Shown one piece after another: positions 1-62,917 of a stretch of DNA of 62,917 nucleotides. Source of the stretch: an uncultured Dehalococcoidia bacterium (lineage in GTDB: Bacteria > Chloroflexota > Dehalococcoidia > Lucifugimonadales > UBA826). Numbering within the stretch: the stretch's first letter is position 1; each line of letters opens with the position of its first letter. The notes beneath the pieces are model-generated. The model was given only the letters and a program-made list of their open reading frames with translations. It did not search any database and was not told where the DNA came from. A program made the translations under genes and the position numbers. The stretch spans positions 1 to 62,917 of the forward strand of contig CAZRSW010000011.1 of NCBI GenBank assembly GCA_964602845.1. The letters run 5' to 3'.

Positions 1-99
1 ATAAACTAAGAGATCCTCATCCGCTGACACGACATATCGTTCCCCCACAATCTCAATAAGCCTTTTCACTAGTGACGTTAGATTATTTTCATTTACCAT
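1..99 (-). CDS. N-terminus of a probable FAD-linked oxidase (GlcD/D-lactate dehydrogenase-like), truncated by the window edge
   Basis: Not in the ORF track. Manual translation from ATG at 99 gives MVNENNLTSLVKRLIEIVGERYVVSADEDLLVY, which resembles the usual GlcD-family start (L..IVG...V.....DLL.Y). Only 33 codons are visible. Confidence 0.55.
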   Translation of the reverse strand, partial: MVNENNLTSLVKRLIEIVGERYVVSADEDLLVY

Positions 100-215
100 G
101 TGCCTAGACCTTTGTTCACCTAAATCACAGATTACCCGCGAATGACTTGCAACCGCGTAGCCTCATTTTCCAATCCGCCCAAAAATGTCTGGGTCGATTA
201 TAACTGATTCTCAAA

Positions 216-1118
216 TTATGCCCTCGATCTTTGATAAAATTCTGAGTAATAACATTCAGAATTACCCTCGCTAAAATACGTTGCACATAAATCCATGTAT
301 TCTAAGATGGGCACAACAAAAAACGCCTCCGCATAAACCTCATCCTTTGTAGCGATATAGCGGCTGTTTGAAGCATTCACGCCAAGAACGTAGTGAGACC
401 AATTCCTTTTGCCTGCTACCGCTGTCCACTTTGACATAGCTTGTTTCTTCTGCTCAACAATATCAGTGATATCTACAACAACATTGGGCAAAATAGAAGA
501 ATATATTTGATAACCCCAGATAGATATGCCGCCAGGCTCAAAAAGTTTCCTGCTCATAGCAGCCATTAACGCCTCGTTTACTAACCTGTGTTCGTCATGA
601 TCATCCAGTAGAAATGGCAACATAATCAGATTAGGAGACATGGAGTTGATAGATTCTGCGATACTAGTTATCAATCTATTCATGTCAATTGAACCAATTG
701 GACACCCAAGAAACTGGGGCGTTATACCCATTAAGGAACATACCTCTCGGGCATTGCTTCTTATTTTTTCAATATCACCGTCAGAAGGTCTACCATCTGT
801 AACATAGACAACTTCAACCGAGCTTTTGCTTGCAAGAGCTTTTATTAAAGTCCCCCCCGCGCCGAAGGTATCATCATCAGGATGAGGCGCAATCACCAAT
901 ATCCTAGCGCCAGTAGGTGCACTACTAAGTATAGTCTGAACATTTCTGGTAAACCTTTTGGTCTCCAACACCTTTGCCGCCAATTTGATATCGGTCAACT
1001 CAACCCAATTTTTTACAGCAAACCTGTAGTCAGATACGGAGAAGTTTCTTCCTGGGCAAAAAAACTTTTTAAACCTATTCAAATACCGTATCAAAAATCC
1101 CATCCCATACCGACTCAA
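216..1118 (-). CDS. PIG-L/LmbE family N-acetyl-sugar deacetylase
   Basis: ILVIAPHPDDDTFGAGGT and D-H-D-E-H metal-binding motifs; C-terminal VDITD...KK.AM...AEAF. Confidence 0.9.
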   Translation of the reverse strand: MSRYGMGFLIRYLNRFKKFFCPGRNFSVSDYRFAVKNWVELTDIKLAAKVLETKRFTRNVQTILSSAPTGARILVIAPHPDDDTFGAGGTLIKALASKSSVEVVYVTDGRPSDGDIEKIRSNAREVCSLMGITPQFLGCPIGSIDMNRLITSIAESINSMSPNLIMLPFLLDDHDEHRLVNEALMAAMSRKLFEPGGISIWGYQIYSSILPNVVVDITDIVEQKKQAMSKWTAVAGKRNWSHYVLGVNASNSRYIATKDEVYAEAFFVVPILEYMDLCATYFSEGNSECYYSEFYQRSRA

Positions 1119-2179
1119 GATAATATCAATCCTGGCCTAAGTAAGGCCGCTCCCACTCTTTGGTTGGCCTCAAAGATCAGTCCGGAGATCAATAACTTTT
1201 TAATTAAGAGGACTGAATCAGCAGTTTTCACTACGGGGTACCCATCAGAATCAAGATCCACAACCATACCCGCCTCACCAGTGTAATTCGTTACTGCTGA
1301 CTCCTTAACTTCCCACACATATATATGCTTTCCACACAAGTTGGTTGTCAGAGCAGACTTAGGTTTATATGCCAGAGAGAGCCTCTTGATCTGACTAGTT
1401 GGCAAATTCCAATCAATACGAGCATCTTTGAGCCTCATCGGAGGGTCATAAGTTGCATCGCGCTCATCTTGCGGACTTGTCCGTTCTAGAAAACATTCTA
1501 TACCCTTGATCAATTCAATTGACATACTCATCATAACTTGAGCAGTAATCTCTTCTAGCATTCCTACCGTCCAAAACGGTTCAACCTCTATCTTTTTCTG
1601 GATCAGTACATCCCCTGCATCAAAATCATTTGTAACAAGATGCGCCGACACTCCCGTAATTCGATCTCCACATTTTATTACCCAGCGGGTAGGGGTCCCA
1701 CCTCTATGTTTGGGCAATAGGGAGGGATGTAAGTTAACAGCCGCGATACGCATAGCGGACAAGACCGATGAGGGGATTTTCCGGGGGAATCCTGCAACTA
1801 ATAAAATGTCAGGTCGGACCTTGATCAGGAAATCTTGCATCTCGTCCGTTTCTAGTTTCTCCTCGCTAATAAATGGGATCGAATAATCTGAAGCGATCTC
1901 TTGAGCACTGAAAGTTTCATTCCTATCTATAGGATGGGGAGTGCTGATGTGAGGGTACAACCCATTAATCAGCAGCGTCCTTTTAGCCCAATCTTTAATA
2001 GAATAGTAAAATGGGATCCGCAGAGCCTTGTTTGTATTGTCCCTTGAACATATCCCAACAACATCAAATCCGTTCTGGACGAGGCTGTCAGCTATGGTTG
2101 CAGCATAATACCCAACTCCCATCAATAATATTCGTTTCCTGTTGCTCATCAAGGCATCAACATGACTTGTTTTGACCAC
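1115..2179 (-). CDS. Fmt-like formyltransferase, probably a sugar N-formyltransferase
   Basis: NLHPSLLPKHRGG and FDAGD catalytic motifs, C-terminal IDWN of the Fmt/ArnA fold. Probable start at MSNRKR (about 2149). Confidence 0.85.
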   Translation of the reverse strand: MVKTSHVDALMSNRKRILLMGVGYYAATIADSLVQNGFDVVGICSRDNTNKALRIPFYYSIKDWAKRTLLINGLYPHISTPHPIDRNETFSAQEIASDYSIPFISEEKLETDEMQDFLIKVRPDILLVAGFPRKIPSSVLSAMRIAAVNLHPSLLPKHRGGTPTRWVIKCGDRITGVSAHLVTNDFDAGDVLIQKKIEVEPFWTVGMLEEITAQVMMSMSIELIKGIECFLERTSPQDERDATYDPPMRLKDARIDWNLPTSQIKRLSLAYKPKSALTTNLCGKHIYVWEVKESAVTNYTGEAGMVVDLDSDGYPVVKTADSVLLIKKLLISGLIFEANQRVGAALLRPGLILS

Positions 2180-2203
2180 AATTTCGTAAACATACAGTCT
2201 CTT

Positions 2204-3259
2204 TTATAACGTCCTCCCTCGTTTACGAAGAGAAATGCTCGTTCTCATAGCCATAGATCTCGTCCCAAATTTTTGTATGAGATTACTTCGATTAGAATGG
2301 ATGGCTCCGGATATTTTCCTGAACCCCTTTATAGGCAAGCTATCCTTCATACGTAGATCCTCGCCGAATCCTAGAGAATAGTGAACTGTAACAGGACTAC
2401 CTCCAAAGTTTTTCTTAAATAGATGCACTGGCCCATTTTCAACACTTTCTCCCATATCCAGTACAGATATCTTACGATCAACACAGGATCTCATAGCTTG
2501 CCATATCAATAACTGATTGGGCGCATACTTGTTTGTACCGCTCAAACTGACCTGCCAGGGATAACTAGCCCTGGTAGATCCAAATAAAGTAATCATTCCG
2601 GCCAGAGCCTTCCCGTCTCGATATACCACTGACAATTCCGCATCTTCGCCAAATTCCCTCAGCAAGTTATCAAAAAATATCTTTGAATGCATTGGGACTT
2701 TAAGGCCCAACATGGAATCTACATATATTTCATAAAATTGATGGAGATGTTCCTTCCCTTCTTCTACCTTCAACCTCTCCTTAATAGCCTTTCTAACCAT
2801 ATTACGGGTCTTTGACTTCAAACTATCCCATGCACCATCCATGTTTTCACTAATCGATAACTGCATAGTCTTTCTTTGTGAAGAGAAACACGTGAGATTA
2901 GAGTAAAATTCACCTGTCGTAAATTGCTGCCCATGTATCCTGTATCTCAAACAATAATCTTTGAGAAAATGAATTATCTCGCCAATACAGTCATCATCCA
3001 CGGCTATTAACCCATACCGAGTGGAAAAAATATTCTTCCGCATATAGATATCATCAGTAATATAAGTCGCGGCTATTCCCTTCATCTGACCCACTCCGTC
3101 TGAGAGATACACGAACAGTGGTTTTATTCCATAAGAATCTCTAAGGATATTTTTCCATTCGAATCGATTAAGGGGAAGACTACCTGGCATAGTATTCGAA
3201 ATACGATTCCAGTCATTTTTCTGATCATCAGTCGCTTCTATTACACGCATATTAGACAC
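2204..3259 (-). CDS. FemAB/FemX-like GNAT-fold protein (polysaccharide-associated)
   Basis: KTRNMVRKA.K..L, F..IY..SM..L..P.H...FF, APNQLLIW.AM, LDMGES...G..HLFKKNFGG. Confidence 0.8.
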   Translation of the reverse strand: MSNMRVIEATDDQKNDWNRISNTMPGSLPLNRFEWKNILRDSYGIKPLFVYLSDGVGQMKGIAATYITDDIYMRKNIFSTRYGLIAVDDDCIGEIIHFLKDYCLRYRIHGQQFTTGEFYSNLTCFSSQRKTMQLSISENMDGAWDSLKSKTRNMVRKAIKERLKVEEGKEHLHQFYEIYVDSMLGLKVPMHSKIFFDNLLREFGEDAELSVVYRDGKALAGMITLFGSTRASYPWQVSLSGTNKYAPNQLLIWQAMRSCVDRKISVLDMGESVENGPVHLFKKNFGGSPVTVHYSLGFGEDLRMKDSLPIKGFRKISGAIHSNRSNLIQKFGTRSMAMRTSISLRKRGRTL

Positions 3260-3342
3260 TATAGGATTAGAGAAACTCGTAACATTAAGCCGCCCTCAAC
3301 AACATGTCATATCTAACGATGAAATAAACAATATATATCCCA

Positions 3343-4575
3343 TTAAGCGGTCATCGATCTTATTAACGAATCGTACTCAGATATGACTTGACTTTTACTT
3401 AATCCATTCAGGTAACCATCTCTGCTATTACAACCTTTGTGTACTGGTAATTGCGGATCCTCTATGCAACATTCAATAACAGATACAAGATCTCTCTCGT
3501 CAGATACATGCCAACCACAATCCATATCGTGAATCATTCGAGCAATATCAGCATTCTCATCCATAATGGCAATTAACGGCCTACCAGCTGACATAAAGGT
3601 ATAAGCCCGTGAAGGTACTGCATATTTTTCCATACCATCTTCGAGCATAACAAAACATATATCTGCCATCAGCAATATTTCAACGAAATCTTTTTCACTC
3701 TGATAGGGTAGGAAATAGATATGCTCCAGATTGTTTAATTCAACAAACTCTCTGACAGAAGCTAAACCTTCTCCTCCACCTACGAAGAAAAATTTCACTA
3801 GCGCATTCGATTCCATTGCTTTCGCTGAGTTTAGGATGGGTTCTACCGGGTGCATGATCCCTAAATTCCCAGCCGATAACAGGACCAAATCATCTTCGCC
3901 TATGCCATACTTCATCCTAGCATTTTCACCATGGTCAGTTTCAACTGAGATCTCCGGCCTAGCCCAGACAGGGATCACTGTAATTTTCTTCTCTGATATT
4001 TCTTTATCTTCTACAATTGTCCTCTTCATACCCTGACCGATAACTACCACCCTTGAAGCCTCTCTGAGGATCCACTTACTGACTTCATTCCAAATCCAAA
4101 ACACCATTTTTGGCAACCTAATCCAATTCGTATGGATCACTATGTCAGGATGTATATCATAAAGTACATAAAGAAAGGGTATTTTGTACCGGACCGATAG
4201 GAAGACTCCTATCATTCCGACGAGTGGCGGGTTCGATAGGGTGATGATCAGATCAGGCCGCTCTTCTTTAACCGCTCTCCGCGAAGTGATCAGCGCCAAC
4301 CATAAGAATCTAATATAGCCCCAGATTCTATTACTTAGTCTAGTTCGTCCTTTCAAACCACCCAGATTAACACGCCTGACTTTGACATCACTCGTTATTT
4401 CTTCAACAGGGGCATCTTCAGAGTCTTCTTGATAGCTTGGTTGCCCACAAATCACCCTCACAGCATGGCCATGCTGGGCTAACCCCTCACAAAGTTCCGC
4501 TAATAGCTGTCCTGAAGATGCCACATCTGGAGCATAATATTGGTTTATCACCAATATTTTCTTCGCGTCCATCAT
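3343..4575 (-). CDS. Glycosyltransferase family 4 (WbuB-like)
   Basis: INQYYAPD N-terminus, DIHPD, GNLG, VPSRAYTFMSAGRP. Confidence 0.9.
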   Translation of the reverse strand: MMDAKKILVINQYYAPDVASSGQLLAELCEGLAQHGHAVRVICGQPSYQEDSEDAPVEEITSDVKVRRVNLGGLKGRTRLSNRIWGYIRFLWLALITSRRAVKEERPDLIITLSNPPLVGMIGVFLSVRYKIPFLYVLYDIHPDIVIHTNWIRLPKMVFWIWNEVSKWILREASRVVVIGQGMKRTIVEDKEISEKKITVIPVWARPEISVETDHGENARMKYGIGEDDLVLLSAGNLGIMHPVEPILNSAKAMESNALVKFFFVGGGEGLASVREFVELNNLEHIYFLPYQSEKDFVEILLMADICFVMLEDGMEKYAVPSRAYTFMSAGRPLIAIMDENADIARMIHDMDCGWHVSDERDLVSVIECCIEDPQLPVHKGCNSRDGYLNGLSKSQVISEYDSLIRSMTA

Positions 4576-4579
4576 AGGA

Positions 4580-5554
4580 TCAAATAATCTTCTCCCCGGA
4601 AATTCTAACTTGGCTCTCTATCCACCTATAAGTTATTGACAAACCTTCTGCCAAAGAATAGGAAGGACTCCATCCAAAAGCCTCACTTAGCATAGAGTTA
4701 TCACTATTACGTCCCCTCACTCCTTGAGGCTTACTTAAGTCATGTCGTTTAGAAATAGTTTTTCCTGATATTTCTGCTATTAGGTCAACTAATTCATCCA
4801 CCGTGATCATCACATCCATGCCCAGATTAAGTGGTGTTTCGATATCAGACGTTGCTATCCGATATATGCCCTCAACACAATCGTCAATATACATAAATGA
4901 TCTCGTCTGCAACCCATCTCCCCATATTTCTATATCGTCCCCGTCTCTAGCAAGGGCGATTTTCCGACAGATGGCAGCAGGAGCCTTTTCTTTCCCTCCA
5001 TCATATGTACCTAGCGGGCCATAAACATTATGAAATCTAGCAATTCTTGTTTGCATCCCGTAGTCCGAAAAATAATATTGACAAAGTTTTTCCATATACA
5101 ACTTTTCCCAACCATAACCTTCTTCAGGATCAGCGGGATATGCATCGGATTCCTTTAAGGGAGCTATATCTGCCGTTTCCTGCAGATATCCAGGATAAAC
5201 ACAGGCGGAAGACGAATAGAAAAACCGATCAACTCCGTTGAGCCTACTCGCCTCCAGCATATGCGTATTGATTAATGTGTTATTTCTCGCTATGTCTGCC
5301 AAGTAGGCAGTTATGTAACCTATACCTCCCATATCCGCTGCCAAATTATAGACGTCATCAATACCCCTGGTAGCTTGTAAGCAGTTGCCCCAACGCCTAA
5401 GATCCAGCAATTCAAATTGATCGGCGGCGGTATCCTCATACTCTGGAACTTTTATATCGACCGCCCGAACCCAATATCCTTTCTCCTTCAAATAGTTCAC
5501 AAGGTGGTGACCAATAAAACCACCCGCTCCGGTCACAAGAACTCTTTTAGCCAT
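4580..5554 (-). CDS. GDP-mannose 3,5-epimerase-like extended SDR
   Basis: TGAGGFIG, NLAADMGG.GYI, SSSACVYP, YGWEK, GGKEKAPAA.CRK, IWGDG.QTRSF and GVRGRNSDN match the GME family signatures. Confidence 0.9.
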   Translation of the reverse strand: MAKRVLVTGAGGFIGHHLVNYLKEKGYWVRAVDIKVPEYEDTAADQFELLDLRRWGNCLQATRGIDDVYNLAADMGGIGYITAYLADIARNNTLINTHMLEASRLNGVDRFFYSSSACVYPGYLQETADIAPLKESDAYPADPEEGYGWEKLYMEKLCQYYFSDYGMQTRIARFHNVYGPLGTYDGGKEKAPAAICRKIALARDGDDIEIWGDGLQTRSFMYIDDCVEGIYRIATSDIETPLNLGMDVMITVDELVDLIAEISGKTISKRHDLSKPQGVRGRNSDNSMLSEAFGWSPSYSLAEGLSITYRWIESQVRISGEKII

Positions 5555-6761
5555 GTTTGTACCCCAACCTTTTTTGACTGATCACCATCCTTATAGCATC
5601 ACAATGCGCCTTAACACAAGAATCAACAGACGCGTACTTCATGACGAACTCCCTAGCGTTCCCAGATATATATATTTTTAAATCAACATCCATATGCAGC
5701 CGTGTGACGCTATCTGCAAGTGCAAGGGGGTCCCCGGCATCCACCAACAACCCAGTTTCTCCAGCATCAACGGCCTCCGAAGTAGCCCCAACATTTGTGG
5801 CAACTACCGGTCTAGCCATTGCCATTGCCTCCAATAGAGCTGTTGAAATACCTTCCCCTATAGAGCTTTGTACATATATATCCATCAATGATAAAACTTT
5901 AGTGGAATCCTCATCATCTTGTACAAAAAATATGTCCTCCCCAACATTCATACCCAGATCAGACACAAGACACTTTAGCCGCTTAAACAATTCCTGCTGA
6001 CTATCCAAGACATTTCCCTTAATGACAAACTGGCACCCTGGCAATGCATCAATGATCTCTCTTGCAGCGACTATAAAGGTTTCATAGTCCTTTGCAGGGT
6101 TTATATTTCCAATCGTACCCACAACTGGTCTATTCAAATCAACACCTATGCCTTCAGCATACCTAGTATCATGACTACTGTAACTATACCTCTCGGTATC
6201 TACCGGAGGGAAAAAGAACACACAATTTTCAGGGGAGCTCAAGCCAGGAAAATATTTGTATATTTCGCGACCTGGCATCATCACAACGTCGCACAATAAC
6301 CTTGACCAAATACCTACCAAACTTCTTGCAAACCGAGGTATCCCAAGCCCTAGGATCTGACCTACAACCCTTTTCCCTTCAAGCTTCGCCGCTATCGCCC
6401 CATGGGGATTCTCCATCCCGTTAATTAGAACAACATCCACCGCTATTTCTTTAATCAACCTTCTTAATCTTTGGATATCGCTTATAAATGATCCCATAAG
6501 GCGGATTTGCACTAAGGGGTTCAATGTCGTTCGTAACCGGGACAGCTTTTCGGAACGGTATGGTACCCTTCGATGTTCAAAAAACTGTTCGAGATTATCC
6601 GATCCTGATGGTATCAACGTCAGAATATCAATATTGTCTTTTTCTATAACGGGCTGGATTAACAAGGCCGTATTAATCGGACCATTGTAAGCAGGGTAGT
6701 GCATAATGCTAAGAACCTTTACGGCCTCTGGATGGCTACGAATATATGTCATAAAATACAT
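5547..6761 (-). CDS. Glycosyltransferase family 4
   Basis: EGISTALLEAMAMARPVVAT.VG EX7E motif. Confidence 0.9.
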   Translation of the reverse strand: MYFMTYIRSHPEAVKVLSIMHYPAYNGPINTALLIQPVIEKDNIDILTLIPSGSDNLEQFFEHRRVPYRSEKLSRLRTTLNPLVQIRLMGSFISDIQRLRRLIKEIAVDVVLINGMENPHGAIAAKLEGKRVVGQILGLGIPRFARSLVGIWSRLLCDVVMMPGREIYKYFPGLSSPENCVFFFPPVDTERYSYSSHDTRYAEGIGVDLNRPVVGTIGNINPAKDYETFIVAAREIIDALPGCQFVIKGNVLDSQQELFKRLKCLVSDLGMNVGEDIFFVQDDEDSTKVLSLMDIYVQSSIGEGISTALLEAMAMARPVVATNVGATSEAVDAGETGLLVDAGDPLALADSVTRLHMDVDLKIYISGNAREFVMKYASVDSCVKAHCDAIRMVISQKRLGYKHG

Positions 6762-6839
6762 CTTCGCGAGAATTCATCTTGAAAATACTCCAAAATCTAT
6801 ATCTTTTAATATAACCTGACTCTCTCTATAGCGGCTCAT

Positions 6840-7994
6840 TCAAGATGTGTTTGACAACCCTATCCAATCTATTATGTTTGAGGCTCTATCCTTAATATTA
6901 TAGCTAGCAGCTATATTGGCTGAAGCCATACCCATTGCTGTGCGAAGACCTTCATTCATGGATAAGAGTTCAACAGCAGATTTCAACCCGCCGACGTCCC
7001 ATGGATCCACCAATATTGCACAAGAATCATCTAGGATTTCCAGATTTTCAGGTATATTGCTTGATATGATAGGCAGGCCGCAACCCATGGCCTCTAGTAT
7101 CGCATTTGATGAGCCTTCAGCGGCAGTAGGTAACAAAAAGAAGTCCGCAGCTCCCAACCGAAGGGGGATATCGAAGTGATTTAACTCCCCGGCAAACAAT
7201 ACGTTCTCCCCTGAGGGCCGGAGTGGCCCTTTACCTACGTAAATCATTTTTAAGCCCCTAATGGACTTTACTGCTTCTTGCACCCGCTGTGATCCCTTGC
7301 TGTCATTAAACTGTCCGACATAAATGCCGATGAGGGCATCTTCAGGAAATCCCAAGGAGGACCTCGCGGAGATCTTATCTAATGGTTTAAACATGGTCAG
7401 ATCAATAGCATTACTAAAAGTTTTCACATTGATCGGCTCGACTCCATAACGATCTATGCAAATGGTACGTATTTTTCTTGAAACCGCAACAACTTTGTTA
7501 AATTTTCTTATATGATCGGAGACAAGGCCAACTCCGTAATGCTTTTCGTACACACTAAAGTCGCTTTCACCCAATGCAACAACAGCTGGCAAAGAATATT
7601 CTTGACCTACCTGCAAAGCAGCCAATCCCCCAGAAAACAGGAAATGCCCATAAACTACATCGGGTACATATCCTAACTTCATCATTTCCCTTTGGCTTGT
7701 GAGGGCTAAACTTCTCATGGAAAGACGCAATGTAGACCCAACCCATGGGATCCATTTTGACGAATAGGACATATATTTCGGCCTATAAACTCTTATACCA
7801 TCGTGAACTCCATCCTTATCCGTAGTTCCCGATAGGTTAACCCCCCTAGTTAATGAAAATAATGGATTGGGCGCAATAACTGAAACTCCTACACCCTTAC
7901 TGTTGATGGCTTTCATCAAGTTGTGAACAAACACATTTCTTTGAGGTTCTCTTGCTGATGGGTATCCATCAGCAAAAGCTAACAACGATGGCAA
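6840..7994 (-). CDS. Glycosyltransferase family 4 (TuaC-like)
   Basis: EGSSNAILEAMGCGLPII motif; TTG start. Confidence 0.9.
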   Translation of the reverse strand: MPSLLAFADGYPSAREPQRNVFVHNLMKAINSKGVGVSVIAPNPLFSLTRGVNLSGTTDKDGVHDGIRVYRPKYMSYSSKWIPWVGSTLRLSMRSLALTSQREMMKLGYVPDVVYGHFLFSGGLAALQVGQEYSLPAVVALGESDFSVYEKHYGVGLVSDHIRKFNKVVAVSRKIRTICIDRYGVEPINVKTFSNAIDLTMFKPLDKISARSSLGFPEDALIGIYVGQFNDSKGSQRVQEAVKSIRGLKMIYVGKGPLRPSGENVLFAGELNHFDIPLRLGAADFFLLPTAAEGSSNAILEAMGCGLPIISSNIPENLEILDDSCAILVDPWDVGGLKSAVELLSMNEGLRTAMGMASANIAASYNIKDRASNIIDWIGLSNTS

Positions 7995-8002
7995 TCTACA
8001 AT

Positions 8003-9904
8003 CTAGAGCAAGTCATCGGTCGGCTTCATAGTATTATCCACAAACAAGCGGAACCAAACTTCAAGGCACACGAGTTGCCAAATTTTTAGGCTATTTTCTG
8101 CTCTTCGATCCAAGTGATCATCAACCACTTCCCTCACAACATGCCCGTTAAACATATCGGATCTCGCCGCAATTCCACCCATAACGAATTCATCTATAAC
8201 AGGTCTCCACCTATCTAGTAACCAACGAGAAATAGGCGGGGCGAATCCTTTCTTTGGATACTGCACTATGTCTCTGGGCAAATATCGAGCTGCAAGTTTA
8301 CGAAGAAGTCCTTTTTGCTTACCTCCAGGCATCTTCTGCCCAATCGGGATTGAGGATGCATATTGCACTACATCTTGATCAAGGAACGGGGATCGAATCT
8401 CCAGCGCGACGGCGTTACTAGCAATATCAGTTTTTGCCAGATAACCAGATGGCAATCTCAAATGCATGTCTATATAAGCGAGCATCTCCGCGGATGTCGA
8501 AGGGAACAAATCTCCCACAATATCCTGTAACACAGCAGTCCTGGCATCCCGTTTTCTCTGTATCAACAGCCTATCTTTCATCAAGTCCTGCCACAGAAGA
8601 TCGTTATTATATAAGGAGGTATAGTCTTGCCCAGCATATTTAAGTAATGTTCGTAACTTACCCGGAATAATTCCTTTGAGAATGTCAGAATTTGCTCTAG
8701 ATGATGCGGCATTACGTATATTCCAAGGAATCCACCCAAGGAGAGTATCTGACAAATGAGCCGCATGCACATTTTGATACCCGCAAAAAGATTCGTCTCC
8801 ACCATCACCAGTCAATACTACCGTTGTTGATTGTTTGGCTATTTTACACATTTGATAAGTCGGTAATATCGAAGGATCTGCAAACGGCTCACCGGCTAAG
8901 TAAATTAGGTAAGGCAACTCCGATATACAATCAAAGTCAGTTCTAAGAACATGGTGATTAGTACCATATATTTCTGACACTTTTCCGGAAAGACTCACTT
9001 CTATATCCGACATAGGCGAATCCGCAAAATCCACTGTAAAAGTGTTTATAGGATCCTCCGTGTGCACAGATGCAATAGCCGTAATTAACCCAGAGTCTAT
9101 GCCTCCACTGAGAAAAATTCCCGTCGGAACATCGCTCTCCAACCTTCGCACAACGGCTCCGCCTAGGATACCTTCTATGTTATCAAGGTGTTCACTCTCA
9201 GAATATCCTATTTTAGATCCTGTCATCACAGGAACCTTCCAATATTTGTGTTCAACTATGTCTGTACCCTGAAATATCACATAAGAACCCGGTTTGACCC
9301 TTTTAAATCCTGATACAAACGTGTCATCTTGATGCACATACCCAAATGAGAAATAGGATTCAAGCCCACTAAGATTCATCTCCAACTCGTCGGTGTCATG
9401 GGCATAAAGAGCTTGTAGCTCTGAAGCGAAAATAATGTTAGGACCTGCGATCTTGTAGTAGAGGGGTTTTACTCCAATCCTGTCACGAATAAGCACCAGG
9501 CTTTGAATTGCATCGTCCCATATAGCAATAGCAAACATACCCTTCAATCTTTCTAGCATATGGGTTAAGCCCCACTCTTCATAGGCATGCGGAATAACCT
9601 CAGAATCGGTGTTGGAGATAAAGCTATGTCCCTTTAATTCTAGATCCCGCCTTAACTCTTTATGATTATAGATTTCCCCGTTGCAGACAACTTGTATCGT
9701 CCCATCTTCACCTGATAAAGGTTGTCGTCCTGCCTCAGTCAAATCCAGAATGCTCAACCTCTGGTGCCCAAGGCTTATACACCCATTTAAGTACGAGCCG
9801 TTGTCATCTGGCCCTCTATGGGCAATGCACACCTTCATAGATTCGACCAATCCCACATCGACATCATGGCCCAAAGTATTGAACATGCCACAAATACCAC
9901 ACAT
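8003..9904 (-). CDS. asnB: Asparagine synthase (glutamine-hydrolysing) family amidotransferase, probably amidating a uronic acid
   Basis: N-terminal MCGICG (Ntn Cys), HRGPD, RLSILDL, NGEIYN, LSGGIDS, GDGGDE, E.RSPFLD, KKGF. Confidence 0.92.
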   Translation of the reverse strand: MCGICGMFNTLGHDVDVGLVESMKVCIAHRGPDDNGSYLNGCISLGHQRLSILDLTEAGRQPLSGEDGTIQVVCNGEIYNHKELRRDLELKGHSFISNTDSEVIPHAYEEWGLTHMLERLKGMFAIAIWDDAIQSLVLIRDRIGVKPLYYKIAGPNIIFASELQALYAHDTDELEMNLSGLESYFSFGYVHQDDTFVSGFKRVKPGSYVIFQGTDIVEHKYWKVPVMTGSKIGYSESEHLDNIEGILGGAVVRRLESDVPTGIFLSGGIDSGLITAIASVHTEDPINTFTVDFADSPMSDIEVSLSGKVSEIYGTNHHVLRTDFDCISELPYLIYLAGEPFADPSILPTYQMCKIAKQSTTVVLTGDGGDESFCGYQNVHAAHLSDTLLGWIPWNIRNAASSRANSDILKGIIPGKLRTLLKYAGQDYTSLYNNDLLWQDLMKDRLLIQRKRDARTAVLQDIVGDLFPSTSAEMLAYIDMHLRLPSGYLAKTDIASNAVALEIRSPFLDQDVVQYASSIPIGQKMPGGKQKGLLRKLAARYLPRDIVQYPKKGFAPPISRWLLDRWRPVIDEFVMGGIAARSDMFNGHVVREVVDDHLDRRAENSLKIWQLVCLEVWFRLFVDNTMKPTDDLL

Positions 9905-9940
9905 AGCGCTAAATTAACTCCTAGGCATCGGCCGCAGCTA

Positions 9941-11119
9941 TCATCTTCGGAAACTGCCAACGAATTGATCATAGAAATGCGCGTAATCCTGTGCTACCGC
10001 TTCTGTGGAAAAATACTTTAGGATTTTTTCTCGTCCTCTAATAGATACGTCAGTTGCAAACACGTGGTCCGTCAAAACTGACTGTATTAGATGACACATT
10101 TCTTCCGTATCCCCAAACTCCGTGAACTGGATGAATTCCTTCATAGGATCCAAAATTTCAATACCTGGGTGTCTACTTGCGATGACAGGCAACCCACAAG
10201 AAATGGCCTCAAGAACCACCCTAGGTGAACCATCATTTATAGTTTGGTAGATTAGTATGTCTGATTCGTTATACGCATCGCGCATATGTTGGCGAGTCAA
10301 CCCACTCTTAAAAACCACTTCTTCAGATAGCCCTAGCTTTTCGACGACGGCTCGAATATCAGCTTCTGACATCATTCCCGGCTTTACTACTAAGGTAAGA
10401 CACAGATTAAGTCCGTAATTTTTGCACATTTGTAGAGTGTTAAGAACAGAAAACAATCCACGAGTATGGTCGAGCCCTCCAACATATAGTAACTTTCGGG
10501 GACCCGCCTTCCCAGTAGGAACATCTTTACCTACAGGCCGCCAATAGCAAGTGTCCACATTATTGGTCAACACAGAAATATATTTTGGATCAATGTCACA
10601 ATATCTCGTCAATCGACTAACTAGGCCCGGAGCCTGTAGCACAATACGATCTGCCAACTTGCTTATCATACCCTGGAACCACGATCCCAATAACATTCTG
10701 GCCGTAGTAGGATTTGTTACCAAGGAGAACGTCGAGTATCCAGCTGGCTTCCACACATTCTCTATTCTCCAACGCTCTAACGTGAAAAAAGATGATACAA
10801 GCAGGCAAGAATATTTTCTTACTCTTGCGAGAACAAAATATAAAATAAGATTACCTGAAGTGTCATGAACTACATCAAGTCCTTTCGACAAATACACGCC
10901 CCTAACAACCAACATCGCCTTTACTAAATTTAGAAGCTTAAACCCGCGTATAAAACCAACCTCGCAGACCGTAAATCTTTCAAAATCACCGCCATCAACA
11001 TTTCCATCGTTTATCCCCAGAAATAAAGTGACACTCTCAACATGACTGGATAAGGCCATCAACAGCCCTATCCTATCACTGTAATCGCGAGAATTTGGTA
11101 GGAAGAATCCTATATGCAA
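9941..11119 (-). CDS. Glycosyltransferase family 4
   Basis: DGSPRVVLEAISCGLPVIAS motif; TTG start. Confidence 0.85.
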   Translation of the reverse strand: MHIGFFLPNSRDYSDRIGLLMALSSHVESVTLFLGINDGNVDGGDFERFTVCEVGFIRGFKLLNLVKAMLVVRGVYLSKGLDVVHDTSGNLILYFVLARVRKYSCLLVSSFFTLERWRIENVWKPAGYSTFSLVTNPTTARMLLGSWFQGMISKLADRIVLQAPGLVSRLTRYCDIDPKYISVLTNNVDTCYWRPVGKDVPTGKAGPRKLLYVGGLDHTRGLFSVLNTLQMCKNYGLNLCLTLVVKPGMMSEADIRAVVEKLGLSEEVVFKSGLTRQHMRDAYNESDILIYQTINDGSPRVVLEAISCGLPVIASRHPGIEILDPMKEFIQFTEFGDTEEMCHLIQSVLTDHVFATDVSIRGREKILKYFSTEAVAQDYAHFYDQFVGSFRR

Positions 11120-11131
11120 TTTAAAAATGCC

Positions 11132-12433
11132 TTACCAGTAAAGACCTTCCGTAGAAATATCCTGGCCAAAACTACGCTTACCAATGCCAACCAAGTCTAC
11201 GACAACTTGATCATCGCAAAGAGCCTCACTTTCCAGCTCTAAACCATAGGAGCGATGAGCGACAACGATAATATCAACATTCTCCACGGTATCTTTTAAA
11301 TTGCTCCTTATCAGGGTAGGCAATTCCGGCAGTTCCTCCTCCATCACTAACCGATTCTGCCCAATCAGACAATCCGTCCTCAAATTACTATCAAATACCT
11401 TGATTTTAACCCCAGAATCTAACAACTTCCTTGCAATACTAACCATACAACTATTCCTCAAATCGTCGGTGTTTGATTTGAATGTTAATCCGAGAATCGC
11501 AACTGAGTCAGGCTGTCGAGCCAAAAGTAAGTCATAGATCCGATTAACTTGAAGCGAATTTGACAGGGAAATCCCTGACATCATAGGAATTTGAACATCG
11601 TTTCTCACGGAATATTGCAACAATGTCTCAAGGTCCTTAGGCAAACAACTACCGCCGAAAGGTAAGCCCGGCCTCATGTAGGCATCGGAGATGTTAAGCT
11701 CACGATCCATACACAGTATTTCTAATACTTTCCTAGCATCAACACCAAGAGTATTACATACATTCCCGATTTCATTTGCAAAAGTCACTTTAGCAGCATG
11801 AAACGCGTTAGAGGCATACTTAGATATCGAAGCCTCTTCCAAAGATCCTACAACGATAGGTGCCGTTATCGAAGGATACAAGTCTCTAGCCAACTCCTCA
11901 ATCCACTCACCACCAAGCCGTGTACCAAATAACAGCATCGGAGGATGCAAAAAATCTTGAACAGCTGAGCCTTCCCTCAGAAATTCCGGATGCACGACAT
12001 ATTCATAATTCCATTCACTGCTTTCTAAGTGGTCCGAGGCCCACAAGTGTACTTGCGGCAAACAAGTGCTTCTGTTAACAATTACGGTTGGATCAGAGTT
12101 CTGAGAGTTTCTCATGCCAAGTACATTTATTACATTCTCAACATCAACAAACTCGGGCTGTCCGCTGCTGGAAAGAGGGGTCCCCACACATACATAAACG
12201 ACATCGAAGTCAATCACATGAGGCATATCTGGCCTAGCTTCAAGAAATCCTTTTTTCCTTGCTGCCTCTACGATCTTATCGAGCTCAGGTTCAGAAACCG
12301 CGCACAGCCCTCGGTTAATAAGATCAACTTTTTCAACGTTGGGATCCACTCCTGTAACCCTGTGCCCTGATTGGGCTAGTATCGCTGCGGTGACGGTACC
12401 AACATAACCTAAACCCAGTACTAATATTTTCAT
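11132..12433 (-). CDS. algD: GDP-mannose 6-dehydrogenase (AlgD-like nucleotide-sugar dehydrogenase)
   Basis: GLGYVG, PEFLREG, FGGSCLPKD, FKSNTDDLRNS and an AlgD-like C-terminus EGLYW. Confidence 0.8.
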   Translation of the reverse strand: MKILVLGLGYVGTVTAAILAQSGHRVTGVDPNVEKVDLINRGLCAVSEPELDKIVEAARKKGFLEARPDMPHVIDFDVVYVCVGTPLSSSGQPEFVDVENVINVLGMRNSQNSDPTVIVNRSTCLPQVHLWASDHLESSEWNYEYVVHPEFLREGSAVQDFLHPPMLLFGTRLGGEWIEELARDLYPSITAPIVVGSLEEASISKYASNAFHAAKVTFANEIGNVCNTLGVDARKVLEILCMDRELNISDAYMRPGLPFGGSCLPKDLETLLQYSVRNDVQIPMMSGISLSNSLQVNRIYDLLLARQPDSVAILGLTFKSNTDDLRNSCMVSIARKLLDSGVKIKVFDSNLRTDCLIGQNRLVMEEELPELPTLIRSNLKDTVENVDIIVVAHRSYGLELESEALCDDQVVVDLVGIGKRSFGQDISTEGLYW

Positions 12434-12457
12434 TATAAATTCAGCCTCACGAAATGA

Positions 12458-13585
12458 TCACAATGCTATGGCCTTCTCCAATCCATCGACCATTTTGCCC
12501 ACAGTTGCCTTAGCCAGTATGTCCTTCCTTGCAGACGCAGAAATGGCAATCCTCTTTTTTTCATCCATCAATAACTGATCTATATTATTAGCCAAACTGT
12601 AATGATTATTCTGGACAAATCTCAAACCATTAACCTCATCTATCAACATCTCAGAATCACTACCAGTTTCATCAGCAATTATCGTTGCTGTGCCACAACC
12701 CATACTAACATTCATTGCCAAACCGACTGCCCCTCCCATCACAGACACGTCCGCGGCCGATAACCATACCTGATCATACCCATAAGGCACGCGGCCAACA
12801 AAGACGATCATGTTATGATGCAAACCAGCAGCCTTTAAAGAACGTTCCGCGTATTCTTTGAGATATAAATCCTCCGGGCCACCACCAACAATAACCAATC
12901 GAAAATCCCTTCCCTTAACGAACAACTCCAAAGCGGCATCAATAACCAAATCAAACCTTTTCTTTTTGACCAGAGTACCCAGGGAAACCACTAGTGGCAC
13001 GCTATCAGAAAAATGTCTTCGCCGTTCAGTCAAAGCGATTGATTGAAGATTACTTAATTCTTCTTCATTCTCTGGAAGATCGACCGAGTTTTGAGCTACA
13101 TTTAGTTGATTACTCGACAATCCCATATCTATAAGGCCATCATATGAGGATCTACCATAACAAACGATACCGTCCCATCGTGACAAGAAATCTCTCCAAA
13201 TCCATGATTTAAGCCAAGATCCAGTGTTATCGTATTTGGTCCAAGCAACAGTTCGAATATTTCTATCTCTTGCGACATTCAACATGGAGTACAAACTTAT
13301 TATCCTTGGGACCCCTTCTGCAATTACAACCTTCGGTCCAATCTCCAATAGCAGATTTTTCCAATTCTTAAACCGATGCATATATTCTTGGCCAGCAATT
13401 GCATAAGTATGCACTTCTAAATTGTGGGTTTCATACGGCAAGGATAACCCCTGTAACTGTGATTCATTTGTGATTGGTGATGCAATTGCTATATTACCCA
13501 CAGCTGAAAGCCGTCTTGATAACAACCGAAAAACCGGAAGCCTGTAATGCTCAAAAGTCCTTTGAAAAATCAGTACTTCTGACAC
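12458..13585 (-). CDS. Glycosyltransferase family 4 (divergent)
   Basis: GT-B C-terminal domain: SLGTLVKKKRFD, IVGGGPE, FVGRV, GLAMNVSMGCG; GTG start. Confidence 0.8.
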   Translation of the reverse strand: MSEVLIFQRTFEHYRLPVFRLLSRRLSAVGNIAIASPITNESQLQGLSLPYETHNLEVHTYAIAGQEYMHRFKNWKNLLLEIGPKVVIAEGVPRIISLYSMLNVARDRNIRTVAWTKYDNTGSWLKSWIWRDFLSRWDGIVCYGRSSYDGLIDMGLSSNQLNVAQNSVDLPENEEELSNLQSIALTERRRHFSDSVPLVVSLGTLVKKKRFDLVIDAALELFVKGRDFRLVIVGGGPEDLYLKEYAERSLKAAGLHHNMIVFVGRVPYGYDQVWLSAADVSVMGGAVGLAMNVSMGCGTATIIADETGSDSEMLIDEVNGLRFVQNNHYSLANNIDQLLMDEKKRIAISASARKDILAKATVGKMVDGLEKAIAL

Positions 13586-13637
13586 AGAGCTTAACTAACT
13601 CCTCGTCGGATTCTTGGCAGATCATCTATGACAATGT

Positions 13638-14783
13638 TCACAAGTCAAAAGCCTCGATTACCTCAGATCTTACGATTTCAGAGGCTACGTCGCGATCTAT
13701 AACAAACTTCCTCGAATTTAAAGAGGCCTCCTGCCAAGTATCGTAATCCTCTGTGTATTGTTTGATAGCTGCAATAGCCTCATCTATACTTTTACAATAC
13801 CTACCAAGACCACCACTGCTCAACAATAATTCCGGATCAACATTTAGCGCCACCACCGGTACACCGAGGCACCAAGATTCTAAAAACGCATTTGGGAAGC
13901 CTTCTTTTGTCACCCCAGACTGATCTGTTAAAGAGGTGTTTACCAAGACCTTAGAACGAGAAATGAAACTGCCGACAGACAAAGGGTCAACACGGCCAAC
14001 AACATCCACATTATTTCTATTTCTCAGTAATTTTATAACCCTGTCAGCGTATTCCAAGTGATCTTGCCGTCCATCACCTACTACAACAAACTTCTTATTT
14101 TGCAATCTATCAGCAAGCTCCACAACATGGTCTAGGCCCTTTCGAGGCTCCATGTAACCAATCCAGATAACATCATAGGATTTATCATAATATTTAACAT
14201 CCTCATCTTGGCCTATTTCTTGAATATCCAATACATTGTTCAGCACAGCACTTTTCTGTTTATAATGCAGTTTCAATAGAGACGCCTGAAAGTTAGTCTG
14301 AGCCACAATTCTGCTGCTGAACAAAAAACTAAGTTTACGCACTAGCGTTGTTTTCAAGGCTTCCCCCTTTACACATTGAACGTCAGACGTCATACCCAAT
14401 ATCACCCGTTTCATAGCGATACGGGAGATAATTATCACCAACAAGTGAACAGGGGAAACTCCACGTAAATATATAGCTGATTTAACTCTGAATAGATTAA
14501 CTGTTAAGAAGAACATCTTAGATAATATTCCTGAATCTTTCCGCCACAAATTCACATAAGAAACATTCTCAATACGATTAGACGATCTGCCAACACTGTT
14601 AGCTGTCATGACCGTGACCTGAACTTTCTCTCTGGCCAAAATATCTACAATATATTTCATTTGACGCTCTGACCCACCTGAATGTAGATCTACGTTACCA
14701 CTGAAATAAGAAGAGCCCGAAATAGAGAATACAGAAATAGATTTCATCTTACTATCGCTGCCTCGAATGAGGTCCCGACGCAT
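13638..14783 (-). CDS. Glycosyltransferase family 4
   Basis: GGSERQ near the N-terminus, EGFPNAFLESWCLGVPVV. Probable start ATG at 14747. Confidence 0.88.
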   Translation of the reverse strand: MRRDLIRGSDSKMKSISVFSISGSSYFSGNVDLHSGGSERQMKYIVDILAREKVQVTVMTANSVGRSSNRIENVSYVNLWRKDSGILSKMFFLTVNLFRVKSAIYLRGVSPVHLLVIIISRIAMKRVILGMTSDVQCVKGEALKTTLVRKLSFLFSSRIVAQTNFQASLLKLHYKQKSAVLNNVLDIQEIGQDEDVKYYDKSYDVIWIGYMEPRKGLDHVVELADRLQNKKFVVVGDGRQDHLEYADRVIKLLRNRNNVDVVGRVDPLSVGSFISRSKVLVNTSLTDQSGVTKEGFPNAFLESWCLGVPVVALNVDPELLLSSGGLGRYCKSIDEAIAAIKQYTEDYDTWQEASLNSRKFVIDRDVASEIVRSEVIEAFDL

Positions 14784-15546
14784 TTTTCCTTAGCCAATAA
14801 CCTCTCACTGACGCTAATCCAATCCTCGCCAGAATCATTCTCAATTTCAAAAACCGAAATGGGAAAAATTTGTAAGGCGAATGAAAAAATAATGGCTCCA
14901 CCTCCAAAACTTCAAAGCCTTTACGTTCAAAAAGAGCCCTCCAAGAGCTTGGCTTGAAATACACAAATTCCCTGAAATGGCTGCTTGATATCCCGTGTAT
15001 CGTCGGCATAACCTTAGTAACAAGAGGCTTTTCGGAGTGACTTTCCTCCGTTTTCTCAATCCTATGATCGATTTGTCCGCTACTATTTATGCGTGAGGAT
15101 TTTCTCAAAAGTCTAATCAACAAGTGAATAGGATGAGTAAAAACTTGGAGAGTTTTCCACGCCGAAGTAGGCATAGTATGAAGCATAATCGCCCCTGAAC
15201 TCATAACCCGACTGAGTTCCTCCATACAGGCATCAACGTCATTGATATGCTCAAGTACGTTAGAGGAAAATACGAAATCGAAAGATTGGTCAACAAACGG
15301 AAGCTTCTGAGCATCAGCCATAATCACTCCTGGGACAGTGGCTCGTGGTTTCACGTCAGTAGGAATTATTTCTTGAAAATGCATCCCCAACATTCCTGTC
15401 AAGTAGCCGGAACCACAACCGATTTCCAGGGCCCTGCCTCTGATTTCACACGGAGGCGAAGACAACAGTTGTTCTAAGTCTCTACACCTCAAGAATCGCT
15501 CCCACTTTGATTTTACATTTATGTCGCCCTCCATCGATCTGGCCAA
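14752..15546 (-). CDS. Class I SAM-dependent methyltransferase
   Basis: LEIGCGSG motif I, DAQKLPF.DQSFDFVFSSNVLEH. Confidence 0.9.
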   Translation of the reverse strand: MARSMEGDINVKSKWERFLRCRDLEQLLSSPPCEIRGRALEIGCGSGYLTGMLGMHFQEIIPTDVKPRATVPGVIMADAQKLPFVDQSFDFVFSSNVLEHINDVDACMEELSRVMSSGAIMLHTMPTSAWKTLQVFTHPIHLLIRLLRKSSRINSSGQIDHRIEKTEESHSEKPLVTKVMPTIHGISSSHFREFVYFKPSSWRALFERKGFEVLEVEPLFFHSPYKFFPFRFLKLRMILARIGLASVRGYWLRKNASGPHSRQR

Positions 15547-15554
15547 ACTACTGT

Positions 15555-16736
15555 TTACGAACCTTTCAGTAAACTTCTATACATCTCTTCATACCTGCTG
15601 GTTATTTTTGACCATTCATACCCAGCGGCACTTTCCTTAGCGGTATCAGAGAATTTTTTTCGCATATTCTCATTGCGCAACAAAATTTCAATATTCTTGG
15701 CCATCGACTCTGAATCAGATACGGGTGATATAAATCCTGTGTGCCCATGATCGACCACATCTTTACAACCTTCCGCATCAGTAGTTACCACCGGTAAACC
15801 TGCAGCCATAGCCTCAACAACAACTCGGGGAAATCCTTCCAACAAGGACGGAAATACAAATACATCGGCGGACCTGTAAACTTCCGTAAGTTTCTCATTG
15901 GGCATCGAAAACATTCCAGATCCACCAGTGTCAACACCAATCTCATCCAGTGTTATAACATACCTTTCAAGATCACGATTTCCAATCTCTTCATCAATCT
16001 TGTTTGAATCTTTGCCAACTATCAACCAACGAAAATCAAGTCCCCAGTCGACTAGATAAGCAGCTATATCTGGTATATATTCATAGCCCTTCTTTAGATG
16101 ATACCTCCCTACAGTTAGCAACAATGGTTTTCCGATGACATCAGGCAACAATATGTTCTTTTCCCTCTGTTCCACCCGGTAACAAGATTCCACGCTGACA
16201 CCGTTGGGAATAACTTCGATTTTATGCGGCAATATCCCTATGTTCAGATAGTCGTCAGCCATACTATCAGTCAAAGCGACCACCTTATCCATCCTTAACA
16301 ACGTAGAAACAATCCTGTTGTTTAGGACCTTGTCTCTTCTAAGGCCGTATCCGAGCATATCGTTTACTTGTACATCTTCTCCATGTGTCCGTAAAACAAG
16401 CGGTACTTTCGGACTTAAACCTCGAGCAACGTAACCAGCCGGATATGAGCCAATAATCTGCCAGACATCGAAATTCTCTCTATTCTGCAACAACTTAATT
16501 TCCGTCTGGGGCAGAAACGGAAAATAATTGACCAGTCTGTCGGAGGTAAAATTTAATGTAGCTATGCTAAAACCAGATCGTCTATAGAGATCTTTATTGG
16601 AGTGAAATTCCTTTTTGCTTAGAATTAACTTAATCTTGTTCCCATTTGCGATTAGGTGTCTCATCAAATTGTAGGCAAAAACCTGATAACCACCGATCTT
16701 AAACAAAGATCCCAGAATCAAACACCCTATATTCAT
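15555..16736 (-). CDS. Glycosyltransferase family 4
   Basis: RTHGED, IPNGV, EGFPRVVVEAMAAGLPVV. Confidence 0.92.
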   Translation of the reverse strand: MNIGCLILGSLFKIGGYQVFAYNLMRHLIANGNKIKLILSKKEFHSNKDLYRRSGFSIATLNFTSDRLVNYFPFLPQTEIKLLQNRENFDVWQIIGSYPAGYVARGLSPKVPLVLRTHGEDVQVNDMLGYGLRRDKVLNNRIVSTLLRMDKVVALTDSMADDYLNIGILPHKIEVIPNGVSVESCYRVEQREKNILLPDVIGKPLLLTVGRYHLKKGYEYIPDIAAYLVDWGLDFRWLIVGKDSNKIDEEIGNRDLERYVITLDEIGVDTGGSGMFSMPNEKLTEVYRSADVFVFPSLLEGFPRVVVEAMAAGLPVVTTDAEGCKDVVDHGHTGFISPVSDSESMAKNIEILLRNENMRKKFSDTAKESAAGYEWSKITSRYEEMYRSLLKGS

Positions 16737-17845
16737 GAACTTCGGTCGGCCTTAAATCCGGCTATTTTTTCTACCCTGCCACAGAAGCTATCCAGACCTA
16801 TATCACTGTGAACTGCCTCTTCATACAATAACTGCCCGTTTTCCGCTATCACTTTATATCGACGGTTGCTCAATAAATTCTCGACCTTTTCTTGCAAGTC
16901 TGACATATCCCAACGAACAGAAATAAATGTTTCATCTTGCTTGTACAATTCGGGCCATGTACGCATATGACTTAAATTCGGCTTTAAAAGCGCTCCACCA
17001 CACAGAAATACTTCAAAGTCTCTGTAAGCTATTTCCCCCCATCCAAATGGCGAACAGACCACCTTGGATTTTTTCAACTCGGTCCAGTACTTCGATCTAT
17101 TGACCCGAGATCCTTCCACAGGCCAAACTTTAGTTATGGTGTCGAGCAGACGTTGCCTTTGAAATAAAACGGAATTCCTCTTGTGACTTAGCCCAACGCG
17201 ACACGAAATATCTAAAGGTCTTTCTGCGGATGGAGGGAATAGTGTATAAAGTTGTTTAAATAACACTGGGATATTATGCCCCAACATCCTATCAACGGAG
17301 CTCCGTATCCCATGACCGTATTGTCCAAAGGCCGAATTCCACGAAATCCGAATCTTATTTAGTTCAGCTGCCGGGGGTATATATAATTCGTTGTCAAAAT
17401 CACATATTTCATCAATGACCCCGAATTCTCTATTGTAATAATCTGTATAAATTCTACCCCCATAGAAACTTTTCAAGTAGTTGCTAGTATCCGAGAATAT
17501 CTGATTCTTGCAGAATAGGTCCACACAATCCAATATAGGAAATTGGTTACTGGAAGTACTATCGCTTGTATCGAACCATACAACCCGATCTGTAAATTTT
17601 CTAATTCCCTTTAATATCTGTCTTATTGAGTCAATGGCCAAGGTATCCCAAACCGGATACCGATCTCTAAAATATTTGCTGTTCACGAAAACACAATCAG
17701 CATCCCCCATTGACCTAATATCAGGATTTATGGAAATATCCACTTTGCTGCGGCGCATCCTACCCCTTACACGAAGCAAAGGTCGCATGAAAGATGCGCT
17801 GTTGCCATTTGATCCTTTGCTAAGAACAACTAATCGGCGAGACAT
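16733..17845 (-). CDS. Putative GT-B glycosyltransferase (YkvP/exostosin-like C-terminal domain)
   Basis: Y..EL..SK.V.SPFG.GE...RDFE....G..LLKP and IAENG patterns; located among GT genes. Confidence 0.6.
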   Translation of the reverse strand: MSRRLVVLSKGSNGNSASFMRPLLRVRGRMRRSKVDISINPDIRSMGDADCVFVNSKYFRDRYPVWDTLAIDSIRQILKGIRKFTDRVVWFDTSDSTSSNQFPILDCVDLFCKNQIFSDTSNYLKSFYGGRIYTDYYNREFGVIDEICDFDNELYIPPAAELNKIRISWNSAFGQYGHGIRSSVDRMLGHNIPVLFKQLYTLFPPSAERPLDISCRVGLSHKRNSVLFQRQRLLDTITKVWPVEGSRVNRSKYWTELKKSKVVCSPFGWGEIAYRDFEVFLCGGALLKPNLSHMRTWPELYKQDETFISVRWDMSDLQEKVENLLSNRRYKVIAENGQLLYEEAVHSDIGLDSFCGRVEKIAGFKADRSS

Positions 17846-17866
17846 GATTTTTTCTGTAATCGGAAA

Positions 17867-19654
17867 TTATGTGTCACTCGATTCGACCAACTCCTGATAG
17901 TCAACCATTTTCCGAAACATACCCTGGCGCTCATATAATTCTTGGAATGATCCCTCTTCCACTATCTTCCCTTCATTTAATACTAGTATTTGATCAACAG
18001 ATCTTATTGTTGATAGACGATGGGCGATGATTACCATGGTTATTTCACCTTTCATCTCTTCAATATTAGTTTTGATTTCACTTTCTGAAATAGAATCCAA
18101 AGAACTCGTAGCTTCATCCAAAATCAACATTTGAACATCCTTGTAAAGTTCCCGCGCAATATTGATCCGCTGGCGTTGGCCGCCTGAGATATTCAACCCG
18201 TTGTCTCCTAATGACGTTTCCAATCCGTGTGGCAACCCGTTGACAAAATCTTCCAGCAACGACTTATTTAATACTGAATCCATCTTTTTATCATCTGCCC
18301 CTGACAACTCATTTTTCGATTCCCATAGATTAATGTTATTCCTGATGGAATCGGTAAAAATAACATTTTCCTGGGTTACATATCCGATCAAACTTCTAAG
18401 ACTATTTTGCTTAATATTTTTATAATCTATACGACCCATCTTGACAGAACCTTTGTCTGGCTTCACCAAGCCCGTTAGTAGACTAGCGATGGTAGTCTTG
18501 CCTGATCCGGAATCACCAACAATAGCAATAGATGAACGTGGAGGGATCTCAATACTAATTCCTTTCAAGACAAGGTTACTGCCGTCATAACTCTGATACA
18601 CATTGTCTAAAGTGATCGTCTGAGAAAAATCTGGCATGACCCCTTCAGGATTATCAATCTCAAGATTCTCACTCAACTCCTTCTCTAACTTGTTGAAGAC
18701 CTGGATACTACCTGCAGATCCTACAAAGTCCCGATAGTCTGCATACCCAGAAAGAGCATATGCAACAGCTCTCCTGATAAGGAATAGTAGGAATATTACC
18801 TGCACAAGTTCATAGCCCATAAGGTGAACGTTATAAAAGAGAACGACGGCAGCCAATAAAATAGTTATCAACTCCGTTGTCTTGCTAGTAAAAGCATTAA
18901 GAACAGATTGACGAAACAAAATATGAGCCTGCTCAGTTATCGCCCCATTAACACGCCCGAGAATCCTACCGGCAGAATTGGTAGATTTAAGATATTTGAA
19001 ATTTGTTAGCGATTGGATCAACCCAGATTGCAGATCCTCGTTGTTCTTAGTAGCCCTGATGGAATAATCCCGCGTCAAACGATTAATTTTCCTCACTAAG
19101 AATAGAACAGGCAATCCACTTAGAATAACAACGCTGGTAACGAAAGGACTGATCCAAAGAGGCAAGGATATATATACGATAGTGAATCCAAAGGATACGA
19201 GCATTCGCATGCAAGACCTAAAGGCAAAGGCTACCCGATTGTACTCAATGGTTACCGCGTTGGTAAAATATCCTAGTTCTTGAGAAGCAAAAAAGATGTA
19301 ATTTGCTGAAAATATCTTCTCTACCAATCTACTTTTGGTTGTAGCTAATAAATTGGCAATCAACCCACTGGAAAATATCTCCTGATAAACAAGGAAGGCT
19401 GTTCTGAATAAAAAAATACTGACCATCAACAGTAACGCCAGTGGAAGACTGTAGTCTATTCCGAACCATGAGGCTACAGAATTAACTAACTCCGTCAGTT
19501 GGCTAGAGCCTGACCCCGTTTCCAATATAGGCAAAATCAAGCCTACACTCATACCATCGAGAAGTGCCGCTACAAGGATGAACGCAAGCCAAACGTAAAG
19601 CCGATAACCAATCGCTGACTTCAAATAACCAAGGAATGAGAAAAGTTCTTTCAA
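17867..19654 (-). CDS. ABC transporter with fused permease and ATPase (MsbA/PglK-like lipid-linked glycan flippase)
   Basis: N-terminal TM helices, Walker A GDSGSGKT, signature ISGGQRQR, Walker B ILDEATS, IAHRLST. Confidence 0.92.
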   Translation of the reverse strand: MKELFSFLGYLKSAIGYRLYVWLAFILVAALLDGMSVGLILPILETGSGSSQLTELVNSVASWFGIDYSLPLALLLMVSIFLFRTAFLVYQEIFSSGLIANLLATTKSRLVEKIFSANYIFFASQELGYFTNAVTIEYNRVAFAFRSCMRMLVSFGFTIVYISLPLWISPFVTSVVILSGLPVLFLVRKINRLTRDYSIRATKNNEDLQSGLIQSLTNFKYLKSTNSAGRILGRVNGAITEQAHILFRQSVLNAFTSKTTELITILLAAVVLFYNVHLMGYELVQVIFLLFLIRRAVAYALSGYADYRDFVGSAGSIQVFNKLEKELSENLEIDNPEGVMPDFSQTITLDNVYQSYDGSNLVLKGISIEIPPRSSIAIVGDSGSGKTTIASLLTGLVKPDKGSVKMGRIDYKNIKQNSLRSLIGYVTQENVIFTDSIRNNINLWESKNELSGADDKKMDSVLNKSLLEDFVNGLPHGLETSLGDNGLNISGGQRQRINIARELYKDVQMLILDEATSSLDSISESEIKTNIEEMKGEITMVIIAHRLSTIRSVDQILVLNEGKIVEEGSFQELYERQGMFRKMVDYQELVESSDT

Positions 19655-19687
19655 ATGTCCACTGATCCGCCCACTACACTTGCTTAA

Positions 19688-20932
19688 TCACTGGTGCGGA
19701 GCTACTTCGGTGCCTTTATCAATCATCTGAGACAAAATTGACGCATATTCTTCATCCACTTTGTCCTCAGACGCGGCAGCTCTAATAGAATCACTACATC
19801 TCAAAAGCGAATCTATTCCAATCTTGGAAGCTAAAACAACAAATTGTGAAAACTCTTTGGGATCTCTGTTGCTCTCATACCCATTTCGTCCATTAACTAT
19901 CCATTGGTCTGTTATACCCTCCAGGATGCAAGCGACAACGGGAGTAGCACATGCTATTGATTCTATCAAAGGGGTCCCTAAACCTTCACTAAGTGAGGTT
20001 ATAGCATATACATCAGATAAATTCATCAGGTCTTCCGGATTGCTCAAAAAACCTGGCTTTAATTCCACTCTTGATTCGAGTCCATATAACTTAATCCTCC
20101 TAACTATCGCGTCAAAGTATTCCTGATCACGTTTTTCGAATGGTCCAGATTCAGACAAAGGACCCGCTAAAATAAGCTTAAATTCATTCGGCAAGTGTTT
20201 CAAAACCTCCAACAAAAATATCTGGTTTTTATTTGGATTGAACTTGCCTATACTACTGATCACCGTATCAGCCGAATTAAACTTCGTGAGCTGAATCCGC
20301 AATTGATCACGTTGACCCTGTAGGGGTTTGAATCTACTGGCATCCACGGGATTAGGTCTGGTCCATAGATTCTTGGTAACACCGTGGTTTATACACATGT
20401 CCCGAAGACGTTTCGAAATGCATATTATTTGAGTGGCCTTTGGCAAATCACACCCCCAAATCCACTTAATGAACCTCATCTCGTTTGCCCAAGGTGTCTT
20501 ACGATCGGAGGTCAGTTCTAGTATAATTGGTTTCCTAAAAATCTTGGCAAATGATATAGCTGCATTGGTAACTGTTACATGGCCAAAGATATGTATGAGA
20601 TCAAACTCATTTCTAGTCTTATAAAGAAACCAAAATGCCGGGAAAAATTCCCTGACATAGCTAATTCGCTGAGCAAATAATTTTTGAAGATACCCGAATA
20701 TCCGAAACCTGGGACGGCTACAACTCGTTCCATATGATTTTTCACTTGAAACACGTTTGATTGACACATTATCAAACATATACGATTGTGATGTGTCAAA
20801 AGCCTCCGATCCAGTCATAACTTGAAAGTTTATACCAAACTTATTACGTAATCTTAGATAAGTCTGGTGAGCTCTGTTACCAGACCCAGAGTATTCGGGG
20901 GGATATTTACTGCTCACGACCAGAACATTCAC
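19688..20932 (-). CDS. Glycosyltransferase family 4
   Basis: YPPEYSGSG start, NPVD..RF.P, EGLGTPLIESIACATPVV; GTG start. Confidence 0.88.
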   Translation of the reverse strand: MNVLVVSSKYPPEYSGSGNRAHQTYLRLRNKFGINFQVMTGSEAFDTSQSYMFDNVSIKRVSSEKSYGTSCSRPRFRIFGYLQKLFAQRISYVREFFPAFWFLYKTRNEFDLIHIFGHVTVTNAAISFAKIFRKPIILELTSDRKTPWANEMRFIKWIWGCDLPKATQIICISKRLRDMCINHGVTKNLWTRPNPVDASRFKPLQGQRDQLRIQLTKFNSADTVISSIGKFNPNKNQIFLLEVLKHLPNEFKLILAGPLSESGPFEKRDQEYFDAIVRRIKLYGLESRVELKPGFLSNPEDLMNLSDVYAITSLSEGLGTPLIESIACATPVVACILEGITDQWIVNGRNGYESNRDPKEFSQFVVLASKIGIDSLLRCSDSIRAAASEDKVDEEYASILSQMIDKGTEVAPHQ

Positions 20933-20947
20933 GTCGAATATAACAAT

Positions 20948-22636
20948 CTATTTTATGCGTCTGGGATCTAGCCCGTATAATTTCATCATGAATTCTTTTA
21001 AAACCAGCGAGTCCGTATGCCTCTTGTCAAGATCTTTGAAAACATACCTGAGAAAGCCAAATCCTTTTTCTACCGCAACTGAATGAGTCTTGTACAATCT
21101 TATATGGCGCTTAATTTGTAAGTATTTTCTTATCACTATGCCCAAGGCCGGAACGGATTGGAGGTGATTCAACAATTTCCTCCGACTCAAACCCGTACCC
21201 CACCTGCCAGTTTCCAATCGCTTCACTATAGGTTCCCGACTCCAATGAGTTAACGGACGATGGCTAGTGAACATTTCCTCAGGGTAGTTTTCAGACACGG
21301 ATTTTTGATACAGATACTGGCCTTTTTTAAGTCTCAACGGAACCTTGCGCCAAAAATCCATTATTTTTCTGTCCCAAAGAGGCATAGCCCATGAGTACCC
21401 GAAGTATTCATGCTGTCGAACCAGATTAACTATATATTTCGATTGCCTCTCTTGCCATTCCCAGTGCTCATATATCGATGCTATATATTCCTCCGAACTA
21501 TTCCCATCGAATTTAGTTACACTTTTGATCTTTTCTTCGGCCACAGTTCTCAATTGAGGCCTATTAATCAAATTTTCCCAAAGTGAGTAATGTTTAGTAC
21601 ACATCAGTTTGATAAAATCTGTTGGGTCCGAATTCAGCCTAGGATCAAATATCACCTTGAGATGATTACCCGCCACGAAATCACCCGATATCCCTGTAAC
21701 AAACACCGCATCTTTGGCTGCCAAACCTTTATCCCTGATGATATTCAGACTAGGCCAGTCCCAATAATGAGGTAACGACACACCATTTGAGGCAAATTTC
21801 CAGTAGTCATGTAAATTTTCATCATTCAGCGTATCCGCCCATAAGTGCCCAGAATATTCTGTAAGACTCCAACTGTAATCGAAATCCTGCGCCACAGCAC
21901 GTGCCCCGATAGCTTCTTTAGAATCCTTTTTACCGTAGGTGTAACAAATCACGTTGTTATAATGAAAGTACCTGAGCATTCCAACAACTAACTTGGAATC
22001 TAAGCCAGCGCTTAATGCAACTACCACCTGGCGACCATCAAGGAATGCAATGAAACGTCTGAAAACATCTTCCAAGATTTTAAAATATTCCGATGAAAGA
22101 TCTTCTTCAGTTTCACCGGAATCATATTCACACAACCACTCATAGTACCGTTGGGTCTTTAAGAAGACTCCAGGCTTCCAAAATAATATCTCCCCCGACT
22201 GTAGCGAGCTCAATTCACTATATATCGTCAACGACCCAGAAACGAGACCAGACAAAGCTAATTCTGCAGTGGCTTCCTCGTTTAGTTCCTCCGAATCCGA
22301 TGCTATCAGAGTTACGTCATCTGATATTTCAAACTTGCAGGGATCGCGACGATAAGTCAGTGGTATAGAACGTACCCGGTCAACTGCAGCGTAAAGTTGG
22401 AATCCATCCCAGGCAATAAAAGCAAAATTGCCGTCTATTCTATCCAAGAACTGAACCAGACTATTCTCACTCTCAAGATGCCTACAAACATGATCAGCAA
22501 AGGATTCACCACGTAGTACATCCCCTCCATAATAGACCCATCCCGTAGCCCAAACGGAGTAGGCTCCTGACTTAACGGACCTCCAGTCCCGTTTCTCAGA
22601 AAATTTTAGTCTTTGCCGGAGTTCGTCGGGTTTCAT
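20948..22636 (-). CDS. Asparagine-synthase-related protein lacking the N-terminal catalytic Cys
   Basis: DGNFAF, AVDRVRSIPL.Y, PP-loop LSAGLDS, TGISGDF, WQERQSK, MPLWD; no N-terminal CGI. Confidence 0.82.
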   Translation of the reverse strand: MKPDELRQRLKFSEKRDWRSVKSGAYSVWATGWVYYGGDVLRGESFADHVCRHLESENSLVQFLDRIDGNFAFIAWDGFQLYAAVDRVRSIPLTYRRDPCKFEISDDVTLIASDSEELNEEATAELALSGLVSGSLTIYSELSSLQSGEILFWKPGVFLKTQRYYEWLCEYDSGETEEDLSSEYFKILEDVFRRFIAFLDGRQVVVALSAGLDSKLVVGMLRYFHYNNVICYTYGKKDSKEAIGARAVAQDFDYSWSLTEYSGHLWADTLNDENLHDYWKFASNGVSLPHYWDWPSLNIIRDKGLAAKDAVFVTGISGDFVAGNHLKVIFDPRLNSDPTDFIKLMCTKHYSLWENLINRPQLRTVAEEKIKSVTKFDGNSSEEYIASIYEHWEWQERQSKYIVNLVRQHEYFGYSWAMPLWDRKIMDFWRKVPLRLKKGQYLYQKSVSENYPEEMFTSHRPLTHWSREPIVKRLETGRWGTGLSRRKLLNHLQSVPALGIVIRKYLQIKRHIRLYKTHSVAVEKGFGFLRYVFKDLDKRHTDSLVLKEFMMKLYGLDPRRIK

Positions 22637-24228
22637 GCCAAATACTGCTCCATATACGATGGGTCATTGAGAGCCCGTGACACCTCGATCGATTCCCGCA
22701 GTTCATCCCATATAACCTGTAATCGATTCCTTTCGTCAAACCAGGCCTCAACAAACGAGCATCGCCTAGACAAAACTTCTCGTGCAGTCTGACTATAAGT
22801 CTCATATCCATGATTGATCAAGATGACTGGTTTACCGGTAGCAATAGCAAGCCCAAAAGTATTGGTCGAGGAATATTCAAACAAAAATGCATCGGCTGTG
22901 TCCGCAATTTCTTCAAATGACTGGGTCAGCAAATTGGCACCTAATCCATCTATAAATTCGCTGGGCACCTCAATCGATGAAGCTGGATGTGGTTTAAGGA
23001 GCATATCATATCCCCATCCTTGCATTTTATTTATCAACCTATACTGCCAGTCTATCTGAACAATATCTGGGATCATGGGGGTGAAATGAATTCTTTCTCC
23101 TGCGTAAAACATCGGCAGATACATTACCGACCTTATCTTCCTTCCAGATGTCATGCCTTTTCTCTTGTCAGAAAATATGGAGTATTCGCTCTTGTATTGG
23201 CGTTTATCATCGGGAGTGATTATGGTTGGCAACTTCGGACCAGAAATAAAGTCGGCTTGCATACCTTCCTCAAGCCCCCTCCTATTGGCTACACTCGACG
23301 TGACATAAAAGTCGCATGACTCAAATTCGAATGCACTTGGTACAGGCGTAACCAAATGGCCTTGGCCTTGAGCATGCTCAAACCCTGTATTTTCCCCACC
23401 AGTCAAACGTACAGCATTCCTTAATATGCGCGTCCATACAGAGCCTCCATGACCGGTCCATAACCTAGTCGGTACCTTATCCGGGATCGAGGTCAAATAG
23501 GTCAGCCTCGCCCCGCAATTCGATAATCCAGTGGAAAGCCAACGACTAAAATAGTCCGATATTTCCCTTGTCATCATCCCCTCAGACTTAGAAAAAGACT
23601 CATTCACAGCTGACAAAGCCTTGTCTAAAAACGTGGAGCTGATCTCAAATTCTTTTCTAAACCTTTCAGATTCTCCTAATATATTGGGGAACCATACAGA
23701 TCGAGATTTCAGCCTCACTATTTGTTTTGACGCGCGCGCTTGGTGGTCTATCAAAGGTAGCCGCTGAATCGTCGTTATCCCACTAGCCTGGTCACGGCGC
23801 AGAAGCTTACCTAGACCGAGCCCATTCCATTCAAGAAACACCCGTGTATGATACAGAGTGTCTCTTCCTACACGCCGATGCTGGGGAACCCCGGAAACCA
23901 ACTGCTCAAGGAGTTTTGGCACGCCAGTATTAGCAACGGAGTCTGACACAGTCTCTGGCAACAACATCGGGGCAAGAGAACTATTGGAATTAGTCTTTTG
24001 TAGTCTGAGCGATAATGCGGAAGCCCGGTACTTACCTATTATCTCAACAATTAATGGGACCATAAGTATCCTGAGCAAATCTCTCTCGAGCTGAGACGCA
24101 TCCGACCTACACAAAGCAGTCAACGACTTTAAGGCCGTATCTCTCACCAAATTCAACTCGTCCCTAGAAATCGGCCAGGTGAGATCCTTGACCCCATTTT
24201 CATCAAATGCCAATTCGTTCGTATTCAA
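22633..24228 (-). CDS. Hypothetical protein, probable GT-B transferase (HP motif; candidate nonulosonate transferase)
   Basis: 531-aa ORF overlapping its neighbour by 4 nt; C-terminal LLKPHP...SST..F..A...GKPVI. Confidence 0.5.
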   Translation of the reverse strand: MNTNELAFDENGVKDLTWPISRDELNLVRDTALKSLTALCRSDASQLERDLLRILMVPLIVEIIGKYRASALSLRLQKTNSNSSLAPMLLPETVSDSVANTGVPKLLEQLVSGVPQHRRVGRDTLYHTRVFLEWNGLGLGKLLRRDQASGITTIQRLPLIDHQARASKQIVRLKSRSVWFPNILGESERFRKEFEISSTFLDKALSAVNESFSKSEGMMTREISDYFSRWLSTGLSNCGARLTYLTSIPDKVPTRLWTGHGGSVWTRILRNAVRLTGGENTGFEHAQGQGHLVTPVPSAFEFESCDFYVTSSVANRRGLEEGMQADFISGPKLPTIITPDDKRQYKSEYSIFSDKRKGMTSGRKIRSVMYLPMFYAGERIHFTPMIPDIVQIDWQYRLINKMQGWGYDMLLKPHPASSIEVPSEFIDGLGANLLTQSFEEIADTADAFLFEYSSTNTFGLAIATGKPVILINHGYETYSQTAREVLSRRCSFVEAWFDERNRLQVIWDELRESIEVSRALNDPSYMEQYLA

Positions 24229-24374
24229 TTTACGCTGTTATATTTAAACTCAATTTTTTGTAATAACTGTTAGAAGCTAAACGACAACTGAACCTACATT
24301 TTGATGTGGAAAAGAGTAACCATTCCAATATCTCAGCCACTCCTCACTGACATGTTGACTAAATTCCATGTTGC

Positions 24375-24953
24375 TCAGGTGACAGGAGAAAATTCTTCCT
24401 TAATTAACCCTTGTATGATCACGTCTTGATATTTTCGGTCCAGCAAGCGATGTTGTCGTAAAATCCCCTCGGTTTTATATCCCAACTTGCAGTTGCTATT
24501 GATCCCTCCGGCATTAGACGTAAATGCACCGGAAAGAACCCTGTGAAGTCCCAGAGTGAAAAAAGCGAAACTTAACAACAAACTTCTAGATTCCGTCGCA
24601 AAACCTTTGTTCCAATAGTCTTTCCGTCCTATTAATATTCCTTCCCATGCAAACTTGTGCAACCAATCAATTCCCTGGAGAGTGATATTTCCTATGTGCA
24701 AATTGGTTCTCTTGCAAACAATCGCAAAAAGAAACCTATCTTCCTTGCCCGCAAAACTTCTTACATATGACGTGACTGAATCTAACGTCTGGGGAATATT
24801 AGCTACATCTAGAAAGCGGTTGACCTCTTTATCCAAAAGCCAACCAAGATATTCTTCCGAAATAAATTTCTCTTCAAATGGAATCAAATCGACCCTTTCA
24901 CCACACAGAGTTTCAAGACATTCCAAATTGACCATATTACTAAATATCCTCAC
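24375..24953 (-). CDS. GNAT N-acetyltransferase, RimJ/RimL type (PseH position)
   Basis: HIGNITL, GILIG.K.YWNKGFATE, LGY..EG.LR; directly downstream of pseG. Confidence 0.85.
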   Translation of the reverse strand: MRIFSNMVNLECLETLCGERVDLIPFEEKFISEEYLGWLLDKEVNRFLDVANIPQTLDSVTSYVRSFAGKEDRFLFAIVCKRTNLHIGNITLQGIDWLHKFAWEGILIGRKDYWNKGFATESRSLLLSFAFFTLGLHRVLSGAFTSNAGGINSNCKLGYKTEGILRQHRLLDRKYQDVIIQGLIKEEFSPVT

Positions 24954-25147
24954 ATTACTTTAGAATATTCGTTGCATTTTCGACCAGATAAACGCTGACT
25001 CACACCAACAAATCAGTGATGGATAGATCTATTTATAGTAGGTAGTAGGGTAGGGCAAACCACCCATTTGAGTTTCAGGCATACTGGTACAACCTTTTAC
25101 GATTGGACCAAGGTTAAAAAATTCTATAAAACTATTGATCCAGAGTC

Positions 25148-26191
25148 TTAAGAAGCATAGGAAAACATTATCTCTTCCATAACATCGACTATACGTTCCC
25201 TGCCTAACCCATCTGTTACATTTCGAGACAAGGATGCCACAACCCTCCGTCTCTTACACTCATTAGATAAGAGCTCAATAGTATGTATTAACAAATCAGC
25301 ATCGATATTATCGGCGTCACCACAGTAGACCGCCAGCCCTAGGCGATGTAACTCCTTGGCTATAGCAACCTGATTCTCAGCAACGGAAACAACTATGATG
25401 GGTACCCCAACTAACAACATTTCAAATCCAGTAGTTCCACTTGAACATATGGCTACGTCTGCCCATTTCATATAGTGAGACAGATCAACTGAGAATTGAT
25501 AGCTATTTACAGATATACCGGGTTTGCCTTCCATAGAATCTCGCAAGCCGCTTGTGGAAACATTTCCAACAATCGCAACGTCAATATTTTGGGTATCGAA
25601 GCAATCAAGAGCGCTGAGAATTTTAAGTATCACACCGGTTTGATCTATGCCCCCCATCGTGATCAGTAACTTTAGTCTATCGGATTCACAACACTCGGGA
25701 TAATCTGCGTCAACAACTTCAAGAATTTTATTTCTGAAAACAAAATAGTCTGTCCCTAATAACTGTACACATCCCTTGTTGACCGTATAATCATAATAGC
25801 TACCTGTAACATTCTGATTAACGAGTACGCTGGCTTTGTATGCCACCATGTCAGAATCATCGTCAAAAATCAACAGAGGTGCGATTTCAGAAAACCTGTC
25901 AAACCATGTAGATCTCTGTTTTAGATGATATCCATCAACAACTAGAAATGTTGGACCACCCTGTACGATACGTTCAATTATCGGTTCCAAATCAACTGAG
26001 TCGTCGACCGAAACCAATTCGATATCAGGACTGGAGCTTTCCAACAGACGCTGACCCTGATTGTTTATCGACGAAAAAAACTTGACTTCCCATCCTCCGA
26101 TTATCAACACTTCAGCTAACCCTATGCACCGGCTTAGGTGGCCTAACCCTACCGTGGCGTTCCCGTCAACTCGAAAAATTGCTGTCGCCAC
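25148..26191 (-). CDS. pseG: UDP-2,4-diacetamido-2,4,6-trideoxy-beta-L-altropyranose hydrolase (PseG/SpsG)
   Basis: FRVDG...VGLGHLSRC, VVDGY, ITMGG.D, SSGTT..E, AENQ. Confidence 0.85.
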   Translation of the reverse strand: MATAIFRVDGNATVGLGHLSRCIGLAEVLIIGGWEVKFFSSINNQGQRLLESSSPDIELVSVDDSVDLEPIIERIVQGGPTFLVVDGYHLKQRSTWFDRFSEIAPLLIFDDDSDMVAYKASVLVNQNVTGSYYDYTVNKGCVQLLGTDYFVFRNKILEVVDADYPECCESDRLKLLITMGGIDQTGVILKILSALDCFDTQNIDVAIVGNVSTSGLRDSMEGKPGISVNSYQFSVDLSHYMKWADVAICSSGTTGFEMLLVGVPIIVVSVAENQVAIAKELHRLGLAVYCGDADNIDADLLIHTIELLSNECKRRRVVASLSRNVTDGLGRERIVDVMEEIMFSYAS

Positions 26192-26197
26192 TTCTCT

Positions 26198-27529
26198 CTA
26201 AGTCAACCTTTGAAAACCTGGCATGGGCACATTGTCATTCAGCAACTCTCTGACTCTCCCCGCATCAATAGCAATCATGATCTCCTCTAGCACTTCGGTG
26301 AGAGAATCAGTATATGAAGCTATATGCTCTTCCGTGTGAGCGTACATAGCATAGAATAGATTCAGCGACAGGTAACCTCTACTCAACATCTTCTTCGTCA
26401 AAAGGCCGCGAACTGCGAGAGGATCCTCACACTGGAAATCCACATGGGTAAGGGCCGGCATTCCCTTCGCTGAAAGTGGAAAGCCAATGGTATTTGCGAC
26501 CTCCGAGACAGATTCCTGATAAACGGTCCCAATGTGATTTAAGTGACTTGAAACATCTTCCCTAATATGCTTTTTGATAGTCGCAAGCGCAGCAGTGGGC
26601 CCAATACGTTCTGTCCAACTAGTACTGCTTATGAATGTGCTCTGAGCGGCCTCCATCACATCAGATGTACCCACCACCGCGGCCATGGCGTAACCATTGC
26701 TTATCGACTTAGCAAATACCGCAATGTCTGGATTAACACCATACTTGAGATGAATACCACCGACACATTGACGGAACCCTGTAGTGATCTCATCAAAAAC
26801 AAGAACAGCATCATGCTCATTGGCTAAGCGTTTAACGCCCTCTAGAAATCCTGGGCTTGGCTCGTTGTATCTTATGGGTTCCATCACCACGGCAGCGACA
26901 TTACCCCGATTAGATTCCAGTAGATTCTGAAGTTCTTCCAACTCGTTATATCGAAATGGTAAGGCGGTACCTGCAAGCCCCCTAGGCACTCCTCTAGGTT
27001 CAAGGCCTTGCAACAAGTGATGATCTAGAGCTCCTTCTGCAGAAATATTCGCTGCAAGGTACCAATCACTCCATCCATGATATCCACAGAATATGATTTT
27101 GTCCCTACCTGTATATGCTCTAGATATTCTTACCGCAACTGCCATCGCCTCCCCCCCGGATCTAGCGTACCGAACCTTATCTGCCCACGGATGAATATCA
27201 CAAAGTAATTCCGCAAGTTCCACCTCCTCTGGACAATTCAACGTTGTGGCAACCCCTTTCTTTATAGCGCCGATTACGGCGTCATCAACATCGGGATCGG
27301 CATAACCCAAAATACACGCCCCAATACCCCCATAACTCAGATCCATATATGTCCTTCCGTCTATGCCTCTAACTTCACATCCCTTGGCAGAGTCATAATA
27401 ACTTGGCCAATATTCCGGCAGAATATTCTCCGGTCTCTTTGATAATAATTGGGTCCCTCCGGGAATAATCCTCCTCGCCTTAGCGTAGTATTCTGATCCG
27501 GATTGAGGCTTACTAGTATTTCTTTTCAA
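26198..27529 (-). CDS. Class III PLP aminotransferase (glutamate-1-semialdehyde aminomutase-like, glycan-cluster subtype)
   Basis: PGGTQLLSKRPE, RSGGEAM, GYHGW.DW, FDEITTGFR, FAKSISNG (PLP Lys). Confidence 0.88.
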   Translation of the reverse strand: MKRNTSKPQSGSEYYAKARRIIPGGTQLLSKRPENILPEYWPSYYDSAKGCEVRGIDGRTYMDLSYGGIGACILGYADPDVDDAVIGAIKKGVATTLNCPEEVELAELLCDIHPWADKVRYARSGGEAMAVAVRISRAYTGRDKIIFCGYHGWSDWYLAANISAEGALDHHLLQGLEPRGVPRGLAGTALPFRYNELEELQNLLESNRGNVAAVVMEPIRYNEPSPGFLEGVKRLANEHDAVLVFDEITTGFRQCVGGIHLKYGVNPDIAVFAKSISNGYAMAAVVGTSDVMEAAQSTFISSTSWTERIGPTAALATIKKHIREDVSSHLNHIGTVYQESVSEVANTIGFPLSAKGMPALTHVDFQCEDPLAVRGLLTKKMLSRGYLSLNLFYAMYAHTEEHIASYTDSLTEVLEEIMIAIDAGRVRELLNDNVPMPGFQRLT

Positions 27530-27661
27530 TTACATTCCTCCGTCGACCATCTTTTCTGTGAGAGATGGAATACCATATATCCCCCATCAAACAACTCATC
27601 TCCCGCTGGTGATTTTCCTAAATCTCGATCATCCATATATACCTTAAAGAAAATCGATTAC

Positions 27662-28846
27662 TCAAATTGAGTAGCAATCCAGAACTCGATGCAATGCAGT
27701 CATTACATCACGACAATCCTCGTCGCCCATGCCGGGATAAATTGGTAAGGTCAAAATCTCATCATAAACTTGTTCTGCTACTGTACAAAGACCCAACTCG
27801 TACCCATTAGATCGGTAAGCCGAATGCCAATAAACTGGCATGTAATGAACGTGGACACCAATGTTTTCAGATCTGAGCGCCCTAAATATTGTATCCCTAT
27901 CAACCTTTAAATGTTCGAGTTTTAACTTAACTATATATAAGTGATAGGCATGCCCCACTTCGCCAGAGACCGCCAATGGTTCGACGCATTTGGTCCCATT
28001 AAGGTTGTCATCAAAATAGGCCGCTATTTCCCTTCTACGTCGTAAATTTGATTCCAGCCTGTCCAACTGACTTAATGCCAATGCACAATGTATGTCCGAC
28101 AATCTATAGTTGTAGCCTTGCTCAATAATGTCGTATTGGTGCCTTACATTTGACATCCTACTTTTATGGTCCTCTCCAATCCCATGATTACGAAAGCGCC
28201 GAACATATTCTGCTACTGCGCGGTCGTTAGTAATAACCGCCCCACCTTCACCAGCAGCAACATGTTTTACCGGATGAAAAGATAAGGTCGAAACATTAGA
28301 CACCGAACCGATCTGATCCCCTTTATAAGTGGCACCTAGAGCATGGCTTGAGTCACTAATAAGGGCAATACCTTGTGACTCAGCCAATGAATTCAGTTCA
28401 TCATAGTCACAAGGATGACCAGCAAAATCTACTGGAACAATCATCTTCGTTCTTTTAGTTATTTTTCGTTCCACATCAGAGAGATCCATAAGTAAATTGT
28501 CTGGGTTAATATCTACAAAAACAGGTCTTGCCCCACAATAAAGTACAGCGTTAGCCGTGGCCGCGAACGTTATAGCCGGGACTATCACCTCATGCCCCGG
28601 GCCAATATCCAAAGATTTCATAGCAGCATGCAGAGCCGCGGTTCCACTTGATACTACCGCCGAATATCGAGCACCGGTTTGATGCGATAATTCCTCTTCA
28701 AATCGATCTACCGAAGGCCCGGTGGTAAGGAATCCCGACCCCAAAACTTTTGTGACAGCCTCTATATCAGTTTCGCAAATTTCATGCCTGCCATACGGTA
28801 GAAAAGTTGATCGAACAGGTATACCACCTTCTGCAGCAATTGTCAT
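27662..28846 (-). CDS. pseC: UDP-4-amino-4,6-dideoxy-N-acetyl-beta-L-altrosamine transaminase
   Basis: LPYGRH, FLTTGP, SSGTAALH, SFHPVKH..GEGG, GYNYRLSD; adjacent to pseB. Confidence 0.88.
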   Translation of the reverse strand: MTIAAEGGIPVRSTFLPYGRHEICETDIEAVTKVLGSGFLTTGPSVDRFEEELSHQTGARYSAVVSSGTAALHAAMKSLDIGPGHEVIVPAITFAATANAVLYCGARPVFVDINPDNLLMDLSDVERKITKRTKMIVPVDFAGHPCDYDELNSLAESQGIALISDSSHALGATYKGDQIGSVSNVSTLSFHPVKHVAAGEGGAVITNDRAVAEYVRRFRNHGIGEDHKSRMSNVRHQYDIIEQGYNYRLSDIHCALALSQLDRLESNLRRRREIAAYFDDNLNGTKCVEPLAVSGEVGHAYHLYIVKLKLEHLKVDRDTIFRALRSENIGVHVHYMPVYWHSAYRSNGYELGLCTVAEQVYDEILTLPIYPGMGDEDCRDVMTALHRVLDCYSI

Positions 28847-28852
28847 ACTATC

Positions 28853-29830
28853 CTAATCCTCGACCATTCTTACTAATTCCGACGAACTAACCCAATTGGA
28901 ATTTGTATCACTCCGATATTCAAAGCCATCAACAACAGGCTCAGATTCTGGATAAATAGGAGGAGCAAACCATGGGTTGATAGGCATGATAACGTACCGA
29001 TCCCCCAAATCAATCGCTGTGCGAGATTCATCACTGGAAATCAAAACTTCGTGTAGCTTTTCTCCGGGCCTAATACCAACAAATTGCTTCGAACAACCCG
29101 GAGCTATCGCCTCTGCAAGGTCCACAATACGCATACTGGAGATTTTAGGGACAAAAACTTCCGCACCCTGCATATCTGCCAAACATGAGATAACAAATTG
29201 AACTCCTTGCTCTAGAGTTATCCAAAACCTAGTCATCCTTTCATCCGTGATAGTGAGCGTACCCGTATCAGCTTGGCTCCTAAAAACAGGAATAACGCTA
29301 CCTCTGCTCCCAACAACATTGCCGTACCGTACACAACTAAATCTTGTCCTGCCAATACCAGAATACGAATTCGCCTGGATGAAAAGTTTCTCTGCGCATA
29401 GCTTGGTCGCTCCATAAATGTTTATGGGATTGACAGCCTTATCTGTACTCAATGCGATGACCTTCTCGACTCCCTGGTCGATTGAAGCGTCAATAATATT
29501 TTGGGCTCCAAAAACATTAGTTTTTACTGCCTCCATAGGATTATATTCACAAGCTGGCACCTGCTTCAAAGCAGCAGCGTGGATTACATAGTCAACCCCT
29601 TGCATAGCCCTTTGAAGTCGATCTTTATCTCTGACATCACCTATGAAGAAACGGATTGAGGCCGAGTCGATTTCAGAAGCCATTTCCATTTGCTTCAACT
29701 CATCCCTACTAAAGACAATCAATTTGGCCAGATCGCTCTGCCTCAATAGTGTGTTAACAAATTTCCGCCCGAAGGACCCTGTTCCGCCCGTGATCAGCAA
29801 GGTTTTATTGTCAAAATTTGGTTTAGTCAA
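28853..29830 (-). CDS. pseB: UDP-N-acetylglucosamine 4,6-dehydratase (inverting)
   Basis: TGGTGSFG, SRDELKQ, HAAALKQVPACEYNP, STDKA.NP.N.YGATK, RYGNV.GSRGSV, RPGEKLHE. Confidence 0.93.
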   Translation of the reverse strand: MTKPNFDNKTLLITGGTGSFGRKFVNTLLRQSDLAKLIVFSRDELKQMEMASEIDSASIRFFIGDVRDKDRLQRAMQGVDYVIHAAALKQVPACEYNPMEAVKTNVFGAQNIIDASIDQGVEKVIALSTDKAVNPINIYGATKLCAEKLFIQANSYSGIGRTRFSCVRYGNVVGSRGSVIPVFRSQADTGTLTITDERMTRFWITLEQGVQFVISCLADMQGAEVFVPKISSMRIVDLAEAIAPGCSKQFVGIRPGEKLHEVLISSDESRTAIDLGDRYVIMPINPWFAPPIYPESEPVVDGFEYRSDTNSNWVSSSELVRMVED

Positions 29831-29966
29831 CGTGTTAAATCCTTATAACTAGAAACTGCTTGAGATTGAATCGCCTTCTATACACACCCATTGCCACTCC
29901 CGCTATGAGCAATAAGGCCAACCTAGCAAAGACAGATACTACGAGTGGTCGAATCTTCACGCAGTA

Positions 29967-31022
29967 TTATTGGTTCTCTCGATTAGCCCTCAAATAGTTG
30001 TCCATTTCACCAATATCCATCCAATACTCATGAATCGGAAAACCTACTACCCGATCACCCTCGATGATAAGGGCACTAATAAGGTCGGTCATATCGTAGT
30101 GTTTATCGTTAGGAATTTGATTAAGGGAAGTCCTACTAATAACATAGATGCCCGCATTCACAAAATGATGAAACGTCGGTTTTTCCTCAACAGATAAGAC
30201 TATTCCATTGTCCATGCGAACAACGCCAAACGGTACAGTATATTGGTGATCCTTAACTCCAACTGTCATTGATGCAACAGAATCCTTGTGAAATTCAACC
30301 ATAGATGCAAAATCGACGTCTGTCATGATATCCCCGTTAACCACTAGGAGATCTTTACTTGCTATATCTAACCAACTCAAAGCTCCCGCAGTACCCATCG
30401 GTTGATTTTCCTCTATATAGTTAATATCTACACCAATCGCAGAACCATCGCCAAAATATTCCTGGATAGATTCTCTTTTATAAAACGTGGTGATATGTAT
30501 CTTAGTGACACCATACTCCTTCAATCCTAATAAGATTCTTTCTAACAAGGGCTTGCTTCCTACCTCCAGCATCGGTTTAGGTTTGTTCTTGGTGAGGGGC
30601 ATCAGCCTTTTACCGAAACCACCAGCCATAATGACTGCCTCCAAATCATCGATTACATTCAAATCTATTTCTCGGTATGTCAGAACATTAACCACTCTAT
30701 CTTGATCATCCAAGAGTGGGATTTGTCTTATGCCCGCCTTCGCCATAATGTTCTTAAGTTGAACTCTGTCGGTCGACTCGTGGGCACTTACAGGATTCCG
30801 AACTCTATTAGCAGCTCTCCGATCTTTTATCACACTAACTGGCTCTGATATGTCGTGCCCATCCAGAATGGCTCTCCGTAAATCACCATCCGTGATCACA
30901 TCAAGCAATCTTCCTTCTTGATCAATAACAATTGCAGCCTTTATAGATTCTCTCTCTATGCAGGCCATAGCATCCTTAAACGATGCGGTAGGGGATATAA
31001 ATAATCTTGAACTATTTTTCAT
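29967..31022 (-). CDS. CBS-domain sugar-phosphate nucleotidyltransferase (PtmE-like, legionaminic acid clusters)
   Basis: N-terminal CBS pair (TDGDLRRAIL), then MAGGFGKRL.PLT..PKPML, GTAGAL, NGD, YWMDIG. Confidence 0.88.
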   Translation of the reverse strand: MKNSSRLFISPTASFKDAMACIERESIKAAIVIDQEGRLLDVITDGDLRRAILDGHDISEPVSVIKDRRAANRVRNPVSAHESTDRVQLKNIMAKAGIRQIPLLDDQDRVVNVLTYREIDLNVIDDLEAVIMAGGFGKRLMPLTKNKPKPMLEVGSKPLLERILLGLKEYGVTKIHITTFYKRESIQEYFGDGSAIGVDINYIEENQPMGTAGALSWLDIASKDLLVVNGDIMTDVDFASMVEFHKDSVASMTVGVKDHQYTVPFGVVRMDNGIVLSVEEKPTFHHFVNAGIYVISRTSLNQIPNDKHYDMTDLISALIIEGDRVVGFPIHEYWMDIGEMDNYLRANRENQ

Positions 31023-32514
31023 CGACCTGAAAATGATGAGGATAAAATTTACACAAAGCTTCTTTTGCTACCTGTGCCAGCCCTTCCTCATCCTCCGGGC
31101 TCAATTTCGGATATTCTATTCCCACCATTTCAAAAGAATTATCTATCTGTGCCTTGTTAAGACTTTTTCTCGATAAATCAAACGAAGAATCACCATCTTT
31201 AATCATAAGTAGATCATTCAATCCTTTAAGAGTAGAGGTGTAGTCAGAAGCAAACCGAACTGTTGGTAGCAAATTCACGAACTGATGACATCCAAATGAA
31301 AGAACCCGTCTGCTCATATTAATAGCCTCGATAGCAGCAGTTCCAGTTATTGTTGCCGTGACTTGTGATGCCATTATCCATTCCCACGGATGTACTTTGG
31401 GGTGCGCAAGGACAACATTCGGCATCCTCCTGAGGTGTTCATAAAGCCCCTTTGATCTTATTCCAAAACTAAAAGGTTGCTCTTTCACAACCAACAAAGT
31501 ATTAGCGGGTGAAGCTTTCGAGATCCAAGATATCATTTCCCAAGAATTATTAAATTCAGGGGATACTGAAAGCAATGCGACCTCTGGCTCTAAATGGAGA
31601 GGTATATATATCAATCTATACTCCTCTGAGATATCATCCGGCGTAACCCCATTCTTAACAAAGTATTTGTACATGGCCGGCCTCTTCAGAATTGGTTTAT
31701 ACCAACCTAAGTTAATCGCACCACGGCCTGGAGGACGTTTTCCAATACTGAGGCTTCTCCTATATAATCTTGACAGCCAGATTCTGACAAACCAGTACGT
31801 ACTTTTCCTCAACCTTCTGAGCACCGTCAACAGAGCGCCATTGTAAGAATAATCGACCTTCTGGTGTAGCATTTTTGAAACAGAGACTTGTTTGTAATCA
31901 GACTGAATTGATCCACTCAACAATTGAGGGTTTTTAACATGAGTTAAGACAGCTTTACTGAGACCAGGGTTATCTGTATAGCCATTCTCCGCCCACAAAT
32001 ATCTATCTCCAAATTTAGCATTCACAAGGCTTAAATCAAGTACATTATTGGACTTGGCTACAAGACTTAGCACCCGTTCTATATACATACCCACCACAAC
32101 GTCCGGTTTAATCTCTGCAAAAATCCTTTCGTACGTCTTAAACTGAGATAAAACGTTACGTAGTTTCTGAGAATGATTCCACCGCGCCCTTTTCAAATCA
32201 GGATGAAGATCAGCATTAAAAATATATCCCTTTCCTAATCCTCTCTCATGGGACATGATCAACGCGAAATTTTCCCCGTATTTCTTTTCTCTTTCAAGAC
32301 ATTCTTCCAGTAACAATTCATCCTTGATGTCATGAGTGTTATCTAAGGATGTATCGATGTTTGCAGAAAGATGAGGACTAATTTGTTGTATAAGGGATAC
32401 CAATGAGGGTCTTGTTACAAAAGTAACATTGTGGTCATTAGAGAGCAAACTGCCAAGTTGAATTAAGAAGGTGGCTTTTGCGGGTGTAACTTTAATAAGT
32501 ATATGTTTTTTCAT
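31012..32514 (-). CDS. Capsule_synth/KpsS-like GT-B protein (candidate CMP-ulosonate transferase)
   Basis: YIPLHLEPE...L.VKEQP...TITGTAAIEA pattern of the capsule-biosynthesis family. Confidence 0.65.
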   Translation of the reverse strand: MKKHILIKVTPAKATFLIQLGSLLSNDHNVTFVTRPSLVSLIQQISPHLSANIDTSLDNTHDIKDELLLEECLEREKKYGENFALIMSHERGLGKGYIFNADLHPDLKRARWNHSQKLRNVLSQFKTYERIFAEIKPDVVVGMYIERVLSLVAKSNNVLDLSLVNAKFGDRYLWAENGYTDNPGLSKAVLTHVKNPQLLSGSIQSDYKQVSVSKMLHQKVDYSYNGALLTVLRRLRKSTYWFVRIWLSRLYRRSLSIGKRPPGRGAINLGWYKPILKRPAMYKYFVKNGVTPDDISEEYRLIYIPLHLEPEVALLSVSPEFNNSWEMISWISKASPANTLLVVKEQPFSFGIRSKGLYEHLRRMPNVVLAHPKVHPWEWIMASQVTATITGTAAIEAINMSRRVLSFGCHQFVNLLPTVRFASDYTSTLKGLNDLLMIKDGDSSFDLSRKSLNKAQIDNSFEMVGIEYPKLSPEDEEGLAQVAKEALCKFYPHHFQVDEK

Positions 32515-32544
32515 ATATCGTTGAAAAGCTCAAAAAAGACGGTT

Positions 32545-33249
32545 CTAATTTCGGGAGGCTATAATGAATTTCCTATGTCCACCCTGACTACCAGTTTTCG
32601 ACTCCCATTGAGTAACAATACGTAATTCTTTGGATATAGACTCGGAAGCAGCCATCATTGCATCTTCAAAAGGATCATTGGTATCAGGAATATAGGAAGT
32701 AGATTCATAAAATAAATGACCCTTGGAACTCAGAAGACCCCTCACTTTCCTGAAGTATTCATTGCTAGAAACCCTCTCTTTGCCATCCTCAGTATAAAAT
32801 GAAGCCATACTAAGAATCAGGTCATATTTAATATCAGATACAAAGTCATCAAATGTAGAATTAAAAAAAACTGCTTCGTCTGTCAACCCCAAATGCTCAG
32901 CAGTCAACCGTCCTATCCTGTTTAAATAAGGATTCCATTCCACCCCATGAGCGAGCTCGCAACGAATGGCTAACTCCACGGTGAAAAACCCAAAGTTAGA
33001 CCCTATATCGAGAATTTTACTGTTTGCCTGACATAGTGAATCCAAACCATATTCCTCGATACGCTTCTCGACAGACCAACGCCGCCCAATATAATCAATA
33101 CGTTCATAGGTCTGATAAGGAGTATCGAAGTTGTATGAACCTTTGTTGTGGATAATTTCTTCTTCCAAAATAGCATCGATCCTATTTTTCAGATCATTCT
33201 TAGTAAATTCAATGGGATGCACTATTTTACTCCTTCGTTGTGAACGCAT
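32545..33249 (-). CDS. Class I SAM-dependent methyltransferase
   Basis: ILDIGSNFGFF motif I, GVE, YDLILS. Confidence 0.82.
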   Translation of the reverse strand: MRSQRRSKIVHPIEFTKNDLKNRIDAILEEEIIHNKGSYNFDTPYQTYERIDYIGRRWSVEKRIEEYGLDSLCQANSKILDIGSNFGFFTVELAIRCELAHGVEWNPYLNRIGRLTAEHLGLTDEAVFFNSTFDDFVSDIKYDLILSMASFYTEDGKERVSSNEYFRKVRGLLSSKGHLFYESTSYIPDTNDPFEDAMMAASESISKELRIVTQWESKTGSQGGHRKFIIASRN

Positions 33250-33431
33250 TGCCCGAACGGAATATCCTATCGGTTAAATCCTCATTCATACCTACAAGCA
33301 CATAGTAAAACTTATCAATTCGCTCAAATAACCAAGATCTTGTACTAAACTTATGCTAAGACCTGCGGACAATGTTTGTGATCGTAAAGTGCACAACAGT
33401 GGCAACGTTTTTGGTCGATATCCTATATATG

Positions 33432-34169
33432 CTAATGGGGGTCGTAAGACTTAGCAGACAATATGGCAATATGCTTTAATACGGGATGAATTATGTAGTA
33501 GGTCGTACCATTGCCTGGCTCTTGAGGTGTTTTCGACAGATTGCCTGTTCTTTCATAACTCGTCAGCATTTGGGAAGCAAGTTCTGCCCTGATGTACGGA
33601 TCAAAGAGCAGATCGATTTCCCTACGATCTCTCGGGGGATCAAATAATTTTTTCACAATTATTGGACCCGTATCAATCTTTCTATCTAAAACAAAACCTG
33701 TTACTCCACATACCCCATCATTCAACAACGAGTAATATAGAGTGGTACTTCCTCTATACTCTGGAAGTATTCCAGGATGAATGTGCAGAAACGTTTTGCC
33801 AAACCCAAGGATTCTCTTCCTGAGTATTGCCCCGCTTGGCCCGGAATATAATACTAAAGGCAAATCATTTTCCTGAACAGCTCTGCATACAATATCTGAG
33901 TTAGGGTCTAGTGAATCTAAGATTTTATAAGGGATAGAATAATCTTCTAGTAGATCTTTGACCGTGGCTTCCGTAGATAGACCCCTGTATAAATCAGGTA
34001 GTTTACCTTGCTCCGAAACGGCACGGTTTTCACTAGTTTTGACCCTACCGTCTTCCATATAAAAAACAAACGCCGGGAGCACCCCATTTCTTTTCATATT
34101 TTGAAGATAAAAGCTGGTCCTGATTGATGAGACCGCCAGCATACTTAAGTCAGCTATCGCATTATTCAA
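33432..34169 (-). CDS. Formyltransferase-fold protein (N-terminal domain only)
   Basis: LHIHPGILPEYRGS and IDTGPII; the canonical NxH is HxH here. Confidence 0.78.
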   Translation of the reverse strand: MNNAIADLSMLAVSSIRTSFYLQNMKRNGVLPAFVFYMEDGRVKTSENRAVSEQGKLPDLYRGLSTEATVKDLLEDYSIPYKILDSLDPNSDIVCRAVQENDLPLVLYSGPSGAILRKRILGFGKTFLHIHPGILPEYRGSTTLYYSLLNDGVCGVTGFVLDRKIDTGPIIVKKLFDPPRDRREIDLLFDPYIRAELASQMLTSYERTGNLSKTPQEPGNGTTYYIIHPVLKHIAILSAKSYDPH

Positions 34170-34178
34170 TTTGATGTG

Positions 34179-34913
34179 TCACAACTCAATTAAATGCTCT
34201 GCCAAAAGACTCTTAATACAAGCTACTTCGCCCTGAACCGAAAGGATCACGTAAATCATATCAGGTAAGGCTTCAATCATTTCATAATGTGAACATAGAA
34301 AGTCGTTCAACTTTAAAACAGTATTAAGTAATTTCAGATCATGAGTTTCATGGTATTTCGTCATAAGAGCTATAGAAAGTAGCGCATACGTCGCCATTGA
34401 AGCGGGTTCGTCCGACCCCGGTTTCATGCCTGAGGTATAAATAGAAAATAATTTCTTGTTGACCTCAAATCGTCTCAGGAAACCCATTATTTGTGCATTA
34501 TAATCTTGATTGGAAACCGCCTCTCCTTCAACAATAGTTTTCGTGGCCGCGAAAAGAACCGTCTCAGAATTGACTAAGGAAACTGCCTCCTTAAATTCAG
34601 ATCCAGAAACCGTGCAATCTTGTGTATATTCTTTATGTAAATAAGCAATCCTCTTCTTAACAGGAGAACTCAATAAATTATCGATCCTAGTTATCCAGTT
34701 AGGTATCTTATCAGCCTGACTAATTTCTTCCCCCGCCAGATATCTAGCTGACACTTCAATGAATTTATGCTCATATAACAAGCTGTGATGTTCTCTTGAA
34801 GCCACATATGAGTTTAGGAAATCGATGCCCTGGTAAGACGTGTACATATAGGCTTTAGAATCGGATACAATGCTTGGCCCAATATATTGATAGGCTGACC
34901 TCAATCGACTCAC
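34179..34913 (-). CDS. Hypothetical protein
   Basis: 244-aa ORF overlapping the kinase stop by 4 nt; helical C-terminus (RRFEVNKKL...LNTVLKLND); no family recognised. Confidence 0.6.
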   Translation of the reverse strand: MSRLRSAYQYIGPSIVSDSKAYMYTSYQGIDFLNSYVASREHHSLLYEHKFIEVSARYLAGEEISQADKIPNWITRIDNLLSSPVKKRIAYLHKEYTQDCTVSGSEFKEAVSLVNSETVLFAATKTIVEGEAVSNQDYNAQIMGFLRRFEVNKKLFSIYTSGMKPGSDEPASMATYALLSIALMTKYHETHDLKLLNTVLKLNDFLCSHYEMIEALPDMIYVILSVQGEVACIKSLLAEHLIEL

Positions 34914-35431
34914 GAGATAAACCCCAATCGATCAACTGCTTCAATTATCTTATTGGCTGGATCTTCATAAGATTCAAGGCAGACGTTATTATCAATAACT
35001 AGATGCGGATTAGAGGGAGGAGAAAATTCTAAGTCAACTCCCACCACGTCCTTAATATCACCTCGTAATGCTTTTTCATACAGCCCCTTTTTATCTCTCG
35101 TCTTCAACACCTCCATTGATACCGACAAAAATACTTCAAAATAGTTAGTTATATTTTGCCTATTCCAAATCCTTGATTCCTCGAATATGGATAGAATTGC
35201 ACAGACAACATCTATACCTTGAGAGTCCAGGAATTTACAGAACTTGGAGATCCTATCAGCATTCCTCCTACGATCTACTAAACTATGTCCAAGATCATTT
35301 CCCATGATCTGCCGTATTTCATCACCATCAATAAATACAACATTGGGCTTCCGAGTCTTAATTAATTTAAATACTTCTCTTCCAATGGAAGTCTTACCTG
35401 AACCTGATAGGCCCACTAGCCAGATGACCAT
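34910..35431 (-). CDS. Adenylyl-sulfate-kinase family protein; probable cytidine diphosphoramidate kinase (Cj1415-like)
   Basis: P-loop GLSGSGKT, DGDEIR, RDKKGLY, VVGVD..F..P; fourth gene of a Cj1418-1417-1416-1415-order cassette. Confidence 0.85.
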   Translation of the reverse strand: MVIWLVGLSGSGKTSIGREVFKLIKTRKPNVVFIDGDEIRQIMGNDLGHSLVDRRRNADRISKFCKFLDSQGIDVVCAILSIFEESRIWNRQNITNYFEVFLSVSMEVLKTRDKKGLYEKALRGDIKDVVGVDLEFSPPSNPHLVIDNNVCLESYEDPANKIIEAVDRLGFIS

Positions 35432-35447
35432 ATACTCCCCTTACACA

Positions 35448-36227
35448 TCACCTGTTGATCCTCAGGATTCCATCATTATTTTCAACTATTTCATTGGCGA
35501 TTTCATAATCCTTTATCGAATCCACTTCAACCCAGCCCCCACTCACCGGCACCTCCTTAACAGGATGCCCTAAAGTGATAAGACATTGGAGAACATCCGT
35601 CATATATAGATCATCAAATTTTTTTATAGTTGACGAATCACTAAAGAAGGGCTTCTCAAACATCGATTCCAAGCTATCCACAAGATACTTAACCCCGTTT
35701 GCTCTAAAAACAGTGAGGCCTATATATTGACCTTGGATTTCTTCGATATTTTGGGTTCTCTGTCCAATTTCAGTAATAAACCCATCCTTAGCAACTTTAA
35801 AGGATTCAGCATCATCTAACACATCTTCAAACCGCCTCTCCCAATAAGGCTTCCAATCCTTATCAACAATCACTCCTATCTCATCCCCCCCAGTGAGTAA
35901 ACTCTCTAAAACCTCAGGTTGATAGAGTATGTCTCCATATGAAACTATGAAACCTTCATCAAAATAATCCAATGCACACCACAGCGTAGCAACCATATTC
36001 GAGTGGAGATAATTTTCGTTGTCTATATACTGAAGTCCCGGCCTATTAATCTGATGCGACATATGGCCTCGGACGACAATAATTTCCTGTATACCCACAC
36101 TCCGTGCCACCTGTATCTGCCAATCTAAAATTGATCTTCCACTGACCGGTACCATTACCTTAGGCATACTATCCGTGAGCGGCGACAACCGAGACCCAGT
36201 ACCTGCGGCTAATATTATTAACTTCAC
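35448..36227 (-). CDS. LicC-like cytidylyltransferase; probable CTP:phosphoglutamine cytidylyltransferase (Cj1416-like)
   Basis: LAAGTGSRL.PLT..PK, NMVATL, SYGDI.Y, W..RF...L.DAESF, GQYIGL, YMTD.LQ, W.EVDS. Confidence 0.85.
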   Translation of the reverse strand: MKLIILAAGTGSRLSPLTDSMPKVMVPVSGRSILDWQIQVARSVGIQEIIVVRGHMSHQINRPGLQYIDNENYLHSNMVATLWCALDYFDEGFIVSYGDILYQPEVLESLLTGGDEIGVIVDKDWKPYWERRFEDVLDDAESFKVAKDGFITEIGQRTQNIEEIQGQYIGLTVFRANGVKYLVDSLESMFEKPFFSDSSTIKKFDDLYMTDVLQCLITLGHPVKEVPVSGGWVEVDSIKDYEIANEIVENNDGILRINR

Positions 36228-36236
36228 AATAGTAAT

Positions 36237-36923
36237 TTAAACAGCCGACAACCATCTTTTAATCAATAATTCATCGGTGGCAGTATCAAATCCAGCTCTT
36301 TCTGGATGCCATTGAACACCCAAGATGGGAAGATCAGGATGGAACAAACCCTCGACAATACCATCTTCAGTTACGGCAAAAGGCTCCAGTTCACTGGAAA
36401 CAGTGGAAATATGAACGGCATGATTGTGAAACGAATTAGTTAAAATACGCTTTCTGCCAAAGTAGTCTGAAAAATCTGGGTCAACGATGCTCAACTCATG
36501 ACTGTTTGCTACGTGCATGTCAGCGCCGCCACATAGATTTGTCGTGTCCCTAACGATGGTCCCCCCAAAAAAGACATTTATGATTTGCATTCCTCTACAA
36601 ACACCAAGCAGTGGTATCCTATCTTTTACAGCACGTTCGATGATCTGAAATTCGGTCTTATCGCGCAATTCACTAACATCTCCCTGATCCTGGAATTCGT
36701 CGGTTACCCCAACCGAACCTACGTTGTTGCCCCCCGTCAGCAAAAATGCGTCCACACCAACGTCATTGAAACCCAGGTTAACTCCAAATGGCGTATTAGG
36801 AATTAGAACAGGTGTCAACCCTAGTTTGCCCAAAAAATTCAACCAATCATGACTGATAGCGTCCCGCATTTCCTTGTGAGGGAAACTCTCGACCACTCTC
36901 ATTGAAACCCCCACAGTCAACAT
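36237..36923 (-). CDS. Class I glutamine-amidotransferase/peptidase C26; probable gamma-glutamyl-CDP-amidate hydrolase (Cj1417-like)
   Basis: E.RDAI..DW, LTGGN, R...E, GVCRGMQ (catalytic Cys), NSFH, QWHPER. Confidence 0.85.
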   Translation of the reverse strand: MLTVGVSMRVVESFPHKEMRDAISHDWLNFLGKLGLTPVLIPNTPFGVNLGFNDVGVDAFLLTGGNNVGSVGVTDEFQDQGDVSELRDKTEFQIIERAVKDRIPLLGVCRGMQIINVFFGGTIVRDTTNLCGGADMHVANSHELSIVDPDFSDYFGRKRILTNSFHNHAVHISTVSSELEPFAVTEDGIVEGLFHPDLPILGVQWHPERAGFDTATDELLIKRWLSAV

Positions 36924-39922
36924 CAGCTTATTACGTTAATCCGATGTCCCGCGCAATCAAGCTCTATAAGCCTACCCGTCCTAACCTGACTAGCTATGAT
37001 TTCGCCACAGCCTATCGCGGCAGGAATTCCCATTTCTGCCGAACGTATTGACATATGGGATGCTATCCCGCCATATTCCGTGATTAACCCAGAAATGCCC
37101 TTGCCAAAAATCCAATCATACCCAGGGTCTGCACCCTGAATGAATACTATGCGTCCCTCTACATTACGATTAGCCCCTTGATAAGTAACCTCCGAAACTT
37201 CTGAGACCACTCTTTTTTGTGTAATATAATTTGGGGTAGAAGGTACCAACTCAAATGAATAGACGTCATCCCGCGATCGTATAACAGGCGGCAGCTTTAA
37301 TGATTGGTGCACCTGATGTCTCTTTCGATTCAAAGTTGCTATCCTTTTCAACTCCGACCGACTTGTACTAGACGGGTTAACAGCAGATACATTCAATATC
37401 TGTTCCAACGGTATATAGGACATATCATCTCTAGAAAGGTCCAAAAGTTCTCCAAATTCCACTAACATAGTGAGTACAGCATTGATATTTTTTGTAAATT
37501 CAAATTTAAGTTTTTCTCGTGCAGGGATAGTCTTGGACACAAACAATATAAAATCATCAACATTAAACGAGAACCCTGATTCACTTATCAATGAAGCTAT
37601 TTGTCTTTCATATTTTCCAAGGAACGTTCGAAATTCGTGAGAGCTTTTTAGTGAATAATCACGACGATTCTCTTGTGACTGTGTAGAGATGTAAGTTGCT
37701 GCATCTTCCATATAATTCGAAGAGGTGATTTCATATGTACCTGGTCTTAGATGACCATATTTTTCTAGAAAATGCTCTTTTGAAATAACTTCATCATCAA
37801 CCTTTTGAAGATCTTCCCCAATACCACTCGCAACAGTAGGTAACATTGACATCATCAAGTCGTAATCATGGGGCTCAATAACATTGCGACTCTTCAGAGA
37901 ATCCAAAAACACAGAGGCGATAAATGAATATCTAGCCATTACGGCAAAAGGTACAGTGCCATATGTCATACAATCCCTGAGAAGAAAACGTACGGTGTGT
38001 GCAATTGAAGTGAACGAAGAAGAATTCACAGCAGTTAAAGCAGCCTGTCTTCTAGAATTCATCAATTCTATCTTTGCCCACTGATCTGTCATATTGCTAA
38101 GAGCGTCTGATACACACCTATCAGTATGACTGCGTAAACATCCTTGTAATCGCCCTACATCATCAAAATCAAATCCACCATCCATCAACCTTTTTCTTGT
38201 GTCATCAAAGTTGAAATCTGCGCAAGTTACTGCGATTTCAAATTCAACTTTATCTTGCAACTCTGGTTGTTTGAAAAGCTTATTCAAATAGTAATCTACA
38301 AGCCTTGTCCTCAAATTTTCTTCCACATCAGCTGGTATAAAAGAGTTAAAGCTAACCCTACAATCTATGTAGGTATGCCCTGCTAAGGAAACCAGTAATG
38401 GGAAAGGACTTACATCAGTATAACCACACAACACCCTCGCCTTCGACCATGACTCATCTGTTATCAGATATCTGTATATAGAAGCTGATAACGGACGGGG
38501 GCAAACTCCAATCATCTCTGCTGGATTCCAATCTGGCATATTTGCCAAAACGTTTCTCTTCCCAGGCAGAATAAAGTGAGATTTCAAAAAACCCCCGGCA
38601 TTCTCCCAAACTTGATCAAGTTCAGCATGGAAATCCTCATCAATTGACATTGGAGACCCACCCATAGAAGTCAATGGCCTAATCTGAAATATATAGAATT
38701 TGCCGGCACCGTCTATACTAAACTCGATATCTAGCGAATCGTGACCGGACAGATCTTCTATCTCCTTAATCGCCTCTATTAGTGCACAAATATTAGGGTC
38801 TGAAATTTTCCCATTACCACCAGGTTTGACCACTATTTGTGTCTTGAGATTACTCCCACTCCCTGAAGTAACTGTATCAGTGTACTTTGTTACATCATCG
38901 TAATTTACAATCCAATATGGTGACCCGGTTTCGGGATCTCTCGTGAGCACGACCCCACTTAAAGTAACATCCTCAATTTGTTGTTGGACAAAAACGGCAT
39001 CCTCTGAATTGAAAGGTCGATCTTTGCTAAAGCTCTGTATAACAGAATTAACAGCCCTATTAAGCGCTGAAGCGTTCGTCGATTCTACCCCCAACACACT
39101 CCTGAATTTACCGGCCATTGATTGATCCCAACGATCCTCACTGGTAGCGCTACTACGCACAACCAGTTTCCCAGTTCTGAATTTATCCGCCACATTTTGA
39201 GATATCCCTATCGGATCTCTCTGCCATTCCCCGACGGTAAAACCTATTTGCTCCAAGATACAGGACCTTTTTACAATAGGCCTGAGGCGTTCTAATGTCT
39301 CAGACTTTGTGCCAAAAACAAAATTTGACACCTCTCTATGATGAGTAATTCTCGCGCTATGATCACCGGCATCTACCTTTTTGTAGGGCATGTCAAGATT
39401 ACTCAATAATTCAAGTAGCGTTGAATTAGATTCCGACGGCGTACACTCTATTTGGCGACCCAGTAATTCAGCCGCTTTAGCAGAAAGTTTTACTATACCA
39501 GCCCATTCAGGTTCTTCGTGTTCCGTTTTGCCAACGTCTTTAGCAGAATTAATGCCAACAACTATGTCATCTACCTCATCAATTAACCTACTCATGAATT
39601 GCAATCTGACCAATATGTCAGACCTAATTATCAAACACGAGTCACTTAATTCTCTAGTAGCTATTTTGAGCGCACCAACATCATTAGATGAGAACCAGTC
39701 ACGGTTGAAATAAAATCTTAGCCCAGAATATTCGTTTACAACTTTCTCAATGTGGTATCCGCCTATGAAAATCACGTCGGTTATGCCTACTCTGTTTAGC
39801 ATCGATATGGTCCAATCAAGTACCGTCTTTCCTTGTCCATCATGTAGTAATGCAATAGGATAACTCTTACTGCTATCCAATCTCTGAATCCCTCTGTCAG
39901 ACCCCAAAATTATTGCTTTCAT
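36923..39922 (-). CDS. PEP-utilising/PPDK-type kinase; probable L-glutamine kinase (Cj1418-like) with an extra N-terminal nucleotidyltransferase-like domain
   Basis: TKSETL, VRSSA..ED...SMAG.F.S, DIEF, Q.RP, MPDWNPAEMIG, DKVEFEI, YGHLRPGTYEI, ADPGYDWIF, GG.ASHM.IR.AE (phospho-His domain). Confidence 0.9.
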   Translation of the reverse strand: MKAIILGSDRGIQRLDSSKSYPIALLHDGQGKTVLDWTISMLNRVGITDVIFIGGYHIEKVVNEYSGLRFYFNRDWFSSNDVGALKIATRELSDSCLIIRSDILVRLQFMSRLIDEVDDIVVGINSAKDVGKTEHEEPEWAGIVKLSAKAAELLGRQIECTPSESNSTLLELLSNLDMPYKKVDAGDHSARITHHREVSNFVFGTKSETLERLRPIVKRSCILEQIGFTVGEWQRDPIGISQNVADKFRTGKLVVRSSATSEDRWDQSMAGKFRSVLGVESTNASALNRAVNSVIQSFSKDRPFNSEDAVFVQQQIEDVTLSGVVLTRDPETGSPYWIVNYDDVTKYTDTVTSGSGSNLKTQIVVKPGGNGKISDPNICALIEAIKEIEDLSGHDSLDIEFSIDGAGKFYIFQIRPLTSMGGSPMSIDEDFHAELDQVWENAGGFLKSHFILPGKRNVLANMPDWNPAEMIGVCPRPLSASIYRYLITDESWSKARVLCGYTDVSPFPLLVSLAGHTYIDCRVSFNSFIPADVEENLRTRLVDYYLNKLFKQPELQDKVEFEIAVTCADFNFDDTRKRLMDGGFDFDDVGRLQGCLRSHTDRCVSDALSNMTDQWAKIELMNSRRQAALTAVNSSSFTSIAHTVRFLLRDCMTYGTVPFAVMARYSFIASVFLDSLKSRNVIEPHDYDLMMSMLPTVASGIGEDLQKVDDEVISKEHFLEKYGHLRPGTYEITSSNYMEDAATYISTQSQENRRDYSLKSSHEFRTFLGKYERQIASLISESGFSFNVDDFILFVSKTIPAREKLKFEFTKNINAVLTMLVEFGELLDLSRDDMSYIPLEQILNVSAVNPSSTSRSELKRIATLNRKRHQVHQSLKLPPVIRSRDDVYSFELVPSTPNYITQKRVVSEVSEVTYQGANRNVEGRIVFIQGADPGYDWIFGKGISGLITEYGGIASHMSIRSAEMGIPAAIGCGEIIASQVRTGRLIELDCAGHRINVIS

Positions 39923-40021
39923 AACCTTAATGTTTAGTAAAGATTTGATAAAACCCTAAGTGGACCAAAATCCTCAATTTATGAGCCATATTAAAGCAAA
40001 AACATGTCCAACATAAATTAC

Positions 40022-40846
40022 TCATACCGATTTTTCTTCAGGTGCCCTGACAGTATTTGCATGTCGGCTAGTCCTATGAACGCTCAATAGCCTGTTAGCC
40101 AACTCAAACTGACTGATAATTTTCAGAATTCCATCTACCACCATGATCAATACTACTACTCCGAAAACGTATTCCCTCAGACCATCTATCGTCGCTAGTA
40201 TCAAAGCAATCAAAATGGAGTCGAAAAGAACATCACTAGGTAGCTGCGGAATAATCGCTTTGGAATCAAGATCTTTTATCTGGGCTAACCATTCAACACT
40301 CTTAAGAGTATCCGCCCTGTACCACTCTCTATGAAAACTGAACCTAGCTCGGATATATTCAGCAAACAACCAGAAAAATCCTGTCGATAGACCTCCACAC
40401 AACAGAAATATCTTATCGGTACTCAAATATAGGGACATACCATAGAAAATCGGCATTATAGATATGACCAAAGCATCAACCGCCCCATCAAGAAATTTGC
40501 CAAAATAAGTGGCCTTGTCATTCGCCCTGGCAATATTGCCGTCGACAGCATCAAGGACAACAGCAAACTGGTATATGAGACTTCCAACGAGCCACCATAT
40601 CCACGTACCAGGTAGCAACAATAACAAACCCAGCAGGGAAAATATCAAGCCAAGCACTGTTACCAAATTCGGTGTCAGGCCAAGCATTAGAAAAAATGGT
40701 GTAATAAGAAATGACACCGGCCTTATCCAGTATCGCCATAAAAACCCTGTTTGACTGGTATGATCAAAATTGTCTTTAGCTCTGTTGTAAGTACGCGAAT
40801 AATTTACGTAAAATAGCCTAAACATTTCAATCAACTCATCACACAA
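40022..40846 (-). CDS. CDP-alcohol phosphotransferase family membrane protein
   Basis: TPNLVT and the complete signature D-AV-DG-NI-AR-x8-G-KFL-D-GAV-D; several TM segments. Probable start at MFRLF. Confidence 0.9.
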   Translation of the reverse strand: MCDELIEMFRLFYVNYSRTYNRAKDNFDHTSQTGFLWRYWIRPVSFLITPFFLMLGLTPNLVTVLGLIFSLLGLLLLLPGTWIWWLVGSLIYQFAVVLDAVDGNIARANDKATYFGKFLDGAVDALVISIMPIFYGMSLYLSTDKIFLLCGGLSTGFFWLFAEYIRARFSFHREWYRADTLKSVEWLAQIKDLDSKAIIPQLPSDVLFDSILIALILATIDGLREYVFGVVVLIMVVDGILKIISQFELANRLLSVHRTSRHANTVRAPEEKSV

Positions 40847-40966
40847 TCAATAGCTATCTTTGTCATAGATAACAACCACCTATAAGGGTACAACGAGGTC
40901 AATAGAAATTAACTGTAAGCCTAGGGAACAGGCAACTTCCAAAACCCCAATAAATTGACATTGCAG

Positions 40967-42118
40967 TTAGGTTCCAGATCCTGCAAAATAACTCTCCAGA
41001 ACGCTTTCCCTCACCGTATCCAAAGTACAACAATGTATACCACCACTTATCAAATACGAATGTCGGAACTTTGTCGGTACGACCGTAAAACCATACTGTT
41101 CCAAAGTCTTGATAAGGTTGATTTGACGATCGTCTACTATCACTGTATTGGGATCAAGAGACAAGAAATTCATGCCAATCCATTTGGACGATATTGATCC
41201 AAGATTACTCTCAATGCCCATACTTAGGAGCTCATTATAGATTGGCAATCTCACCTTATGGTGGAACTCTTGAGTAGCCTCTGGAATAGGTTCAATATCA
41301 TGAAAATATATCTTTTCCCATTCATCAAAAATAGCCGGGCAGTTGCTAGTATCTACCCGATCTCCGTTCAACAAAACTAATCCTGGCCGAAGACATAAGA
41401 CTGTAGAATCAATATGGCTCGACTTGTAAATCTTATCGGTGGTATGGACTTTATATTCTTCCCCTAAAATATGCTGCAGCCATCTTGCTCCTAGATAATT
41501 GCCAGATCGAGACACAAGATAAAGTAGGTCAGTACCCATACGAACAGTATTAGCAGCCTCAAATAAGATTTCATCTTCCATAAGCTTCACATATTTTTGG
41601 CCATCGTCATATTGATCTCGACCATCCTCCATATATGAGGTCATGTGTTCAGAACTAAATCGTGGTTTAGGACTCGATACCCAACGAAATCCATTTTCTT
41701 TCATATATTCATAAAATATGTCATACAATCCGATAGGTTCAAAGAAACGGTGTTGCTCCTGCGATGGTGATTCTATGACCATGTCACCAACAACCAAATG
41801 TAAATCCCTCATGTTATATATATGCTCCGCTGCTCCAGCTATAAATGGAGTCTGGAATTCGACCCCCACAGAGTCTAAATTAGGGCGGTGCACCTTCACA
41901 TTGAAATCCTCGAATATCTTGTTCAAACCTTCAAGATCTTCAGACACCTCATCGGATAACCATTTCGGGTAGGCCTGAGCGCTAAGATCTTTGGCCTTAT
42001 TCAATACATTTTCAGTCGGGATTTTATTGGACAAAAACCTAAGCGACGCTGGCCCCTCGGCTCTTCCAAGTATCACCTCCTTCAAAGTATCCCATTCATT
42101 ATGACTATTTATTTTCAT
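40967..42118 (-). CDS. L-arginine amidinotransferase (glycine/inosamine-phosphate amidinotransferase family)
   Basis: NSHNEWD.LKEVI.G, RD, FEAAN, HIDST, GMN.LS, GGIHCCTLD..R (catalytic Cys/His). Confidence 0.88.
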   Translation of the reverse strand: MKINSHNEWDTLKEVILGRAEGPASLRFLSNKIPTENVLNKAKDLSAQAYPKWLSDEVSEDLEGLNKIFEDFNVKVHRPNLDSVGVEFQTPFIAGAAEHIYNMRDLHLVVGDMVIESPSQEQHRFFEPIGLYDIFYEYMKENGFRWVSSPKPRFSSEHMTSYMEDGRDQYDDGQKYVKLMEDEILFEAANTVRMGTDLLYLVSRSGNYLGARWLQHILGEEYKVHTTDKIYKSSHIDSTVLCLRPGLVLLNGDRVDTSNCPAIFDEWEKIYFHDIEPIPEATQEFHHKVRLPIYNELLSMGIESNLGSISSKWIGMNFLSLDPNTVIVDDRQINLIKTLEQYGFTVVPTKFRHSYLISGGIHCCTLDTVRESVLESYFAGSGT

Positions 42119-42125
42119 TATCGCT

Positions 42126-43073
42126 CTACATTCCTCCTTTTTGGGATCCAGACGTTATCATCTGCAAAATGTTTGCATGATCCTCTCTATTAAGTTCCAA
42201 ATTATTGGACTCGTAATCTGAGGACTGCGGTGTAAAACAATTATTGGCGCGAAACCCACAAATGATCCCCAATTTCCGTAGTATCTCAAGAGTCTCATGA
42301 TTGTAAGAATCCGCCGGATGTGCCATGGCTAACACTTCAGACTCACATACTTTTTGGATGTGGTGAAGATTTCTACGATATTCATTCCATTGATCTTGGT
42401 AGGGCAGTGTAGCGATCACCATAGGATGGGAGTAGGAATGCAGTCCAATGACATGTCCGAGATGACGTAGTTCCAACAGATTCTCATTGGTCATCCACAT
42501 ATGCCGACCTAAATCTTCTTCTTCGATCCCATAATCCTGAATGATTTGATCCATGAAGCCCTCAAAGGACTTCGGCGTTAAAACCTGATCTCTAATTATT
42601 CGGAATTTTGCGTCTTCAGTGGAGTAAAACGGTGCTGCTGAAATTACTTTGTTCAAACTCCGCTCATTGATCAATGTCAAAGCTTTATTTGAAAAAGGCG
42701 ATTTATCCACTTTTTCGAAAAACAATTCATAAAATTCGTTTATCTCATCGAAATAGGAACACCGGAAACGCCGATACATCTCGAATTTTGATCGAAAACC
42801 CTCAAACACACTGGAATAAATGAACCAGAATGCTTGGATCCCATACTCCTCCATAACTGGTAGAGCAACTTCAAACTGGCACAATAAAGAGTCATCGAAC
42901 GTGAGGCATATATCCTCATTTTTCAGCTGATGTGAACTTAATCGACCCAACCATTCATAAGGCGTTATAATTCTTTCCGGGCCAATATATTCAATGATCT
43001 GCCTAAACTCCGCCGCCGAAATAGATCCTTGACCACGCAAATGGCGTCCACCATCATGAAGATGGTGAAACAT
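42126..43073 (-). CDS. Polysaccharide deacetylase (NodB/CE4 family)
   Basis: MFHH, CLTFDD, IGLHSYSHP, MAHP. The true start may be the upstream in-frame CTG at 43106. Confidence 0.85.
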   Translation of the reverse strand: MFHHLHDGGRHLRGQGSISAAEFRQIIEYIGPERIITPYEWLGRLSSHQLKNEDICLTFDDSLLCQFEVALPVMEEYGIQAFWFIYSSVFEGFRSKFEMYRRFRCSYFDEINEFYELFFEKVDKSPFSNKALTLINERSLNKVISAAPFYSTEDAKFRIIRDQVLTPKSFEGFMDQIIQDYGIEEEDLGRHMWMTNENLLELRHLGHVIGLHSYSHPMVIATLPYQDQWNEYRRNLHHIQKVCESEVLAMAHPADSYNHETLEILRKLGIICGFRANNCFTPQSSDYESNNLELNREDHANILQMITSGSQKGGM

Positions 43074-43167
43074 TACCCCATGGGGACCGGATACCTGATA
43101 TTTCAGAACGTTGTGATCTCCCTCATAGCTAGATACCTATCACGCAGCAATGTCGTGTTGTTATGGC

Positions 43168-44154
43168 TCAAACTATGTATCCCTGTGTGCTGTAATGATG
43201 TAGATTTGACTTCATCCAAGATATCGTTTTAGAAACACCATTTTCAATGGACACTTTGGGTAGCCATGCTAGTAACTTGCCAGCTTCCTCAGAATTCGAT
43301 ATCAACCTATCTACTTCGCTGCTATTTGGCCTTATACGTTGGTTATCCCGTTTCACTGTGGAGTCAGAATTCGTCAACTTTATACAAATATTCACTAACT
43401 CTTCCACGGAATAATCCATCCCTGTGCCAAGTTGAATGGTCTTACCTTCCACTCCATTGGCATTAAATGCCTTAACGAACCCATCTACGGTATCAGACAC
43501 ATATGTCATATCGCGGCGAGGCCACAAAGATCCCAATTTTATCTCTTTTTGATTGTTTAAAATCTGGGTTAAGACTGTAGGCAATATAGCCTTGTTAGAT
43601 TGTCTGGGTCCATATGTGTTGAAGGGTCTCAATATCACAGCCGGCAATTCATAACTGTAAAAAAAACTCTCTGCCAACTTGTCAGCCGCTATCTTAGATG
43701 CCGCGTATGGCGATTGAGCCTTAAGAGGATGGTTAGAAAATATTGGGACAGATTTCGGTGATCCATACACCTCACTACTGGACGTTTGTATAAATCTTTG
43801 GCAGCCGTACCTTACAGCAGCTTCCAGCATATTTAAAGTGCCGAAAACGTTAGTGTCTATAAAGGAACGCGGCGATTGAAACGAATACGGAACAGAAATC
43901 AAGGCAGCGAGATGTGCTATGTAATCACATCCTTTAACAAAAGCTTCCGCCGATCTGGCATCCCTTATATCACCGGTGACTATCTCAACAGCTTCTGCGG
44001 TTCTTGGTTCCATGTCCTTTAACCAGCCTATGGAATCTGAGGAATTATACAACGCTGTCGCCCTCACTTCCCAACCATCTTTAACCAACCGTTCTACGAG
44101 ATGGCTACCTATAAATCCATCAGCTCCTGTCACCAGGACTTTCTTATTATTCAC
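43168..44154 (-). CDS. legB: NAD-dependent 4,6-dehydratase, LegB-like
   Basis: TGADGFIGSHL.E.L, YNS...GWL, HLAALI..PYS, QSPYAASK, RPFNTYGPRQS. Confidence 0.78.
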   Translation of the reverse strand: MNNKKVLVTGADGFIGSHLVERLVKDGWEVRATALYNSSDSIGWLKDMEPRTAEAVEIVTGDIRDARSAEAFVKGCDYIAHLAALISVPYSFQSPRSFIDTNVFGTLNMLEAAVRYGCQRFIQTSSSEVYGSPKSVPIFSNHPLKAQSPYAASKIAADKLAESFFYSYELPAVILRPFNTYGPRQSNKAILPTVLTQILNNQKEIKLGSLWPRRDMTYVSDTVDGFVKAFNANGVEGKTIQLGTGMDYSVEELVNICIKLTNSDSTVKRDNQRIRPNSSEVDRLISNSEEAGKLLAWLPKVSIENGVSKTISWMKSNLHHYSTQGYIV

Positions 44155-44912
44155 TCGTTGTCACTAAGATGTTCACTGTAAACAGAGTTAATTTTTCCCT
44201 GTAGCATTAGTTCTATTATTTCCATGTTGAATAAATCATCAGCTTCAATAGCTCGTTGCCTTGGAACAATGTACCCCCCCCACTTACCTGTATGCAGATG
44301 CGACACCTTATCCATACTTGACCTACGATATGCAAATACCGAACCACTAACTCCGTAGGACTTAGGTGCATCCTGGCGTCTGATTACACCATGTGCAGTT
44401 TCCTTGCTTAAACTGATCTGTTCTTTCTTTTCAGGATCGTTATCAATAAACTCCACCATGGTGTAATAGGGATTCAACTCCGGAATATACACCGTCACCG
44501 CAGCGTCGAATTCTCGATTTCCGTGCAACAGTTTTATAACCCCGCCGATATCTTCTGGCTGACGTTGGGGGACCGTCACATCCAAATCTACTACGACATC
44601 GGGAAAGAACCCATCATTATTTTCTACATACCGAGTGGCATGGAGTATGGCATCTATCTTAGGAGACACATCCGTGCTATATTCTGCTGGTCTATTAAAC
44701 GGCACATCTACCCCCAAACCTCTCACCAAATCTGCAATCTCTTTGCTATCAGTCGTCACAATGAATTGATCTATCGAACTGCAACGAATGGCACAATCAA
44801 TCGTATACTCAATTAGTGGACGACCGTTGATACGGTAAACATTCTTACCCTTAATCCCCTTAGATCCTCCTCTTGCGCAAATTGTCGCCAGAACTTTAGG
44901 ATCTTTATACAT
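44151..44912 (-). CDS. neuA: Acylneuraminate cytidylyltransferase (NeuA/LegF/PtmB family)
   Basis: TICARGGSKGIKGKN, RP...S.D..PK, LD.T.P.R, RRQDAP. Confidence 0.85.
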   Translation of the reverse strand: MYKDPKVLATICARGGSKGIKGKNVYRINGRPLIEYTIDCAIRCSSIDQFIVTTDSKEIADLVRGLGVDVPFNRPAEYSTDVSPKIDAILHATRYVENNDGFFPDVVVDLDVTVPQRQPEDIGGVIKLLHGNREFDAAVTVYIPELNPYYTMVEFIDNDPEKKEQISLSKETAHGVIRRQDAPKSYGVSGSVFAYRRSSMDKVSHLHTGKWGGYIVPRQRAIEADDLFNMEIIELMLQGKINSVYSEHLSDNE

Positions 44913-44916
44913 CTTT

Positions 44917-46101
44917 CTAATACGTCATCTTTTTCTGTACAAGTTTCTTATCAAGATCAACAGTTGCCAATACATTCACGATTTTCGATCCAGTATCACC
45001 GTTCCCGTATGGATTATCGCATCCCGCAACTCTAGCCTGGAACTCCGAATCATCCATACAGGCCTCAATAGCATTGATGATCTCATCAGAGTCATAACCT
45101 ACGTCAATAACATTCTCAGCTCTCATCCTCCCCCTTTGCCTACTACCAATGTTGATACAGGGGCATTTGAACGCAGCTGTCTCTTTAATCCCACTAGATG
45201 AATTGCCAATACAGATGTCGCTCACGTTTAATAGACCGTGATATCTATACCGGCCGAGGTTCTCTATCACCCTTATGAAAGGCAGTTTTTTCTTCTCAAA
45301 CAACCTTATTTCTTCGATGATACTCCGACCTCCTGCATCATTATTGGGATAGGTGATTACAGACTGAAACCCCCACCTATTCCCCGCGGCTTCGAGGGCA
45401 GCCAAGGAGGAATTAATCTGCTGTGCGGCCTCAGAAAATTCGGTGGGGACGGCATGTTGTGTAAAAGCCAAGATTGGCAATTCTCTATCCAGATCCAAGA
45501 ATGAATATATCTCCTCGGGAGCAGCAAAGCTACCTTCCCTTATAAGATCTATTGTGGGGTAACCAACATCATGAACTCTCCAGGGCTCCTCGCCCATTGC
45601 TAAAACTCGTTCTTGGGCAGATAAATTTGTGGTGAAATGTATGTGTGCTAACTTCGTCATAGCGTGCCTGACCGAGTCATCTAAAGCACCACCATCCGTG
45701 TAATCTCCCCCTTCCACATGAGCTGTCGGAATCCCCATTTGAGTACCAGCAATCAAAGCAGCAAATCCTTCAAATCTGTCCGCATATACGACTAGGATAT
45801 CTGGCACCATAGATTTTAGAGCCTCGCTGACTCCCATAACACCCGAACCTATTGCGGAAGCAGTTGAATATATATGATCCGTCTCTAGATCAAGTTCAAT
45901 CTCAGTATCGACCACAAAACCATCCTTTCGGATTTCATCCAATGTATCACCAAATTCACCTTTCAAATGGGCTCCGGCGACAATCAACTTGTAGTTCAAT
46001 CTCTCGTCTTTGTCAATTGCTCTTATGATAGGGTACTGAAGCCCATATTCAGCACGATTGCCAGTAAAGACAGCGATTGTCCTCTTGTTATGACCGCTCA
46101 T
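44917..46101 (-). CDS. neuC: NDP-N-acetylglucosamine 2-epimerase, hydrolysing (NeuC/LegG family)
   Basis: TG.RAEYG, DRFE, HVEGG, D...RHA.TKLAH.H, GNSSSGI.E, NIG.RQ.GR, NPYG.G. Confidence 0.9.
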   Translation of the reverse strand: MSGHNKRTIAVFTGNRAEYGLQYPIIRAIDKDERLNYKLIVAGAHLKGEFGDTLDEIRKDGFVVDTEIELDLETDHIYSTASAIGSGVMGVSEALKSMVPDILVVYADRFEGFAALIAGTQMGIPTAHVEGGDYTDGGALDDSVRHAMTKLAHIHFTTNLSAQERVLAMGEEPWRVHDVGYPTIDLIREGSFAAPEEIYSFLDLDRELPILAFTQHAVPTEFSEAAQQINSSLAALEAAGNRWGFQSVITYPNNDAGGRSIIEEIRLFEKKKLPFIRVIENLGRYRYHGLLNVSDICIGNSSSGIKETAAFKCPCINIGSRQRGRMRAENVIDVGYDSDEIINAIEACMDDSEFQARVAGCDNPYGNGDTGSKIVNVLATVDLDKKLVQKKMTY

Positions 46102-47032
46102 AATATTGCTCTCGGATTAACTCGTTTAAGCCAAGTTCAAGGTCCACTAAAGGGTCCCAATCTATAGCGTCTCGAAGTTTGTTGTTGTTCAAAACCAGCT
46201 TTGATTTACTGTCACGTTTTTCTCTCGGCACCTCACCATTAAGACCCATCTTGACACTATGTCGATTGCCACTAAGTTTGACCACCAAATCTGCTACGTC
46301 ACCAACGGAATACCCGATGTTAGTAGAAATATTGAACTCATTCCAGTAACCCAAGTTTTTGCTCTTCAACAAGCCGATAATCGCACTGGACACATCATTG
46401 ACGTGAATGAAGTCCCTAACTGGACCAGGGTCCTTTATAAAAATATCCTGACCTCTCGCTACCTGTTGGATTAAACCGCCGATTAAGGTAAATGCCTTGC
46501 TATTTGGCCCATATACATTCGCCAACCTGATCACCAACACCTCACAGCTCAATCCTTGAGTGACAACTCGAGCTGACAATTCACCTGCCAACTTACTAAA
46601 AGCATAATCTGACTCCGGTCTCAGCTCCGCAGATTCTGTCAAAGGTTCCTCTGAATTGTTACCATAGACATAAGCCGTAGAAGCAATGATCAATCTTCTG
46701 ATCCCCGCTTCAACGCAAGCTCTAGCTATATTAGTTGTACCAAAAACATTAGTAGATAAATATTGGGACGATCGATTATCAGCGTTGTCGTTTCGGGTTT
46801 CCGCGGCCAAATGAACTACGCTACTACATCCGTCGAAGACTCTTCGCAACGCTGCAAGATCTCTAATATCAGCTGAGTCAGTCTCAACCAGACCAGATGC
46901 CAACCTACAATCCTGATGAGAATTCGGTCGGCGAACCGCCCTAACCTTTAGAGACCCATCTAACACGATGTCTTCTATAAGCCTAGACCCTATTTGCCCA
47001 AAGGCCCCTGTGACACATATTGTTTCAGTCAA
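46088..47032 (-). CDS. NAD-dependent epimerase/dehydratase (extended SDR)
   Basis: VTGAFGQIG, HLAA, ST..VYG, YAFSK, R.ANVYGP, RDFIHV.D. Confidence 0.88.
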   Translation of the reverse strand: MTETICVTGAFGQIGSRLIEDIVLDGSLKVRAVRRPNSHQDCRLASGLVETDSADIRDLAALRRVFDGCSSVVHLAAETRNDNADNRSSQYLSTNVFGTTNIARACVEAGIRRLIIASTAYVYGNNSEEPLTESAELRPESDYAFSKLAGELSARVVTQGLSCEVLVIRLANVYGPNSKAFTLIGGLIQQVARGQDIFIKDPGPVRDFIHVNDVSSAIIGLLKSKNLGYWNEFNISTNIGYSVGDVADLVVKLSGNRHSVKMGLNGEVPREKRDSKSKLVLNNNKLRDAIDWDPLVDLELGLNELIREQYYERS

Positions 47033-47052
47033 GACAGTACTGGATGGTGCTT

Positions 47053-48084
47053 TCAGAAAATATCATCGTATCTCAATTGAGTGTTGGCCGATACATCTTT
47101 TTTGACCTTACGACCCAACATGTTCTCAAATTCCTCTGCTGGGATCTGGCCAGTACCTGGTCTCTTGACCCATATATTACTCTGATCCAATACTTCATCT
47201 TTAGCTATGTCTCGGATAGAGACTACAGACGCATAGGCAAAATCAATAGTCGGTTGTTCGTCAGATAAGATAGTCTTGGTTCCCCCTGACGCCCTGAATA
47301 TCGCGTTAACCCCAATGATGAGATCTCTCAACTCCTCTGTGTCGAGAGATATAGGAACATCAGGCCCAGGCCATGATTTATCAGAAGTAAAGTGCTTTTC
47401 AATAGCACATGCACCTAAAGCAACCGCAGCAAAACTGGTGTAATTGCCCATTGAGTGATCACTTAACCCAATAATCGCGTCCGGAAACGAATCACGCAAT
47501 TGACTCATACCACCCAGTCTAACCTTTTCGTATGGAGTTGGATACATTGAGGTGCAGTGGTTAAGAAGGAAAGGAACGCCTTCACCACGTAGAATCTCCA
47601 CCGCTGGTGCTATCGACTTAAGATCATTCATGCCAGTACTTAAAAGAACTGGTTTACCATATGAGGCTATGTGTTTTACTAGGGGGTAATTATTGCATTC
47701 TCCAGACCCAATTTTATAAGCTGACACACCCATTTTTTCCAGTCGTTCAGCGGCTGCCCTGGAGAAGGGAGTCGACAGGTAAATCATACCTTTTGATTCA
47801 ACATATTCCTTTAATAGGATCTCTTGGTCTGCACTAAACGAACACCGAACTATTATCTCCCAAATTGACTCAGTAGTATTTCCCGGAATAACATCGTTGG
47901 GTATCATTTCATCTTCAACCACGTGACACTGAAATTTGACACACTCGCACCCAGCTGACGCAGCATCATCCACCATCTGAATAGCTTTCTCGTACTCACC
48001 TTCATGATTTATGCCAATTTCTGCAATCACCAATGGTGGCTCATCAGGACCTATATTTCTACCTTCGATCTCAAATTTCCGCAT
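47053..48084 (-). CDS. neuB: N-acetylneuraminate synthase with C-terminal SAF/AFP domain
   Basis: AEIGINHEG, H.VEDEM, VIPGN, STPFSRAAA, KIGSGECNNYPL, STGMN, YPTP, LSDH, EKHFT, GPD, WVKRPGTG; SD GAGGTG upstream. Confidence 0.92.
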   Translation of the reverse strand: MRKFEIEGRNIGPDEPPLVIAEIGINHEGEYEKAIQMVDDAASAGCECVKFQCHVVEDEMIPNDVIPGNTTESIWEIIVRCSFSADQEILLKEYVESKGMIYLSTPFSRAAAERLEKMGVSAYKIGSGECNNYPLVKHIASYGKPVLLSTGMNDLKSIAPAVEILRGEGVPFLLNHCTSMYPTPYEKVRLGGMSQLRDSFPDAIIGLSDHSMGNYTSFAAVALGACAIEKHFTSDKSWPGPDVPISLDTEELRDLIIGVNAIFRASGGTKTILSDEQPTIDFAYASVVSIRDIAKDEVLDQSNIWVKRPGTGQIPAEEFENMLGRKVKKDVSANTQLRYDDIF

Positions 48085-48242
48085 ATCTATTCACCTCGTA
48101 CTAGTCACGACGTTAAAACTGACCATTTGAAGTAACTCAAAACTTCCCATATATACTTGCATTTTTCTATTAACAATTAGGCGACTACTTGGATCTTGGC
48201 ATCATTCCTGTCTCTGCCCCTGGATATTTCCAAATGGTGAAA

Positions 48243-49226
48243 CTATGGCGCCAAGGATAAGTCCGACTTAAAATGTTCCACGGTTCTGCTCAATCCATCT
48301 GGGAAAGTTACAGAAGGGGCCCAATCAAGCAGTTGATTTGCCCTTGTTATATCCGGTCTACGTACCCTGGGATCATCTGTAGGTAAATCAGTAAATATTA
48401 TGTCGCTGGCGCTTTGAATCATCTCTCTTACCATGTTCGCCATGTCTAAGATTGTTATCTCATCTGGGTTACCTAGATTTACCAACCTCGAGTCAACATC
48501 ACCCAGTTCCACAGCCGGCACCTGCAGGAGCCGAAATATGCCCTCGACCAAGTCGTCTACATAGCAAAAGGATCTAGTCTGCGATCCGTTTCCATACACG
48601 GTCATATCATCGTTTTTTAACGCTTGAGTGATAAAGTTTGGCAAGGCGCGCCCATCATGTGGCCTCATACGTGGGCCATAGGTATTAAATATCCTGACGA
48701 TTCTGGCATCAACAGCATGTTCTCTGTAGTAAGCCATGGTTATCGCCTCTGCAAACCTTTTAGCTTCATCATAGACGCTTCTAGGACCTACAGGATTCAC
48801 ATTTCCCCAATATTTTTCTTGTTGAGGGGACTCCAAAGGATCTCCATATACCTCGGATGTAGAAGCTAGCAAGAATCTAGCCTTTTTGGATCTCGCCAAG
48901 CCCAACGCATTTAACGTACCAATAGCACCCACTTTTAAAGTATGAATTGGATTCAATGCATAATCCCGGGGGCTAGCAGGACTGGCAAAATGGAGTATGT
49001 AATCAATTTCCTCACCAATCGAAATGTGATCCGTGACATTGGATTCGAAAAAACGAAAGTCAGCATTATCCATCAAATGTTGTAAATTAGATACACGCCC
49101 GGTAAGAAAATTATCTAGACATAGCACTCTCATGCCTTCTGCTATCAAACGATCACAAATATGCGATCCTAGAAATCCTGAGCCCCCCGTGACCAAAGCT
49201 GTTTTCAAACGTACATCACTCCTCAC
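48243..49226 (-). CDS. uxs: UDP-glucuronate decarboxylase (UDP-xylose synthase) family
   Basis: [72 protein letters not shown]. Confidence 0.9.
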
Positions 49227-50635
49227 GTAGTGTCGCTCGAAGAATATCGACCCGTACCCCTATATAAAAACCCCATATCTATGATTTTTTGAGCATCAAG
49301 CATGTTCCTAACATCCAGAATCAAGGGGCACGACATCGACTTGTAAAGATTGGCAAAATCAACTTCTCTGTATTGCCCCCATTCAGTAGCAATTACCACC
49401 GCGTGGGCGCTGGTCGCGGCTTCTTCCGGACTCTCATGATAGGCTATGTTCTCGCCGACTGGAAATAAGGAGGCGAAATTATCTGACGATTCCGGATCAT
49501 GCAACCTAACCATCGTCTTTTCATCAAGCAACTTTTCCACCAGAGAAATTGATGGGGATTCTCGAACGTCATCTGTTTCCGGTTTGAATGAAAGCCCCCA
49601 AATGGCTATAGTTTTCCCAGCAAGTACTCCTAGACTTTCTCTTAATTTATCAATTACCTTTTCCGGTCTTGCTTCATTTATTTGAGTTACCGATTTAAAT
49701 ATGGCCATGTCTACACCGAGGTCATCACCTATCTTGTAGAACGCCTTGATATCTTTAGGAAGGCAATAACCACCAAATCCCATACCGGCGTTCAGGAAAC
49801 TTGAACCGATCCTCGGATCCATTCCCATCCCTTTGGACACTTGAGCTACATCTGCTCCAACCTTTTCACAAATATCAGCCACTGTGTTTATAAAAGAAAT
49901 TTTTGTCGCAAGAAAGCTATTTGATGCATGCTTTATAAGCTCTGCTGTATTGAGATCTGTGATCACAAATCGTTCATTATCCTTACTTACTTCTTTCTCA
50001 AGACATCCGCTCATTCTAGCTATGAGAGATGCATAAATTTCTACCAGTACGCTACGGGCTCTTTCCGATTCAACACCCAGTACAATCCTCTCAGGATTAA
50101 AAAAGTCTCGTAACCCAGTCCCTTCTCGTAGAAATTCCGGATTCACGGCGACCTCAATAACCACTGAGTCACGAGCATACTCTCGCATACTCTCTTTAAG
50201 TTTCTGGGCTGTAGAAACTGGTGTAGTGCTTTTTTCCACCACCAACTTATCTGAGTAGGATTCAGCTGCTATCATCCTACCAACAATTTCTATCTGAGAA
50301 AGATCGGCAGATCCATCATTGTTCTGAGGCGTCCCAACACATACAAATATCACATCACTCTTTGAGATCGATTCCTTTACACTCTCCGCGACCTGAAAAC
50401 TCCCGTTAGAAAGCGTGTTTGTTAAAATTTCATGCAACCCCGGTTCATAGAATGGCGGGATTCCTGCACGTATTAAGTCGGCCTTAACATCATCATCATC
50501 TGCCCCAATCACCCTCAAACCAAGGTCGGCAAACCCCACGGCAGTAGGTAAACCAACGTGGCCAAGCCCAAGAACTCCGATTGTGAGACGATGTTTCATA
50601 CGATCCCCTCTGTTAACACAAAGATTAAAATCCAC
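49223..50635 (-). CDS. ugd: UDP-glucose 6-dehydrogenase
   Basis: [60 protein letters not shown]. Probable start ATG 50599 with SD AGAGGGGA. Confidence 0.9.
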
Positions 50636-50641
50636 ACAGCT

Positions 50642-51955
50642 TCAGAGTTTTACGACCTCACAGTCAAGAATTAACCCTTGAGTAGAATTCCTAGTATCAA
50701 TCAACAAGTCACAATGAGAGCCAATAAACTGTAGGTCGTAGGAATCATGATTAGACACTATTATCAAGGCATCACACGACTTCAATATTTGTTCGGACAG
50801 GACACAGGACTGTAGGGCAGGGTATCTATCTACCTTTATTTCGGGCACAAAAGGATCATGATATTTTACAACTCCTCCTCCGTCTAAAAACAACTCTAAT
50901 ATCTCTAATGCTGGAGATTCTCTAATATCGGCGACATTTGGTTTATAGGTAACCCCGAGAATCAGCACTGAAGAATTTCTTAGATTTTTTCCCTTGGAGT
51001 CTAAGGCTCTCTTAGTCTTGTTAACAACAAAAAGTGGCATGCTGGAGTTTATTTCTTCAGCTATTTTTATAAATTTAGCCTCGTAGTTTAACCACCTCAT
51101 TCTCCACGAAAGATAGCGAGGATCAACAGGAATACAGTGTCCCCCAAGGCCCGGCCCTGGATAAAAAGGCATAAACCCAAATGGCTTGGTTTTTGCTGCA
51201 TCAATGACTTCCCATACCGATACTTCCAGTCGTTCGCACATTATCGCCAACTCATTCGCCAAAGCAATATTGGTAGCCCTGAAAGTATTCTCCAGTAATT
51301 TGACCATTTCTGCAGTGGTTGTATCAGAAACAGTCACTACTGAGTCTACTATCTTGGAATACAGAAGCTCAGCCATTTCTCGACAGCCTTCAGTTACTCC
51401 TCCAACTACCTTCGGGGTGTTAGTCAACGTCCAATCTTCACGCCCCGGATCAATTCTTTCAGGAGAAAAAGCCACGAAAAATTCCGATCCAAGCCGATAC
51501 TTATCCATACGATCACCCAATAACGTTGGCAATAAGAGATCTTCTGTAGCTCCTGGGTAGGTTGTGCTCTCCAAGACCACCAACATATTAGAATGCGCAT
51601 ATTTAGCGATTTGATCGGCAGCCGATATGATAAAAGTCAAATCCGGCTCCCCGGTTTTACTAAGAGGCGTTGGGACACATATGATTACTACGTCGCTGCC
51701 CAAAAGCACCGAGAAGTCATCCGTAAAGTCCACAAGAATATCCTGCTCATTAATATTTTTTGTAACAGGTAAGCTTCCATTATTGTTGTCGATCCCTGAT
51801 CCTTTCGATTTTAAGAGCTTAATCTTTTCCACATCAGTATCGATACCAAACACTGGAAACCCGCGATCGGCAAACGAGATTGCTAGGGGCAGGCCTACGT
51901 AGCCTAAGCCAAGTACAGCAATTCTTGCTTTATTGCTTCCTATTTTGTCTCTCAA
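50642..51955 (-). CDS. wbpA: UDP-N-acetylhexosamine 6-dehydrogenase (WbpA/WbpO/WecC family)
   Basis: GLGYVGLPLA, CVPTP, ESTTYPG, FSPERIDPG, KLLENTFR, GPGLGGHCIPVDP, YKPNV.D.RESP. Confidence 0.85.
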   Translation of the reverse strand: MRDKIGSNKARIAVLGLGYVGLPLAISFADRGFPVFGIDTDVEKIKLLKSKGSGIDNNNGSLPVTKNINEQDILVDFTDDFSVLLGSDVVIICVPTPLSKTGEPDLTFIISAADQIAKYAHSNMLVVLESTTYPGATEDLLLPTLLGDRMDKYRLGSEFFVAFSPERIDPGREDWTLTNTPKVVGGVTEGCREMAELLYSKIVDSVVTVSDTTTAEMVKLLENTFRATNIALANELAIMCERLEVSVWEVIDAAKTKPFGFMPFYPGPGLGGHCIPVDPRYLSWRMRWLNYEAKFIKIAEEINSSMPLFVVNKTKRALDSKGKNLRNSSVLILGVTYKPNVADIRESPALEILELFLDGGGVVKYHDPFVPEIKVDRYPALQSCVLSEQILKSCDALIIVSNHDSYDLQFIGSHCDLLIDTRNSTQGLILDCEVVKL

Positions 51956-52139
51956 GATGTCACTATTTATAATTTAACTCCCTCTTAACTTTCATTTTGA
52001 TGGCAAGCTCCGCCGTTTCGGTCCAAACCGACAAATTTGAAACTATTTGAAGGCACACCTCCCGGAGCGCTGGCTTCAACGATCTGGTATGCCTTTATTG
52101 TCGAGACGTAATAACCAATCCTCCACAAAAACTGGTTAT
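51956..52139 (-). promoter_or_regulatory. Candidate structured RNA spacer between the NusG paralog and the first biosynthetic gene
   Basis: Four consecutive hairpins in the transcribed strand, at 52111-52139, 52047-52079, 52018-52031 and 52002-52014; folded by eye only. Confidence 0.35.
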
Positions 52140-52729
52140 ATATTTATATATCTACCCTTACCCCTTGTTCTCCTGATCTTTTTCTTATATCGAGATGGCA
52201 ACTGATTATAGCTATAGGTGCGATCAACGCTATCCCGAGGTACAGACGCTTTTATCAACCGACCCATAAACTCCAACATAACAACCACCATAGCATCGGG
52301 AGAGCGAGCATCTTCAATAACCTGCCCAATAGTATCAATCTTGTCGGTGATTATATTTACAAATTCTCCTGCCCTAAACTTGTTCCATGTCCCACCACTT
52401 AGATTCAATTCAAATACCCTTCGTTTCACAGACTCAATCACATCCTCGTGCACAGTGGCGGCAATACCCTCAAATCGCAACCATGAGTTAGCCCCCGGGA
52501 CCTTCAAAATATCAGACCACAGACGCTCTCCGACTCTCGCCATTACAAAGGCATAACCTGGAAATAATGGCATGGAGTTGATGGTGCCGGTTGGTTGGAT
52601 AACATTGACTCGAGGTAAAAAAACTTCACACCCCATTTTTTTCAGCGTTGTATCAAGCGCCCTATGACGACCTGATCTTATCTGAAGGACGTGCCAGCTC
52701 CGTTCATTGATTTCGGAATTTCCAATCAT
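52136..52729 (-). CDS. Specialised NusG-family antiterminator (RfaH/UpxY/LoaP-like paralog)
   Basis: NGN domain W.VLQ...FLP...PLFPGYAFV; KOW F.AGE.V.I...V.LEFMGR; basic C-terminal tail; start overlaps the upstream stop (TAATG). Confidence 0.88.
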   Translation of the reverse strand: MIGNSEINERSWHVLQIRSGRHRALDTTLKKMGCEVFLPRVNVIQPTGTINSMPLFPGYAFVMARVGERLWSDILKVPGANSWLRFEGIAATVHEDVIESVKRRVFELNLSGGTWNKFRAGEFVNIITDKIDTIGQVIEDARSPDAMVVVMLEFMGRLIKASVPRDSVDRTYSYNQLPSRYKKKIRRTRGKGRYINI

Positions 52730-53376
52730 TATTGTGCCCGATCACCTTCACTGAACAAATCCAATTGTTTGGGAAATCCCGATAGATAGTCATCTTCACT
52801 TAATAGATCTTCCCGGGAAATTATCTGTAAGGAATCCATCTCATTGGATCTGGCCACAACGATCCTATCAAAATCAGCAACTACAAGCTGGTTTGAAGGG
52901 CGTACTATCTCTCCCAACACCTTAATACCATTGGCTCCATCATCAAAAATGCGGATGTTGTCGACGCCAACATCCCTCAGGGCAAGATAAACCAGCTCAG
53001 CCAATTCCGAACTTCCCATAATTGCGACCCTGGAGTTAGTGCCAAGTTGAGCCTGATTGATCTCCGACCTGAGATGATTTCGTATATTACGGTAGTGTTC
53101 TAACGTTCTACCAATATATCTTTTAGTTAACTGAATCTTTCGGTTGAAACCGTCAGGGGTAAGACTATAAACCCAAGTTCTCCACCCAACCTTCGTTGCC
53201 TTCACATAACCCTTTTTAATCAGGTTTTTAGTCAAAAGGTTCGCAACTCCCAGCGCAACTCCCAATCGATCAGCCATATTCCTTTGGCTAATTTCAGGAT
53301 AATCTTCTATCTCTTCTAACAGCCTCAGTTCACGATAAAATGAACCTTCTAGGGAAGATCGATCATCTTTGCGCAT
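52729..53376 (-). CDS. Winged-helix (MarR-like, EPS-associated) transcriptional regulator with C-terminal Rossmann-like domain
   Basis: EL.LL..I...P.ISQR.MA..LGVALG.AN......KKGY.K......Y.LTP.G...K, then RVAIMGS.ELAELVYLAL. Confidence 0.88.
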   Translation of the reverse strand: MRKDDRSSLEGSFYRELRLLEEIEDYPEISQRNMADRLGVALGVANLLTKNLIKKGYVKATKVGWRTWVYSLTPDGFNRKIQLTKRYIGRTLEHYRNIRNHLRSEINQAQLGTNSRVAIMGSSELAELVYLALRDVGVDNIRIFDDGANGIKVLGEIVRPSNQLVVADFDRIVVARSNEMDSLQIISREDLLSEDDYLSGFPKQLDLFSEGDRAQ

Positions 53377-53407
53377 ACAACACCAATAATAATCCTAGTT
53401 CTATTTA

Positions 53408-53450
53408 TGTGTTCATATAATGAACACAGGTCATTGTTCACATAATGAAC
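53408..53450. promoter_or_regulatory. Tandem palindromic operator sites GTTCA-N5-TGAAC
   Basis: TGTGTTCAT-ATA-ATGAACACA (53408-53428) and GTTCA-CATAA-TGAAC (53436-53450), 25 bp apart; a further half-site TGTGTTCAT at 53485-53493. Confidence 0.7.
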
Positions 53451-53462
53451 GCATAAAGTCAA
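53433..53462 (-). promoter_or_regulatory. Possible sigma70-type promoter for the regulator operon
   Basis: Minus-strand TTGACT (53457-53462), 18 nt, then AACAAT (53433-53438); overlaps the second palindrome. Confidence 0.35.
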
Positions 53463-53557
53463 GGCATATTTAACTTCACATGCATGTGTTCATCCGTCCA
53501 GTTCATAGCAGGTTAGATATATAATCAATAAGATTAGAGATTTGGAGTTCTACATCC

Positions 53558-55594
53558 TTGACCTCAAACAGATCAGAAAATGAAAGTGTTGCGATTCTGG
53601 CATTTGCAGTCCGTGTGATTGTTTTTGCGGTATTACTGATGCCATTAGTAGTCACTACATCTACTTTTTTCCCCTTCGTCGTGGGCAAAGCAGTTTACGC
53701 AAGGGTACTAATCGAAATTGCGCTGATGTTTTGGGTCCCATTGATCCTCGTTTCCCCTCACTACAGGCCACGTTTCCACTGGATGTTCGTTGCCATTTCT
53801 TCTTACATATTTATCTCTCTGATCTCTGCGCTGTTGGGAGTAAGCTTTGAAGTAAGTTTCTGGTCCACATTTGAACGAATGCAGGGCATCAATGACCTGA
53901 TCCATTGGATGTTGTACATCATAATCCTTGTCAGTGTCTGTAAAACCATACAGAACTGGATAACCTTACTTACTCTTAATTTATTTGTGAGTATCCTAGT
54001 CTGCGCTATAGGTATAGGTCATTTTGTGGATGTAAATATTATTTCATCCTTGTTTCCATTTATCGTCGAAAACACACGGCTAGAGTCAACTCTAGGTAAC
54101 GCCACATATATTGGTGCTTTCTGCGGCACAAATCTTTTTCTCGGAGCGGGTTTAACAGCGTTATCATTACATGGAAGGGTAAATCCAACAGCCAGCAATA
54201 CTGTTTCTCGGTCTAGAAAACGTAGAAACCGAAGAAACAACAGTGTCAATAACGATTCCCAGAACGCTTGGTATAGAAACAATATCGCCTTTTTAAGAAT
54301 CTTCTGGGTTATAGCGTCCACAACAAATGGGCTTGGTCTCCTTATGAGTGGCACGAGAGGGGCAATACTGGGAATAACCATATCAACTATATTCGTCGCT
54401 GCTGTTTATCTCGTAAAAGGTGACAACAAAACTTTCAAGAGATTGAGTATAGTTCCTTTGGTTGGTCTGTTAGCTATCACAATTCTTCTGGTAATAGGGC
54501 AGGGTAACCCGACAGTTGAGAAATACAGAGACGAAATTCCTGTATTAGCCCGACTAACAAGTATCAGCCTTGATGATGCTTCTATTGTAAGTCGGCAACA
54601 GACTTGGGGCGCTGGGCTTAAAGCCTTCACCGACAAACCAATCTTCGGCTGGGGACCAGAAAATTTTATTGTTGCCTGGGGTCGATATTTCGACGAATCA
54701 TCCGGAGTAACAGAAAGATTTGATCAGGCACATAACAAAATAATCGAAGAACTCACTACGAGAGGGATTACTGGATTGCTGTCCTACCTAGCAATATGGG
54801 CTATTTTGGGGATAACAATATTTAGACAATTCGCCAACAGCAGGGGAGGGGAGCAAGGTTTCGTTATACTTATCGCTGGGGGACTATGCACCTATTTTGT
54901 ACAAAATCTTTTCCTATTTGATACTCCAACGTCATATTCTCAATTCGTCATAATGTTGGCTTTGGCAGTAAGTTTACCTACAATTCTATCAAAATCGGAA
55001 TCAGCACCCGCAAAAGAAAGTACCCCTAGGTTTAATGCCTCGAACGCCTACGTCCCAAATTTCACCGGTTTCGTAAAGAAAACACATCTTGCAATCATCG
55101 GGGTAGGTGTCGTAACGCCATTAATGTTATTTGCACTTTATTACCTGAACGTGCAGCCTTATAAGGCTGCACAGCACGTCTTAGAAGGTAAAATAGACGC
55201 CCAGTCAGGCCGATGGAATGAGGCTTTTCTCAATTTCGAAAGTGCCTTGGAAAACTCCCATGGGATGTCCAACCAACCTAGGTTTCAAATGCTAAAGGAA
55301 TTCATGCAAGGCTGGCTAAATATGACCAAGTCAGAAAAAGAAACGAGTATAGCCATCATGAAAAAAGAATCGGCTAGGGCAGTCGTATTAGAACCCGAAA
55401 ATTTCCGGGTTCATTATTTTCTCTCGAGATATTACATGGTAGCTGCAACCTTGCAACCAGATCTACTGAGTGAAGCAGAAACATATTTGTTGACTGCAGA
55501 ACTATTGGGACCACGCACCATTGAGTCTAGAGTTGGGAGAGAGATCTATGACAATTGGTACAAAATATTTGGAATCTCTGCATCTAGCCAGTAA
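53558..55594 (+). CDS. O-antigen ligase / O-oligosaccharyltransferase family (Wzy_C) membrane protein with C-terminal TPR-like region
   Basis: About 12 TM helices, R..STLGN, SGTRGA, SR..TW, P.FGWGPENF, FDQAHN...E; helical repeats at the C-terminus. Confidence 0.85.
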   Translation: MTSNRSENESVAILAFAVRVIVFAVLLMPLVVTTSTFFPFVVGKAVYARVLIEIALMFWVPLILVSPHYRPRFHWMFVAISSYIFISLISALLGVSFEVSFWSTFERMQGINDLIHWMLYIIILVSVCKTIQNWITLLTLNLFVSILVCAIGIGHFVDVNIISSLFPFIVENTRLESTLGNATYIGAFCGTNLFLGAGLTALSLHGRVNPTASNTVSRSRKRRNRRNNSVNNDSQNAWYRNNIAFLRIFWVIASTTNGLGLLMSGTRGAILGITISTIFVAAVYLVKGDNKTFKRLSIVPLVGLLAITILLVIGQGNPTVEKYRDEIPVLARLTSISLDDASIVSRQQTWGAGLKAFTDKPIFGWGPENFIVAWGRYFDESSGVTERFDQAHNKIIEELTTRGITGLLSYLAIWAILGITIFRQFANSRGGEQGFVILIAGGLCTYFVQNLFLFDTPTSYSQFVIMLALAVSLPTILSKSESAPAKESTPRFNASNAYVPNFTGFVKKTHLAIIGVGVVTPLMLFALYYLNVQPYKAAQHVLEGKIDAQSGRWNEAFLNFESALENSHGMSNQPRFQMLKEFMQGWLNMTKSEKETSIAIMKKESARAVVLEPENFRVHYFLSRYYMVAATLQPDLLSEAETYLLTAELLGPRTIESRVGREIYDNWYKIFGISASSQ

Positions 55595-55608
55595 CCGGAA
55601 AGTAAAAA

Positions 55609-56211
55609 TTATCCGTCCCTATTCTGCCATCTACCCCTTATGGTGAATAAAATGGATTTCAACAGAATTGAGATGTCCAGAAACGGGGACATATTTTTAA
55701 TATATAACCTGTCATAGCGAAGTTTAATCCTAGGTTCACTTGAATATCTACCAAATACTTGTGCGACCCCAGTCAAACCAGGTCGAACCTTTAGCCTATC
55801 ATGGAAGTTAGGTAGATCCGCCACGATCTTAGAAAAAAGTTCCGGCCTTTCCGGCCGAGGGCCCACAAGAGATAAATCCCCCCGCCACAAGTTAATCAAC
55901 TGAGGTAGCTCATCAAGAGCTCTAGCTCTCATCAGTCTACCAATAGGAGTTATTCTTGGGTCGTCCTCAGAGGCTAATACTGCGCCAGTTTCATTTTCCG
56001 CGCCCGGAACCATAGATCTGAACTTAAACAACTTGAACTCTTTCCCATCTTTTCCCAATCGACGTTGTACATAAAATACCGGTCCCCAATCATTAGTCCA
56101 AATCGCAACTGGCAAAATAATCCAAAGCAATAGTAACAGAGGCGCAAGAAATATATGACTTACCAAAAGTAGTGATAGATCAAAGGGACGCTTATAATAC
56201 TGTGACACCAT
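55609..56211 (-). CDS. Initiating phosphoglycosyl transferase (small PglC/WcaJ-type bacterial sugar transferase)
   Basis: KRPFD, GPVFY.Q.R.G, KFRSM, DPRIT.IG, LDELPQL.N, SLVGPRPE, RPGLTG.AQV. Confidence 0.93.
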   Translation of the reverse strand: MVSQYYKRPFDLSLLLVSHIFLAPLLLLLWIILPVAIWTNDWGPVFYVQRRLGKDGKEFKLFKFRSMVPGAENETGAVLASEDDPRITPIGRLMRARALDELPQLINLWRGDLSLVGPRPERPELFSKIVADLPNFHDRLKVRPGLTGVAQVFGRYSSEPRIKLRYDRLYIKNMSPFLDISILLKSILFTIRGRWQNRDG

Positions 56212-56252
56212 TATTATTGCACCTGACCAAAATTCATCTATCTGTTACCACA

Positions 56253-57251
56253 TCAACCGGTGATCCTTTTCGCCCAATCCCTATTGTTAACGTACCAATC
56301 GTATGTCTCCTTAATACCTTCTCTAATTGACACCTCAGGATTCCAGCCCAAGAGTTCCCTAGCTTTGCTGATATCTGCCCAAGTAGAGGGAACGTCTGAA
56401 GGATCCCTTTCGTGGACAGTAACAGAGGCGACTTGTCCCGCACATTCTTCAATCATACTAATAACGTCCAATACCGCTACAGGACTATCGCTACCCAAAT
56501 TTATTATATTAAATCCCTGTAATTCTAATGATTTCAAAACTCCTATAGCAGTGTCATCAATATATGTGAAATCTCTTTCCCCCCCATCACCAAATAGAGT
56601 CAAAGCCTCACCTTCAACAATAGCCCTTATAAACTTGAATATAGACATATCGGGTCTTCCTTGAGGACCATATACCGTAAAAAATCTAAGTATAGAGGCA
56701 TTGATACCGTACAAGTGATGATATGTGTGAGTTAAGACCTCAGCGGCCTTCTTGGAGGCAGCATATGGTGAGAGGGCAAAACTTGATTCACCCGTTTCTT
56801 TCACTGGCTGGGATTCATTCTTACCATAAACACTTGAAGTAGAAGCCAGGACATACTTTGGTATGTTTTTACGCCTAACAAATTCTAAAACATTCAACGT
56901 TCCAATGACATTGCTTTCAAGATACAAAGACGGGTTAATCACAGACTGCCTAACGCCAGCTCTGGCCGCGAGATGGACAGCGGCTGAAATTTCATTCGAC
57001 CCTATATGGTTATCCAGGCTATTGAGATCAGACAAATCCATTTGCTTGAAGGTAAAAGCATCATGAGCTAGGAGTGTGACCAGCCTATGCTTTTTAATCT
57101 CTATGCTATACGAGTCATTCATATTATCTATACCAATGACCTGGTCGCCCCTCTCAATAATCATGGAGGCAACTCTACTACCGATAAAACCTGCTACACC
57201 TGTTACTAAATATAATTCCATACCTCTCACTTTAAGAATTGACACGGCCAA
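56253..57251 (-). CDS. NAD-dependent epimerase, UDP-glucuronate 4-epimerase-like
   Basis: TGVAGFIG, HLAARAGVR.S, STSSVYG, SPYAASK, RFFTVYGP.GRPDM, RDFTYIDD. Probable start at MELYLV. Confidence 0.88.
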   Translation of the reverse strand: MAVSILKVRGMELYLVTGVAGFIGSRVASMIIERGDQVIGIDNMNDSYSIEIKKHRLVTLLAHDAFTFKQMDLSDLNSLDNHIGSNEISAAVHLAARAGVRQSVINPSLYLESNVIGTLNVLEFVRRKNIPKYVLASTSSVYGKNESQPVKETGESSFALSPYAASKKAAEVLTHTYHHLYGINASILRFFTVYGPQGRPDMSIFKFIRAIVEGEALTLFGDGGERDFTYIDDTAIGVLKSLELQGFNIINLGSDSPVAVLDVISMIEECAGQVASVTVHERDPSDVPSTWADISKARELLGWNPEVSIREGIKETYDWYVNNRDWAKRITG

Positions 57252-58554
57252 ATTCTGAGACTGATCTTCTAAAAACCGTTCCCCTAAAAGGATATATCAT
57301 CAAGAACTCGTTCAAGTACGTCCAAAAAGCCATCACACCATAACAACCCATTAACAAAACAATATGATCAACAGGAAATCGGAACCTGGGAATACCCCAA
57401 AATGGCAAAACCATTAGCGAGCTATAGACCAAAATTAGCAACATCGGCCACGCTCGCCCAAATTTCACACAAAAAAATCCCAATAACGCCATTATGAGTA
57501 CCGGGGTCCAAACTACAGACATCACGGCGTCATTGAAAGTCCAAAATGGATCATACGGATCCGGCCTTGACGTCCAAAAATTTCTGAAGCGATTCACTAC
57601 AGGCTTCGGTAAAAGAGTAGGATCTTCCACTATGGCATGTATAGCAATCGCTCGGCTGATAGCATCAATTTCTGAATCATTATTGGGATTCATTTTAGCA
57701 ACCTGTTTTAATAACTCCGGATCCTTAAAGTACTTCCCAGCTTGAACTTCCGGATGACGTAAATTGCCATTAGACATCAACAATAGGGCCCCGCCTTGGG
57801 TACTATGCGGTATGAACCTAGAATAAGTATCATAATTTTTCCAGACCCAAGGTGAGATGACAATAGCTAAAACTGTTAGGCTTGCTAGATATTTGAAGAG
57901 TTCACACCTCGGAACAAGGGAAATACGCTGTAATATTAAGTGGGCAATCAACATCACAAACGGTAGAAAGATAAAGACGGACCTGTTCAGTATCAATAGC
58001 CCACCTAGTGCTCCTAACAACAAACTATTGACAAGCGTAGGCCTACCAATAAATGCAAAAACAGCCCCCAAGTAGACCATCACCAATAAAGAGCTGATTG
58101 TCTCCGTAAGAATCCAACCACTGTACCATATTGAAGGCGGATAAATAGCCCAGATTAATGACACTCCAACGGCGATATATTTCGACCCAGAAATCGAAAG
58201 TGCCACCACCAACAGAACAGGTACTGATATAGCAGAAATTAAGATATTAGCAATCCTTCCGACAGATGGATCCTCGCCAAAGATTCGATAGAACAAAGCC
58301 AAAGTCAACCCGAGAAGAGGTGGGCGTTCACCGTTGTGCCTATCTTCCCAATTAGCAAAACCAATACCTTGACTGTGGTAGGCCCCCTCATCACCAGACA
58401 ATGGACGATTTATATCAAGCGCTATCTCAACAAACAAGAATCTAATCAATAGGGCAAACAGAAACAGTGCAATCCCTAGAACCAGTAGTTTTTTTATTCC
58501 GTAGTCGCGCAAGCTTACCTCCAAGGTACCTCCACAGGGTAACCACCCAAACAT
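57232..58554 (-). CDS. GT-C superfamily membrane glycosyltransferase (ArnT/PMT-like)
   Basis: GDE..Y in the first loop, RPPL, multiple TM helices, ILTE, PWVWKN, PRFRFP. Probable start TTG 58512 with SD GGAGG. Confidence 0.8.
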   Translation of the reverse strand: MFGWLPCGGTLEVSLRDYGIKKLLVLGIALFLFALLIRFLFVEIALDINRPLSGDEGAYHSQGIGFANWEDRHNGERPPLLGLTLALFYRIFGEDPSVGRIANILISAISVPVLLVVALSISGSKYIAVGVSLIWAIYPPSIWYSGWILTETISSLLVMVYLGAVFAFIGRPTLVNSLLLGALGGLLILNRSVFIFLPFVMLIAHLILQRISLVPRCELFKYLASLTVLAIVISPWVWKNYDTYSRFIPHSTQGGALLLMSNGNLRHPEVQAGKYFKDPELLKQVAKMNPNNDSEIDAISRAIAIHAIVEDPTLLPKPVVNRFRNFWTSRPDPYDPFWTFNDAVMSVVWTPVLIMALLGFFCVKFGRAWPMLLILVYSSLMVLPFWGIPRFRFPVDHIVLLMGCYGVMAFWTYLNEFLMIYPFRGTVFRRSVSEFGRVNS

Positions 58555-58835
58555 ATCATAAAACGGACGCTGGACAATTAAGTCACCAACATAGCAAAAA
58601 TACCACTACGTTGTAGTATTAACATGTTAAAGTGCATCCACCATTTCTATCGGATTCAAGAATCAGAGGAAATAATACTATTGGACAAGACCTTGTTCTA
58701 TGCGAACATATACGTGACCTAAGCACGTTTAACAATGAATAGCTGCGCTATGGGAACTAGTTAAACGTCGATGCTAGACTTTAAAGTTAAGAATTTACTA
58801 TTGGGCAACTTGGTGGGGTATTACCTAGGAACACT

Positions 58836-59729
58836 ATGGGCATTTTAATTACGGGCGCTACAGGATTCCTTGGCCACAACCTAACCAAAAAACTTATCCG
58901 ATCAGGGGAAGATGTACATATCCTACTCAGGCATTCCTCAGATTCATCAGAATTGTCAACATATCTCCAGCCCAATCAGATCCATAAAACAGACGGGGGA
59001 TTTAATTCTATAAACACCGCGGTGAGAATGGCTCGCCCCAAAGTAATATTTCACTTAGCTTCAAAATTCATCTCTGAACACACACACAACGATATCAACT
59101 CCTTAATAGATAGCAACATTACATTTCCTTGTATGCTACTAGAGTCTATGTCCCAAAACGCTGTCCATAATTTAGTGAATATAGGCACAGCCTGGCAACA
59201 CTATACGAATGAGGAGTACGATCCAGTATGCCTCTACGCTGCAACCAAGGATGGTTTCGAATCATTGATTGATTACTATGTAGCTGCAAATGATATAAAT
59301 GTCGTCACCTTGAAACTTTTTGACACCTACGGCCCCGGCGATACCCGACCAAAATTAATGAATTTATTGAGGACAGCAGCTGTGACGGGGGAGATAATCG
59401 AAATGTCAAAAGGAGATCAAGAAATCGATCTACTACACGTGGACGATGTAACAGACTCGTTCCTGAGAGCCTCAGAAATGCTGTTTTCAAACGATATTGA
59501 TAAGCATCAAATATACAAAGTGAATAGCGGCCAACCTTTGATTTTGAGAGACCTTGCCCGGATAATTGAAGAAGTAACTACACTATCCTTAAATATAGAC
59601 TGGGGTAAAAGGCCTTACAGACCAAGAGAGGTAATGAAAACCTGGCGAGGTGGAACTCCACTACCAGGATGGAAACCCAAGATAAGTCTAACCGAAGGCA
59701 TCAAAATGATCTTTCTAGACCATGTTTAA
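58836..59729 (+). CDS. NAD-dependent sugar 4-reductase/epimerase (CDP-abequose/paratose synthase-like)
   Basis: TGATGFLG, FHLAS, NIGT.WQ, LYAATK, LFDTYGP.D.R.KL, WG..PYR.RE.M. Confidence 0.8.
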   Translation: MGILITGATGFLGHNLTKKLIRSGEDVHILLRHSSDSSELSTYLQPNQIHKTDGGFNSINTAVRMARPKVIFHLASKFISEHTHNDINSLIDSNITFPCMLLESMSQNAVHNLVNIGTAWQHYTNEEYDPVCLYAATKDGFESLIDYYVAANDINVVTLKLFDTYGPGDTRPKLMNLLRTAAVTGEIIEMSKGDQEIDLLHVDDVTDSFLRASEMLFSNDIDKHQIYKVNSGQPLILRDLARIIEEVTTLSLNIDWGKRPYRPREVMKTWRGGTPLPGWKPKISLTEGIKMIFLDHV

Positions 59730-60288
59730 AATAGAACAAACCAAGATACAGGGATGCTACATTCTGTATCCTAATAGGTTTTCTGACAATAGAGGAATAT
59801 TTATAAAAACCTACCACGAAAAATTCTACGAGGAAAATAACATAACAGCCCAGTTTGAAGAACAGTTCTATACCGTATCACGAAAGGACGTCCTTAGAGG
59901 CTTACATTTTCAGGCACCCCCTCATGAGCAAAGTAAATTAGTATATTGCACCGCAGGATCAGTAGTGGACGTGGTGCTGGACCTAAGAAAGGGATCCCCA
60001 AGCTATGGGGATCATATCAAAGTAACGATTTCGGGATCCAACCTAAAGCAAGTCCTCATCCCTGTAGGATGCGCACACGGGTTCTTCGTCACATCTGATT
60101 CGGCTACTATGATATACAACGTCACATCAACCTACTCACCTGATCATGATGATGGCATATTGTGGAACTCAGCTTCTATCGATTGGCCAATATCAGACCC
60201 GATTGTATCTGAGAGGGACGGTAGACTAACAAGATTACGTAAGTTCAGATCCCCTTTTGAATTTAAACCTAATATCTGTTCCTACTGA
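59722..60288 (+). CDS. rmlC: dTDP-4-dehydrorhamnose 3,5-epimerase family (cupin)
   Basis: DNRG.F, VLRGLHFQ.PP..Q.KLV, DV.LDLRKGSP.YG, AHGF. Confidence 0.9.
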   Translation: MFKIEQTKIQGCYILYPNRFSDNRGIFIKTYHEKFYEENNITAQFEEQFYTVSRKDVLRGLHFQAPPHEQSKLVYCTAGSVVDVVLDLRKGSPSYGDHIKVTISGSNLKQVLIPVGCAHGFFVTSDSATMIYNVTSTYSPDHDDGILWNSASIDWPISDPIVSERDGRLTRLRKFRSPFEFKPNICSY

Positions 60289-60291
60289 TAA

Positions 60292-61095
60292 ATGGACAGC
60301 GTATATTTATCCAAGAAGATCCTAGTATATATACCGACATACAACTGTTCAAAAGTCATATTCGATCTGCTAGACGATATATCCCAAAATATTTGGGATT
60401 CGTGTGACATATTGCTGGTCGATAATGCCAGCCCAGACGGGACAGGGAAACTCGTCGCAGATAGGGTGAGCCAAACCCAGAGTTATAATGGACTAAAAAT
60501 CATAAGGACTGAAAACAATGTCGGGTACGCGGGTTCACAAAAGTTGGCTTATCGAATTGCCACCCAATATCCTTCAATTGAGAACGTGGTTATGCTACAC
60601 GGAGATGGCCAGTACCCTCCGGAACTTCTACCAAGTTTATTGGACAAAGTAGGCAATGGGTATGGAATCGTATACGGGTATCGAGACAAGAAACTATTCA
60701 AGCAAGAAGAAACTCCGCTAATTACTTTTATTTGCATAAAAGGTTTAAGCATTCTCGAAAGTTTAGTAACCGGATATCCCAGGAAAGAATGGCATAGCGG
60801 GTTGGTAATGTATTCTAGGGAGTTCTTAGAAAACGTGAATTTTGATGCCGTCACCGACACTTATCACATTGACGGTCATTTGCAATACGCATCAGGGTAT
60901 CTAGGATACAAAGTCAAAGCTGTTCCGATCTGGAAACGCTATAACAACTTTGAACAATTTGGTGGTTTTAACAGGGTAAAGTATGTCTTCAATGTCCTGA
61001 GATTAACACTTACCTTCAGATTGAGCCGTAGCGGTTTGAATAAAGGATCTAACTCCACCATAAGTCCCATAAAATTTAAAGTGCTAATCCCCTGA
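60292..61095 (+). CDS. Glycosyltransferase family 2 (DPM1/GtrB-like polyprenol-phosphate glycosyltransferase)
   Basis: IPTYN, VDNASPDGT, N.GY.GSQK, HGDGQY.PE, EWHSG. Confidence 0.88.
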   Translation: MDSVYLSKKILVYIPTYNCSKVIFDLLDDISQNIWDSCDILLVDNASPDGTGKLVADRVSQTQSYNGLKIIRTENNVGYAGSQKLAYRIATQYPSIENVVMLHGDGQYPPELLPSLLDKVGNGYGIVYGYRDKKLFKQEETPLITFICIKGLSILESLVTGYPRKEWHSGLVMYSREFLENVNFDAVTDTYHIDGHLQYASGYLGYKVKAVPIWKRYNNFEQFGGFNRVKYVFNVLRLTLTFRLSRSGLNKGSNSTISPIKFKVLIP

Positions 61096-61135
61096 GGTTT
61101 AAATTATCCTAAACCCATTTTGTATTTGAGAAAAC

Positions 61136-62917
61136 ATGTTAAGACCGAACAACAGCTACAATCGAATTCTCCTATTTTTTATTGCTATCTCGATCATCAC
61201 CGCAGTATTAATGTCATATTACATGCATACATTGGCCGTGCACCCGAGGCCAATGTATGCATTTGGCCCTGACGTCGACCACCAGTTTCATTACAATGGA
61301 CTCTTGGTTCTTGACGGTATAAACCCCCAAGGTAACTGGTATCCTGGCACCCCGCTTTATTACTTATACTCAGGTCTACTAATCATTTTCGGTTCAGAGA
61401 TAGAAGATACCCAAAGGGTCCTTAACATCAGCTACTTCACCTGTGTTCTATTCTCGATAATTGGCCTCTCCCTGTTATTTAAAATAATTACGAAAAACTA
61501 CCCATGGTGGGTGGGAATGATTGCATTAACAACTTTCGTAACTTGGCCGTCATTCTTCATTTACCTTAACTACTTCTCATCAGATTCCTTTGTCCCATTA
61601 AGCACTATGTTGGTTACTATAGCTGTGTGGAAGTCACTTTATGAAGAACGAAAAGATCTACGGTGGACTATTTTAGTGGGTATATCCATGGGGTTGATTG
61701 TGAGTATGAAAGTCACAGCAATTCCCGTCGTATTAACCGTAGCTTTGATATTAACAATACGTGAAATCAAATATCATATTAGAAGGCCGAATAACGACAC
61801 CTCTTTCTTGAAGCTATTGCTGAATATCTCAATATTACCGTTATCTATATTCGCATCGTTTATATTCTTCATATTCCCAACAATTAACAACCTTCCACAA
61901 CTGGTATTATTTGTACTGCAAAAAAGTGTCAAAAACTCACCGTCATTGATTGAATCATCCTGGAACTCAATATCTACAACCGCACAAATTGCTCCATTTG
62001 CATTTACTACGGCCGCCCTAACATTAGCAGTGTTTTGCATCAGTATCTTTGTAGCAAAATGCCTTGTAGGAAAAGACACTAAACATAGATTTAAATATCA
62101 AGGTGATCCTAAATTTGACTACTTATCAGCAAACATATTAATTGCATCATTATTCTTACTGACAATGGCTACACTATACAGAACCGTTGGTACAGCAACT
62201 GATGGAGGCAATATATCAGGTATCCTATTTCGGCAGACTGCTCCAAGTGCCATAGTATTCCCACTGATGGTTCTGTATTCATATCACCTAACGTCTCCCT
62301 CTCATCGTCTGATTCGCCCGCTATATCGCTTTCAGTGGTTCTTCCTAATTACTTTGTCCCTGGCATCTTTAGCGGTCATCACATGGAGCATTACAGCCGC
62401 GGTACGATGGCGCATGGACACCGTGGATAATTGGCATACTGAAATTGCCCACATCGCGGAAACATTGGATTCAATCACACCACCAGGCACAAGGATGGCA
62501 ATTTACTGGCAATGGTACGGTCGAGAAGAATCATTCCACTGGAGGGCCAACTCAGGTCATGGGCACAATCGCTATGCACAAAAAATACTTGAAGCATTCC
62601 CTCGGCATACCCTCTTAGATGGCCTCGCTATAAAACACATCCTAGAAAAAACTACGGAAAATCAACCCAATCAAGATATGGAGGGAGTTCTCAGGAGAAT
62701 ACACACGCTATTCCGAAAGGTATTTCCCCAAGAAGACTATTCATCCAGAGAAGAAATAATATATGGGCTTGATAGTGGAGAGCCCATAGGAATCATCGCA
62801 TACCCCACTAATGCACCAAATTCATTGGGCCTAGATGCCACAAAATTTCAACATTTCATCAAATCCTACTTATCATCTTCAACTGTAGAAAAGATGTCCA
62901 TTGGAACGGAAGAATGG
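61136..62917 (+). CDS. Multi-pass membrane protein, probable GT-C glycosyltransferase; runs off the window end
   Basis: Missing from the ORF track, which is consistent with no stop inside the window. Manual translation from ATG 61136: MLRPNNSYNRILLFFIAISIITAVLMSYY...GPDVDHQFHYNG...YPGTPLYYL... with many TM segments and G...G..VSMK. I read only about the first 220 codons. Confidence 0.65.
   Translation, partial: MLRPNNSYNRILLFFIAISIITAVLMSYYMHTLAVHPRPMYAFGPDVDHQFHYNGLLVLDGINPQGNWYPGTPLYYLYSGLLIIFGSEIEDTQRVLNISYFTCVLFSIIGLSLLFKIITKNYPWWVGMIALTTFVTWPSFFIYLNYFSSDSFVPLSTMLVTIAVWKSLYEERKDLRWTILVGISMGLIVSMKVTAIPVVLTVALILTIREIKYHIRRPNNDTSFLKLLLNISILPLSIFASFIFFIFPTINNLPQLVLFVLQKSVKNSPSLIESSWNSISTTAQIAPFAFTTAALTLAVFCISIFVAKCLVGKDTKHRFKYQGDPKFDYLSANILIASLFLLTMATLYRTVGTATDGGNISGILFRQTAPSAIVFPLMVLYSYHLTSPSHRLIRPLYRFQWFFLITLSLASLAVITWSITAAVRWRMDTVDNWHTEIAHIAETLDSITPPGTRMAIYWQWYGREESFHWRANSGHGHNRYAQKILEAFPRHTLLDGLAIKHILEKTTENQPNQDMEGVLRRIHTLFRKVFPQEDYSSREEIIYGLDSGEPIGIIAYPTNAPNSLGLDATKFQHFIKSYLSSSTVEKMSIGTEEW

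What the first reader, a model, noticed from the sequence alone, without database searches (positions are those of the whole stretch)
32545..43106. Candidate undescribed glycan-tailoring system: phosphoramidate plus guanidino module nested in nonulosonate genes
Seen: ten contiguous co-oriented genes separate legB/neuA/neuC/neuB from the ptmE-like gene and its transferase. They are a deacetylase, amidinotransferase, CDP-alcohol phosphotransferase, Gln kinase, hydrolase, cytidylyltransferase, kinase, an unknown, a formyltransferase-like protein and a methyltransferase. Known: the four core genes make the P-N donor for the C. jejuni MeOPN capsule modification, and amidinotransferases make guanidines. 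I know no described glycan pathway that combines them. Inference: an N-rich zwitterionic surface glycan carrying (methyl)phosphoramidate and guanidino groups, probably on the nonulosonic acid, which could alter phage or grazer recognition.
Basis: partly seen in the sequence, partly recalled or inferred. Interest (0 to 1): 0.85.

Follow-up and report, generated by a model that had tools for sequence, protein, structure and literature searches.

The report
Mosaic of nonulosonate sugar-tailoring gene cassettes
A marine bacterium's sugar-coat locus joins three separately inherited gene sets: one probably puts a guanidino group on a sialic-acid-like sugar, one makes a phosphorus-nitrogen donor so far known only from Campylobacter capsules, and one is a lone membrane phosphotransferase.

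Summary
The ten co-oriented genes are real and their catalytic motifs are intact. They are not one co-inherited system.

- **No co-occurrence.** Of 80 loci around glutamine-kinase homologues, 0 hold the amidinotransferase. Of 80 loci around amidinotransferase homologues, 0 hold the kinase.
- **Unit 1, deacetylase plus StrB1-like amidinotransferase.** The two genes are neighbours in 59 of those 80 loci, usually among NulO genes. I found no paper on this pair. The predicted product is a guanidino-NulO.
- **Unit 2, seven-gene phosphoramidate cassette.** Gln kinase, hydrolase, cytidylyltransferase, 3'-kinase, a small helical protein, a formyltransferase-fold protein and a methyltransferase. The first six recur in this order in other phyla. 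The helical and formyltransferase-fold proteins are predicted to bind each other.
- **Not canonical MeOPN.** The Campylobacter-type methyltransferases and DUF2972 transferases are missing.
- **Unit 3, a divergent CDP-alcohol phosphotransferase.** It is unique among the 160 loci. It occupies the position where sister cassettes carry a sulfotransferase-like gene, so it is my candidate phosphoramidate transferase.

All chemistry is inferred. Interest is moderate to high.

The parts
42126..43073 (-). DAC_315: CE4 (NodB-type) deacetylase, the partner of the amidinotransferase
   Evidence: PF01522, E 2.9e-15. Motifs TFDD at residue 58 and HSYSH at 212. Seven bases separate it from the next gene. A homologue is the immediate neighbour of the amidinotransferase in 59 of 80 metagenome loci. 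tblastn finds one in 61 of 80 loci.
40967..42118 (-). AMT_383: arginine-type amidinotransferase, StrB1-like
   Evidence: PDB matches: StrB1 1bwd at E 4.8e-64, SxtG at 1e-46, AGAT at 4e-41. Cys363 (in GGIHC) and His235 (in SSHIDS) are invariant in 18 homologues. Glu187 (in FEAAN) stands where StrB1 has Asp. The family is 51-66% identical across 80 metagenome loci.
40022..40846 (-). CDPOH_274: divergent integral-membrane CDP-alcohol phosphotransferase, the candidate phosphoramidate transferase
   Evidence: PF01066, 53 bits. The full signature DAVDGNIARANDKATYFGKFLDGAVD is present, with hydrophobic stretches along the protein. Best PDB matches are AF2299 and PIPS at E 1.6e-8. Only 9 of 1.84 billion representatives reach E 1e-30, and the best full-length relative is 39% identical. 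It is a singleton among 160 loci. Gaps of 120 and 99 bases flank it.
36923..39922 (-). GlnK_999: L-glutamine kinase (Cj1418 type) with an added N-terminal nucleotidyltransferase-like domain
   Evidence: NF004508, E 9.8e-252, 837 bits against a cut-off of 501, residues 197-998. His956 in GGIASH is invariant. Residues 1-111 resemble LicC 1jyk, E 2.9e-5. Forms of about 1000 aa are common in many phyla.
36237..36923 (-). C26_228: gamma-glutamyl hydrolase of the GATase/C26 type (Cj1417-like)
   Evidence: PF07722, E 9.3e-35. The top NCBIfam hit is NF045546 at 98.9 bits, below its cut-off of 250. GVCRGMQ and HPE are present. A homologue lies in 71 of 80 GlnK loci. It clusters with the ORFs at the same position in Campylobacteria loci.
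35448..36227 (-). CT_259: nucleotidyltransferase (Cj1416-like CTP:phosphoglutamine cytidylyltransferase)
   Evidence: PF12804, E 2e-15, and PF00483, E 2e-11. GTGSR is present. A homologue lies in 77 of 80 GlnK loci. It clusters with the Campylobacteria ORFs at the same position.
34910..35431 (-). APSK_173: APS-kinase-family kinase (Cj1415-like cytidine diphosphoramidate 3'-kinase)
   Evidence: PF01583, E 2.4e-36. NF004041, 185.6 bits against a cut-off of 127. P-loop GLSGSGKT is present. A homologue lies in 46 of 80 GlnK loci. It clusters with the Campylobacteria ORFs at the same position.
34179..34913 (-). unk_244: small helical protein of no known family, the predicted partner subunit of the formyltransferase-fold protein
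   Evidence: No Pfam or NCBIfam hit. Its start overlaps the kinase gene by 4 bases. Homologues precede the FT-like gene in 12 other loci. N197 is invariant. The AF2 model has pLDDT 72 and is helical, and the best PDB fold match reaches only E 0.075. Complex prediction with FT_245 scores 0.88 against a best control of 0.00.
33432..34169 (-). FT_245: formyltransferase-fold protein tied to the phosphoramidate cassette
   Evidence: PF00551, 29.9 bits against 26.1. The AF2 model has pLDDT 89.6. The top Foldseek hits are Met-tRNA formyltransferase 4iqf (E 1.8e-13), the ArnA N-terminal domain and sugar N-formyltransferases. Against the window's true formyltransferase, hhalign gives probability 94%. 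His131 and Asp166 align with its catalytic His and Asp, but His129 stands where it has Asn. The family is in 21 of 80 GlnK loci and 0 of 80 AMT loci.
32545..33249 (-). MT_234: putative SAM methyltransferase linked to the cassette
   Evidence: Only weak Pfam hits, E 0.006, below cut-off. SAM motif ILDIGSNFG is present. Homologues lie beside GlnK in 4 of 80 loci: L014, L020, L036 and L066. A 182-base gap lies upstream.
31012..32514 (-). unk_500: Capsule_synth-like protein, probably the ulosonic-acid transferase (context, outside the finding)
   Evidence: No Pfam hit. The ESM Atlas places it with PF05159 clusters at a score of 0.98. Homologues lie in 5 of 80 AMT loci and 0 of 80 GlnK loci.
43168..48084 (-). 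Legionaminic/neuraminic-type core (context): LegB-like SDR, cytidylyltransferase, NeuC, SDR, NeuB-type synthase
   Evidence: TIGR04180 LegB, 405 bits. TIGR03568 NeuC, 381 bits against a cut-off of 236. TIGR03569 NeuB, 357 bits.
29967..31022 (-). PtmE-type CBS-nucleotidyltransferase (context)
   Evidence: CBS plus NTP_transferase domains. In four AMT loci (L111, L114, L138, L142) a PtmE-like gene and a LegB-like gene lie together downstream of the amidinotransferase. They follow it directly in L114, after one methyltransferase gene in L111 and L138, and several genes away in L142.

Best explanation
The region is a mosaic of three separately inherited units, inserted in a legionaminic-type nonulosonate (NulO) cluster of a long polysaccharide locus.

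**Unit 1, DAC plus AMT.** The CE4 deacetylase removes an N-acetyl group from the NulO or its nucleotide-linked form. The StrB1-like amidinotransferase then moves the amidino group of arginine onto the freed amine. The product is a guanidino-NulO that stays zwitterionic at any physiological pH. This step is inferred.

**Unit 2, the seven-gene cassette.**
- Gln kinase, C26 hydrolase, cytidylyltransferase and APS-kinase-like kinase make cytidine diphosphoramidate and its 3'-phosphate, as shown for Cj1418-Cj1415. This is inferred by homology.
- A heterodimer of the formyltransferase-fold protein and the small helical protein then modifies the donor or the acceptor. My best guess is N-formylation of the nucleotide-linked P-NH2.
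- MT_234 adds a methyl group.

**Unit 3, the CDP-alcohol phosphotransferase.** It takes the place that sulfotransferase-like, TagF-like or DUF2972 transferases hold in other phosphoramidate loci. It would pass the phosphoramidate from the CDP-linked donor to a membrane-bound acceptor and release CMP or its 3'-phosphate. This is inferred from position and family chemistry.
For: **The units are separate**
- AMT is in 0 of 80 GlnK loci, and CDPOH reaches 50% coverage in 0 of 80 (2 partial hits).
- GlnK, C26, APSK and CDPOH are each in 0 of 80 AMT loci.
- In 4 AMT loci a PtmE-like and a LegB-like gene lie together downstream of AMT: directly after it in L114, after one methyltransferase gene in L111 and L138, further on in L142. 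This suggests the cassette was inserted between AMT and PtmE here.

**Unit 1**
- DAC is the immediate neighbour of AMT in 59 of 80 loci. A 400-aa methyltransferase is the neighbour in 23 of 80.
- NeuA, NeuB and NeuC lie in 30, 27 and 27 of the 80 loci, many of which are short contigs.
- AMT matches StrB1 at E 4.8e-64, and its Cys and His are kept.
- There is a precedent for a deacetylase inside a Leg cluster and CMP-NulOs with a free amine. I read passages of preprint 10.64898/2026.04.20.719630.

**Unit 2**
- The order GlnK-C26-CT-APSK-unk244-FT recurs in L015, L017, L021, L023/L026 and L041. L055 has it rotated, and L066 has it with APSK and CT swapped plus MT_234.
- FT-like is in 21 of 80 GlnK loci and 0 of 80 AMT loci.
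- NeuB lies within 10 kb in 5 of 8 loci with unk244 and in 5 of 72 without.
- FT-like has a formyltransferase fold.
- Complex prediction of FT-like with unk244 scores 0.88 against a best control of 0.00. That mark was reached by 58 of 80 solved complexes and 2 of 110 mismatched pairs. The runs agree in at least 88% of contacts and the partner's pLDDT is at least 81. My own alignments were used, so these counts hold only roughly. The interface uses the invariant residues of both families.

**Unit 3**
- TagF-like genes are in 11 GlnK loci, and 0 of those 11 have APSK. Sulfotransferase-like genes are in 13 loci, and all 13 have APSK. A dedicated transferase matched to the donor form is therefore usual.
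- None of these types, nor the DUF2972 type, was found in the window or in the whole genome.
- In L015 and L023 the sulfotransferase-like gene lies directly upstream of GlnK, which is the position CDPOH holds here.
- The CDPOH signature motif is intact.
- The genome's other PF01066 gene is a PIPS-like gene beside an inositol-3-phosphate synthase. CDPOH_274 is therefore not that gene.
Against: - No chemistry was measured. Every product is inferred.
- The 80-locus sets are the best tblastn matches, not random samples. Kin such as L023 and L026 are not independent.
- Many AMT loci are under 5 kb, so absence of a gene there is weak evidence.
- My ORF calling and single-linkage clustering are crude.
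- AMT has Glu where StrB1 has the triad Asp.
- FT-like has His where true formyltransferases have Asn, so it may not use formyl-THF.
- The hydrolase scores below its equivalog cut-off.
- The CDPOH link to phosphoramidate rests on position only. Just 1 to 3 of 80 GlnK loci hold any PF01066-like gene nearby: L042 is co-oriented two genes upstream, and L039 and L085 are weak.
- The locus keeps the 3'-kinase, which a CDP-direct transferase would not need.
- CDPOH's nearest named relatives are inositol-phosphate enzymes.
Confidence: 0.6

Rival explanations
1. One integrated pathway. All ten enzymes act on one intermediate and build a single N-rich group, for example a NulO bearing both guanidino and (methyl)phosphoramidate, or an N-phosphoguanidine.
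For: The ten genes are contiguous and co-oriented, with no more terminator-like sites than chance. Both sub-modules are linked to NulO genes elsewhere. Independent metagenome contigs bridge the junctions.
Against: There is no co-occurrence in 160 loci. Four of the 5 genomes with the closest cassette have no AMT match, and the fifth has only a 34% copy with a stop. AMT was not found at E 1e-60 in 400 other genomes of the phylum. Each sub-module is complete and widespread without the other. Loose contig ends sit at the module borders in other seawater strains.
Confidence: 0.15
2. The CDP-alcohol phosphotransferase has nothing to do with phosphoramidate. It adds an inositol-, glycerol- or other alcohol-phosphate to the glycan, or it makes a special lipid anchor for the polymer. 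The phosphoramidate is transferred by an unrecognised enzyme, perhaps the FT-like/unk244 pair or unk_500.
For: Its best named relatives are PIP and archaetidylinositol-phosphate synthases, DIPPS and AF2299. The genome makes inositol-3-phosphate. A Capsule_synth-like gene in the locus suggests a lipid-anchored polymer. Gaps of 99 and 120 bases set the gene apart from both neighbours. The 3'-kinase is retained, and in other loci it goes with PAPS-type transferases in 13 of 13 cases.
Against: No cytidylyltransferase for such an alcohol is evident, apart from the N-terminal domain of GlnK. That domain is common in loci without any CDPOH. No sulfotransferase-like, TagF-like or DUF2972 transferase exists anywhere in the genome. 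Without CDPOH the cassette therefore has no recognisable transferase.
Confidence: 0.3
3. The FT-like/unk244 pair simply N-formylates the amine freed on the NulO by the deacetylase, as proposed for the Kuenenia Leg cluster. It is not part of phosphoramidate chemistry.
For: It has the formyltransferase fold with the catalytic His and Asp kept. A deacetylase plus formyltransferase pair in a Leg cluster has been described. I read passages of the preprint. Five of 8 loci with unk244 carry NeuB.
Against: FT-like is in 0 of 80 AMT loci, at least 25 of which hold NulO genes, but in 21 of 80 GlnK loci. It is always placed after APSK and unk244 or beside a TagF-like gene. It occurs in GlnK loci where I found no NulO or deacetylase homologue within 10 kb, namely L021, L025 and L055. 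The window has a separate true formyltransferase with a PIG-L deacetylase at 216-2179.
Confidence: 0.15
4. AMT and CDPOH work together on an aminocyclitol, with inosamine phosphate as in StrB1, to give a guanidino-cyclitol phosphate decoration.
For: AMT's best solved relative acts on inosamine phosphate. CDPOH resembles inositol-phosphate transferases. The genome has an inositol-3-phosphate synthase.
Against: AMT homologues pair with the deacetylase and NulO genes, and never with a PF01066-like gene, in 80 of 80 loci. I saw no inosamine-forming dehydrogenase and aminotransferase pair beside them in the window.
Confidence: 0.05

Closest known systems
Campylobacter jejuni O-methyl phosphoramidate (MeOPN) pathway, Cj1415-Cj1422
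   Same: Homologues of all four donor enzymes are present: Gln kinase, gamma-glutamyl hydrolase, cytidylyltransferase and 3'-kinase. Their motifs are intact. They cluster with the ORFs at the matching positions in 8 Campylobacteria loci. The functions of Cj1415-1418 are as summarised in PMC11800397, of which I read passages.
   Different: The kinase has an added N-terminal nucleotidyltransferase-like domain. There is no Cj1419/20-type methyltransferase and no DUF2972 transferase of the kind I take to be Cj1421/22. That identification rests on position, size and my recollection of the published gene order. Extra genes here are the FT-like/unk244 pair, MT_234 and a CDP-alcohol phosphotransferase. 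The setting is a NulO cluster, not a heptose/GalfNAc capsule.
StrB1, L-arginine:inosamine-phosphate amidinotransferase (PDB 1bwd), with AGAT and SxtG
   Same: Similarity runs along the full length, at E 4.8e-64. The catalytic Cys and His and both guanidinium-binding Asp positions align.
   Different: An invariant Glu replaces the triad Asp. The context is a NulO cluster with a CE4 deacetylase, not an aminocyclitol antibiotic cluster. The StrB1 triad numbering is recalled, not taken from a call.
Legionaminic-acid cluster of Ca. Kuenenia stuttgartiensis, with deacetylase and formyltransferase (SugarBase preprint 10.64898/2026.04.20.719630)
   Same: A deacetylase lies between Leg genes. [quoted passage not shown] I read passages.
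   Different: Here the partner enzyme is an amidinotransferase, so a guanidino group is expected rather than a free or formylated amine. I did not compare the sequences of the two deacetylases.
Acetamidino (Am) forms of Pse and Leg, made by PseA/PtmG-type amidotransferases
   Same: The outcome is similar: an N-acyl group on a NulO is replaced by a cationic amidine-type group that cancels the carboxylate charge. This comparison is recalled. PtmG and PtmH are mentioned in a passage read.
   Different: The enzyme family and the chemistry differ. Here an amidino group would be transferred from arginine onto a free amine, whereas those enzymes amidate an acetyl group.
CDP-alcohol phosphotransferases AF2299, PIPS and DIPPS, and TagF-type CDP-glycerol transferases
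   Same: CDPOH has the full DxxDGxxARx8GxxxDxxxD signature. The reaction logic is CDP-X plus acceptor-OH giving X-P-O-acceptor plus CMP. TagF-like genes accompany 11 of 80 GlnK loci, none of which has the 3'-kinase.
   Different: Identity to any relative is at most 39%. The donor and acceptor are unknown. I know of no CDP-alcohol phosphotransferase that has been shown to use a CDP-amidate. That last statement is from recall and was not searched.

Membership tests
Campylobacter-type MeOPN system (Cj1415-Cj1422) | L-glutamine kinase (Cj1418, NF004508) with a phospho-carrier His | tested here: met
   837 bits against a cut-off of 501. His956 in GGIASH is invariant in 14 sequences.
Campylobacter-type MeOPN system (Cj1415-Cj1422) | gamma-glutamyl-CDP-amidate hydrolase (Cj1417, NF045546) | tested here: inconclusive
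   It is the top hit, but at 98.9 bits against a cut-off of 250. The Cys and His-x-Glu motifs are present. The protein clusters with ORFs at the Cj1417 position. A homologue lies in 71 of 80 GlnK loci.
Campylobacter-type MeOPN system (Cj1415-Cj1422) | CTP:phosphoglutamine cytidylyltransferase (Cj1416) | tested here: met
   Nucleotidyltransferase domain with GTGSR. It clusters with ORFs at the Cj1416 position in 7 of the 8 Campylobacteria loci and with a nearby ORF in the eighth. A homologue lies in 77 of 80 GlnK loci. The library holds no dedicated model for this enzyme.
Campylobacter-type MeOPN system (Cj1415-Cj1422) | cytidine diphosphoramidate 3'-kinase (Cj1415, APS-kinase family) | tested here: met
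   PF01583, E 2.4e-36, with a P-loop. It clusters with the Campylobacteria ORFs at the Cj1415 position.
Campylobacter-type MeOPN system (Cj1415-Cj1422) | Cj1419/Cj1420-type methyltransferases | tested here: not met
   blastp of 16 such ORFs against the window ORFs gave one chance-level hit, E 0.009. In the genome there was one weak hit on another contig.
Campylobacter-type MeOPN system (Cj1415-Cj1422) | Cj1421/Cj1422-type MeOPN transferase (DUF2972, PF11186) | tested here: not met
   Eight ORFs of this type from Campylobacteria loci gave no hit in the window ORFs (E 0.01), none in the genome (tblastn, E 0.001) and none in the 160 loci (E 1e-6).
Campylobacter-type MeOPN system (Cj1415-Cj1422) | A glycan that carries a P-N bond | not testable with these tools
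   This needs 31P NMR or mass spectrometry.
Arginine-dependent amidinotransferases (AGAT, StrB1, SxtG) | Full-length homology to solved members | tested here: met
   StrB1 at E 4.8e-64, covering residues 3-274 and 310-377.
Arginine-dependent amidinotransferases (AGAT, StrB1, SxtG) | Cys-His-Asp catalytic triad | tested here: inconclusive
   Cys363 and His235 are kept and invariant. The Asp position of StrB1 (FDAAN) reads FEAAN, with an invariant Glu187. The StrB1 triad numbering is recalled.
CE4 / NodB polysaccharide deacetylases | Metal- and base-binding motifs TFDD and H(S/T)xxH | tested here: met
   TFDD at residue 58 and HSYSH at 212. PF01522, E 2.9e-15. The motif definitions are recalled.
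CDP-alcohol phosphotransferases (PF01066) | Signature DxxDGxxARx8GxxxDxxxD in a polytopic membrane protein | tested here: met
   An exact match starts at residue 99, and hydrophobic stretches run along the protein. The score is 53 bits against a cut-off of 22.
CDP-alcohol phosphotransferases (PF01066) | Identity of the CDP-linked donor and of the acceptor | not testable with these tools
   No close relative has been characterised. The best PDB match is E 1.6e-8.
N10-formyl-THF-dependent formyltransferases | GART-type fold | tested here: met
   Foldseek top hits are Fmt, ArnA and sugar N-formyltransferases, at E 1.8e-13 to 1e-9 and TM about 0.6.
N10-formyl-THF-dependent formyltransferases | Catalytic Asn-His-Asp | tested here: not met
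   The His and Asp align, but the Asn position holds an invariant His129: HIHPG against NLHPS in the window's true formyltransferase.

The most novel reading that the evidence does not exclude
Two undescribed surface-sugar chemistries meet in one marine bacterium.

1. A natural guanidino-nonulosonic acid, made by a deacetylase and amidinotransferase pair (often with a methyltransferase) that is widespread in uncultured bacteria. It would be nearly isobaric with the N-acetyl form, differing by 0.011 Da, so mass surveys could easily miss it.
2. A non-Campylobacter phosphoramidate decoration. Its donor would be edited by a new two-subunit formyltransferase-fold enzyme and delivered by a CDP-alcohol phosphotransferase. 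That would be a fourth, unrelated solution to P-N transfer, beside the DUF2972, sulfotransferase-like and TagF-like types.
Probability: 0.3. Interest if true: 0.8.

Novelty: new variant of a known kind. Interest (0 to 1): 0.62.

Why it matters
**Phosphoramidate sugars.** They have been reported only from Campylobacter. I read that statement in a passage of review PMC6429109. Yet at least 586 species-level genomes encode a Gln-kinase relative. This locus, and the sorting of transferase types found here, give concrete enzymes to test for how P-N groups reach glycans outside Campylobacter.

**The deacetylase and amidinotransferase pair.** It points to a whole class of cationic NulOs in environmental bacteria. 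I found no report of it:
- 0 papers hold both 'amidinotransferase' and 'nonulosonic'.
- 3 unrelated papers hold both 'guanidino' and 'nonulosonic acid'.

**Possible consequences.** Charge-neutralised NulOs change surface charge. In Campylobacter, MeOPN is a known phage receptor. I know that only from a reference title seen. Such groups could therefore shape phage and grazer recognition in plankton, but this is speculation.

Tried and rejected
- **Promoter and terminator scan, 31000-44500:** 37 promoter-like and 11 terminator-like sites, against 38.4 and 9.0 expected. This is uninformative.
- **Fold search for unk_244:** nothing at E 0.001 or better. The best was E 0.075 with TM at most 0.37. 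The ESM Atlas gave only sub-threshold alpha/alpha-toroid leads, at a score of 0.89 and recognition of 1924. I do not use them.
- **Vertical inheritance:**
  - No relative among 40 had a Gln-kinase match longer than about 140 residues.
  - One of 250 other genomes of the class had a match. That genome, G369, holds only GlnK-C26-CT, at 31-39% identity.
  - The amidinotransferase was in 0 of 400 other genomes of the phylum at E 1e-60.
- **Composition:** module genes have 38.5-44.7% GC, against 43.9% for the genome. There is no clear foreign signal.
- **Papers not held:** PMC5629633 and PMC5938747. I could not see whether Taylor et al. discuss homologues outside Campylobacter.
- **Literature search:** 195 papers matched and 40 were listed. 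None of the 40 holds 'amidinotransferase'. The other 155 were not seen.
The SugarBase supplementary mass tables could hold NulO masses that bear on a guanidino form.
- **No RNA holder** was listed for the stretch.
- **Parts of the stretch without contig cover** in single runs are not used as evidence.
- **A joint skipping 37765-38235** has only 20 letters on its shorter side. I disregard it.

Full report
**What is there**

The window is a whole 62,917-base contig (C11) of a 1.88-Mb genome that is 96.7% complete. From 216 to 53376 every gene lies on the minus strand. They follow a NusG-like gene and an HTH gene, and form one long polysaccharide locus with many GT4 glycosyltransferases, an ABC exporter and sugar-nucleotide enzymes.

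The ten ORFs of the finding run from 43073 down to 32545.
- CE4 deacetylase (DAC).
- Amidinotransferase (AMT). The best solved relative is StrB1, at E 4.8e-64.
- CDP-alcohol phosphotransferase (CDPOH).
- Gln kinase (GlnK). NF004508 gives 837 bits against a cut-off of 501. An extra N-terminal nucleotidyltransferase-like domain is present.
- C26/GATase hydrolase.
- Nucleotidyltransferase (CT).
- APS-kinase-like kinase (APSK).
- A protein of no family (unk244).
- A formyltransferase-like protein (FT).
- A weak methyltransferase (MT_234).

Every catalytic motif that I looked for is intact.

Upstream lie a NeuB-type synthase, an SDR, NeuC, a cytidylyltransferase and a LegB-like dehydratase. Downstream lie a Capsule_synth-like 500-aa protein, a PtmE-type gene, and then PseB, PseC and PseG homologues.

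**Is the juxtaposition real?**

Near-identical DNA is held by marine plankton and seawater metagenome runs of several studies. I laid contigs from three studies other than the possible source.
- One contig covering 40540-41352 and one covering 40577-40979 bridge the CDPOH/AMT junction.
- One contig covering 39750-40073 bridges the GlnK/CDPOH junction.

All are at least 99% alike. Other contigs run off into unlike sequence at 40958, 42119, 36257, 34203 and 32506. These places lie at or near gene and module borders, which suggests strain-level mosaicism.

**Do the genes travel together elsewhere?**

I scanned one genome per species for GlnK relatives. At least 586 stretches encode one. I took the best 80 loci with 10-kb flanks. 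tblastn with the window's proteins gave these counts out of 80:

| Protein | Loci with a hit |
|---|---|
| CT | 77 |
| C26 | 71 |
| APSK | 46 |
| FT | 22 |
| unk244 | 5 (8 by clustering) |
| MT_234 | 4 |
| NeuB | 10 |
| DAC | 1 |
| CDPOH | 2, both partial |
| AMT | 0 |

I then scanned metagenome contigs for AMT relatives. 409 stretches were confirmed, and I took the best 80 loci. The counts out of 80 were:

| Protein | Loci with a hit |
|---|---|
| DAC | 61 |
| NeuA | 30 |
| NeuB | 27 |
| NeuC | 27 |
| GlnK, C26, APSK, CDPOH | 0 each |

Four of the five genomes that carry the closest cassette have no AMT match. The fifth has only a 34%-identical copy with an internal stop, on another contig.

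**Unit 1: deacetylase plus amidinotransferase**

In my ORF maps, DAC is the immediate neighbour of AMT in 59 of 80 loci. A methyltransferase of about 400 aa is the neighbour in 23, and a second methyltransferase type in 6. Typical orders are DAC-AMT-MT set among NeuA, NeuB, NeuC, LegB-like, PtmE-like and aminotransferase genes.

In L111, L114, L138 and L142 a PtmE-like and a LegB-like gene lie together downstream of AMT. They follow it directly in L114, after one methyltransferase gene in L111 and L138, and several genes further on in L142. In the window the stretch between AMT and PtmE therefore looks like an insertion.

The AMT family is tightly conserved, at 51-66% identity across the loci. 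Named members come from candidate-phyla bacteria, Rokubacteria and Binatia. No source names a function for it.

Cys363 and His235 are invariant. The Asp of the StrB1 triad is an invariant Glu. The triad numbering is recalled.

A preprint reports CMP-NulOs with a free amine in Ca. Kuenenia, and a Leg cluster holding a deacetylase and a formyltransferase. I read passages. By analogy I infer de-N-acetylation followed by amidino transfer from arginine, which would give a guanidino-NulO.

I found no paper that links amidinotransferases or guanidino groups to natural NulOs. Those searches cover only the held library.

**Unit 2: the phosphoramidate cassette**

The window's order GlnK-C26-CT-APSK-unk244-FT recurs in these loci:

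| Locus | Record title | Arrangement |
|---|---|---|
| L015 | Anaerolineales | same order |
| L017 | Nomurabacteria | same order |
| L021 | Kangiellaceae | same order |
| L023, L026 | Chloroflexota | same order, with an added methyltransferase |
| L041 | Planctomycetota | same order, with an added methyltransferase |
| L055 | Cohnella | rotated |
| L066 | Magnetovibrio | APSK and CT swapped, plus MT_234 |

The FT-like family is in 21 of 80 GlnK loci and 0 of 80 AMT loci. It therefore belongs with the P-N genes, not with NulO genes in general.

FT-like is always preceded by a small ORF, usually overlapping it by 4 bases. These ORFs align as one family with an invariant Asn.
- **unk244** models as a helical protein with no fold match.
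- **FT-like** models confidently as a formyltransferase fold. Its catalytic His and Asp are kept, but a His stands at the Asn position.

Complex prediction supports binding of the two proteins:
- The score is 0.88 against a best control of 0.00.
- That mark was reached by 58 of 80 solved complexes and 2 of 110 mismatched pairs.
- The runs agree in at least 88% of contacts, and the partner's pLDDT is at least 81.
- My own alignments were used, so the counts hold only roughly.
- The interface falls on the conserved residues of both families.

NeuB lies within 10 kb in 5 of 8 loci with unk244, against 5 of 72 without. L023 and L026 are near-duplicates.

**How this compares with Campylobacter**

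In the class that holds a Helicobacteraceae-titled genome, 32 of 151 genomes have the kinase family. Eight fetched loci show this arrangement: APSK, CT, C26, a GlnK of about 775 aa, two methyltransferases, and a protein of about 600 aa with DUF2972.

I take this to be the published Cj1415-Cj1422 arrangement. The functions are as in PMC11800397 and PMC3907429, of which I read passages. The gene order is recalled.

The four donor enzymes cluster with the window's proteins. The methyltransferases and the DUF2972 proteins have no counterpart in the window or in the genome.

**The transferase question and CDPOH**

Across the 80 GlnK loci, the accessory families sort cleanly:

| Accessory family | GlnK loci | Of these, with APSK |
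|---|---|---|
| TagF-like genes (PF04464) | 11 | 0 |
| Sulfotransferase-like genes | 13 | 13 |
| CysQ-like phosphatases | 6 | 6 |

This fits two donor logics. In one, CDP-amidate is used directly. In the other, its 3'-phosphate is used in the manner of PAPS.

HMMs of these transferase families find nothing in the window's 54 ORFs, nor in the genome's six-frame ORFs.

In L015 and L023 the sulfotransferase-like gene lies directly upstream of GlnK. In the window that position holds CDPOH.

About CDPOH itself:
- It has the complete family signature.
- It is a singleton among the 160 loci.
- It has only about 8 full-length relatives at E 1e-30 among 1.84 billion representatives, at 31-39% identity.
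- It is not the genome's PIPS-like gene, which lies beside an inositol-3-phosphate synthase on contig C10.

I therefore propose that CDPOH is the cassette's P-N transferase.

The case is positional and chemical only. One archaeal locus, L042, has a PF01066 gene two genes upstream of GlnK. The retained 3'-kinase and the likeness of CDPOH to inositol-phosphate enzymes argue for the rival reading.

**Verdict**

The single-system interpretation is only partly supported.

The region is best read as a mosaic of two recurrent, undescribed NulO-associated tailoring cassettes and one orphan phosphotransferase. Neither the GlnK cassette nor AMT was found in the window's sampled relatives.

It is a new variant of known kinds of chemistry. 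There are three testable novelties: guanidino-NulO, a two-subunit formyltransferase-fold enzyme in P-N pathways, and a CDP-alcohol-phosphotransferase-type P-N transferase. Nothing about the products has been measured.

Noticed in passing
window 216-2179 (-): A PIG-L-family deacetylase (216-1118) is followed by a complete formyltransferase with N- and C-terminal domains (1115-2179). This is a second deacetylate-then-acylate pair in the same locus.
   Followed up: partly
G000 contigs C14 and C24: This 1.88-Mb genome has three more NeuB-like synthase genes, two on C14 and one on C24, at 31-33% identity. It also has a paralogue of the Capsule_synth-like protein on C14. That is an unusually heavy investment in nonulosonate sugars.
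   Followed up: no
L184 = G000:C10:33000-45000: An inositol-3-phosphate synthase (TIGR03450, E 3e-165), a GT4 glycosyltransferase and a PIPS-like CDP-alcohol phosphotransferase form a cluster. Only two PF01066 genes were found in the whole genome, and neither looks like a typical PgsA.
   Followed up: partly
loci L011-L090: Among the 80 Gln-kinase loci, TagF-like transferases and the APS-kinase-like gene exclude each other (0 of 11). Sulfotransferase-like and CysQ-like genes always come with the kinase (13 of 13 and 6 of 6). This suggests two donor logics for phosphoramidate transfer.
   Followed up: yes
loci L019, L030, L039, L071: A large membrane protein of the sulfatase, LtaS or EptA type (PF00884, E 4.5e-14) lies near the Gln-kinase genes. 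It lies in the same locus as a TagF-like gene in three of the four loci, and next to it in L039 only. This hints at relay of the group outside the cell.
   Followed up: no
window 30000-46000: In other seawater metagenomes, contigs that match at 99% or more break off into unlike sequence at 40958, 42119, 36257, 34203 and 32506. These places lie at or near gene and module borders. One AMT-DAC contig has higher depth than the rest.
   Followed up: partly
G654 (genome of L031): One Helicobacteraceae-titled genome carries two Gln-kinase genes, a 775-aa Campylobacter-type form and a 1015-aa form with the N-terminal domain.
   Followed up: no
window 20948-24228 and 8003-9904 (-): A weak AsnB-like 562-aa protein and a 531-aa protein of no family lie side by side. 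A full asparagine-synthase-type amidotransferase lies at 8003-9904. Its relatives accompany 8 of 80 Gln-kinase loci.
   Followed up: no

Follow-up and report, generated by a model that had tools for sequence, protein, structure and literature searches.

The gene immediately upstream of a glutamine-kinase homolog in the window (the whole stretch of 62,917 nucleotides that was analysed; Table 1) encodes an intact integral-membrane protein of the CDP-alcohol phosphotransferase family, as judged from its sequence and a structural model, with predicted catalytic activity. Its subfamily is rare, consists of proteins of about 250-280 residues, and is not a housekeeping phospholipid synthase. We tentatively propose, with confidence a little below even, that this protein is the transferase, or one of the transferases, for the phosphoramidate group, a rare phosphorus-nitrogen decoration of sugars, made by the downstream module. 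The evidence is comparative: family, motif, fold, gene order and conserved association. Donor, acceptor and chemistry are predictions.

Table 1. Features of the window discussed in the text
Feature	Coordinates	Strand	Evidence
CDP-alcohol phosphotransferase-family membrane protein, subtype a	40022..40846	-	PF01066, motif, AF2, Foldseek
Glutamine-kinase homolog, Cj1418-type	36923..39922	-	999 aa; residues 197-998 = NF004508/PRK05849, 837.4 bits, cut-off 501
Extra N-terminal nucleotidyltransferase-like domain of glutamine kinase, about 196 aa	39335-39922	-	NTP_transf_3 E 0.0019
Class-I/C26 glutamine amidotransferase-type hydrolase, Cj1417-like	36237..36923	-	PF07722 E 9e-35
NTP_transf_3 nucleotidyltransferase, Cj1416-like by position and conservation	35448..36227	-	PF12804 E 2e-15
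APS-kinase-family kinase, Cj1415-like	34910..35431	-	NF004041/PRK05541 185.6 bits, cut-off 127
u244, all-alpha protein	34179..34913	-	no Pfam or NCBIfam family
FT245, formyltransferase-fold protein	33432..34169	-	PF00551 E 5.5e-7
Probable methyltransferase (weak matches)	32545..33249	-	NCBIfam and Pfam methyltransferases, E 3e-4 to 7e-3
unk500, soluble distant KpsC/KpsS-like (PF05159, GT107-type) transferase	31012-32514	-	Atlas nearest clusters PF05159, score 0.98
CBS+NTP_transferase gene	29967-31022
Fused ABC exporter	17867-19654

The open reading frame (ORF) has 274 aa when counted from a TTG codon; an in-frame ATG at 40825, the probable start, gives 267 aa with the N-terminus MFRLFY. PF01066 (CDP-OH_P_transf) is its only Pfam domain (53.1 bits, cut-off 22, E 6e-14; 55.3 bits in a six-frame search of the genome), and it carries no DUF2972. 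The signature of the family, D-x2-D-G-x2-A-R-x8-G-x3-D-x3-D, is complete in the translation as D92-x2-D95-G96-x2-A99-R100-x8-G109-x3-D113-x3-D117 (DAVDGNIARANDKATYFGKFLDGAVD). Across 35 subfamily sequences D92, D95, G96, R100, G109 and D113 were invariant, while the fourth Asp was N or G in a few members. Four basic or polar residues specific to the subfamily, R35, K110, R251 and S253, were invariant or nearly so. Hydrophobic segments are present, and the AF2 model (pLDDT 91.2, pTM 0.85) is all-helical with nine helices. When it was searched against the PDB with Foldseek, the top 17 matches at E <= 0.001 all belonged to the CDP-alcohol phosphotransferase family, the best being AF2299, IPCT-DIPPS and PIPS.

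The initial annotation had placed an intact CDP-alcohol phosphotransferase just upstream of the glutamine kinase, and this held for the Pfam match, the full motif and the gap of 99 bp, with both genes on the same strand. A complete Cj1418/1417/1416/1415-type module follows downstream. A promoter and terminator scan gave no signal above chance. The glutamine kinase is the sole copy in the genome (838 bits in a genome search). The best NCBIfam match of the hydrolase is NF045546, gamma-glutamyl-CDP-amidate hydrolase, at 98.9 bits, below its cut-off of 250. Among the 80 glutamine-kinase loci compared below, a hydrolase of this type adjoins the kinase in 70, and the nucleotidyltransferase likewise has a BLAST match in 70. 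The APS-kinase-family kinase, whose PRK05541 model we take to be Cj1415, is the only PF01583 gene in the genome, where no PF01747 ATP sulfurylase was found; in a kinase tree it groups with kinases of glutamine-kinase operons.

The genes beyond this module are conserved to different degrees. Homologs of u244 occur in 11 of the 80 loci and are kept directly 3' of the kinase in other phyla; FT245 occurs in 25, with its position after u244 conserved. The family profile of FT245 matches Met-tRNA and sugar N-formyltransferases (best E 2.3e-11), and H129, H131 and D166 are invariant in the family. The probable methyltransferase has a homolog in locus L048 at 204 bits. Homologs of unk500 reach PF05159 at E 8.5e-16, and its family profile matches KpsC (6mgd) at E 0.0022. 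The CBS+NTP_transferase gene was considered as a maker of the donor and dropped. It is similar to the sugar-1-phosphate guanylyltransferase (PtmE-type) used in legionaminic acid synthesis, and it belongs with the nonulosonate genes.

In the proposed mechanism, five downstream domains would make the donor through glutamine kinase, cytidylyltransferase, CDP-glutamine hydrolase and 3'-kinase, in this order. The reaction would take place on the cytoplasmic side of the membrane, where the Asp-rich motif would hold the metal-bound diphosphate of cytidine diphosphoramidate, which is probably 3'-phosphorylated. The acceptor would probably be a lipid or a sugar linked to one, the sugar plausibly being a nonulosonic acid residue; its hydroxyl would attack the beta-phosphorus of the donor and yield RO-P(O)(O-)-NH2, and CMP or cytidine 3',5'-bisphosphate would leave.

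Glutamine-kinase modules were found in at least 689 species genomes. We compared the best 80 loci, which represent many phyla with no Campylobacter among them. CDP-alcohol phosphotransferase genes were present in 8 (BLAST and clustering) to 11 (custom HMM) of them, compared with about 1.23 loci expected from 175 PF01066 matches in the 193.8 Mb of 50 of the glutamine-kinase genomes (Poisson P about 4e-5 for 8 loci). These genes represent three or more divergent subtypes and often directly abut the module (L066, L072, L090, L085, L016, L034, L049). In the kinase-free loci among these (L016, L034 and L049), a cytidylate kinase gene (PF02224, E 1.6e-56) is followed immediately by another subtype, b, an arrangement that fits release and recycling of CMP. 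Seen from the other side, 11 of 21 metagenome loci with close relatives (at least 72 bits, on at least 5 kb of DNA) carry phosphoramidate-module genes. An APS-kinase-family gene was detected at 80 bits or more in nine of the ten subtype-a loci with at least 4 kb on either side, and weakly, at 43 bits, in the tenth. One relative (G420) has a cytidylyltransferase on one side and a PEP-mutase~cytidylyltransferase fusion on the other, together with phosphonopyruvate-decarboxylase-type genes, which suggests that relatives accompany other CMP-activated small phosphorus groups.

The co-occurrence statistics that the initial annotation had suggested thus gave a clear enrichment, but also a limit. By the custom HMM, and within the DNA available for each locus, 69 of the 80 loci had no CDP-alcohol phosphotransferase gene, including most of those with the same kinase-u244-FT245 submodule. 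Therefore, these proteins are not the general transferase of such loci.

The initial annotation had also recognised no Cj1421/Cj1422 gene and had named such a gene elsewhere in the genome as evidence against its reading. DUF2972 (PF11186), the C-terminal Pfam domain assigned to these transferases in the available part of PMC5808241, had no match at E <= 1 in the whole genome (1.88 Mb, 96.7% complete). The observation stood, but this absence is not special to the present genome: the domain was found in none of 50 other glutamine-kinase genomes, in a search that was run without a positive control and gave no match anywhere. Searches of this genome for TagF-like genes and for genes of the sulfotransferase fold likewise found none; in other loci, transferase genes of such types adjoin the module.

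Other proteins of the locus were considered. For u244, examined as a possible sulfotransferase-like transferase, the AF2 model (pLDDT 80) is all-alpha and had no Foldseek match in the PDB at E <= 0.001, with weak partial alpha/alpha-barrel matches only. FT245 was set aside as a phosphoramidate transferase because its formyltransferase-like profile and the invariant catalytic His and Asp make a tailoring N-acyl or formyl transfer likelier. The N-terminal nucleotidyltransferase-like domain of the glutamine kinase, as the maker of a separate CDP-alcohol for the membrane protein, was also set aside: the two are not associated, since most glutamine kinases of subtype-a loci are of a short form (about 780-840 aa). 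A complex prediction for the membrane protein with the kinase of the window scored 0.00 and gave no verdict for or against binding.

In brief, the transferase reading of the initial annotation is favoured by the full donor pathway, the enrichment across phyla, a protein that is not housekeeping and a genome in which none of the other recognisable transferase types was found. It is weakened by the many loci without the gene, by the sulfate cassettes that accompany subtype a, and by a KpsC/KpsS-like protein as its commonest partner.

This partner is the basis of the main alternative, which we regard as a serious possibility although an unlikely one. In this view the membrane protein has a backbone or anchor role: together with the KpsC/KpsS-like unk500 protein and the fused ABC exporter, it would build or prime a phospholipid-type anchor, or a phosphodiester link, for a nonulosonic-acid glycan, from CDP-diacylglycerol or another housekeeping CDP-alcohol. 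Phosphoramidate and sulfate cassettes beside it would then be interchangeable decorations, and some other protein, u244 for instance, would transfer phosphoramidate. Subtype-a genes have a KpsC/KpsS-like gene as neighbour more often than a gene of any other family (24 other loci); even contigs of 2 kb often show the two side by side, and adjacency or translational coupling is frequent (L058, L065, L097, L118, L123-L126). The unk500 profile aligns with the catalytic region of KpsC, and KpsS and KpsC act on phosphatidylglycerol. Of 54 loci, 13 have a fused ABC exporter, as does the window. In the protein tree phosphoramidate-type and sulfate-type contexts are intermixed, and downstream genes can remain syntenic, as in the pair L121/L126 (51% identity). 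The kinase-u244-FT245 trio is conserved in loci where the CDP-alcohol phosphotransferase is missing. The commonest partner and the sulfate-cassette company together suggest that the role of the protein may be tied to the glycan backbone and not to the phosphoramidate donor. However, a backbone or anchor role leaves unexplained the APS-kinase-family gene in nine or ten of the ten well-covered subtype-a loci, and likewise the divergent subtypes (L090, L085 and the type b loci) in glutamine-kinase operons that have neither a KpsC-like gene nor nonulosonate genes. The KpsC-like gene is also missing from many subtype-a loci (L066, L093, L113, L114, L121, L129), and a common lipid should hardly call for a synthase of its own in Proteobacterial hosts.

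The sulfate cassettes allow wider readings of subtype a. Its genes also lie beside cassettes of ATP sulfurylase, pyruvate kinase and APS kinase in L094, L106, L111, L117 and L126, with no glutamine kinase within reach in these loci; ATP sulfurylase and/or pyruvate kinase was present in 9 of the 54 loci. As a joint picture, which we consider rather doubtful, subtype a would be a class, not recognised so far, of membrane transferases for 3'-phosphorylated nucleotide anhydrides. The donor would be 3'-phospho-CDP-amidate in loci like this one and PAPS, or a sulfate donor related to it, where an ATP sulfurylase is present; subtype b, kinase-free and paired with cytidylate kinase, would use plain CDP-amidate. 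The acceptors of phosphoramidate or sulfate, at the inner membrane face, would be nonulosonic-acid glycans linked to lipid, or else a lipid carrier.

Taken as an alternative in itself, the broader donor class (3'-phospho-CDP-amidate in this locus, PAPS or a related sulfate donor beside the sulfurylases) would make the members in sulfurylase loci unrecognised membrane sulfotransferases, and we judge it quite unlikely. The only partner that stays the same in both contexts is the APS-kinase family, which is fused to the CDP-alcohol phosphotransferase in two proteins (P0003 and P0029). The gene order in L094 and L106 is kinase, sulfurylase, pyruvate kinase and subtype-a gene, and no canonical sulfotransferase domain was found among the part of the ORFs scanned in L094, L111, L117 and L126. 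R35, K110, R251 and S253 could bind an extra phosphate. Against this class, a single fold would have to accept adenine and cytosine nucleotides and both sulfur and phosphorus centres, which is without precedent, and several ORFs with no family in the sulfurylase loci could be the sulfotransferase.

The two fusion proteins had been taken as a Rosetta-stone link to Cj1415. They were dropped as support for a phosphoramidate donor because the kinase tree places their kinase domains with the sulfurylase-adjacent kinases (SH-aLRT 100), apart from the kinase of the window. A second type of fusion joins the CDP-alcohol phosphotransferase to a DegT aminotransferase, so that fusions may merely reflect neighbourhood.

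It is improbable, in our estimate, that the protein uses another CDP-linked product of the module, either CDP-L-glutamine, as the initial annotation had already suggested, or an N-formylated or methylated derivative made by FT245 and the methyltransferase. FT245 keeps the invariant formyltransferase His and Asp, with the methyltransferase following, and C. difficile tailors a CDP-linked donor before transfer, according to the available part of bioRxiv 10.64898/2026.02.12.704994. The conservation of the hydrolase argues that CDP-glutamine is consumed.

Least probable of all is that the protein is a common phospholipid synthase (PgsA, PIP synthase, PssA or DIPPS-like) lying in a glycan island by chance: PIP synthase, archaetidylinositol-phosphate synthase and IPCT-DIPPS are indeed the nearest named families in sequence and fold, but no NCBIfam equivalog cut-off was reached, with scores (cut-offs in brackets) of 56.8 (170) for PIP synthase, 56.6 (180) for archaetidylinositol-phosphate synthase, 45.7 (580) for IPCT-DIPPS, 30.9 (109.1) for PgsA and 29.6 (304) for one more model. 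Grouping with PgsA, PIS or DIPP synthase, which the initial annotation had named as evidence against its proposal, was thus seen only as nearness in fold. None of 40 relatives had a full-length ortholog; they keep a different, 223-aa enzyme, part of which gave the best other match (E 1.5e-11), and near-full-length relatives were found in just 2 of 400 other genomes of the phylum. The host genome already has a separate PF01066 gene (207 aa, contig 10), and the glycan-locus context of the present one is kept over several phyla.

If the membrane protein does transfer phosphoramidate, a textbook family of lipid synthesis would gain a new type of donor, with a P-N bond and perhaps a 3'-phosphate. 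The finding would explain how some environmental bacteria attach phosphoramidate, and release of CMP or pCp would offer a simple assay. The companionship of subtype a with sulfate cassettes, if functional, would indicate a novel type of membrane sulfotransferase. In the literature searched we found no proposal of a CDP-alcohol phosphotransferase for phosphoramidate transfer; one preprint mentioned one in Borg elements, close to MeOPN-like genes, and interpreted it as phospholipid-related. Transfer alone, among the steps of the phosphoramidate pathway, still awaits demonstration in vitro, Campylobacter included, as far as the available text of PMC12409886 goes.

With the solved members AF2299 (4o6n/4o6m), IPCT-DIPPS (4mnd) and the PIP synthases (5d91, 6wmv, 6h5a), the protein shares the Pfam family, the eight-residue Asp/Gly/Arg motif and the helical membrane fold (Foldseek E 2.5e-5 to 7e-4, TM 0.5-0.6). 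The predicted chemistry is also theirs: an alcohol would attack the beta-phosphate of a CDP-linked donor. It differs from them in sequence (just 17-22% identity), in conserved elements of its own subfamily (N-terminal RPxSF, GKF(L)DG and C-terminal (L)N(V)HRxS), in its context, which is a glycan-decoration operon and not lipid synthesis, and in its proposed donor, which would have NH2 in place of an alcohol and perhaps a 3'-phosphate.

The KpsS/KpsC anchor system of group 2 capsules is similar in that a GT107-like protein partners this family, with ABC exporters nearby. However, the match to KpsC is very distant, and the exporter is a fused half-transporter, not KpsMT; to our knowledge, the KpsS/KpsC system has no dedicated CDP-alcohol phosphotransferase as a part. 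The PAPS pathway of ATP sulfurylase, APS kinase and sulfotransferase shares the logic of a 3'-phosphorylated nucleotide anhydride as donor, and subtype a has genes of the APS-kinase family beside it whether the context is phosphoramidate or sulfate. Canonical sulfotransferases, in contrast, are soluble and P-loop-like, and none was found in this genome.

Similar in proposed function are Cj1421 and Cj1422, the MeOPN transferases of C. jejuni, which move phosphoramidate to a sugar hydroxyl according to the available parts of PMC3907429 and PMC5808241. The job proposed here would be the same, with homologs of Cj1415-1418 supplying the nucleotide donor. Their architecture (a conserved N-terminal region of 244 aa, TM and DUF2972) shows no homology to the present protein, and the Campylobacter MeOPN transferases are not characterised in vitro in the part of PMC12409886 at hand. 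As described in the available text of bioRxiv 10.64898/2026.02.12.704994, FtaD of Clostridioides difficile is a TagF-like CDP-N-methylthreonine:GlcNAc phosphotransferase. Unlike the protein studied here, it is soluble, lacks the classical motif, and uses a CDP-amino-acid donor and a glycoprotein acceptor. Its operon also contains its cytidylyltransferase and a methyltransferase, and its transfer of a CDP-activated small group, as a phospho-group, to a glycan hydroxyl is a precedent for the reaction that we propose.

The target, a CDP-alcohol phosphotransferase gene (subtype a), matches PF01066 in Pfam (E = 6e-14, 53.1 bits against a cut-off of 22) and carries the complete family motif, DAVDGNIAR-x8-G-x3-D-x3-D. 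Its AlphaFold2 model, built from a 35-sequence subfamily alignment, is all-helical with a pLDDT of 91.2, and the best Foldseek matches are AF2299, IPCT-DIPPS and PIP synthases (E = 2.5e-5 to 7e-4, 17-22% identity). Together with the Cj1418/1417/1416/1415-type phosphoramidate donor genes downstream (GlnK, GAT, NT and kinase; the module), these results confirm the initial annotation's observation of an intact CDP-alcohol phosphotransferase just upstream of a glutamine kinase. Besides the family motif, the members have in common R35-P36 (RPxSF), K110-F111, F164/W168 and a C-terminal R251-x-S253.

By sequence comparison, the target represents a new subfamily within an established enzyme family and is not a housekeeping lipid synthase. 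It fell well short of the curated NCBIfam cut-offs for PIP synthase (56.8 bits against 170), archaetidylinositol-phosphate synthase (56.6 against 180), IPCT-DIPPS (45.7 against 580) and PgsA (30.9 against 109). Apart from the target, the genome holds a single PF01066 gene, of 207 aa, on contig 10. The family is rare. There is no ortholog in 40 relatives, since the best match (E = 1.5e-11) covers just part of a 223-aa protein. Of 400 genomes drawn from across the phylum, 12 had a match at E ≤ 1e-15, which came near full length in only two (G420, 9.8e-31; G206, 4.9e-29). A word-indexed search of 5.8 billion proteins returned 25 at E ≤ 0.001, of which 4 were at E ≤ 1e-24; with HMMER, 1.84 billion representatives gave 4471 at E ≤ 0.001, 267 at ≤ 1e-10 and 9 at ≤ 1e-30.

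The source genome (1.88 Mb, 35 contigs, 96.7% complete; the window is contig 11) has all genes from ~200 to 52,700 of the window on the minus strand, and these form a single very large glycan-biosynthesis island (Table). The extra N-terminal domain of the glutamine kinase is weakly nucleotidyltransferase-like (NTP_transf_3, E = 0.0019) and comes on top of a separate Cj1416-like gene. At other loci, 28 of 76 glutamine-kinase ORFs were at least 950 aa long; in 14 of these 28, mostly from Acidobacteriota, an APS-kinase domain takes the place of this extension. The 383-aa protein upstream of the target had no homolog in 134 comparison loci (L011-L145).

Features of the window and of comparison loci (L numbers)
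Feature	Position	Strand	Remarks
NusG-like gene and HTH gene	head of island	-	
Polysaccharide deacetylase	42126-43073	-	upstream of target, beside 383-aa protein
383-aa protein	40967-42118	-	directly upstream of target; weak arginine-deiminase/amidinotransferase-type C-terminal match, E = 3e-4
Target	40022-40846	-	274 aa from TTG; 267 aa from ATG at 40825
Glutamine kinase (Cj1418-type)	directly downstream of target	-	999 aa; residues 197-998 match NF004508, 837 bits, cut-off 501
Its N-terminal domain	39335-39922	-	~196 aa
C26 amidotransferase	after glutamine kinase	-	best NCBIfam match gamma-glutamyl-CDP-amidate hydrolase, 98.9 bits, below 250 cut-off
NTP_transf_3 nucleotidyltransferase	after C26 amidotransferase	-	
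PRK05541-type APS-kinase-family kinase	after nucleotidyltransferase	-	185.6 against 127
Kinase-u244-FT245	33432-35431	-	
u244	34179-34913	-	244 aa, no known family; after kinase
FT245	33432-34169	-	245 aa, formyltransferase fold; after u244
Methyltransferase	after FT245	-	weak matches
unk500	31012-32514	-	500 aa, no Pfam family at default threshold; after methyltransferase
Large ORFs, no clear families	22633-24228; 20948-22636	-	one faintly polysialyltransferase-like (E = 0.11), the other with weak AsnB-like matches
Fused ABC exporter	17867-19654	-	
GT4 glycosyltransferases, many	within island	-	
AsnB-like amidotransferases	within island	-	
Nonulosonic-acid genes, two blocks		-	LegB-like dehydratase, NeuB, NeuC, CMP-sugar synthetase, PseB-like, DegT, CBS+NTP-transferase
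Cytidylate kinase, then subtype b	L016:13775-15396		kinase-free phosphoramidate locus
Sulfotransferase-fold or TagF-like proteins	L071:3743-4633; L088:9513-11258; L081:14403-15887		directly after module

A scan for glutamine kinases, with one genome per species, yielded at least 706 stretches and 689 confirmed relatives, of which the best 80 loci were kept. BLAST with the window proteins found the amidotransferase and the nucleotidyltransferase in 70 of the 80 each, the kinase in 56, FT245 in 25, u244 in 11, the target in six and unk500 in three. Clustering brought out another type of CDP-alcohol phosphotransferase, the 292-aa subtype b, which occurs in L016, L034, L049 and L067; together, BLAST and clustering gave eight loci with an enzyme of this family. 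An HMM of all collected members, which recovers these eight by construction, added L063, L090 and L085; the gene in L090 (265 aa) immediately precedes the kinase, the same arrangement as in the window, and that in L085 (238 aa) comes directly after the nucleotidyltransferase. From a baseline of 175 PF01066 matches in 193.8 Mb (50 of the 80 genomes), about 1.23 were expected in the 80 loci (1.36 Mb), with a Poisson P(≥ 8) of about 4e-5; this figure is rough, since the methods of detection were not the same and relatedness makes the genomes non-independent.

A metagenome scan for the target subfamily gave 54 loci, many on contigs of just 1-3 kb. Module genes were present in 14, ATP sulfurylase and/or pyruvate kinase in 9, one or the other set in 21, the APS-kinase family in 14, the unk500 family in 21 and the fused ABC exporter in 13. 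Among close relatives (≥ 72 bits, ≥ 5 kb, n = 21) these became 11 for phosphoramidate genes, 7 for sulfurylase and/or pyruvate kinase, 16 for either and 12 for unk500; either cassette occurred in just one of nine weaker loci (< 72 bits, ≥ 5 kb). Of ten subtype-a loci flanked by 4 kb or more on each side, nine carry an APS-kinase-family gene of at least 80 bits, and the tenth, L117, has a 153-aa member (43 bits) beside sulfurylase and pyruvate kinase. Gene order was GlnK-GAT-NT-kinase-x-FT245-target in L093, L113 and L066 (the last from the glutamine-kinase set), target-GlnK in L115, L122, L124, L072 and the window, and kinase-sulfurylase-pyruvate kinase-target in L094 and L106; unk500 adjoined the target in L058, L065, L097, L118 and L123-L126. 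The target is predicted to be functionally tied to cassettes making nucleotide-activated tetrahedral anions.

Some nonulosonate glycan loci (L094, L106, L111, L117, L126; also L035, L052, L055) carry a cassette made up of ATP sulfurylase, APS kinase and a pyruvate-kinase paralog that is in some cases fused; at times this cassette is accompanied by a glutamine-kinase module and a sulfatase-family protein.

The initial annotation proposed that the target could act as a phosphoramidate transferase. Transfer of the phosphoramidate group in the window locus is still the best reading, to be held tentatively. It gains because glutamine-kinase operons have taken up no fewer than three divergent subtypes, in some cases with neither unk500 nor nonulosonate genes alongside, and because subtype b directly follows a cytidylate kinase (PF02224, E = 1.6e-56) in precisely those loci where the 3′-kinase is absent. 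In L016, L034 and L049 this divergent enzyme has a long motif insert, and His replaces the last Asp. The reading also gains from the relative in G420, which lies in a predicted phosphonate pathway (L159, contig 9, in the order cytidylyltransferase, target-type transferase, PEP-mutase~cytidylyltransferase fusion, two-part TPP decarboxylase and iron alcohol dehydrogenase), and from the lack of a canonical sulfotransferase among the ORFs scanned in sulfurylase loci. FT245, the main rival transferase within the locus, strengthens it further because FT245 resembles a genuine tailoring enzyme of the formyltransferase type: H129, H131 and D166 are invariant in its family, and the best PDB match is Met-tRNA formyltransferase (E = 2.3e-11). 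The catalytic His and Asp are kept, and an invariant His takes the place of the usual Asn; the substrate may be the P-NH2 group or an amino sugar. No recognisable fold match was obtained for u244. The order kinase-u244-FT245, often followed by a methyltransferase, is kept in distant phyla (e.g. L011, L015, L038, L059, L066, L090).

The same reading is weakened because a CDP-alcohol phosphotransferase is missing from most loci with the kinase-u244-FT245(-methyltransferase) submodule, and because phosphoramidate-type and sulfate-type contexts are intermixed on the transferase tree. The transferases of L121 and L126, for example, are 51% identical and have common downstream genes (PtmE-like, ABC exporter and onward) but different upstream cassettes. 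It is weakened also by the kinases of two PF01066~APS-kinase fusion proteins (P0003, P0029), which a quick tree search placed with the kinases that neighbour sulfurylase in L106, L111 and L126 (SH-aLRT 100), apart from the window's kinase, which fell among those of glutamine-kinase operons. Finally, the subfamily's commonest neighbour is the KpsC/KpsS-like unk500, placed with PF05159 clusters at 0.98 in the atlas; its homologs match PF05159 (E = 8.5e-16), and its invariant PLHxEPE stretch aligns to the KpsC catalytic region (family profile, E = 0.0022). The main rival, a backbone or anchor role for the target with this protein, draws on that adjacency and is set against the glutamine-kinase operons that have no unk500; we consider it unlikely. 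A variant in which the target accepts 3′-phosphorylated nucleotide anhydrides in general is quite improbable.

An inositol-monophosphatase/CysQ-family gene in some glutamine-kinase loci (L020, L027, L038, L058) would fit 3′-phosphate removal from the nucleotide by-product.

For known systems we drew on PMC3907429, PMC5808241, PMC9561416, PMC12409886, PMC6429109, a Borg preprint (10.1101/2024.11.05.622173) and an FtaD preprint (10.64898/2026.02.12.704994). According to PMC5808241, the Campylobacter MeOPN transferases Cj1421 and Cj1422 combine 244 conserved N-terminal residues with a transmembrane segment and DUF2972 (PF11186). Their absence from the window, pointed out in the initial annotation, is borne out at the level of PF11186, with no match in the source genome at E ≤ 1. 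Nor does it seem peculiar to this DNA. In a search without positive control, 50 of the 80 genomes with other glutamine kinases, hand-picked and mostly with longer loci, also lacked a match at E ≤ 0.001. Outside Campylobacter such absence seems to be the norm. The source genome likewise had no Sulfotransfer_1, Sulfotransfer_3, TagF-like (PF04464) or ATP sulfurylase (PF01747) match, and its sole APS-kinase-family gene is the operon copy. Elsewhere, Sulfotransfer_3 adjoins the module in L088, Sulfotransfer_1 in L071 (same family in L035, L052 and L055) and a TagF-like protein in L081 (same family in L012 and L013). These proteins of L071, L088 and L081 are natural candidates for alternative phosphoramidate transferases.

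Follow-up and report, generated by a model that had tools for sequence, protein, structure and literature searches.

An arginine amidinotransferase paired with a de-N-acetylase in nonulosonate loci suggests a guanidino form of sialic-acid-like surface sugars

The recurrent pairing of an amidinotransferase (AT) with a de-N-acetylase suggests an undescribed, positively charged (guanidino) form of sialic-acid-like surface sugars. The pair lies in a stretch of 62,917 nucleotides from an uncultured Dehalococcoidia bacterium, called the window below. We observe here the enzyme family, its intact catalytic residues and a conserved linkage to genes of nonulosonate (NulO) synthesis. On balance, we consider it fairly probable that arginine-dependent amidination of a free sugar amine would give a guanidino nonulosonate, which would be N-methylated in many lineages.

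A gene pair beside a nonulosonate locus

The two genes are on the minus strand, as is the NulO set just upstream of them, in which LegB-like, CMP-transferase, NeuC and NeuB genes are found:

40967..42118, minus strand: StrB1-like L-arginine amidinotransferase (AT), 383 aa; putative amino-sugar / nonulosonate N-amidinotransferase
42126..43106, minus strand: CE4 de-N-acetylase; 315 aa from the first ATG (43073), but translation probably starts upstream of it, near CTG 43106
43168..44154, minus strand: LegB-like NAD-dependent sugar 4,6-dehydratase; TIGR04180 at 404.7 bits, below the cut-off of 475; Pfam GDP_Man_Dehyd / Epimerase
44151..44912, minus strand: CMP-nonulosonate synthetase (cytidylyltransferase, NeuA/PseF/LegF type); Pfam CTP_transf_3, 6.6e-16
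44917..46101, minus strand: hydrolysing NDP-sugar 2-epimerase (NeuC/LegG type); TIGR03568 at 381 bits, above the cut-off of 235.9
46088..47032, minus strand: SDR epimerase/reductase of the NulO set; Pfam Epimerase, 4.1e-41
47053..48084, minus strand: nonulosonate synthase (NeuB/LegI type); Pfam NeuB 1.2e-71 and SAF; TIGR03569 at 357 bits, below 399.65

NeuB, NeuC, the CMP-transferase and the 4,6-dehydratase stand together between 43168 and 48084, as in a Leg/Neu-type locus. The best NCBIfam match of the CMP-transferase is PseF (86.5 bits, under the cut-off). With the last base of the CE4 stop codon at 42126 and the ATG of the AT at 42118, the deacetylase is indeed 7 bp upstream of the AT, as an earlier note on this DNA had it. 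Neither protein has a signal peptide or a membrane segment, and the maximum Kyte-Doolittle(19) value of CE4 is 1.23.

Searched with phmmer against the PDB, the AT matches StrB1 best (1bwd, E 4.8e-64), followed by SxtG (1e-46), AGAT (about 1e-41) and HsvA (1e-40); the hydrolases of the superfamily, DDAH, ADI and ArgZ, are far weaker (about 1e-9 to 1e-10). Pfam gives a single weak, sub-threshold ADI match, and the NCBIfam scan only weak DDAH and ADI matches, TIGR03573 (PseA/PtmG/WbuX) not being matched. The AF2 model (pLDDT 81.9, pTM 0.82) has the five-fold beta/alpha propeller of the AGAT/StrB1 family: its top Foldseek match is again 1bwd (1.3e-29, TMt 0.80), then SxtG, HsvA and AGAT.

HMMER alignment to AGAT and StrB1 gives a catalytic triad Cys363-His235-Glu187, carried by the motifs F186-E187-A-A-N, H235-I-D237 and G-G-I-H362-C363. 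In these alignments Glu187 falls in the column of AGAT Asp254, His235 in that of His303 and Cys363 in that of Cys407, while Asp105, Asp237, Arg254 and Ser311 correspond to the arginine/ornithine-binding residues Asp170, Asp305, Arg322 and Ser355 of AGAT. Asp105, His235, Asp237, Arg254, Ser311 and Cys363 are invariant across 15 homologues, which bears out the earlier reading that the cysteine (GGIHC) and the histidine (HID) are kept. The same reading had pointed to FEAAN where AGAT has FDAAD. The difference is present in the window AT, where the catalytic carboxylate is kept as a Glu, one methylene longer. It is no clade signature, because position 187 is Asp in five of the 15 aligned clade members and the Pse-type subclade has FDAAN in every row; with Glu or Asp in this column within the clade, FEAAN was rejected as a functional signature.

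The partner protein belongs to Pfam Polysacc_deac_1 (PF01522, 2.9e-15). Its motifs TFDD (58-61), with the catalytic base and the metal-binding Asp, and HSYSH (212-216), with the metal-binding His pair, do not vary among 17 homologues, T58, D60, D61, H212 and H216 included, and the metal and catalytic motifs are intact. The AF2 model (pLDDT 83.4) has the deformed (beta/alpha) barrel of the CE4 family, with a helical insert at about residues 97-190 between motifs 1 and 2; Foldseek finds the de-N-acetylases PplD (1.8e-9), then IcaB, PgaB and BpsB. Position 43106, formerly given as the limit of the gene on its 5' side, is a CTG codon, and the first ATG is at 43073. The frame is nevertheless open beyond this ATG, and the true start probably lies upstream because the in-frame codons (...LKYQVSGPHGV-MFHH) match the conserved PHG[IV]MFHHFH N-terminus of the homologues.

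Distribution of the pair

A phmmer search of 1.84 billion representatives with the AT returned 1168 clusters at E <= 0.001 and 111 at <= 1e-30; the NulO-type clade falls into a few 50% clusters of this search. We compared the best 80 of 118 AT relatives. In a tree of 78 ATs every AT linked to NulO or CE4 genes falls in one clade of 57 rows (SH-aLRT 97), leaving 56 loci of the clade other than the window and 21 loci outside it. Among these relatives, linkage to NulO genes is seen in ATs at least 41% identical to that of the window and is absent at 38% or less.

The earlier note had called for a neighbourhood analysis, and would have given up the idea if the pair were unlinked to nonulosonate genes in other genomes. 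The linkage held: among the loci of the best 80 of 118 relatives, NulO genes are within 10 kb of the AT in 44 of 56 clade loci versus 0 of 21 outside. For CE4 within 2.5 kb the counts, from the same best 80 of 118, are 15/15 and 27/31 in two Leg-type subclades (42/46 together), 0/10 in a Pse-type subclade and 0/21 outside the clade. The remaining 12 clade loci have no NulO gene in the fetched flank, which is a full 10 kb in three of them (L028, L032, L038). The CE4 family has a wider reach than the AT, which is within 3 kb of the CE4 homologue in only 22 of 80 loci.

The hosts of the clade include CPR bacteria, a DPANN archaeon, Pelagibacteraceae, Prochlorococcus, Acidobacteriota, Planctomycetota and Leptospiraceae. 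The linkage is found across very distant phyla and an archaeon, with varying gene orders and overlapping reading frames. That all these genes are chance neighbours, or hitch-hike in a variable glycan island with no common pathway, is contradicted by this recurrence and hardly credible, even though the AT is present in one of 41 genomes (the window's own and 40 relatives) and is therefore an accessory gene.

The two kinds of loci differ in the genes that handle the amine. A hexapeptide N-acetyltransferase (Hexapep/PglD_N) was found in 6 of 7 candidates tested from CE4-bearing loci. In the CE4-less subclade the operons read PseB-PseC-PseG-PseF-PseI-AT (L054; also L046, L051 and L014), and the minimal ones hold only these six genes, sometimes with a methyltransferase. 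BLAST with GNAT or LegH references gave no match in the 10 CE4-less loci, and PseH (TIGR03585) was above cut-off in none of five genomes of this subclade, which are incomplete (0.8-2.5 Mb) and in which a divergent GNAT family is searched for. The order first proposed, de-N-acetylation followed by amidino transfer, fits an acetyltransferase where CE4 is present and no PseH where it is absent; the guanidino sugar itself would be the predicted outcome of that order. The accompanying claim that the acetamidino enzymes PseA and PtmG are unrelated to the AT agrees with our data: a distinct gene of the WbuX/PseA type (TIGR03573, 354.8 bits in one case) accompanies the AT in 8 of the 56 loci.

Alternative acceptors and neighbouring genes

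Of the 56 clade loci, 37 have a SAM methyltransferase gene no more than 2 kb from the AT, and in a single protein, P0122, the AT and a methyltransferase are fused. These methyltransferases are generic class I enzymes (Methyltransf_11) with equally generic PDB and NCBIfam matches, and they could be O-methyltransferases. No methyltransferase adjoins the AT in the window, and one of the c8 type was not found in the window's genome with the c8 query.

Another fusion, P0123, has an ATP-grasp ligase N-terminal to the AT, a hint that the acceptor may be aminoacyl in one lineage or more. The AT of the clade might then amidinate an amino acid, a small amine or a sugar-bound aminoacyl group, the product being a guanidino-acyl substituent and not a guanidino group on a ring nitrogen. 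Varied N-acyl groups are known on nonulosonates, and an AT followed by a methyltransferase makes creatine from glycine, which would suit such a route. But P0123 is a single case, and in its AT part FNAAS and GGLRC take the place of the usual clade motifs F[DE]AAN and GG[IL]HC. Furthermore, the AT has no conserved ligase gene as a neighbour: the commonest BLASTP clusters in the first 17 loci are NeuB, CE4, SDR, CMP-transferase, NeuC, DegT, two methyltransferase clusters and a GFO oxidoreductase. The minimal Pse-type operons likewise leave no place for one. We therefore regard an acyl-borne guanidino group as unlikely, if still worth weighing against direct amidination of the sugar amine.

Other genes of the window are:

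24375..31022, minus strand: second sugar set, with a CBS-nucleotidyltransferase (PtmE-like), PseB, PseC, a class-III aminotransferase, a PseG-like protein and a GNAT
31012..32514, minus strand: 500-aa protein, candidate transferase of the modified sugar; in a BLASTP cluster with ORFs of loci L002, L004, L005 and L007
40022-40846, next gene downstream of the AT: CDP-alcohol phosphotransferase, resembling PIP synthase / DIPP synthase

In the second sugar set PseB scores 506 bits (cut-off 408), PseC 434 (423.5) and PseG 147.7, below its cut-off of 153.55. The 500-aa protein has no Pfam family itself; the L004 member of its cluster matches Capsule_synth (1.9e-9), a faint indication that the product may be a transferase of the modified sugar. 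The products of 34179-34913 and 32545-33249 have no NCBIfam family at E <= 1e-10 and no Pfam family, and that of 33432-34169 has no NCBIfam family at this threshold and only a weak Pfam match to Formyl_trans_N. About 1 kb downstream of the AT is a cassette like Cj1415-1418, which we take to serve phosphoramidate synthesis, the NCBIfam names in the window agreeing with this; it is also present in locus L037.

A tie of the AT to the CDP-alcohol transferase or to this cassette was considered and rejected, homologues of the former being in 0 of 56 clade loci and GlnK of the latter in one (L037). It follows that an action like that of StrB1, on an aminocyclitol phosphate which the CDP-alcohol phosphotransferase and a nucleotidyltransferase would attach to the glycan, is improbable. 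StrB1 is the closest solved relative, the gene at 40022-40846 resembles PIP/DIPP synthase, a 999-aa protein of the window has an N-terminal nucleotidyltransferase domain, and an inositol-1-phosphate synthase is encoded elsewhere in the genome, on contig C10. However, the CDP-alcohol transferase is also missing from the 21 loci outside the clade, no inositol dehydrogenase or aminotransferase set is beside the AT in the window, and the conserved partners of the clade are CE4 and NulO genes. It is simpler to group the CDP-alcohol transferase with the phosphoramidate genes that come after it, and to regard these as distinct from the AT within the locus.

Very improbable, in our view, is that the AT is a hydrolase (deiminase or amidinohydrolase) or that its acceptor is the nitrogen of the phosphoramidate that the neighbouring cassette makes. 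Glu is typical in the triad of ADI and DDAH, and the cassette is close by in the window and recurs in L037. But Glu and Asp alternate at position 187 within the clade, sequence and fold are far nearer to the transferases, and a single one of the 56 clade loci has the cassette as judged by its GlnK homologue.

Proposed pathway and its significance

For the direct amidination of a sugar amine, we infer the acceptor, the order of steps, the modified nitrogen (N5 or N7) and the product, all of them, from enzyme family and gene context. The CE4-AT pair would be a modification module of the nonulosonic-acid pathway. The cytoplasmic CE4 would strip one N-acetyl group from a di-N-acetylated intermediate of legionaminic type, which may be a nucleotide-linked sugar, the free sugar or the CMP form. 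The amidino group of L-arginine would pass to Cys363 of the AT with release of ornithine, and from Cys363 to the freed amine, N-acetyl being replaced by N-guanidino. In many relatives a SAM methyltransferase, encoded beside the AT or fused to it, probably adds a methyl group to the product. In the Pse-type subclade, where PseH and CE4 are absent, the AT would most simply replace the N-acetyltransferase and act on the 4-amino sugar.

The wider reading is that a dedicated clade of arginine:amino-sugar ATs makes a widespread, unseen group of sialic-acid-like sugars with guanidino or N-methylguanidino groups on N5 or N7, in candidate-phyla-radiation bacteria, a DPANN archaeon, SAR11, Prochlorococcus, Acidobacteriota, Planctomycetota and others; we hold it to be an even call. 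Neither a report of a natural guanidino nonulosonate nor a paper tying amidinotransferases to nonulosonic, legionaminic, pseudaminic, sialic or O-antigen sugars was found in the literature searched, outside which most subscription journals fall.

Nonulosonic acids cap flagella, capsules, S-layers and lipopolysaccharides, and govern surface charge as well as phage and immune recognition. A guanidino substituent is protonated at any physiological pH. If the proposal is right, it would make an acidic sugar zwitterionic, to a greater degree than the known acetimidoyl group, and set a permanently cationic, zwitterionic sugar on the cell surface. The product would also be nominally isobaric with the di-N-acetyl sugar (difference 0.0112 Da), and therefore routine mass spectrometry could have missed it. 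Zanamivir is a synthetic guanidino analogue of sialic acid; a natural route to guanidino nonulosonates would therefore interest glycobiology and chemoenzymatic synthesis. The clade occurs in very abundant ocean microbes as well as in the small-genome CPR and DPANN lineages, the surface chemistry of which is, to our knowledge, almost unknown.

Comparison with known systems

The nearest known enzyme is StrB1, L-arginine:scyllo-inosamine-4-phosphate amidinotransferase (1bwd), the top match of the window AT in both sequence and fold. The two share the FxAAN variant of the motif, the Cys and His and the arginine-binding residues, and the acceptor of StrB1 is carbohydrate-like. StrB1 nevertheless has FDAAN where the window AT has Glu187 instead of Asp, and the two are in separate parts of the AT family. 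The context differs as well: the AT stands beside NeuB, NeuC, a CMP-transferase, a LegB-like gene and CE4 and not in an aminocyclitol/aminoglycoside pathway, and its putative acceptor is an amino sugar or nonulosonate in place of a cyclitol phosphate.

HsvA (the polyamine AT of Erwinia amylovora) and SxtG (saxitoxin) are bacterial enzymes of the same fold with acceptors other than glycine, but they are less similar (1e-40 and 1e-46), they act on polyamines and on a toxin intermediate, and there is no sugar context. In creatine synthesis AGAT transfers the amidino group of arginine and GAMT then methylates with SAM, a sequence paralleled by the AT and methyltransferase of 37 of the 56 loci. AGAT differs in its FDAAD motif, its distance from the window AT (about 1e-41) and its acceptor, glycine, and the methyltransferases beside the AT are generic Methyltransf_11 enzymes where creatine synthesis has GAMT.

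Two systems in the SugarBase preprint (10.64898/2026.04.20.719630), in the main text of which the strings "guanidin" and "amidin" are absent, come close in logic. As the preprint describes it, the Leg-type cluster of Ca. Kuenenia stuttgartiensis has a deacetylase and a formyltransferase that lead to CMP-NulOs with a free or formylated amine, the amine being freed and re-functionalised at the nucleotide-sugar level (10.64898/2026.04.20.719630). That deacetylase is like CE4 by description, and the second enzyme is a formyltransferase there and an AT here. The same text describes PtmG/PseA/WbuX with PtmH as the source of acetimidoyl and N-methylacetimidoyl Leg/Pse in Campylobacter (10.64898/2026.04.20.719630). 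To judge from that account, PtmG/PtmH resemble the AT and its methyltransferase as a module among leg genes that adds a cationic amidine-type substituent and then a methyl group. They differ in having an unrelated fold and in the chemistry, since PtmG/PseA/WbuX amidate an existing N-acetyl group, whereas the AT would transfer an amidino group to a free amine.

Identity of AT and CE4

The two genes lie side by side on the - strand:

40967-42118 (-): AT, StrB1-like amidinotransferase, 383 aa
42126-43073 (-), from the first ATG: CE4, de-N-acetylase (Polysacc_deac_1, 2.9e-15)

Among solved proteins the best HMMER match of AT is StrB1 (1bwd, E 4.8e-64), followed by SxtG (1e-46), human AGAT (about 1e-41) and HsvA (1e-40). 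Pfam and NCBIfam scans returned only a sub-threshold ADI match and weak DDAH/ADI matches, respectively. The AlphaFold2 model (pLDDT 81.9) has StrB1 as top structural match (TMt 0.80), then SxtG, HsvA and AGAT, the superfamily hydrolases being far lower. As read from the HMMER alignments, Asp105, Glu187, His235, Asp237, Arg254, Ser311 and Cys363 of AT correspond to AGAT Asp170, Asp254, His303, Asp305, Arg322, Ser355 and Cys407. Thus the fold, the nucleophile, the His, the carboxylate and the arginine-binding residues are all present, and AT belongs among the amidinotransferases, as the earlier note, which pointed out the kept Cys and His, had it. A 5280-aa protein of the representative library (P0144) has 26 separate stretches matching AT residues 301-344; this appears to be a giant protein made of repeats of a unit resembling one blade of the AT fold.

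The same note had placed a CE4 deacetylase 7 bp upstream of AT up to position 43106. The 7-bp spacing stands, the TFDD and HSxxH motifs are invariant across 17 homologues, and the structural matches of the model (pLDDT 83.4) are the de-N-acetylases PplD, IcaB, PgaB and BpsB. The frame stays open 5' of the first ATG (43074-43136(-)), and its sole near-cognate start there is a CTG at 43106. Since this stretch encodes PHG[IV]MFHH, the N-terminus conserved in the family, the CTG is a sensible start, and the gene may use this non-canonical codon. Neither protein has a hydrophobic segment, which suggests that both are probably cytoplasmic.

Linkage to nonulosonate genes

Many uncharacterised AT homologues show 58-66% identity. 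AT loci were fetched from species-representative genomes (17, then the best 80 of 118 AT relatives), and their called ORFs were compared with the window proteins and with one another. Window and 77 loci gave a 78-row tree, obtained with a quick IQ-TREE run and rooted at the AGAT-like rows that carry FDAAD; L059, L062 and L063 were too short and left out. A 57-row clade (SH-aLRT 97) takes in every AT having CE4 or nonulosonate (NulO) genes nearby.

Table. Genes near AT, by tree group (number of loci). Subclade ii includes the AT of the window, which is left out of its count.
Group; loci; NeuB; NeuC; PseG-like; any NulO gene; CE4 <=2.5 kb; methyltransferase <=2 kb
Subclade i (Pse-type); 10; 8; 0; 4; 8; 0; 6
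Subclade ii (Leg-type); 15; 12; 10; 0; 12; 15 (13 <=150 bp); 12 (all <=150 bp)
Subclade iii (Leg-type); 31; 18; 16; 1; 24; 27; 19
Outside the clade; 21; 0; 0; 0; 0; 0; 0

Several of the loci without matches lie on short contigs. The flanks of L028, L032 and L038 are complete, yet no NulO gene is there, and these three are real exceptions. The hosts comprise Parcubacteria, Saccharibacteria, a DPANN archaeon, Pelagibacteraceae, Prochlorococcus, Acidobacteriota, Planctomycetota, Leptospiraceae and Magnetovibrio. When checked in other genomes, the link on which the earlier reading depended holds (44 of 56 clade loci versus 0 of 21 outside). Because it recurs across the clade in so wide a host range, it is no local accident. 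AT was present in one of 41 genomes (the window's own, which has it, and 40 relatives), and is thus an accessory gene.

Genes around the pair

Every surrounding gene is on the - strand. On the upstream side, co-directional with the pair, the locus opens with an HTH regulator and a NusG-like protein, then two UDP-sugar dehydrogenases and an epimerase; NeuB, an SDR, NeuC (scoring over its curated threshold), a cytidylyltransferase and finally a LegB-like dehydratase come next, toward CE4. The HTH/MarR-like and NusG-like proteins (52136-53376(-)), which head this long glycan locus, resemble a pair dedicated to antitermination and regulation. Downstream of AT we find:

40022-40846 (-): CDP-alcohol phosphotransferase, preceding the cassette
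34910-40846 (-): phosphoramidate cassette resembling Campylobacter Cj1415-1418, with the CDP-alcohol phosphotransferase
26198-27529 (-): class-III aminotransferase, between PseC and a PseG-like gene

The cassette encodes a 999-aa protein combining a nucleotidyltransferase with a PRK05849 kinase (837 bits); its other members are a C26 amidohydrolase matching gamma-glutamyl-CDP-amidate hydrolase, an NTP_transf_3 nucleotidyltransferase and a PRK05541 kinase. We conjecture that the CDP-alcohol enzyme might transfer phosphoramidate from CDP-amidate. The same cassette adjoins the AT module in L037 (Magnetovibrio). Beyond it the strand carries a PtmE-like CBS-nucleotidyltransferase gene, true PseB and PseC, the aminotransferase, the PseG-like gene and a GNAT. 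The best NCBIfam matches of the aminotransferase are glutamate-1-semialdehyde aminomutase models; guanitoxin transaminase GntE reaches 201.7 bits, below cut-off. Four NeuB-family genes (contigs C14:40574-41290, C14:16831-17520 and C24:2449-3165, and one in the window) in a genome of 1.88 Mb (35 contigs) are an unusually heavy nonulosonate investment.

The probable acceptor of the amidino group

Loci that carry CE4 are of the Leg type: they have a NeuC-type epimerase and also a hexapeptide/PglD-type N-acetyltransferase; six of the seven ORFs tested for the latter are of this type (L030, L026, L033, L007, L006, L009). The L043 candidate turned out to be a methyltransferase. L030 resembles a Campylobacter-type leg cluster bearing an AT-CE4 insertion. 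The CE4-less subclade i consists of Pse-type operons whose set is completed by AT (PseB-PseC-PseG-PseF-PseI-AT in L054; L046, L051 and L014 similar). None of its ten loci gave a GNAT/LegH BLAST match, and PseH (TIGR03585) was above cut-off in none of five genomes of the subclade, all incomplete. Thus a deacetylase accompanies AT where both nitrogens would be acetylated, and is absent where the acetyltransferase is missing.

No ligase is a conserved neighbour of AT in the loci compared; what accompanies it is CE4 and a SAM-dependent methyltransferase of Pfam family Methyltransf_11, the latter fused to the C-terminus of AT in a metagenome protein (P0122). Matches do not distinguish N- from O-methylating types, and no methyltransferase of cluster c8 was found for the AT of the window. 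In 8 of 56 loci a separate gene encodes a WbuX/PseA-type acetimidoyl enzyme (TIGR03573, 354.8 bits), accompanied by HisH and HisF, so AT is not simply that enzyme under another label. Together, the N-acetyltransferase and CE4 pattern, the PseH-less Pse operons, the lack of a conserved ligase and the separate WbuX/PseA gene suggest that the acceptor is probably a sugar amine.

CE4 itself is a more general partner, since AT lies within 3 kb in 22 of 80 CE4-homologue loci and NulO genes occur in 44. CE4 homologues are found in nonulosonate loci without AT (L116, L118, L120, L125, L102, L147, L158 and others), often directly beside a WbuX-type N-acetyl-sugar amidotransferase with HisH/HisF, or NeuB/NeuC; about 30 more lie in loci without a recognised nonulosonate gene.

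Use of some other acceptor is hinted at in one lineage by a metagenome protein (P0123) in which an ATP-grasp ligase is fused to AT; its motifs are FNAAS and GGLRC, so that neither the catalytic acid nor the His preceding the Cys is kept. For the window locus only, a StrB1-like cyclitol role of AT is conceivable though improbable, as a CDP-alcohol phosphotransferase follows it and the genome encodes inositol-1-phosphate synthase, albeit elsewhere, but no other locus examined supports this.

Proposed mechanism and comparison with known systems

With a sugar amine as acceptor, CE4 would set one amine free, Cys363 would attack the guanidino carbon of L-arginine with departure of ornithine, and the amidino group would pass to the amine; in many lineages the methyltransferase would act afterward. 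In Pse-type loci the hexose 4-amine, later N7, is the obvious candidate for the modified nitrogen. The literature searched yielded no description of a guanidino nonulosonate occurring in nature. The clade linkage and the CE4/acetyltransferase pattern lend the guanidino-sugar reading of the earlier note support at the level of comparative genomics, and we consider this mechanism reasonably probable.

In the SugarBase preprint (10.64898/2026.04.20.719630), a deacetylase and a formyltransferase of a Leg-type cluster give CMP-nonulosonates whose amine is free or formylated, with synthesis at the level of nucleotide sugars, and PtmG and PtmH occupy the corresponding position in the Campylobacter cluster. 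AT shares family fold and residues with StrB1, but by genomic context it is no StrB1 orthologue. AT and the methyltransferase are proposed to work like AGAT then GAMT, and the predicted outcome is like that of PtmG then PtmH; relative to both systems, the predicted acceptor class of AT is new.
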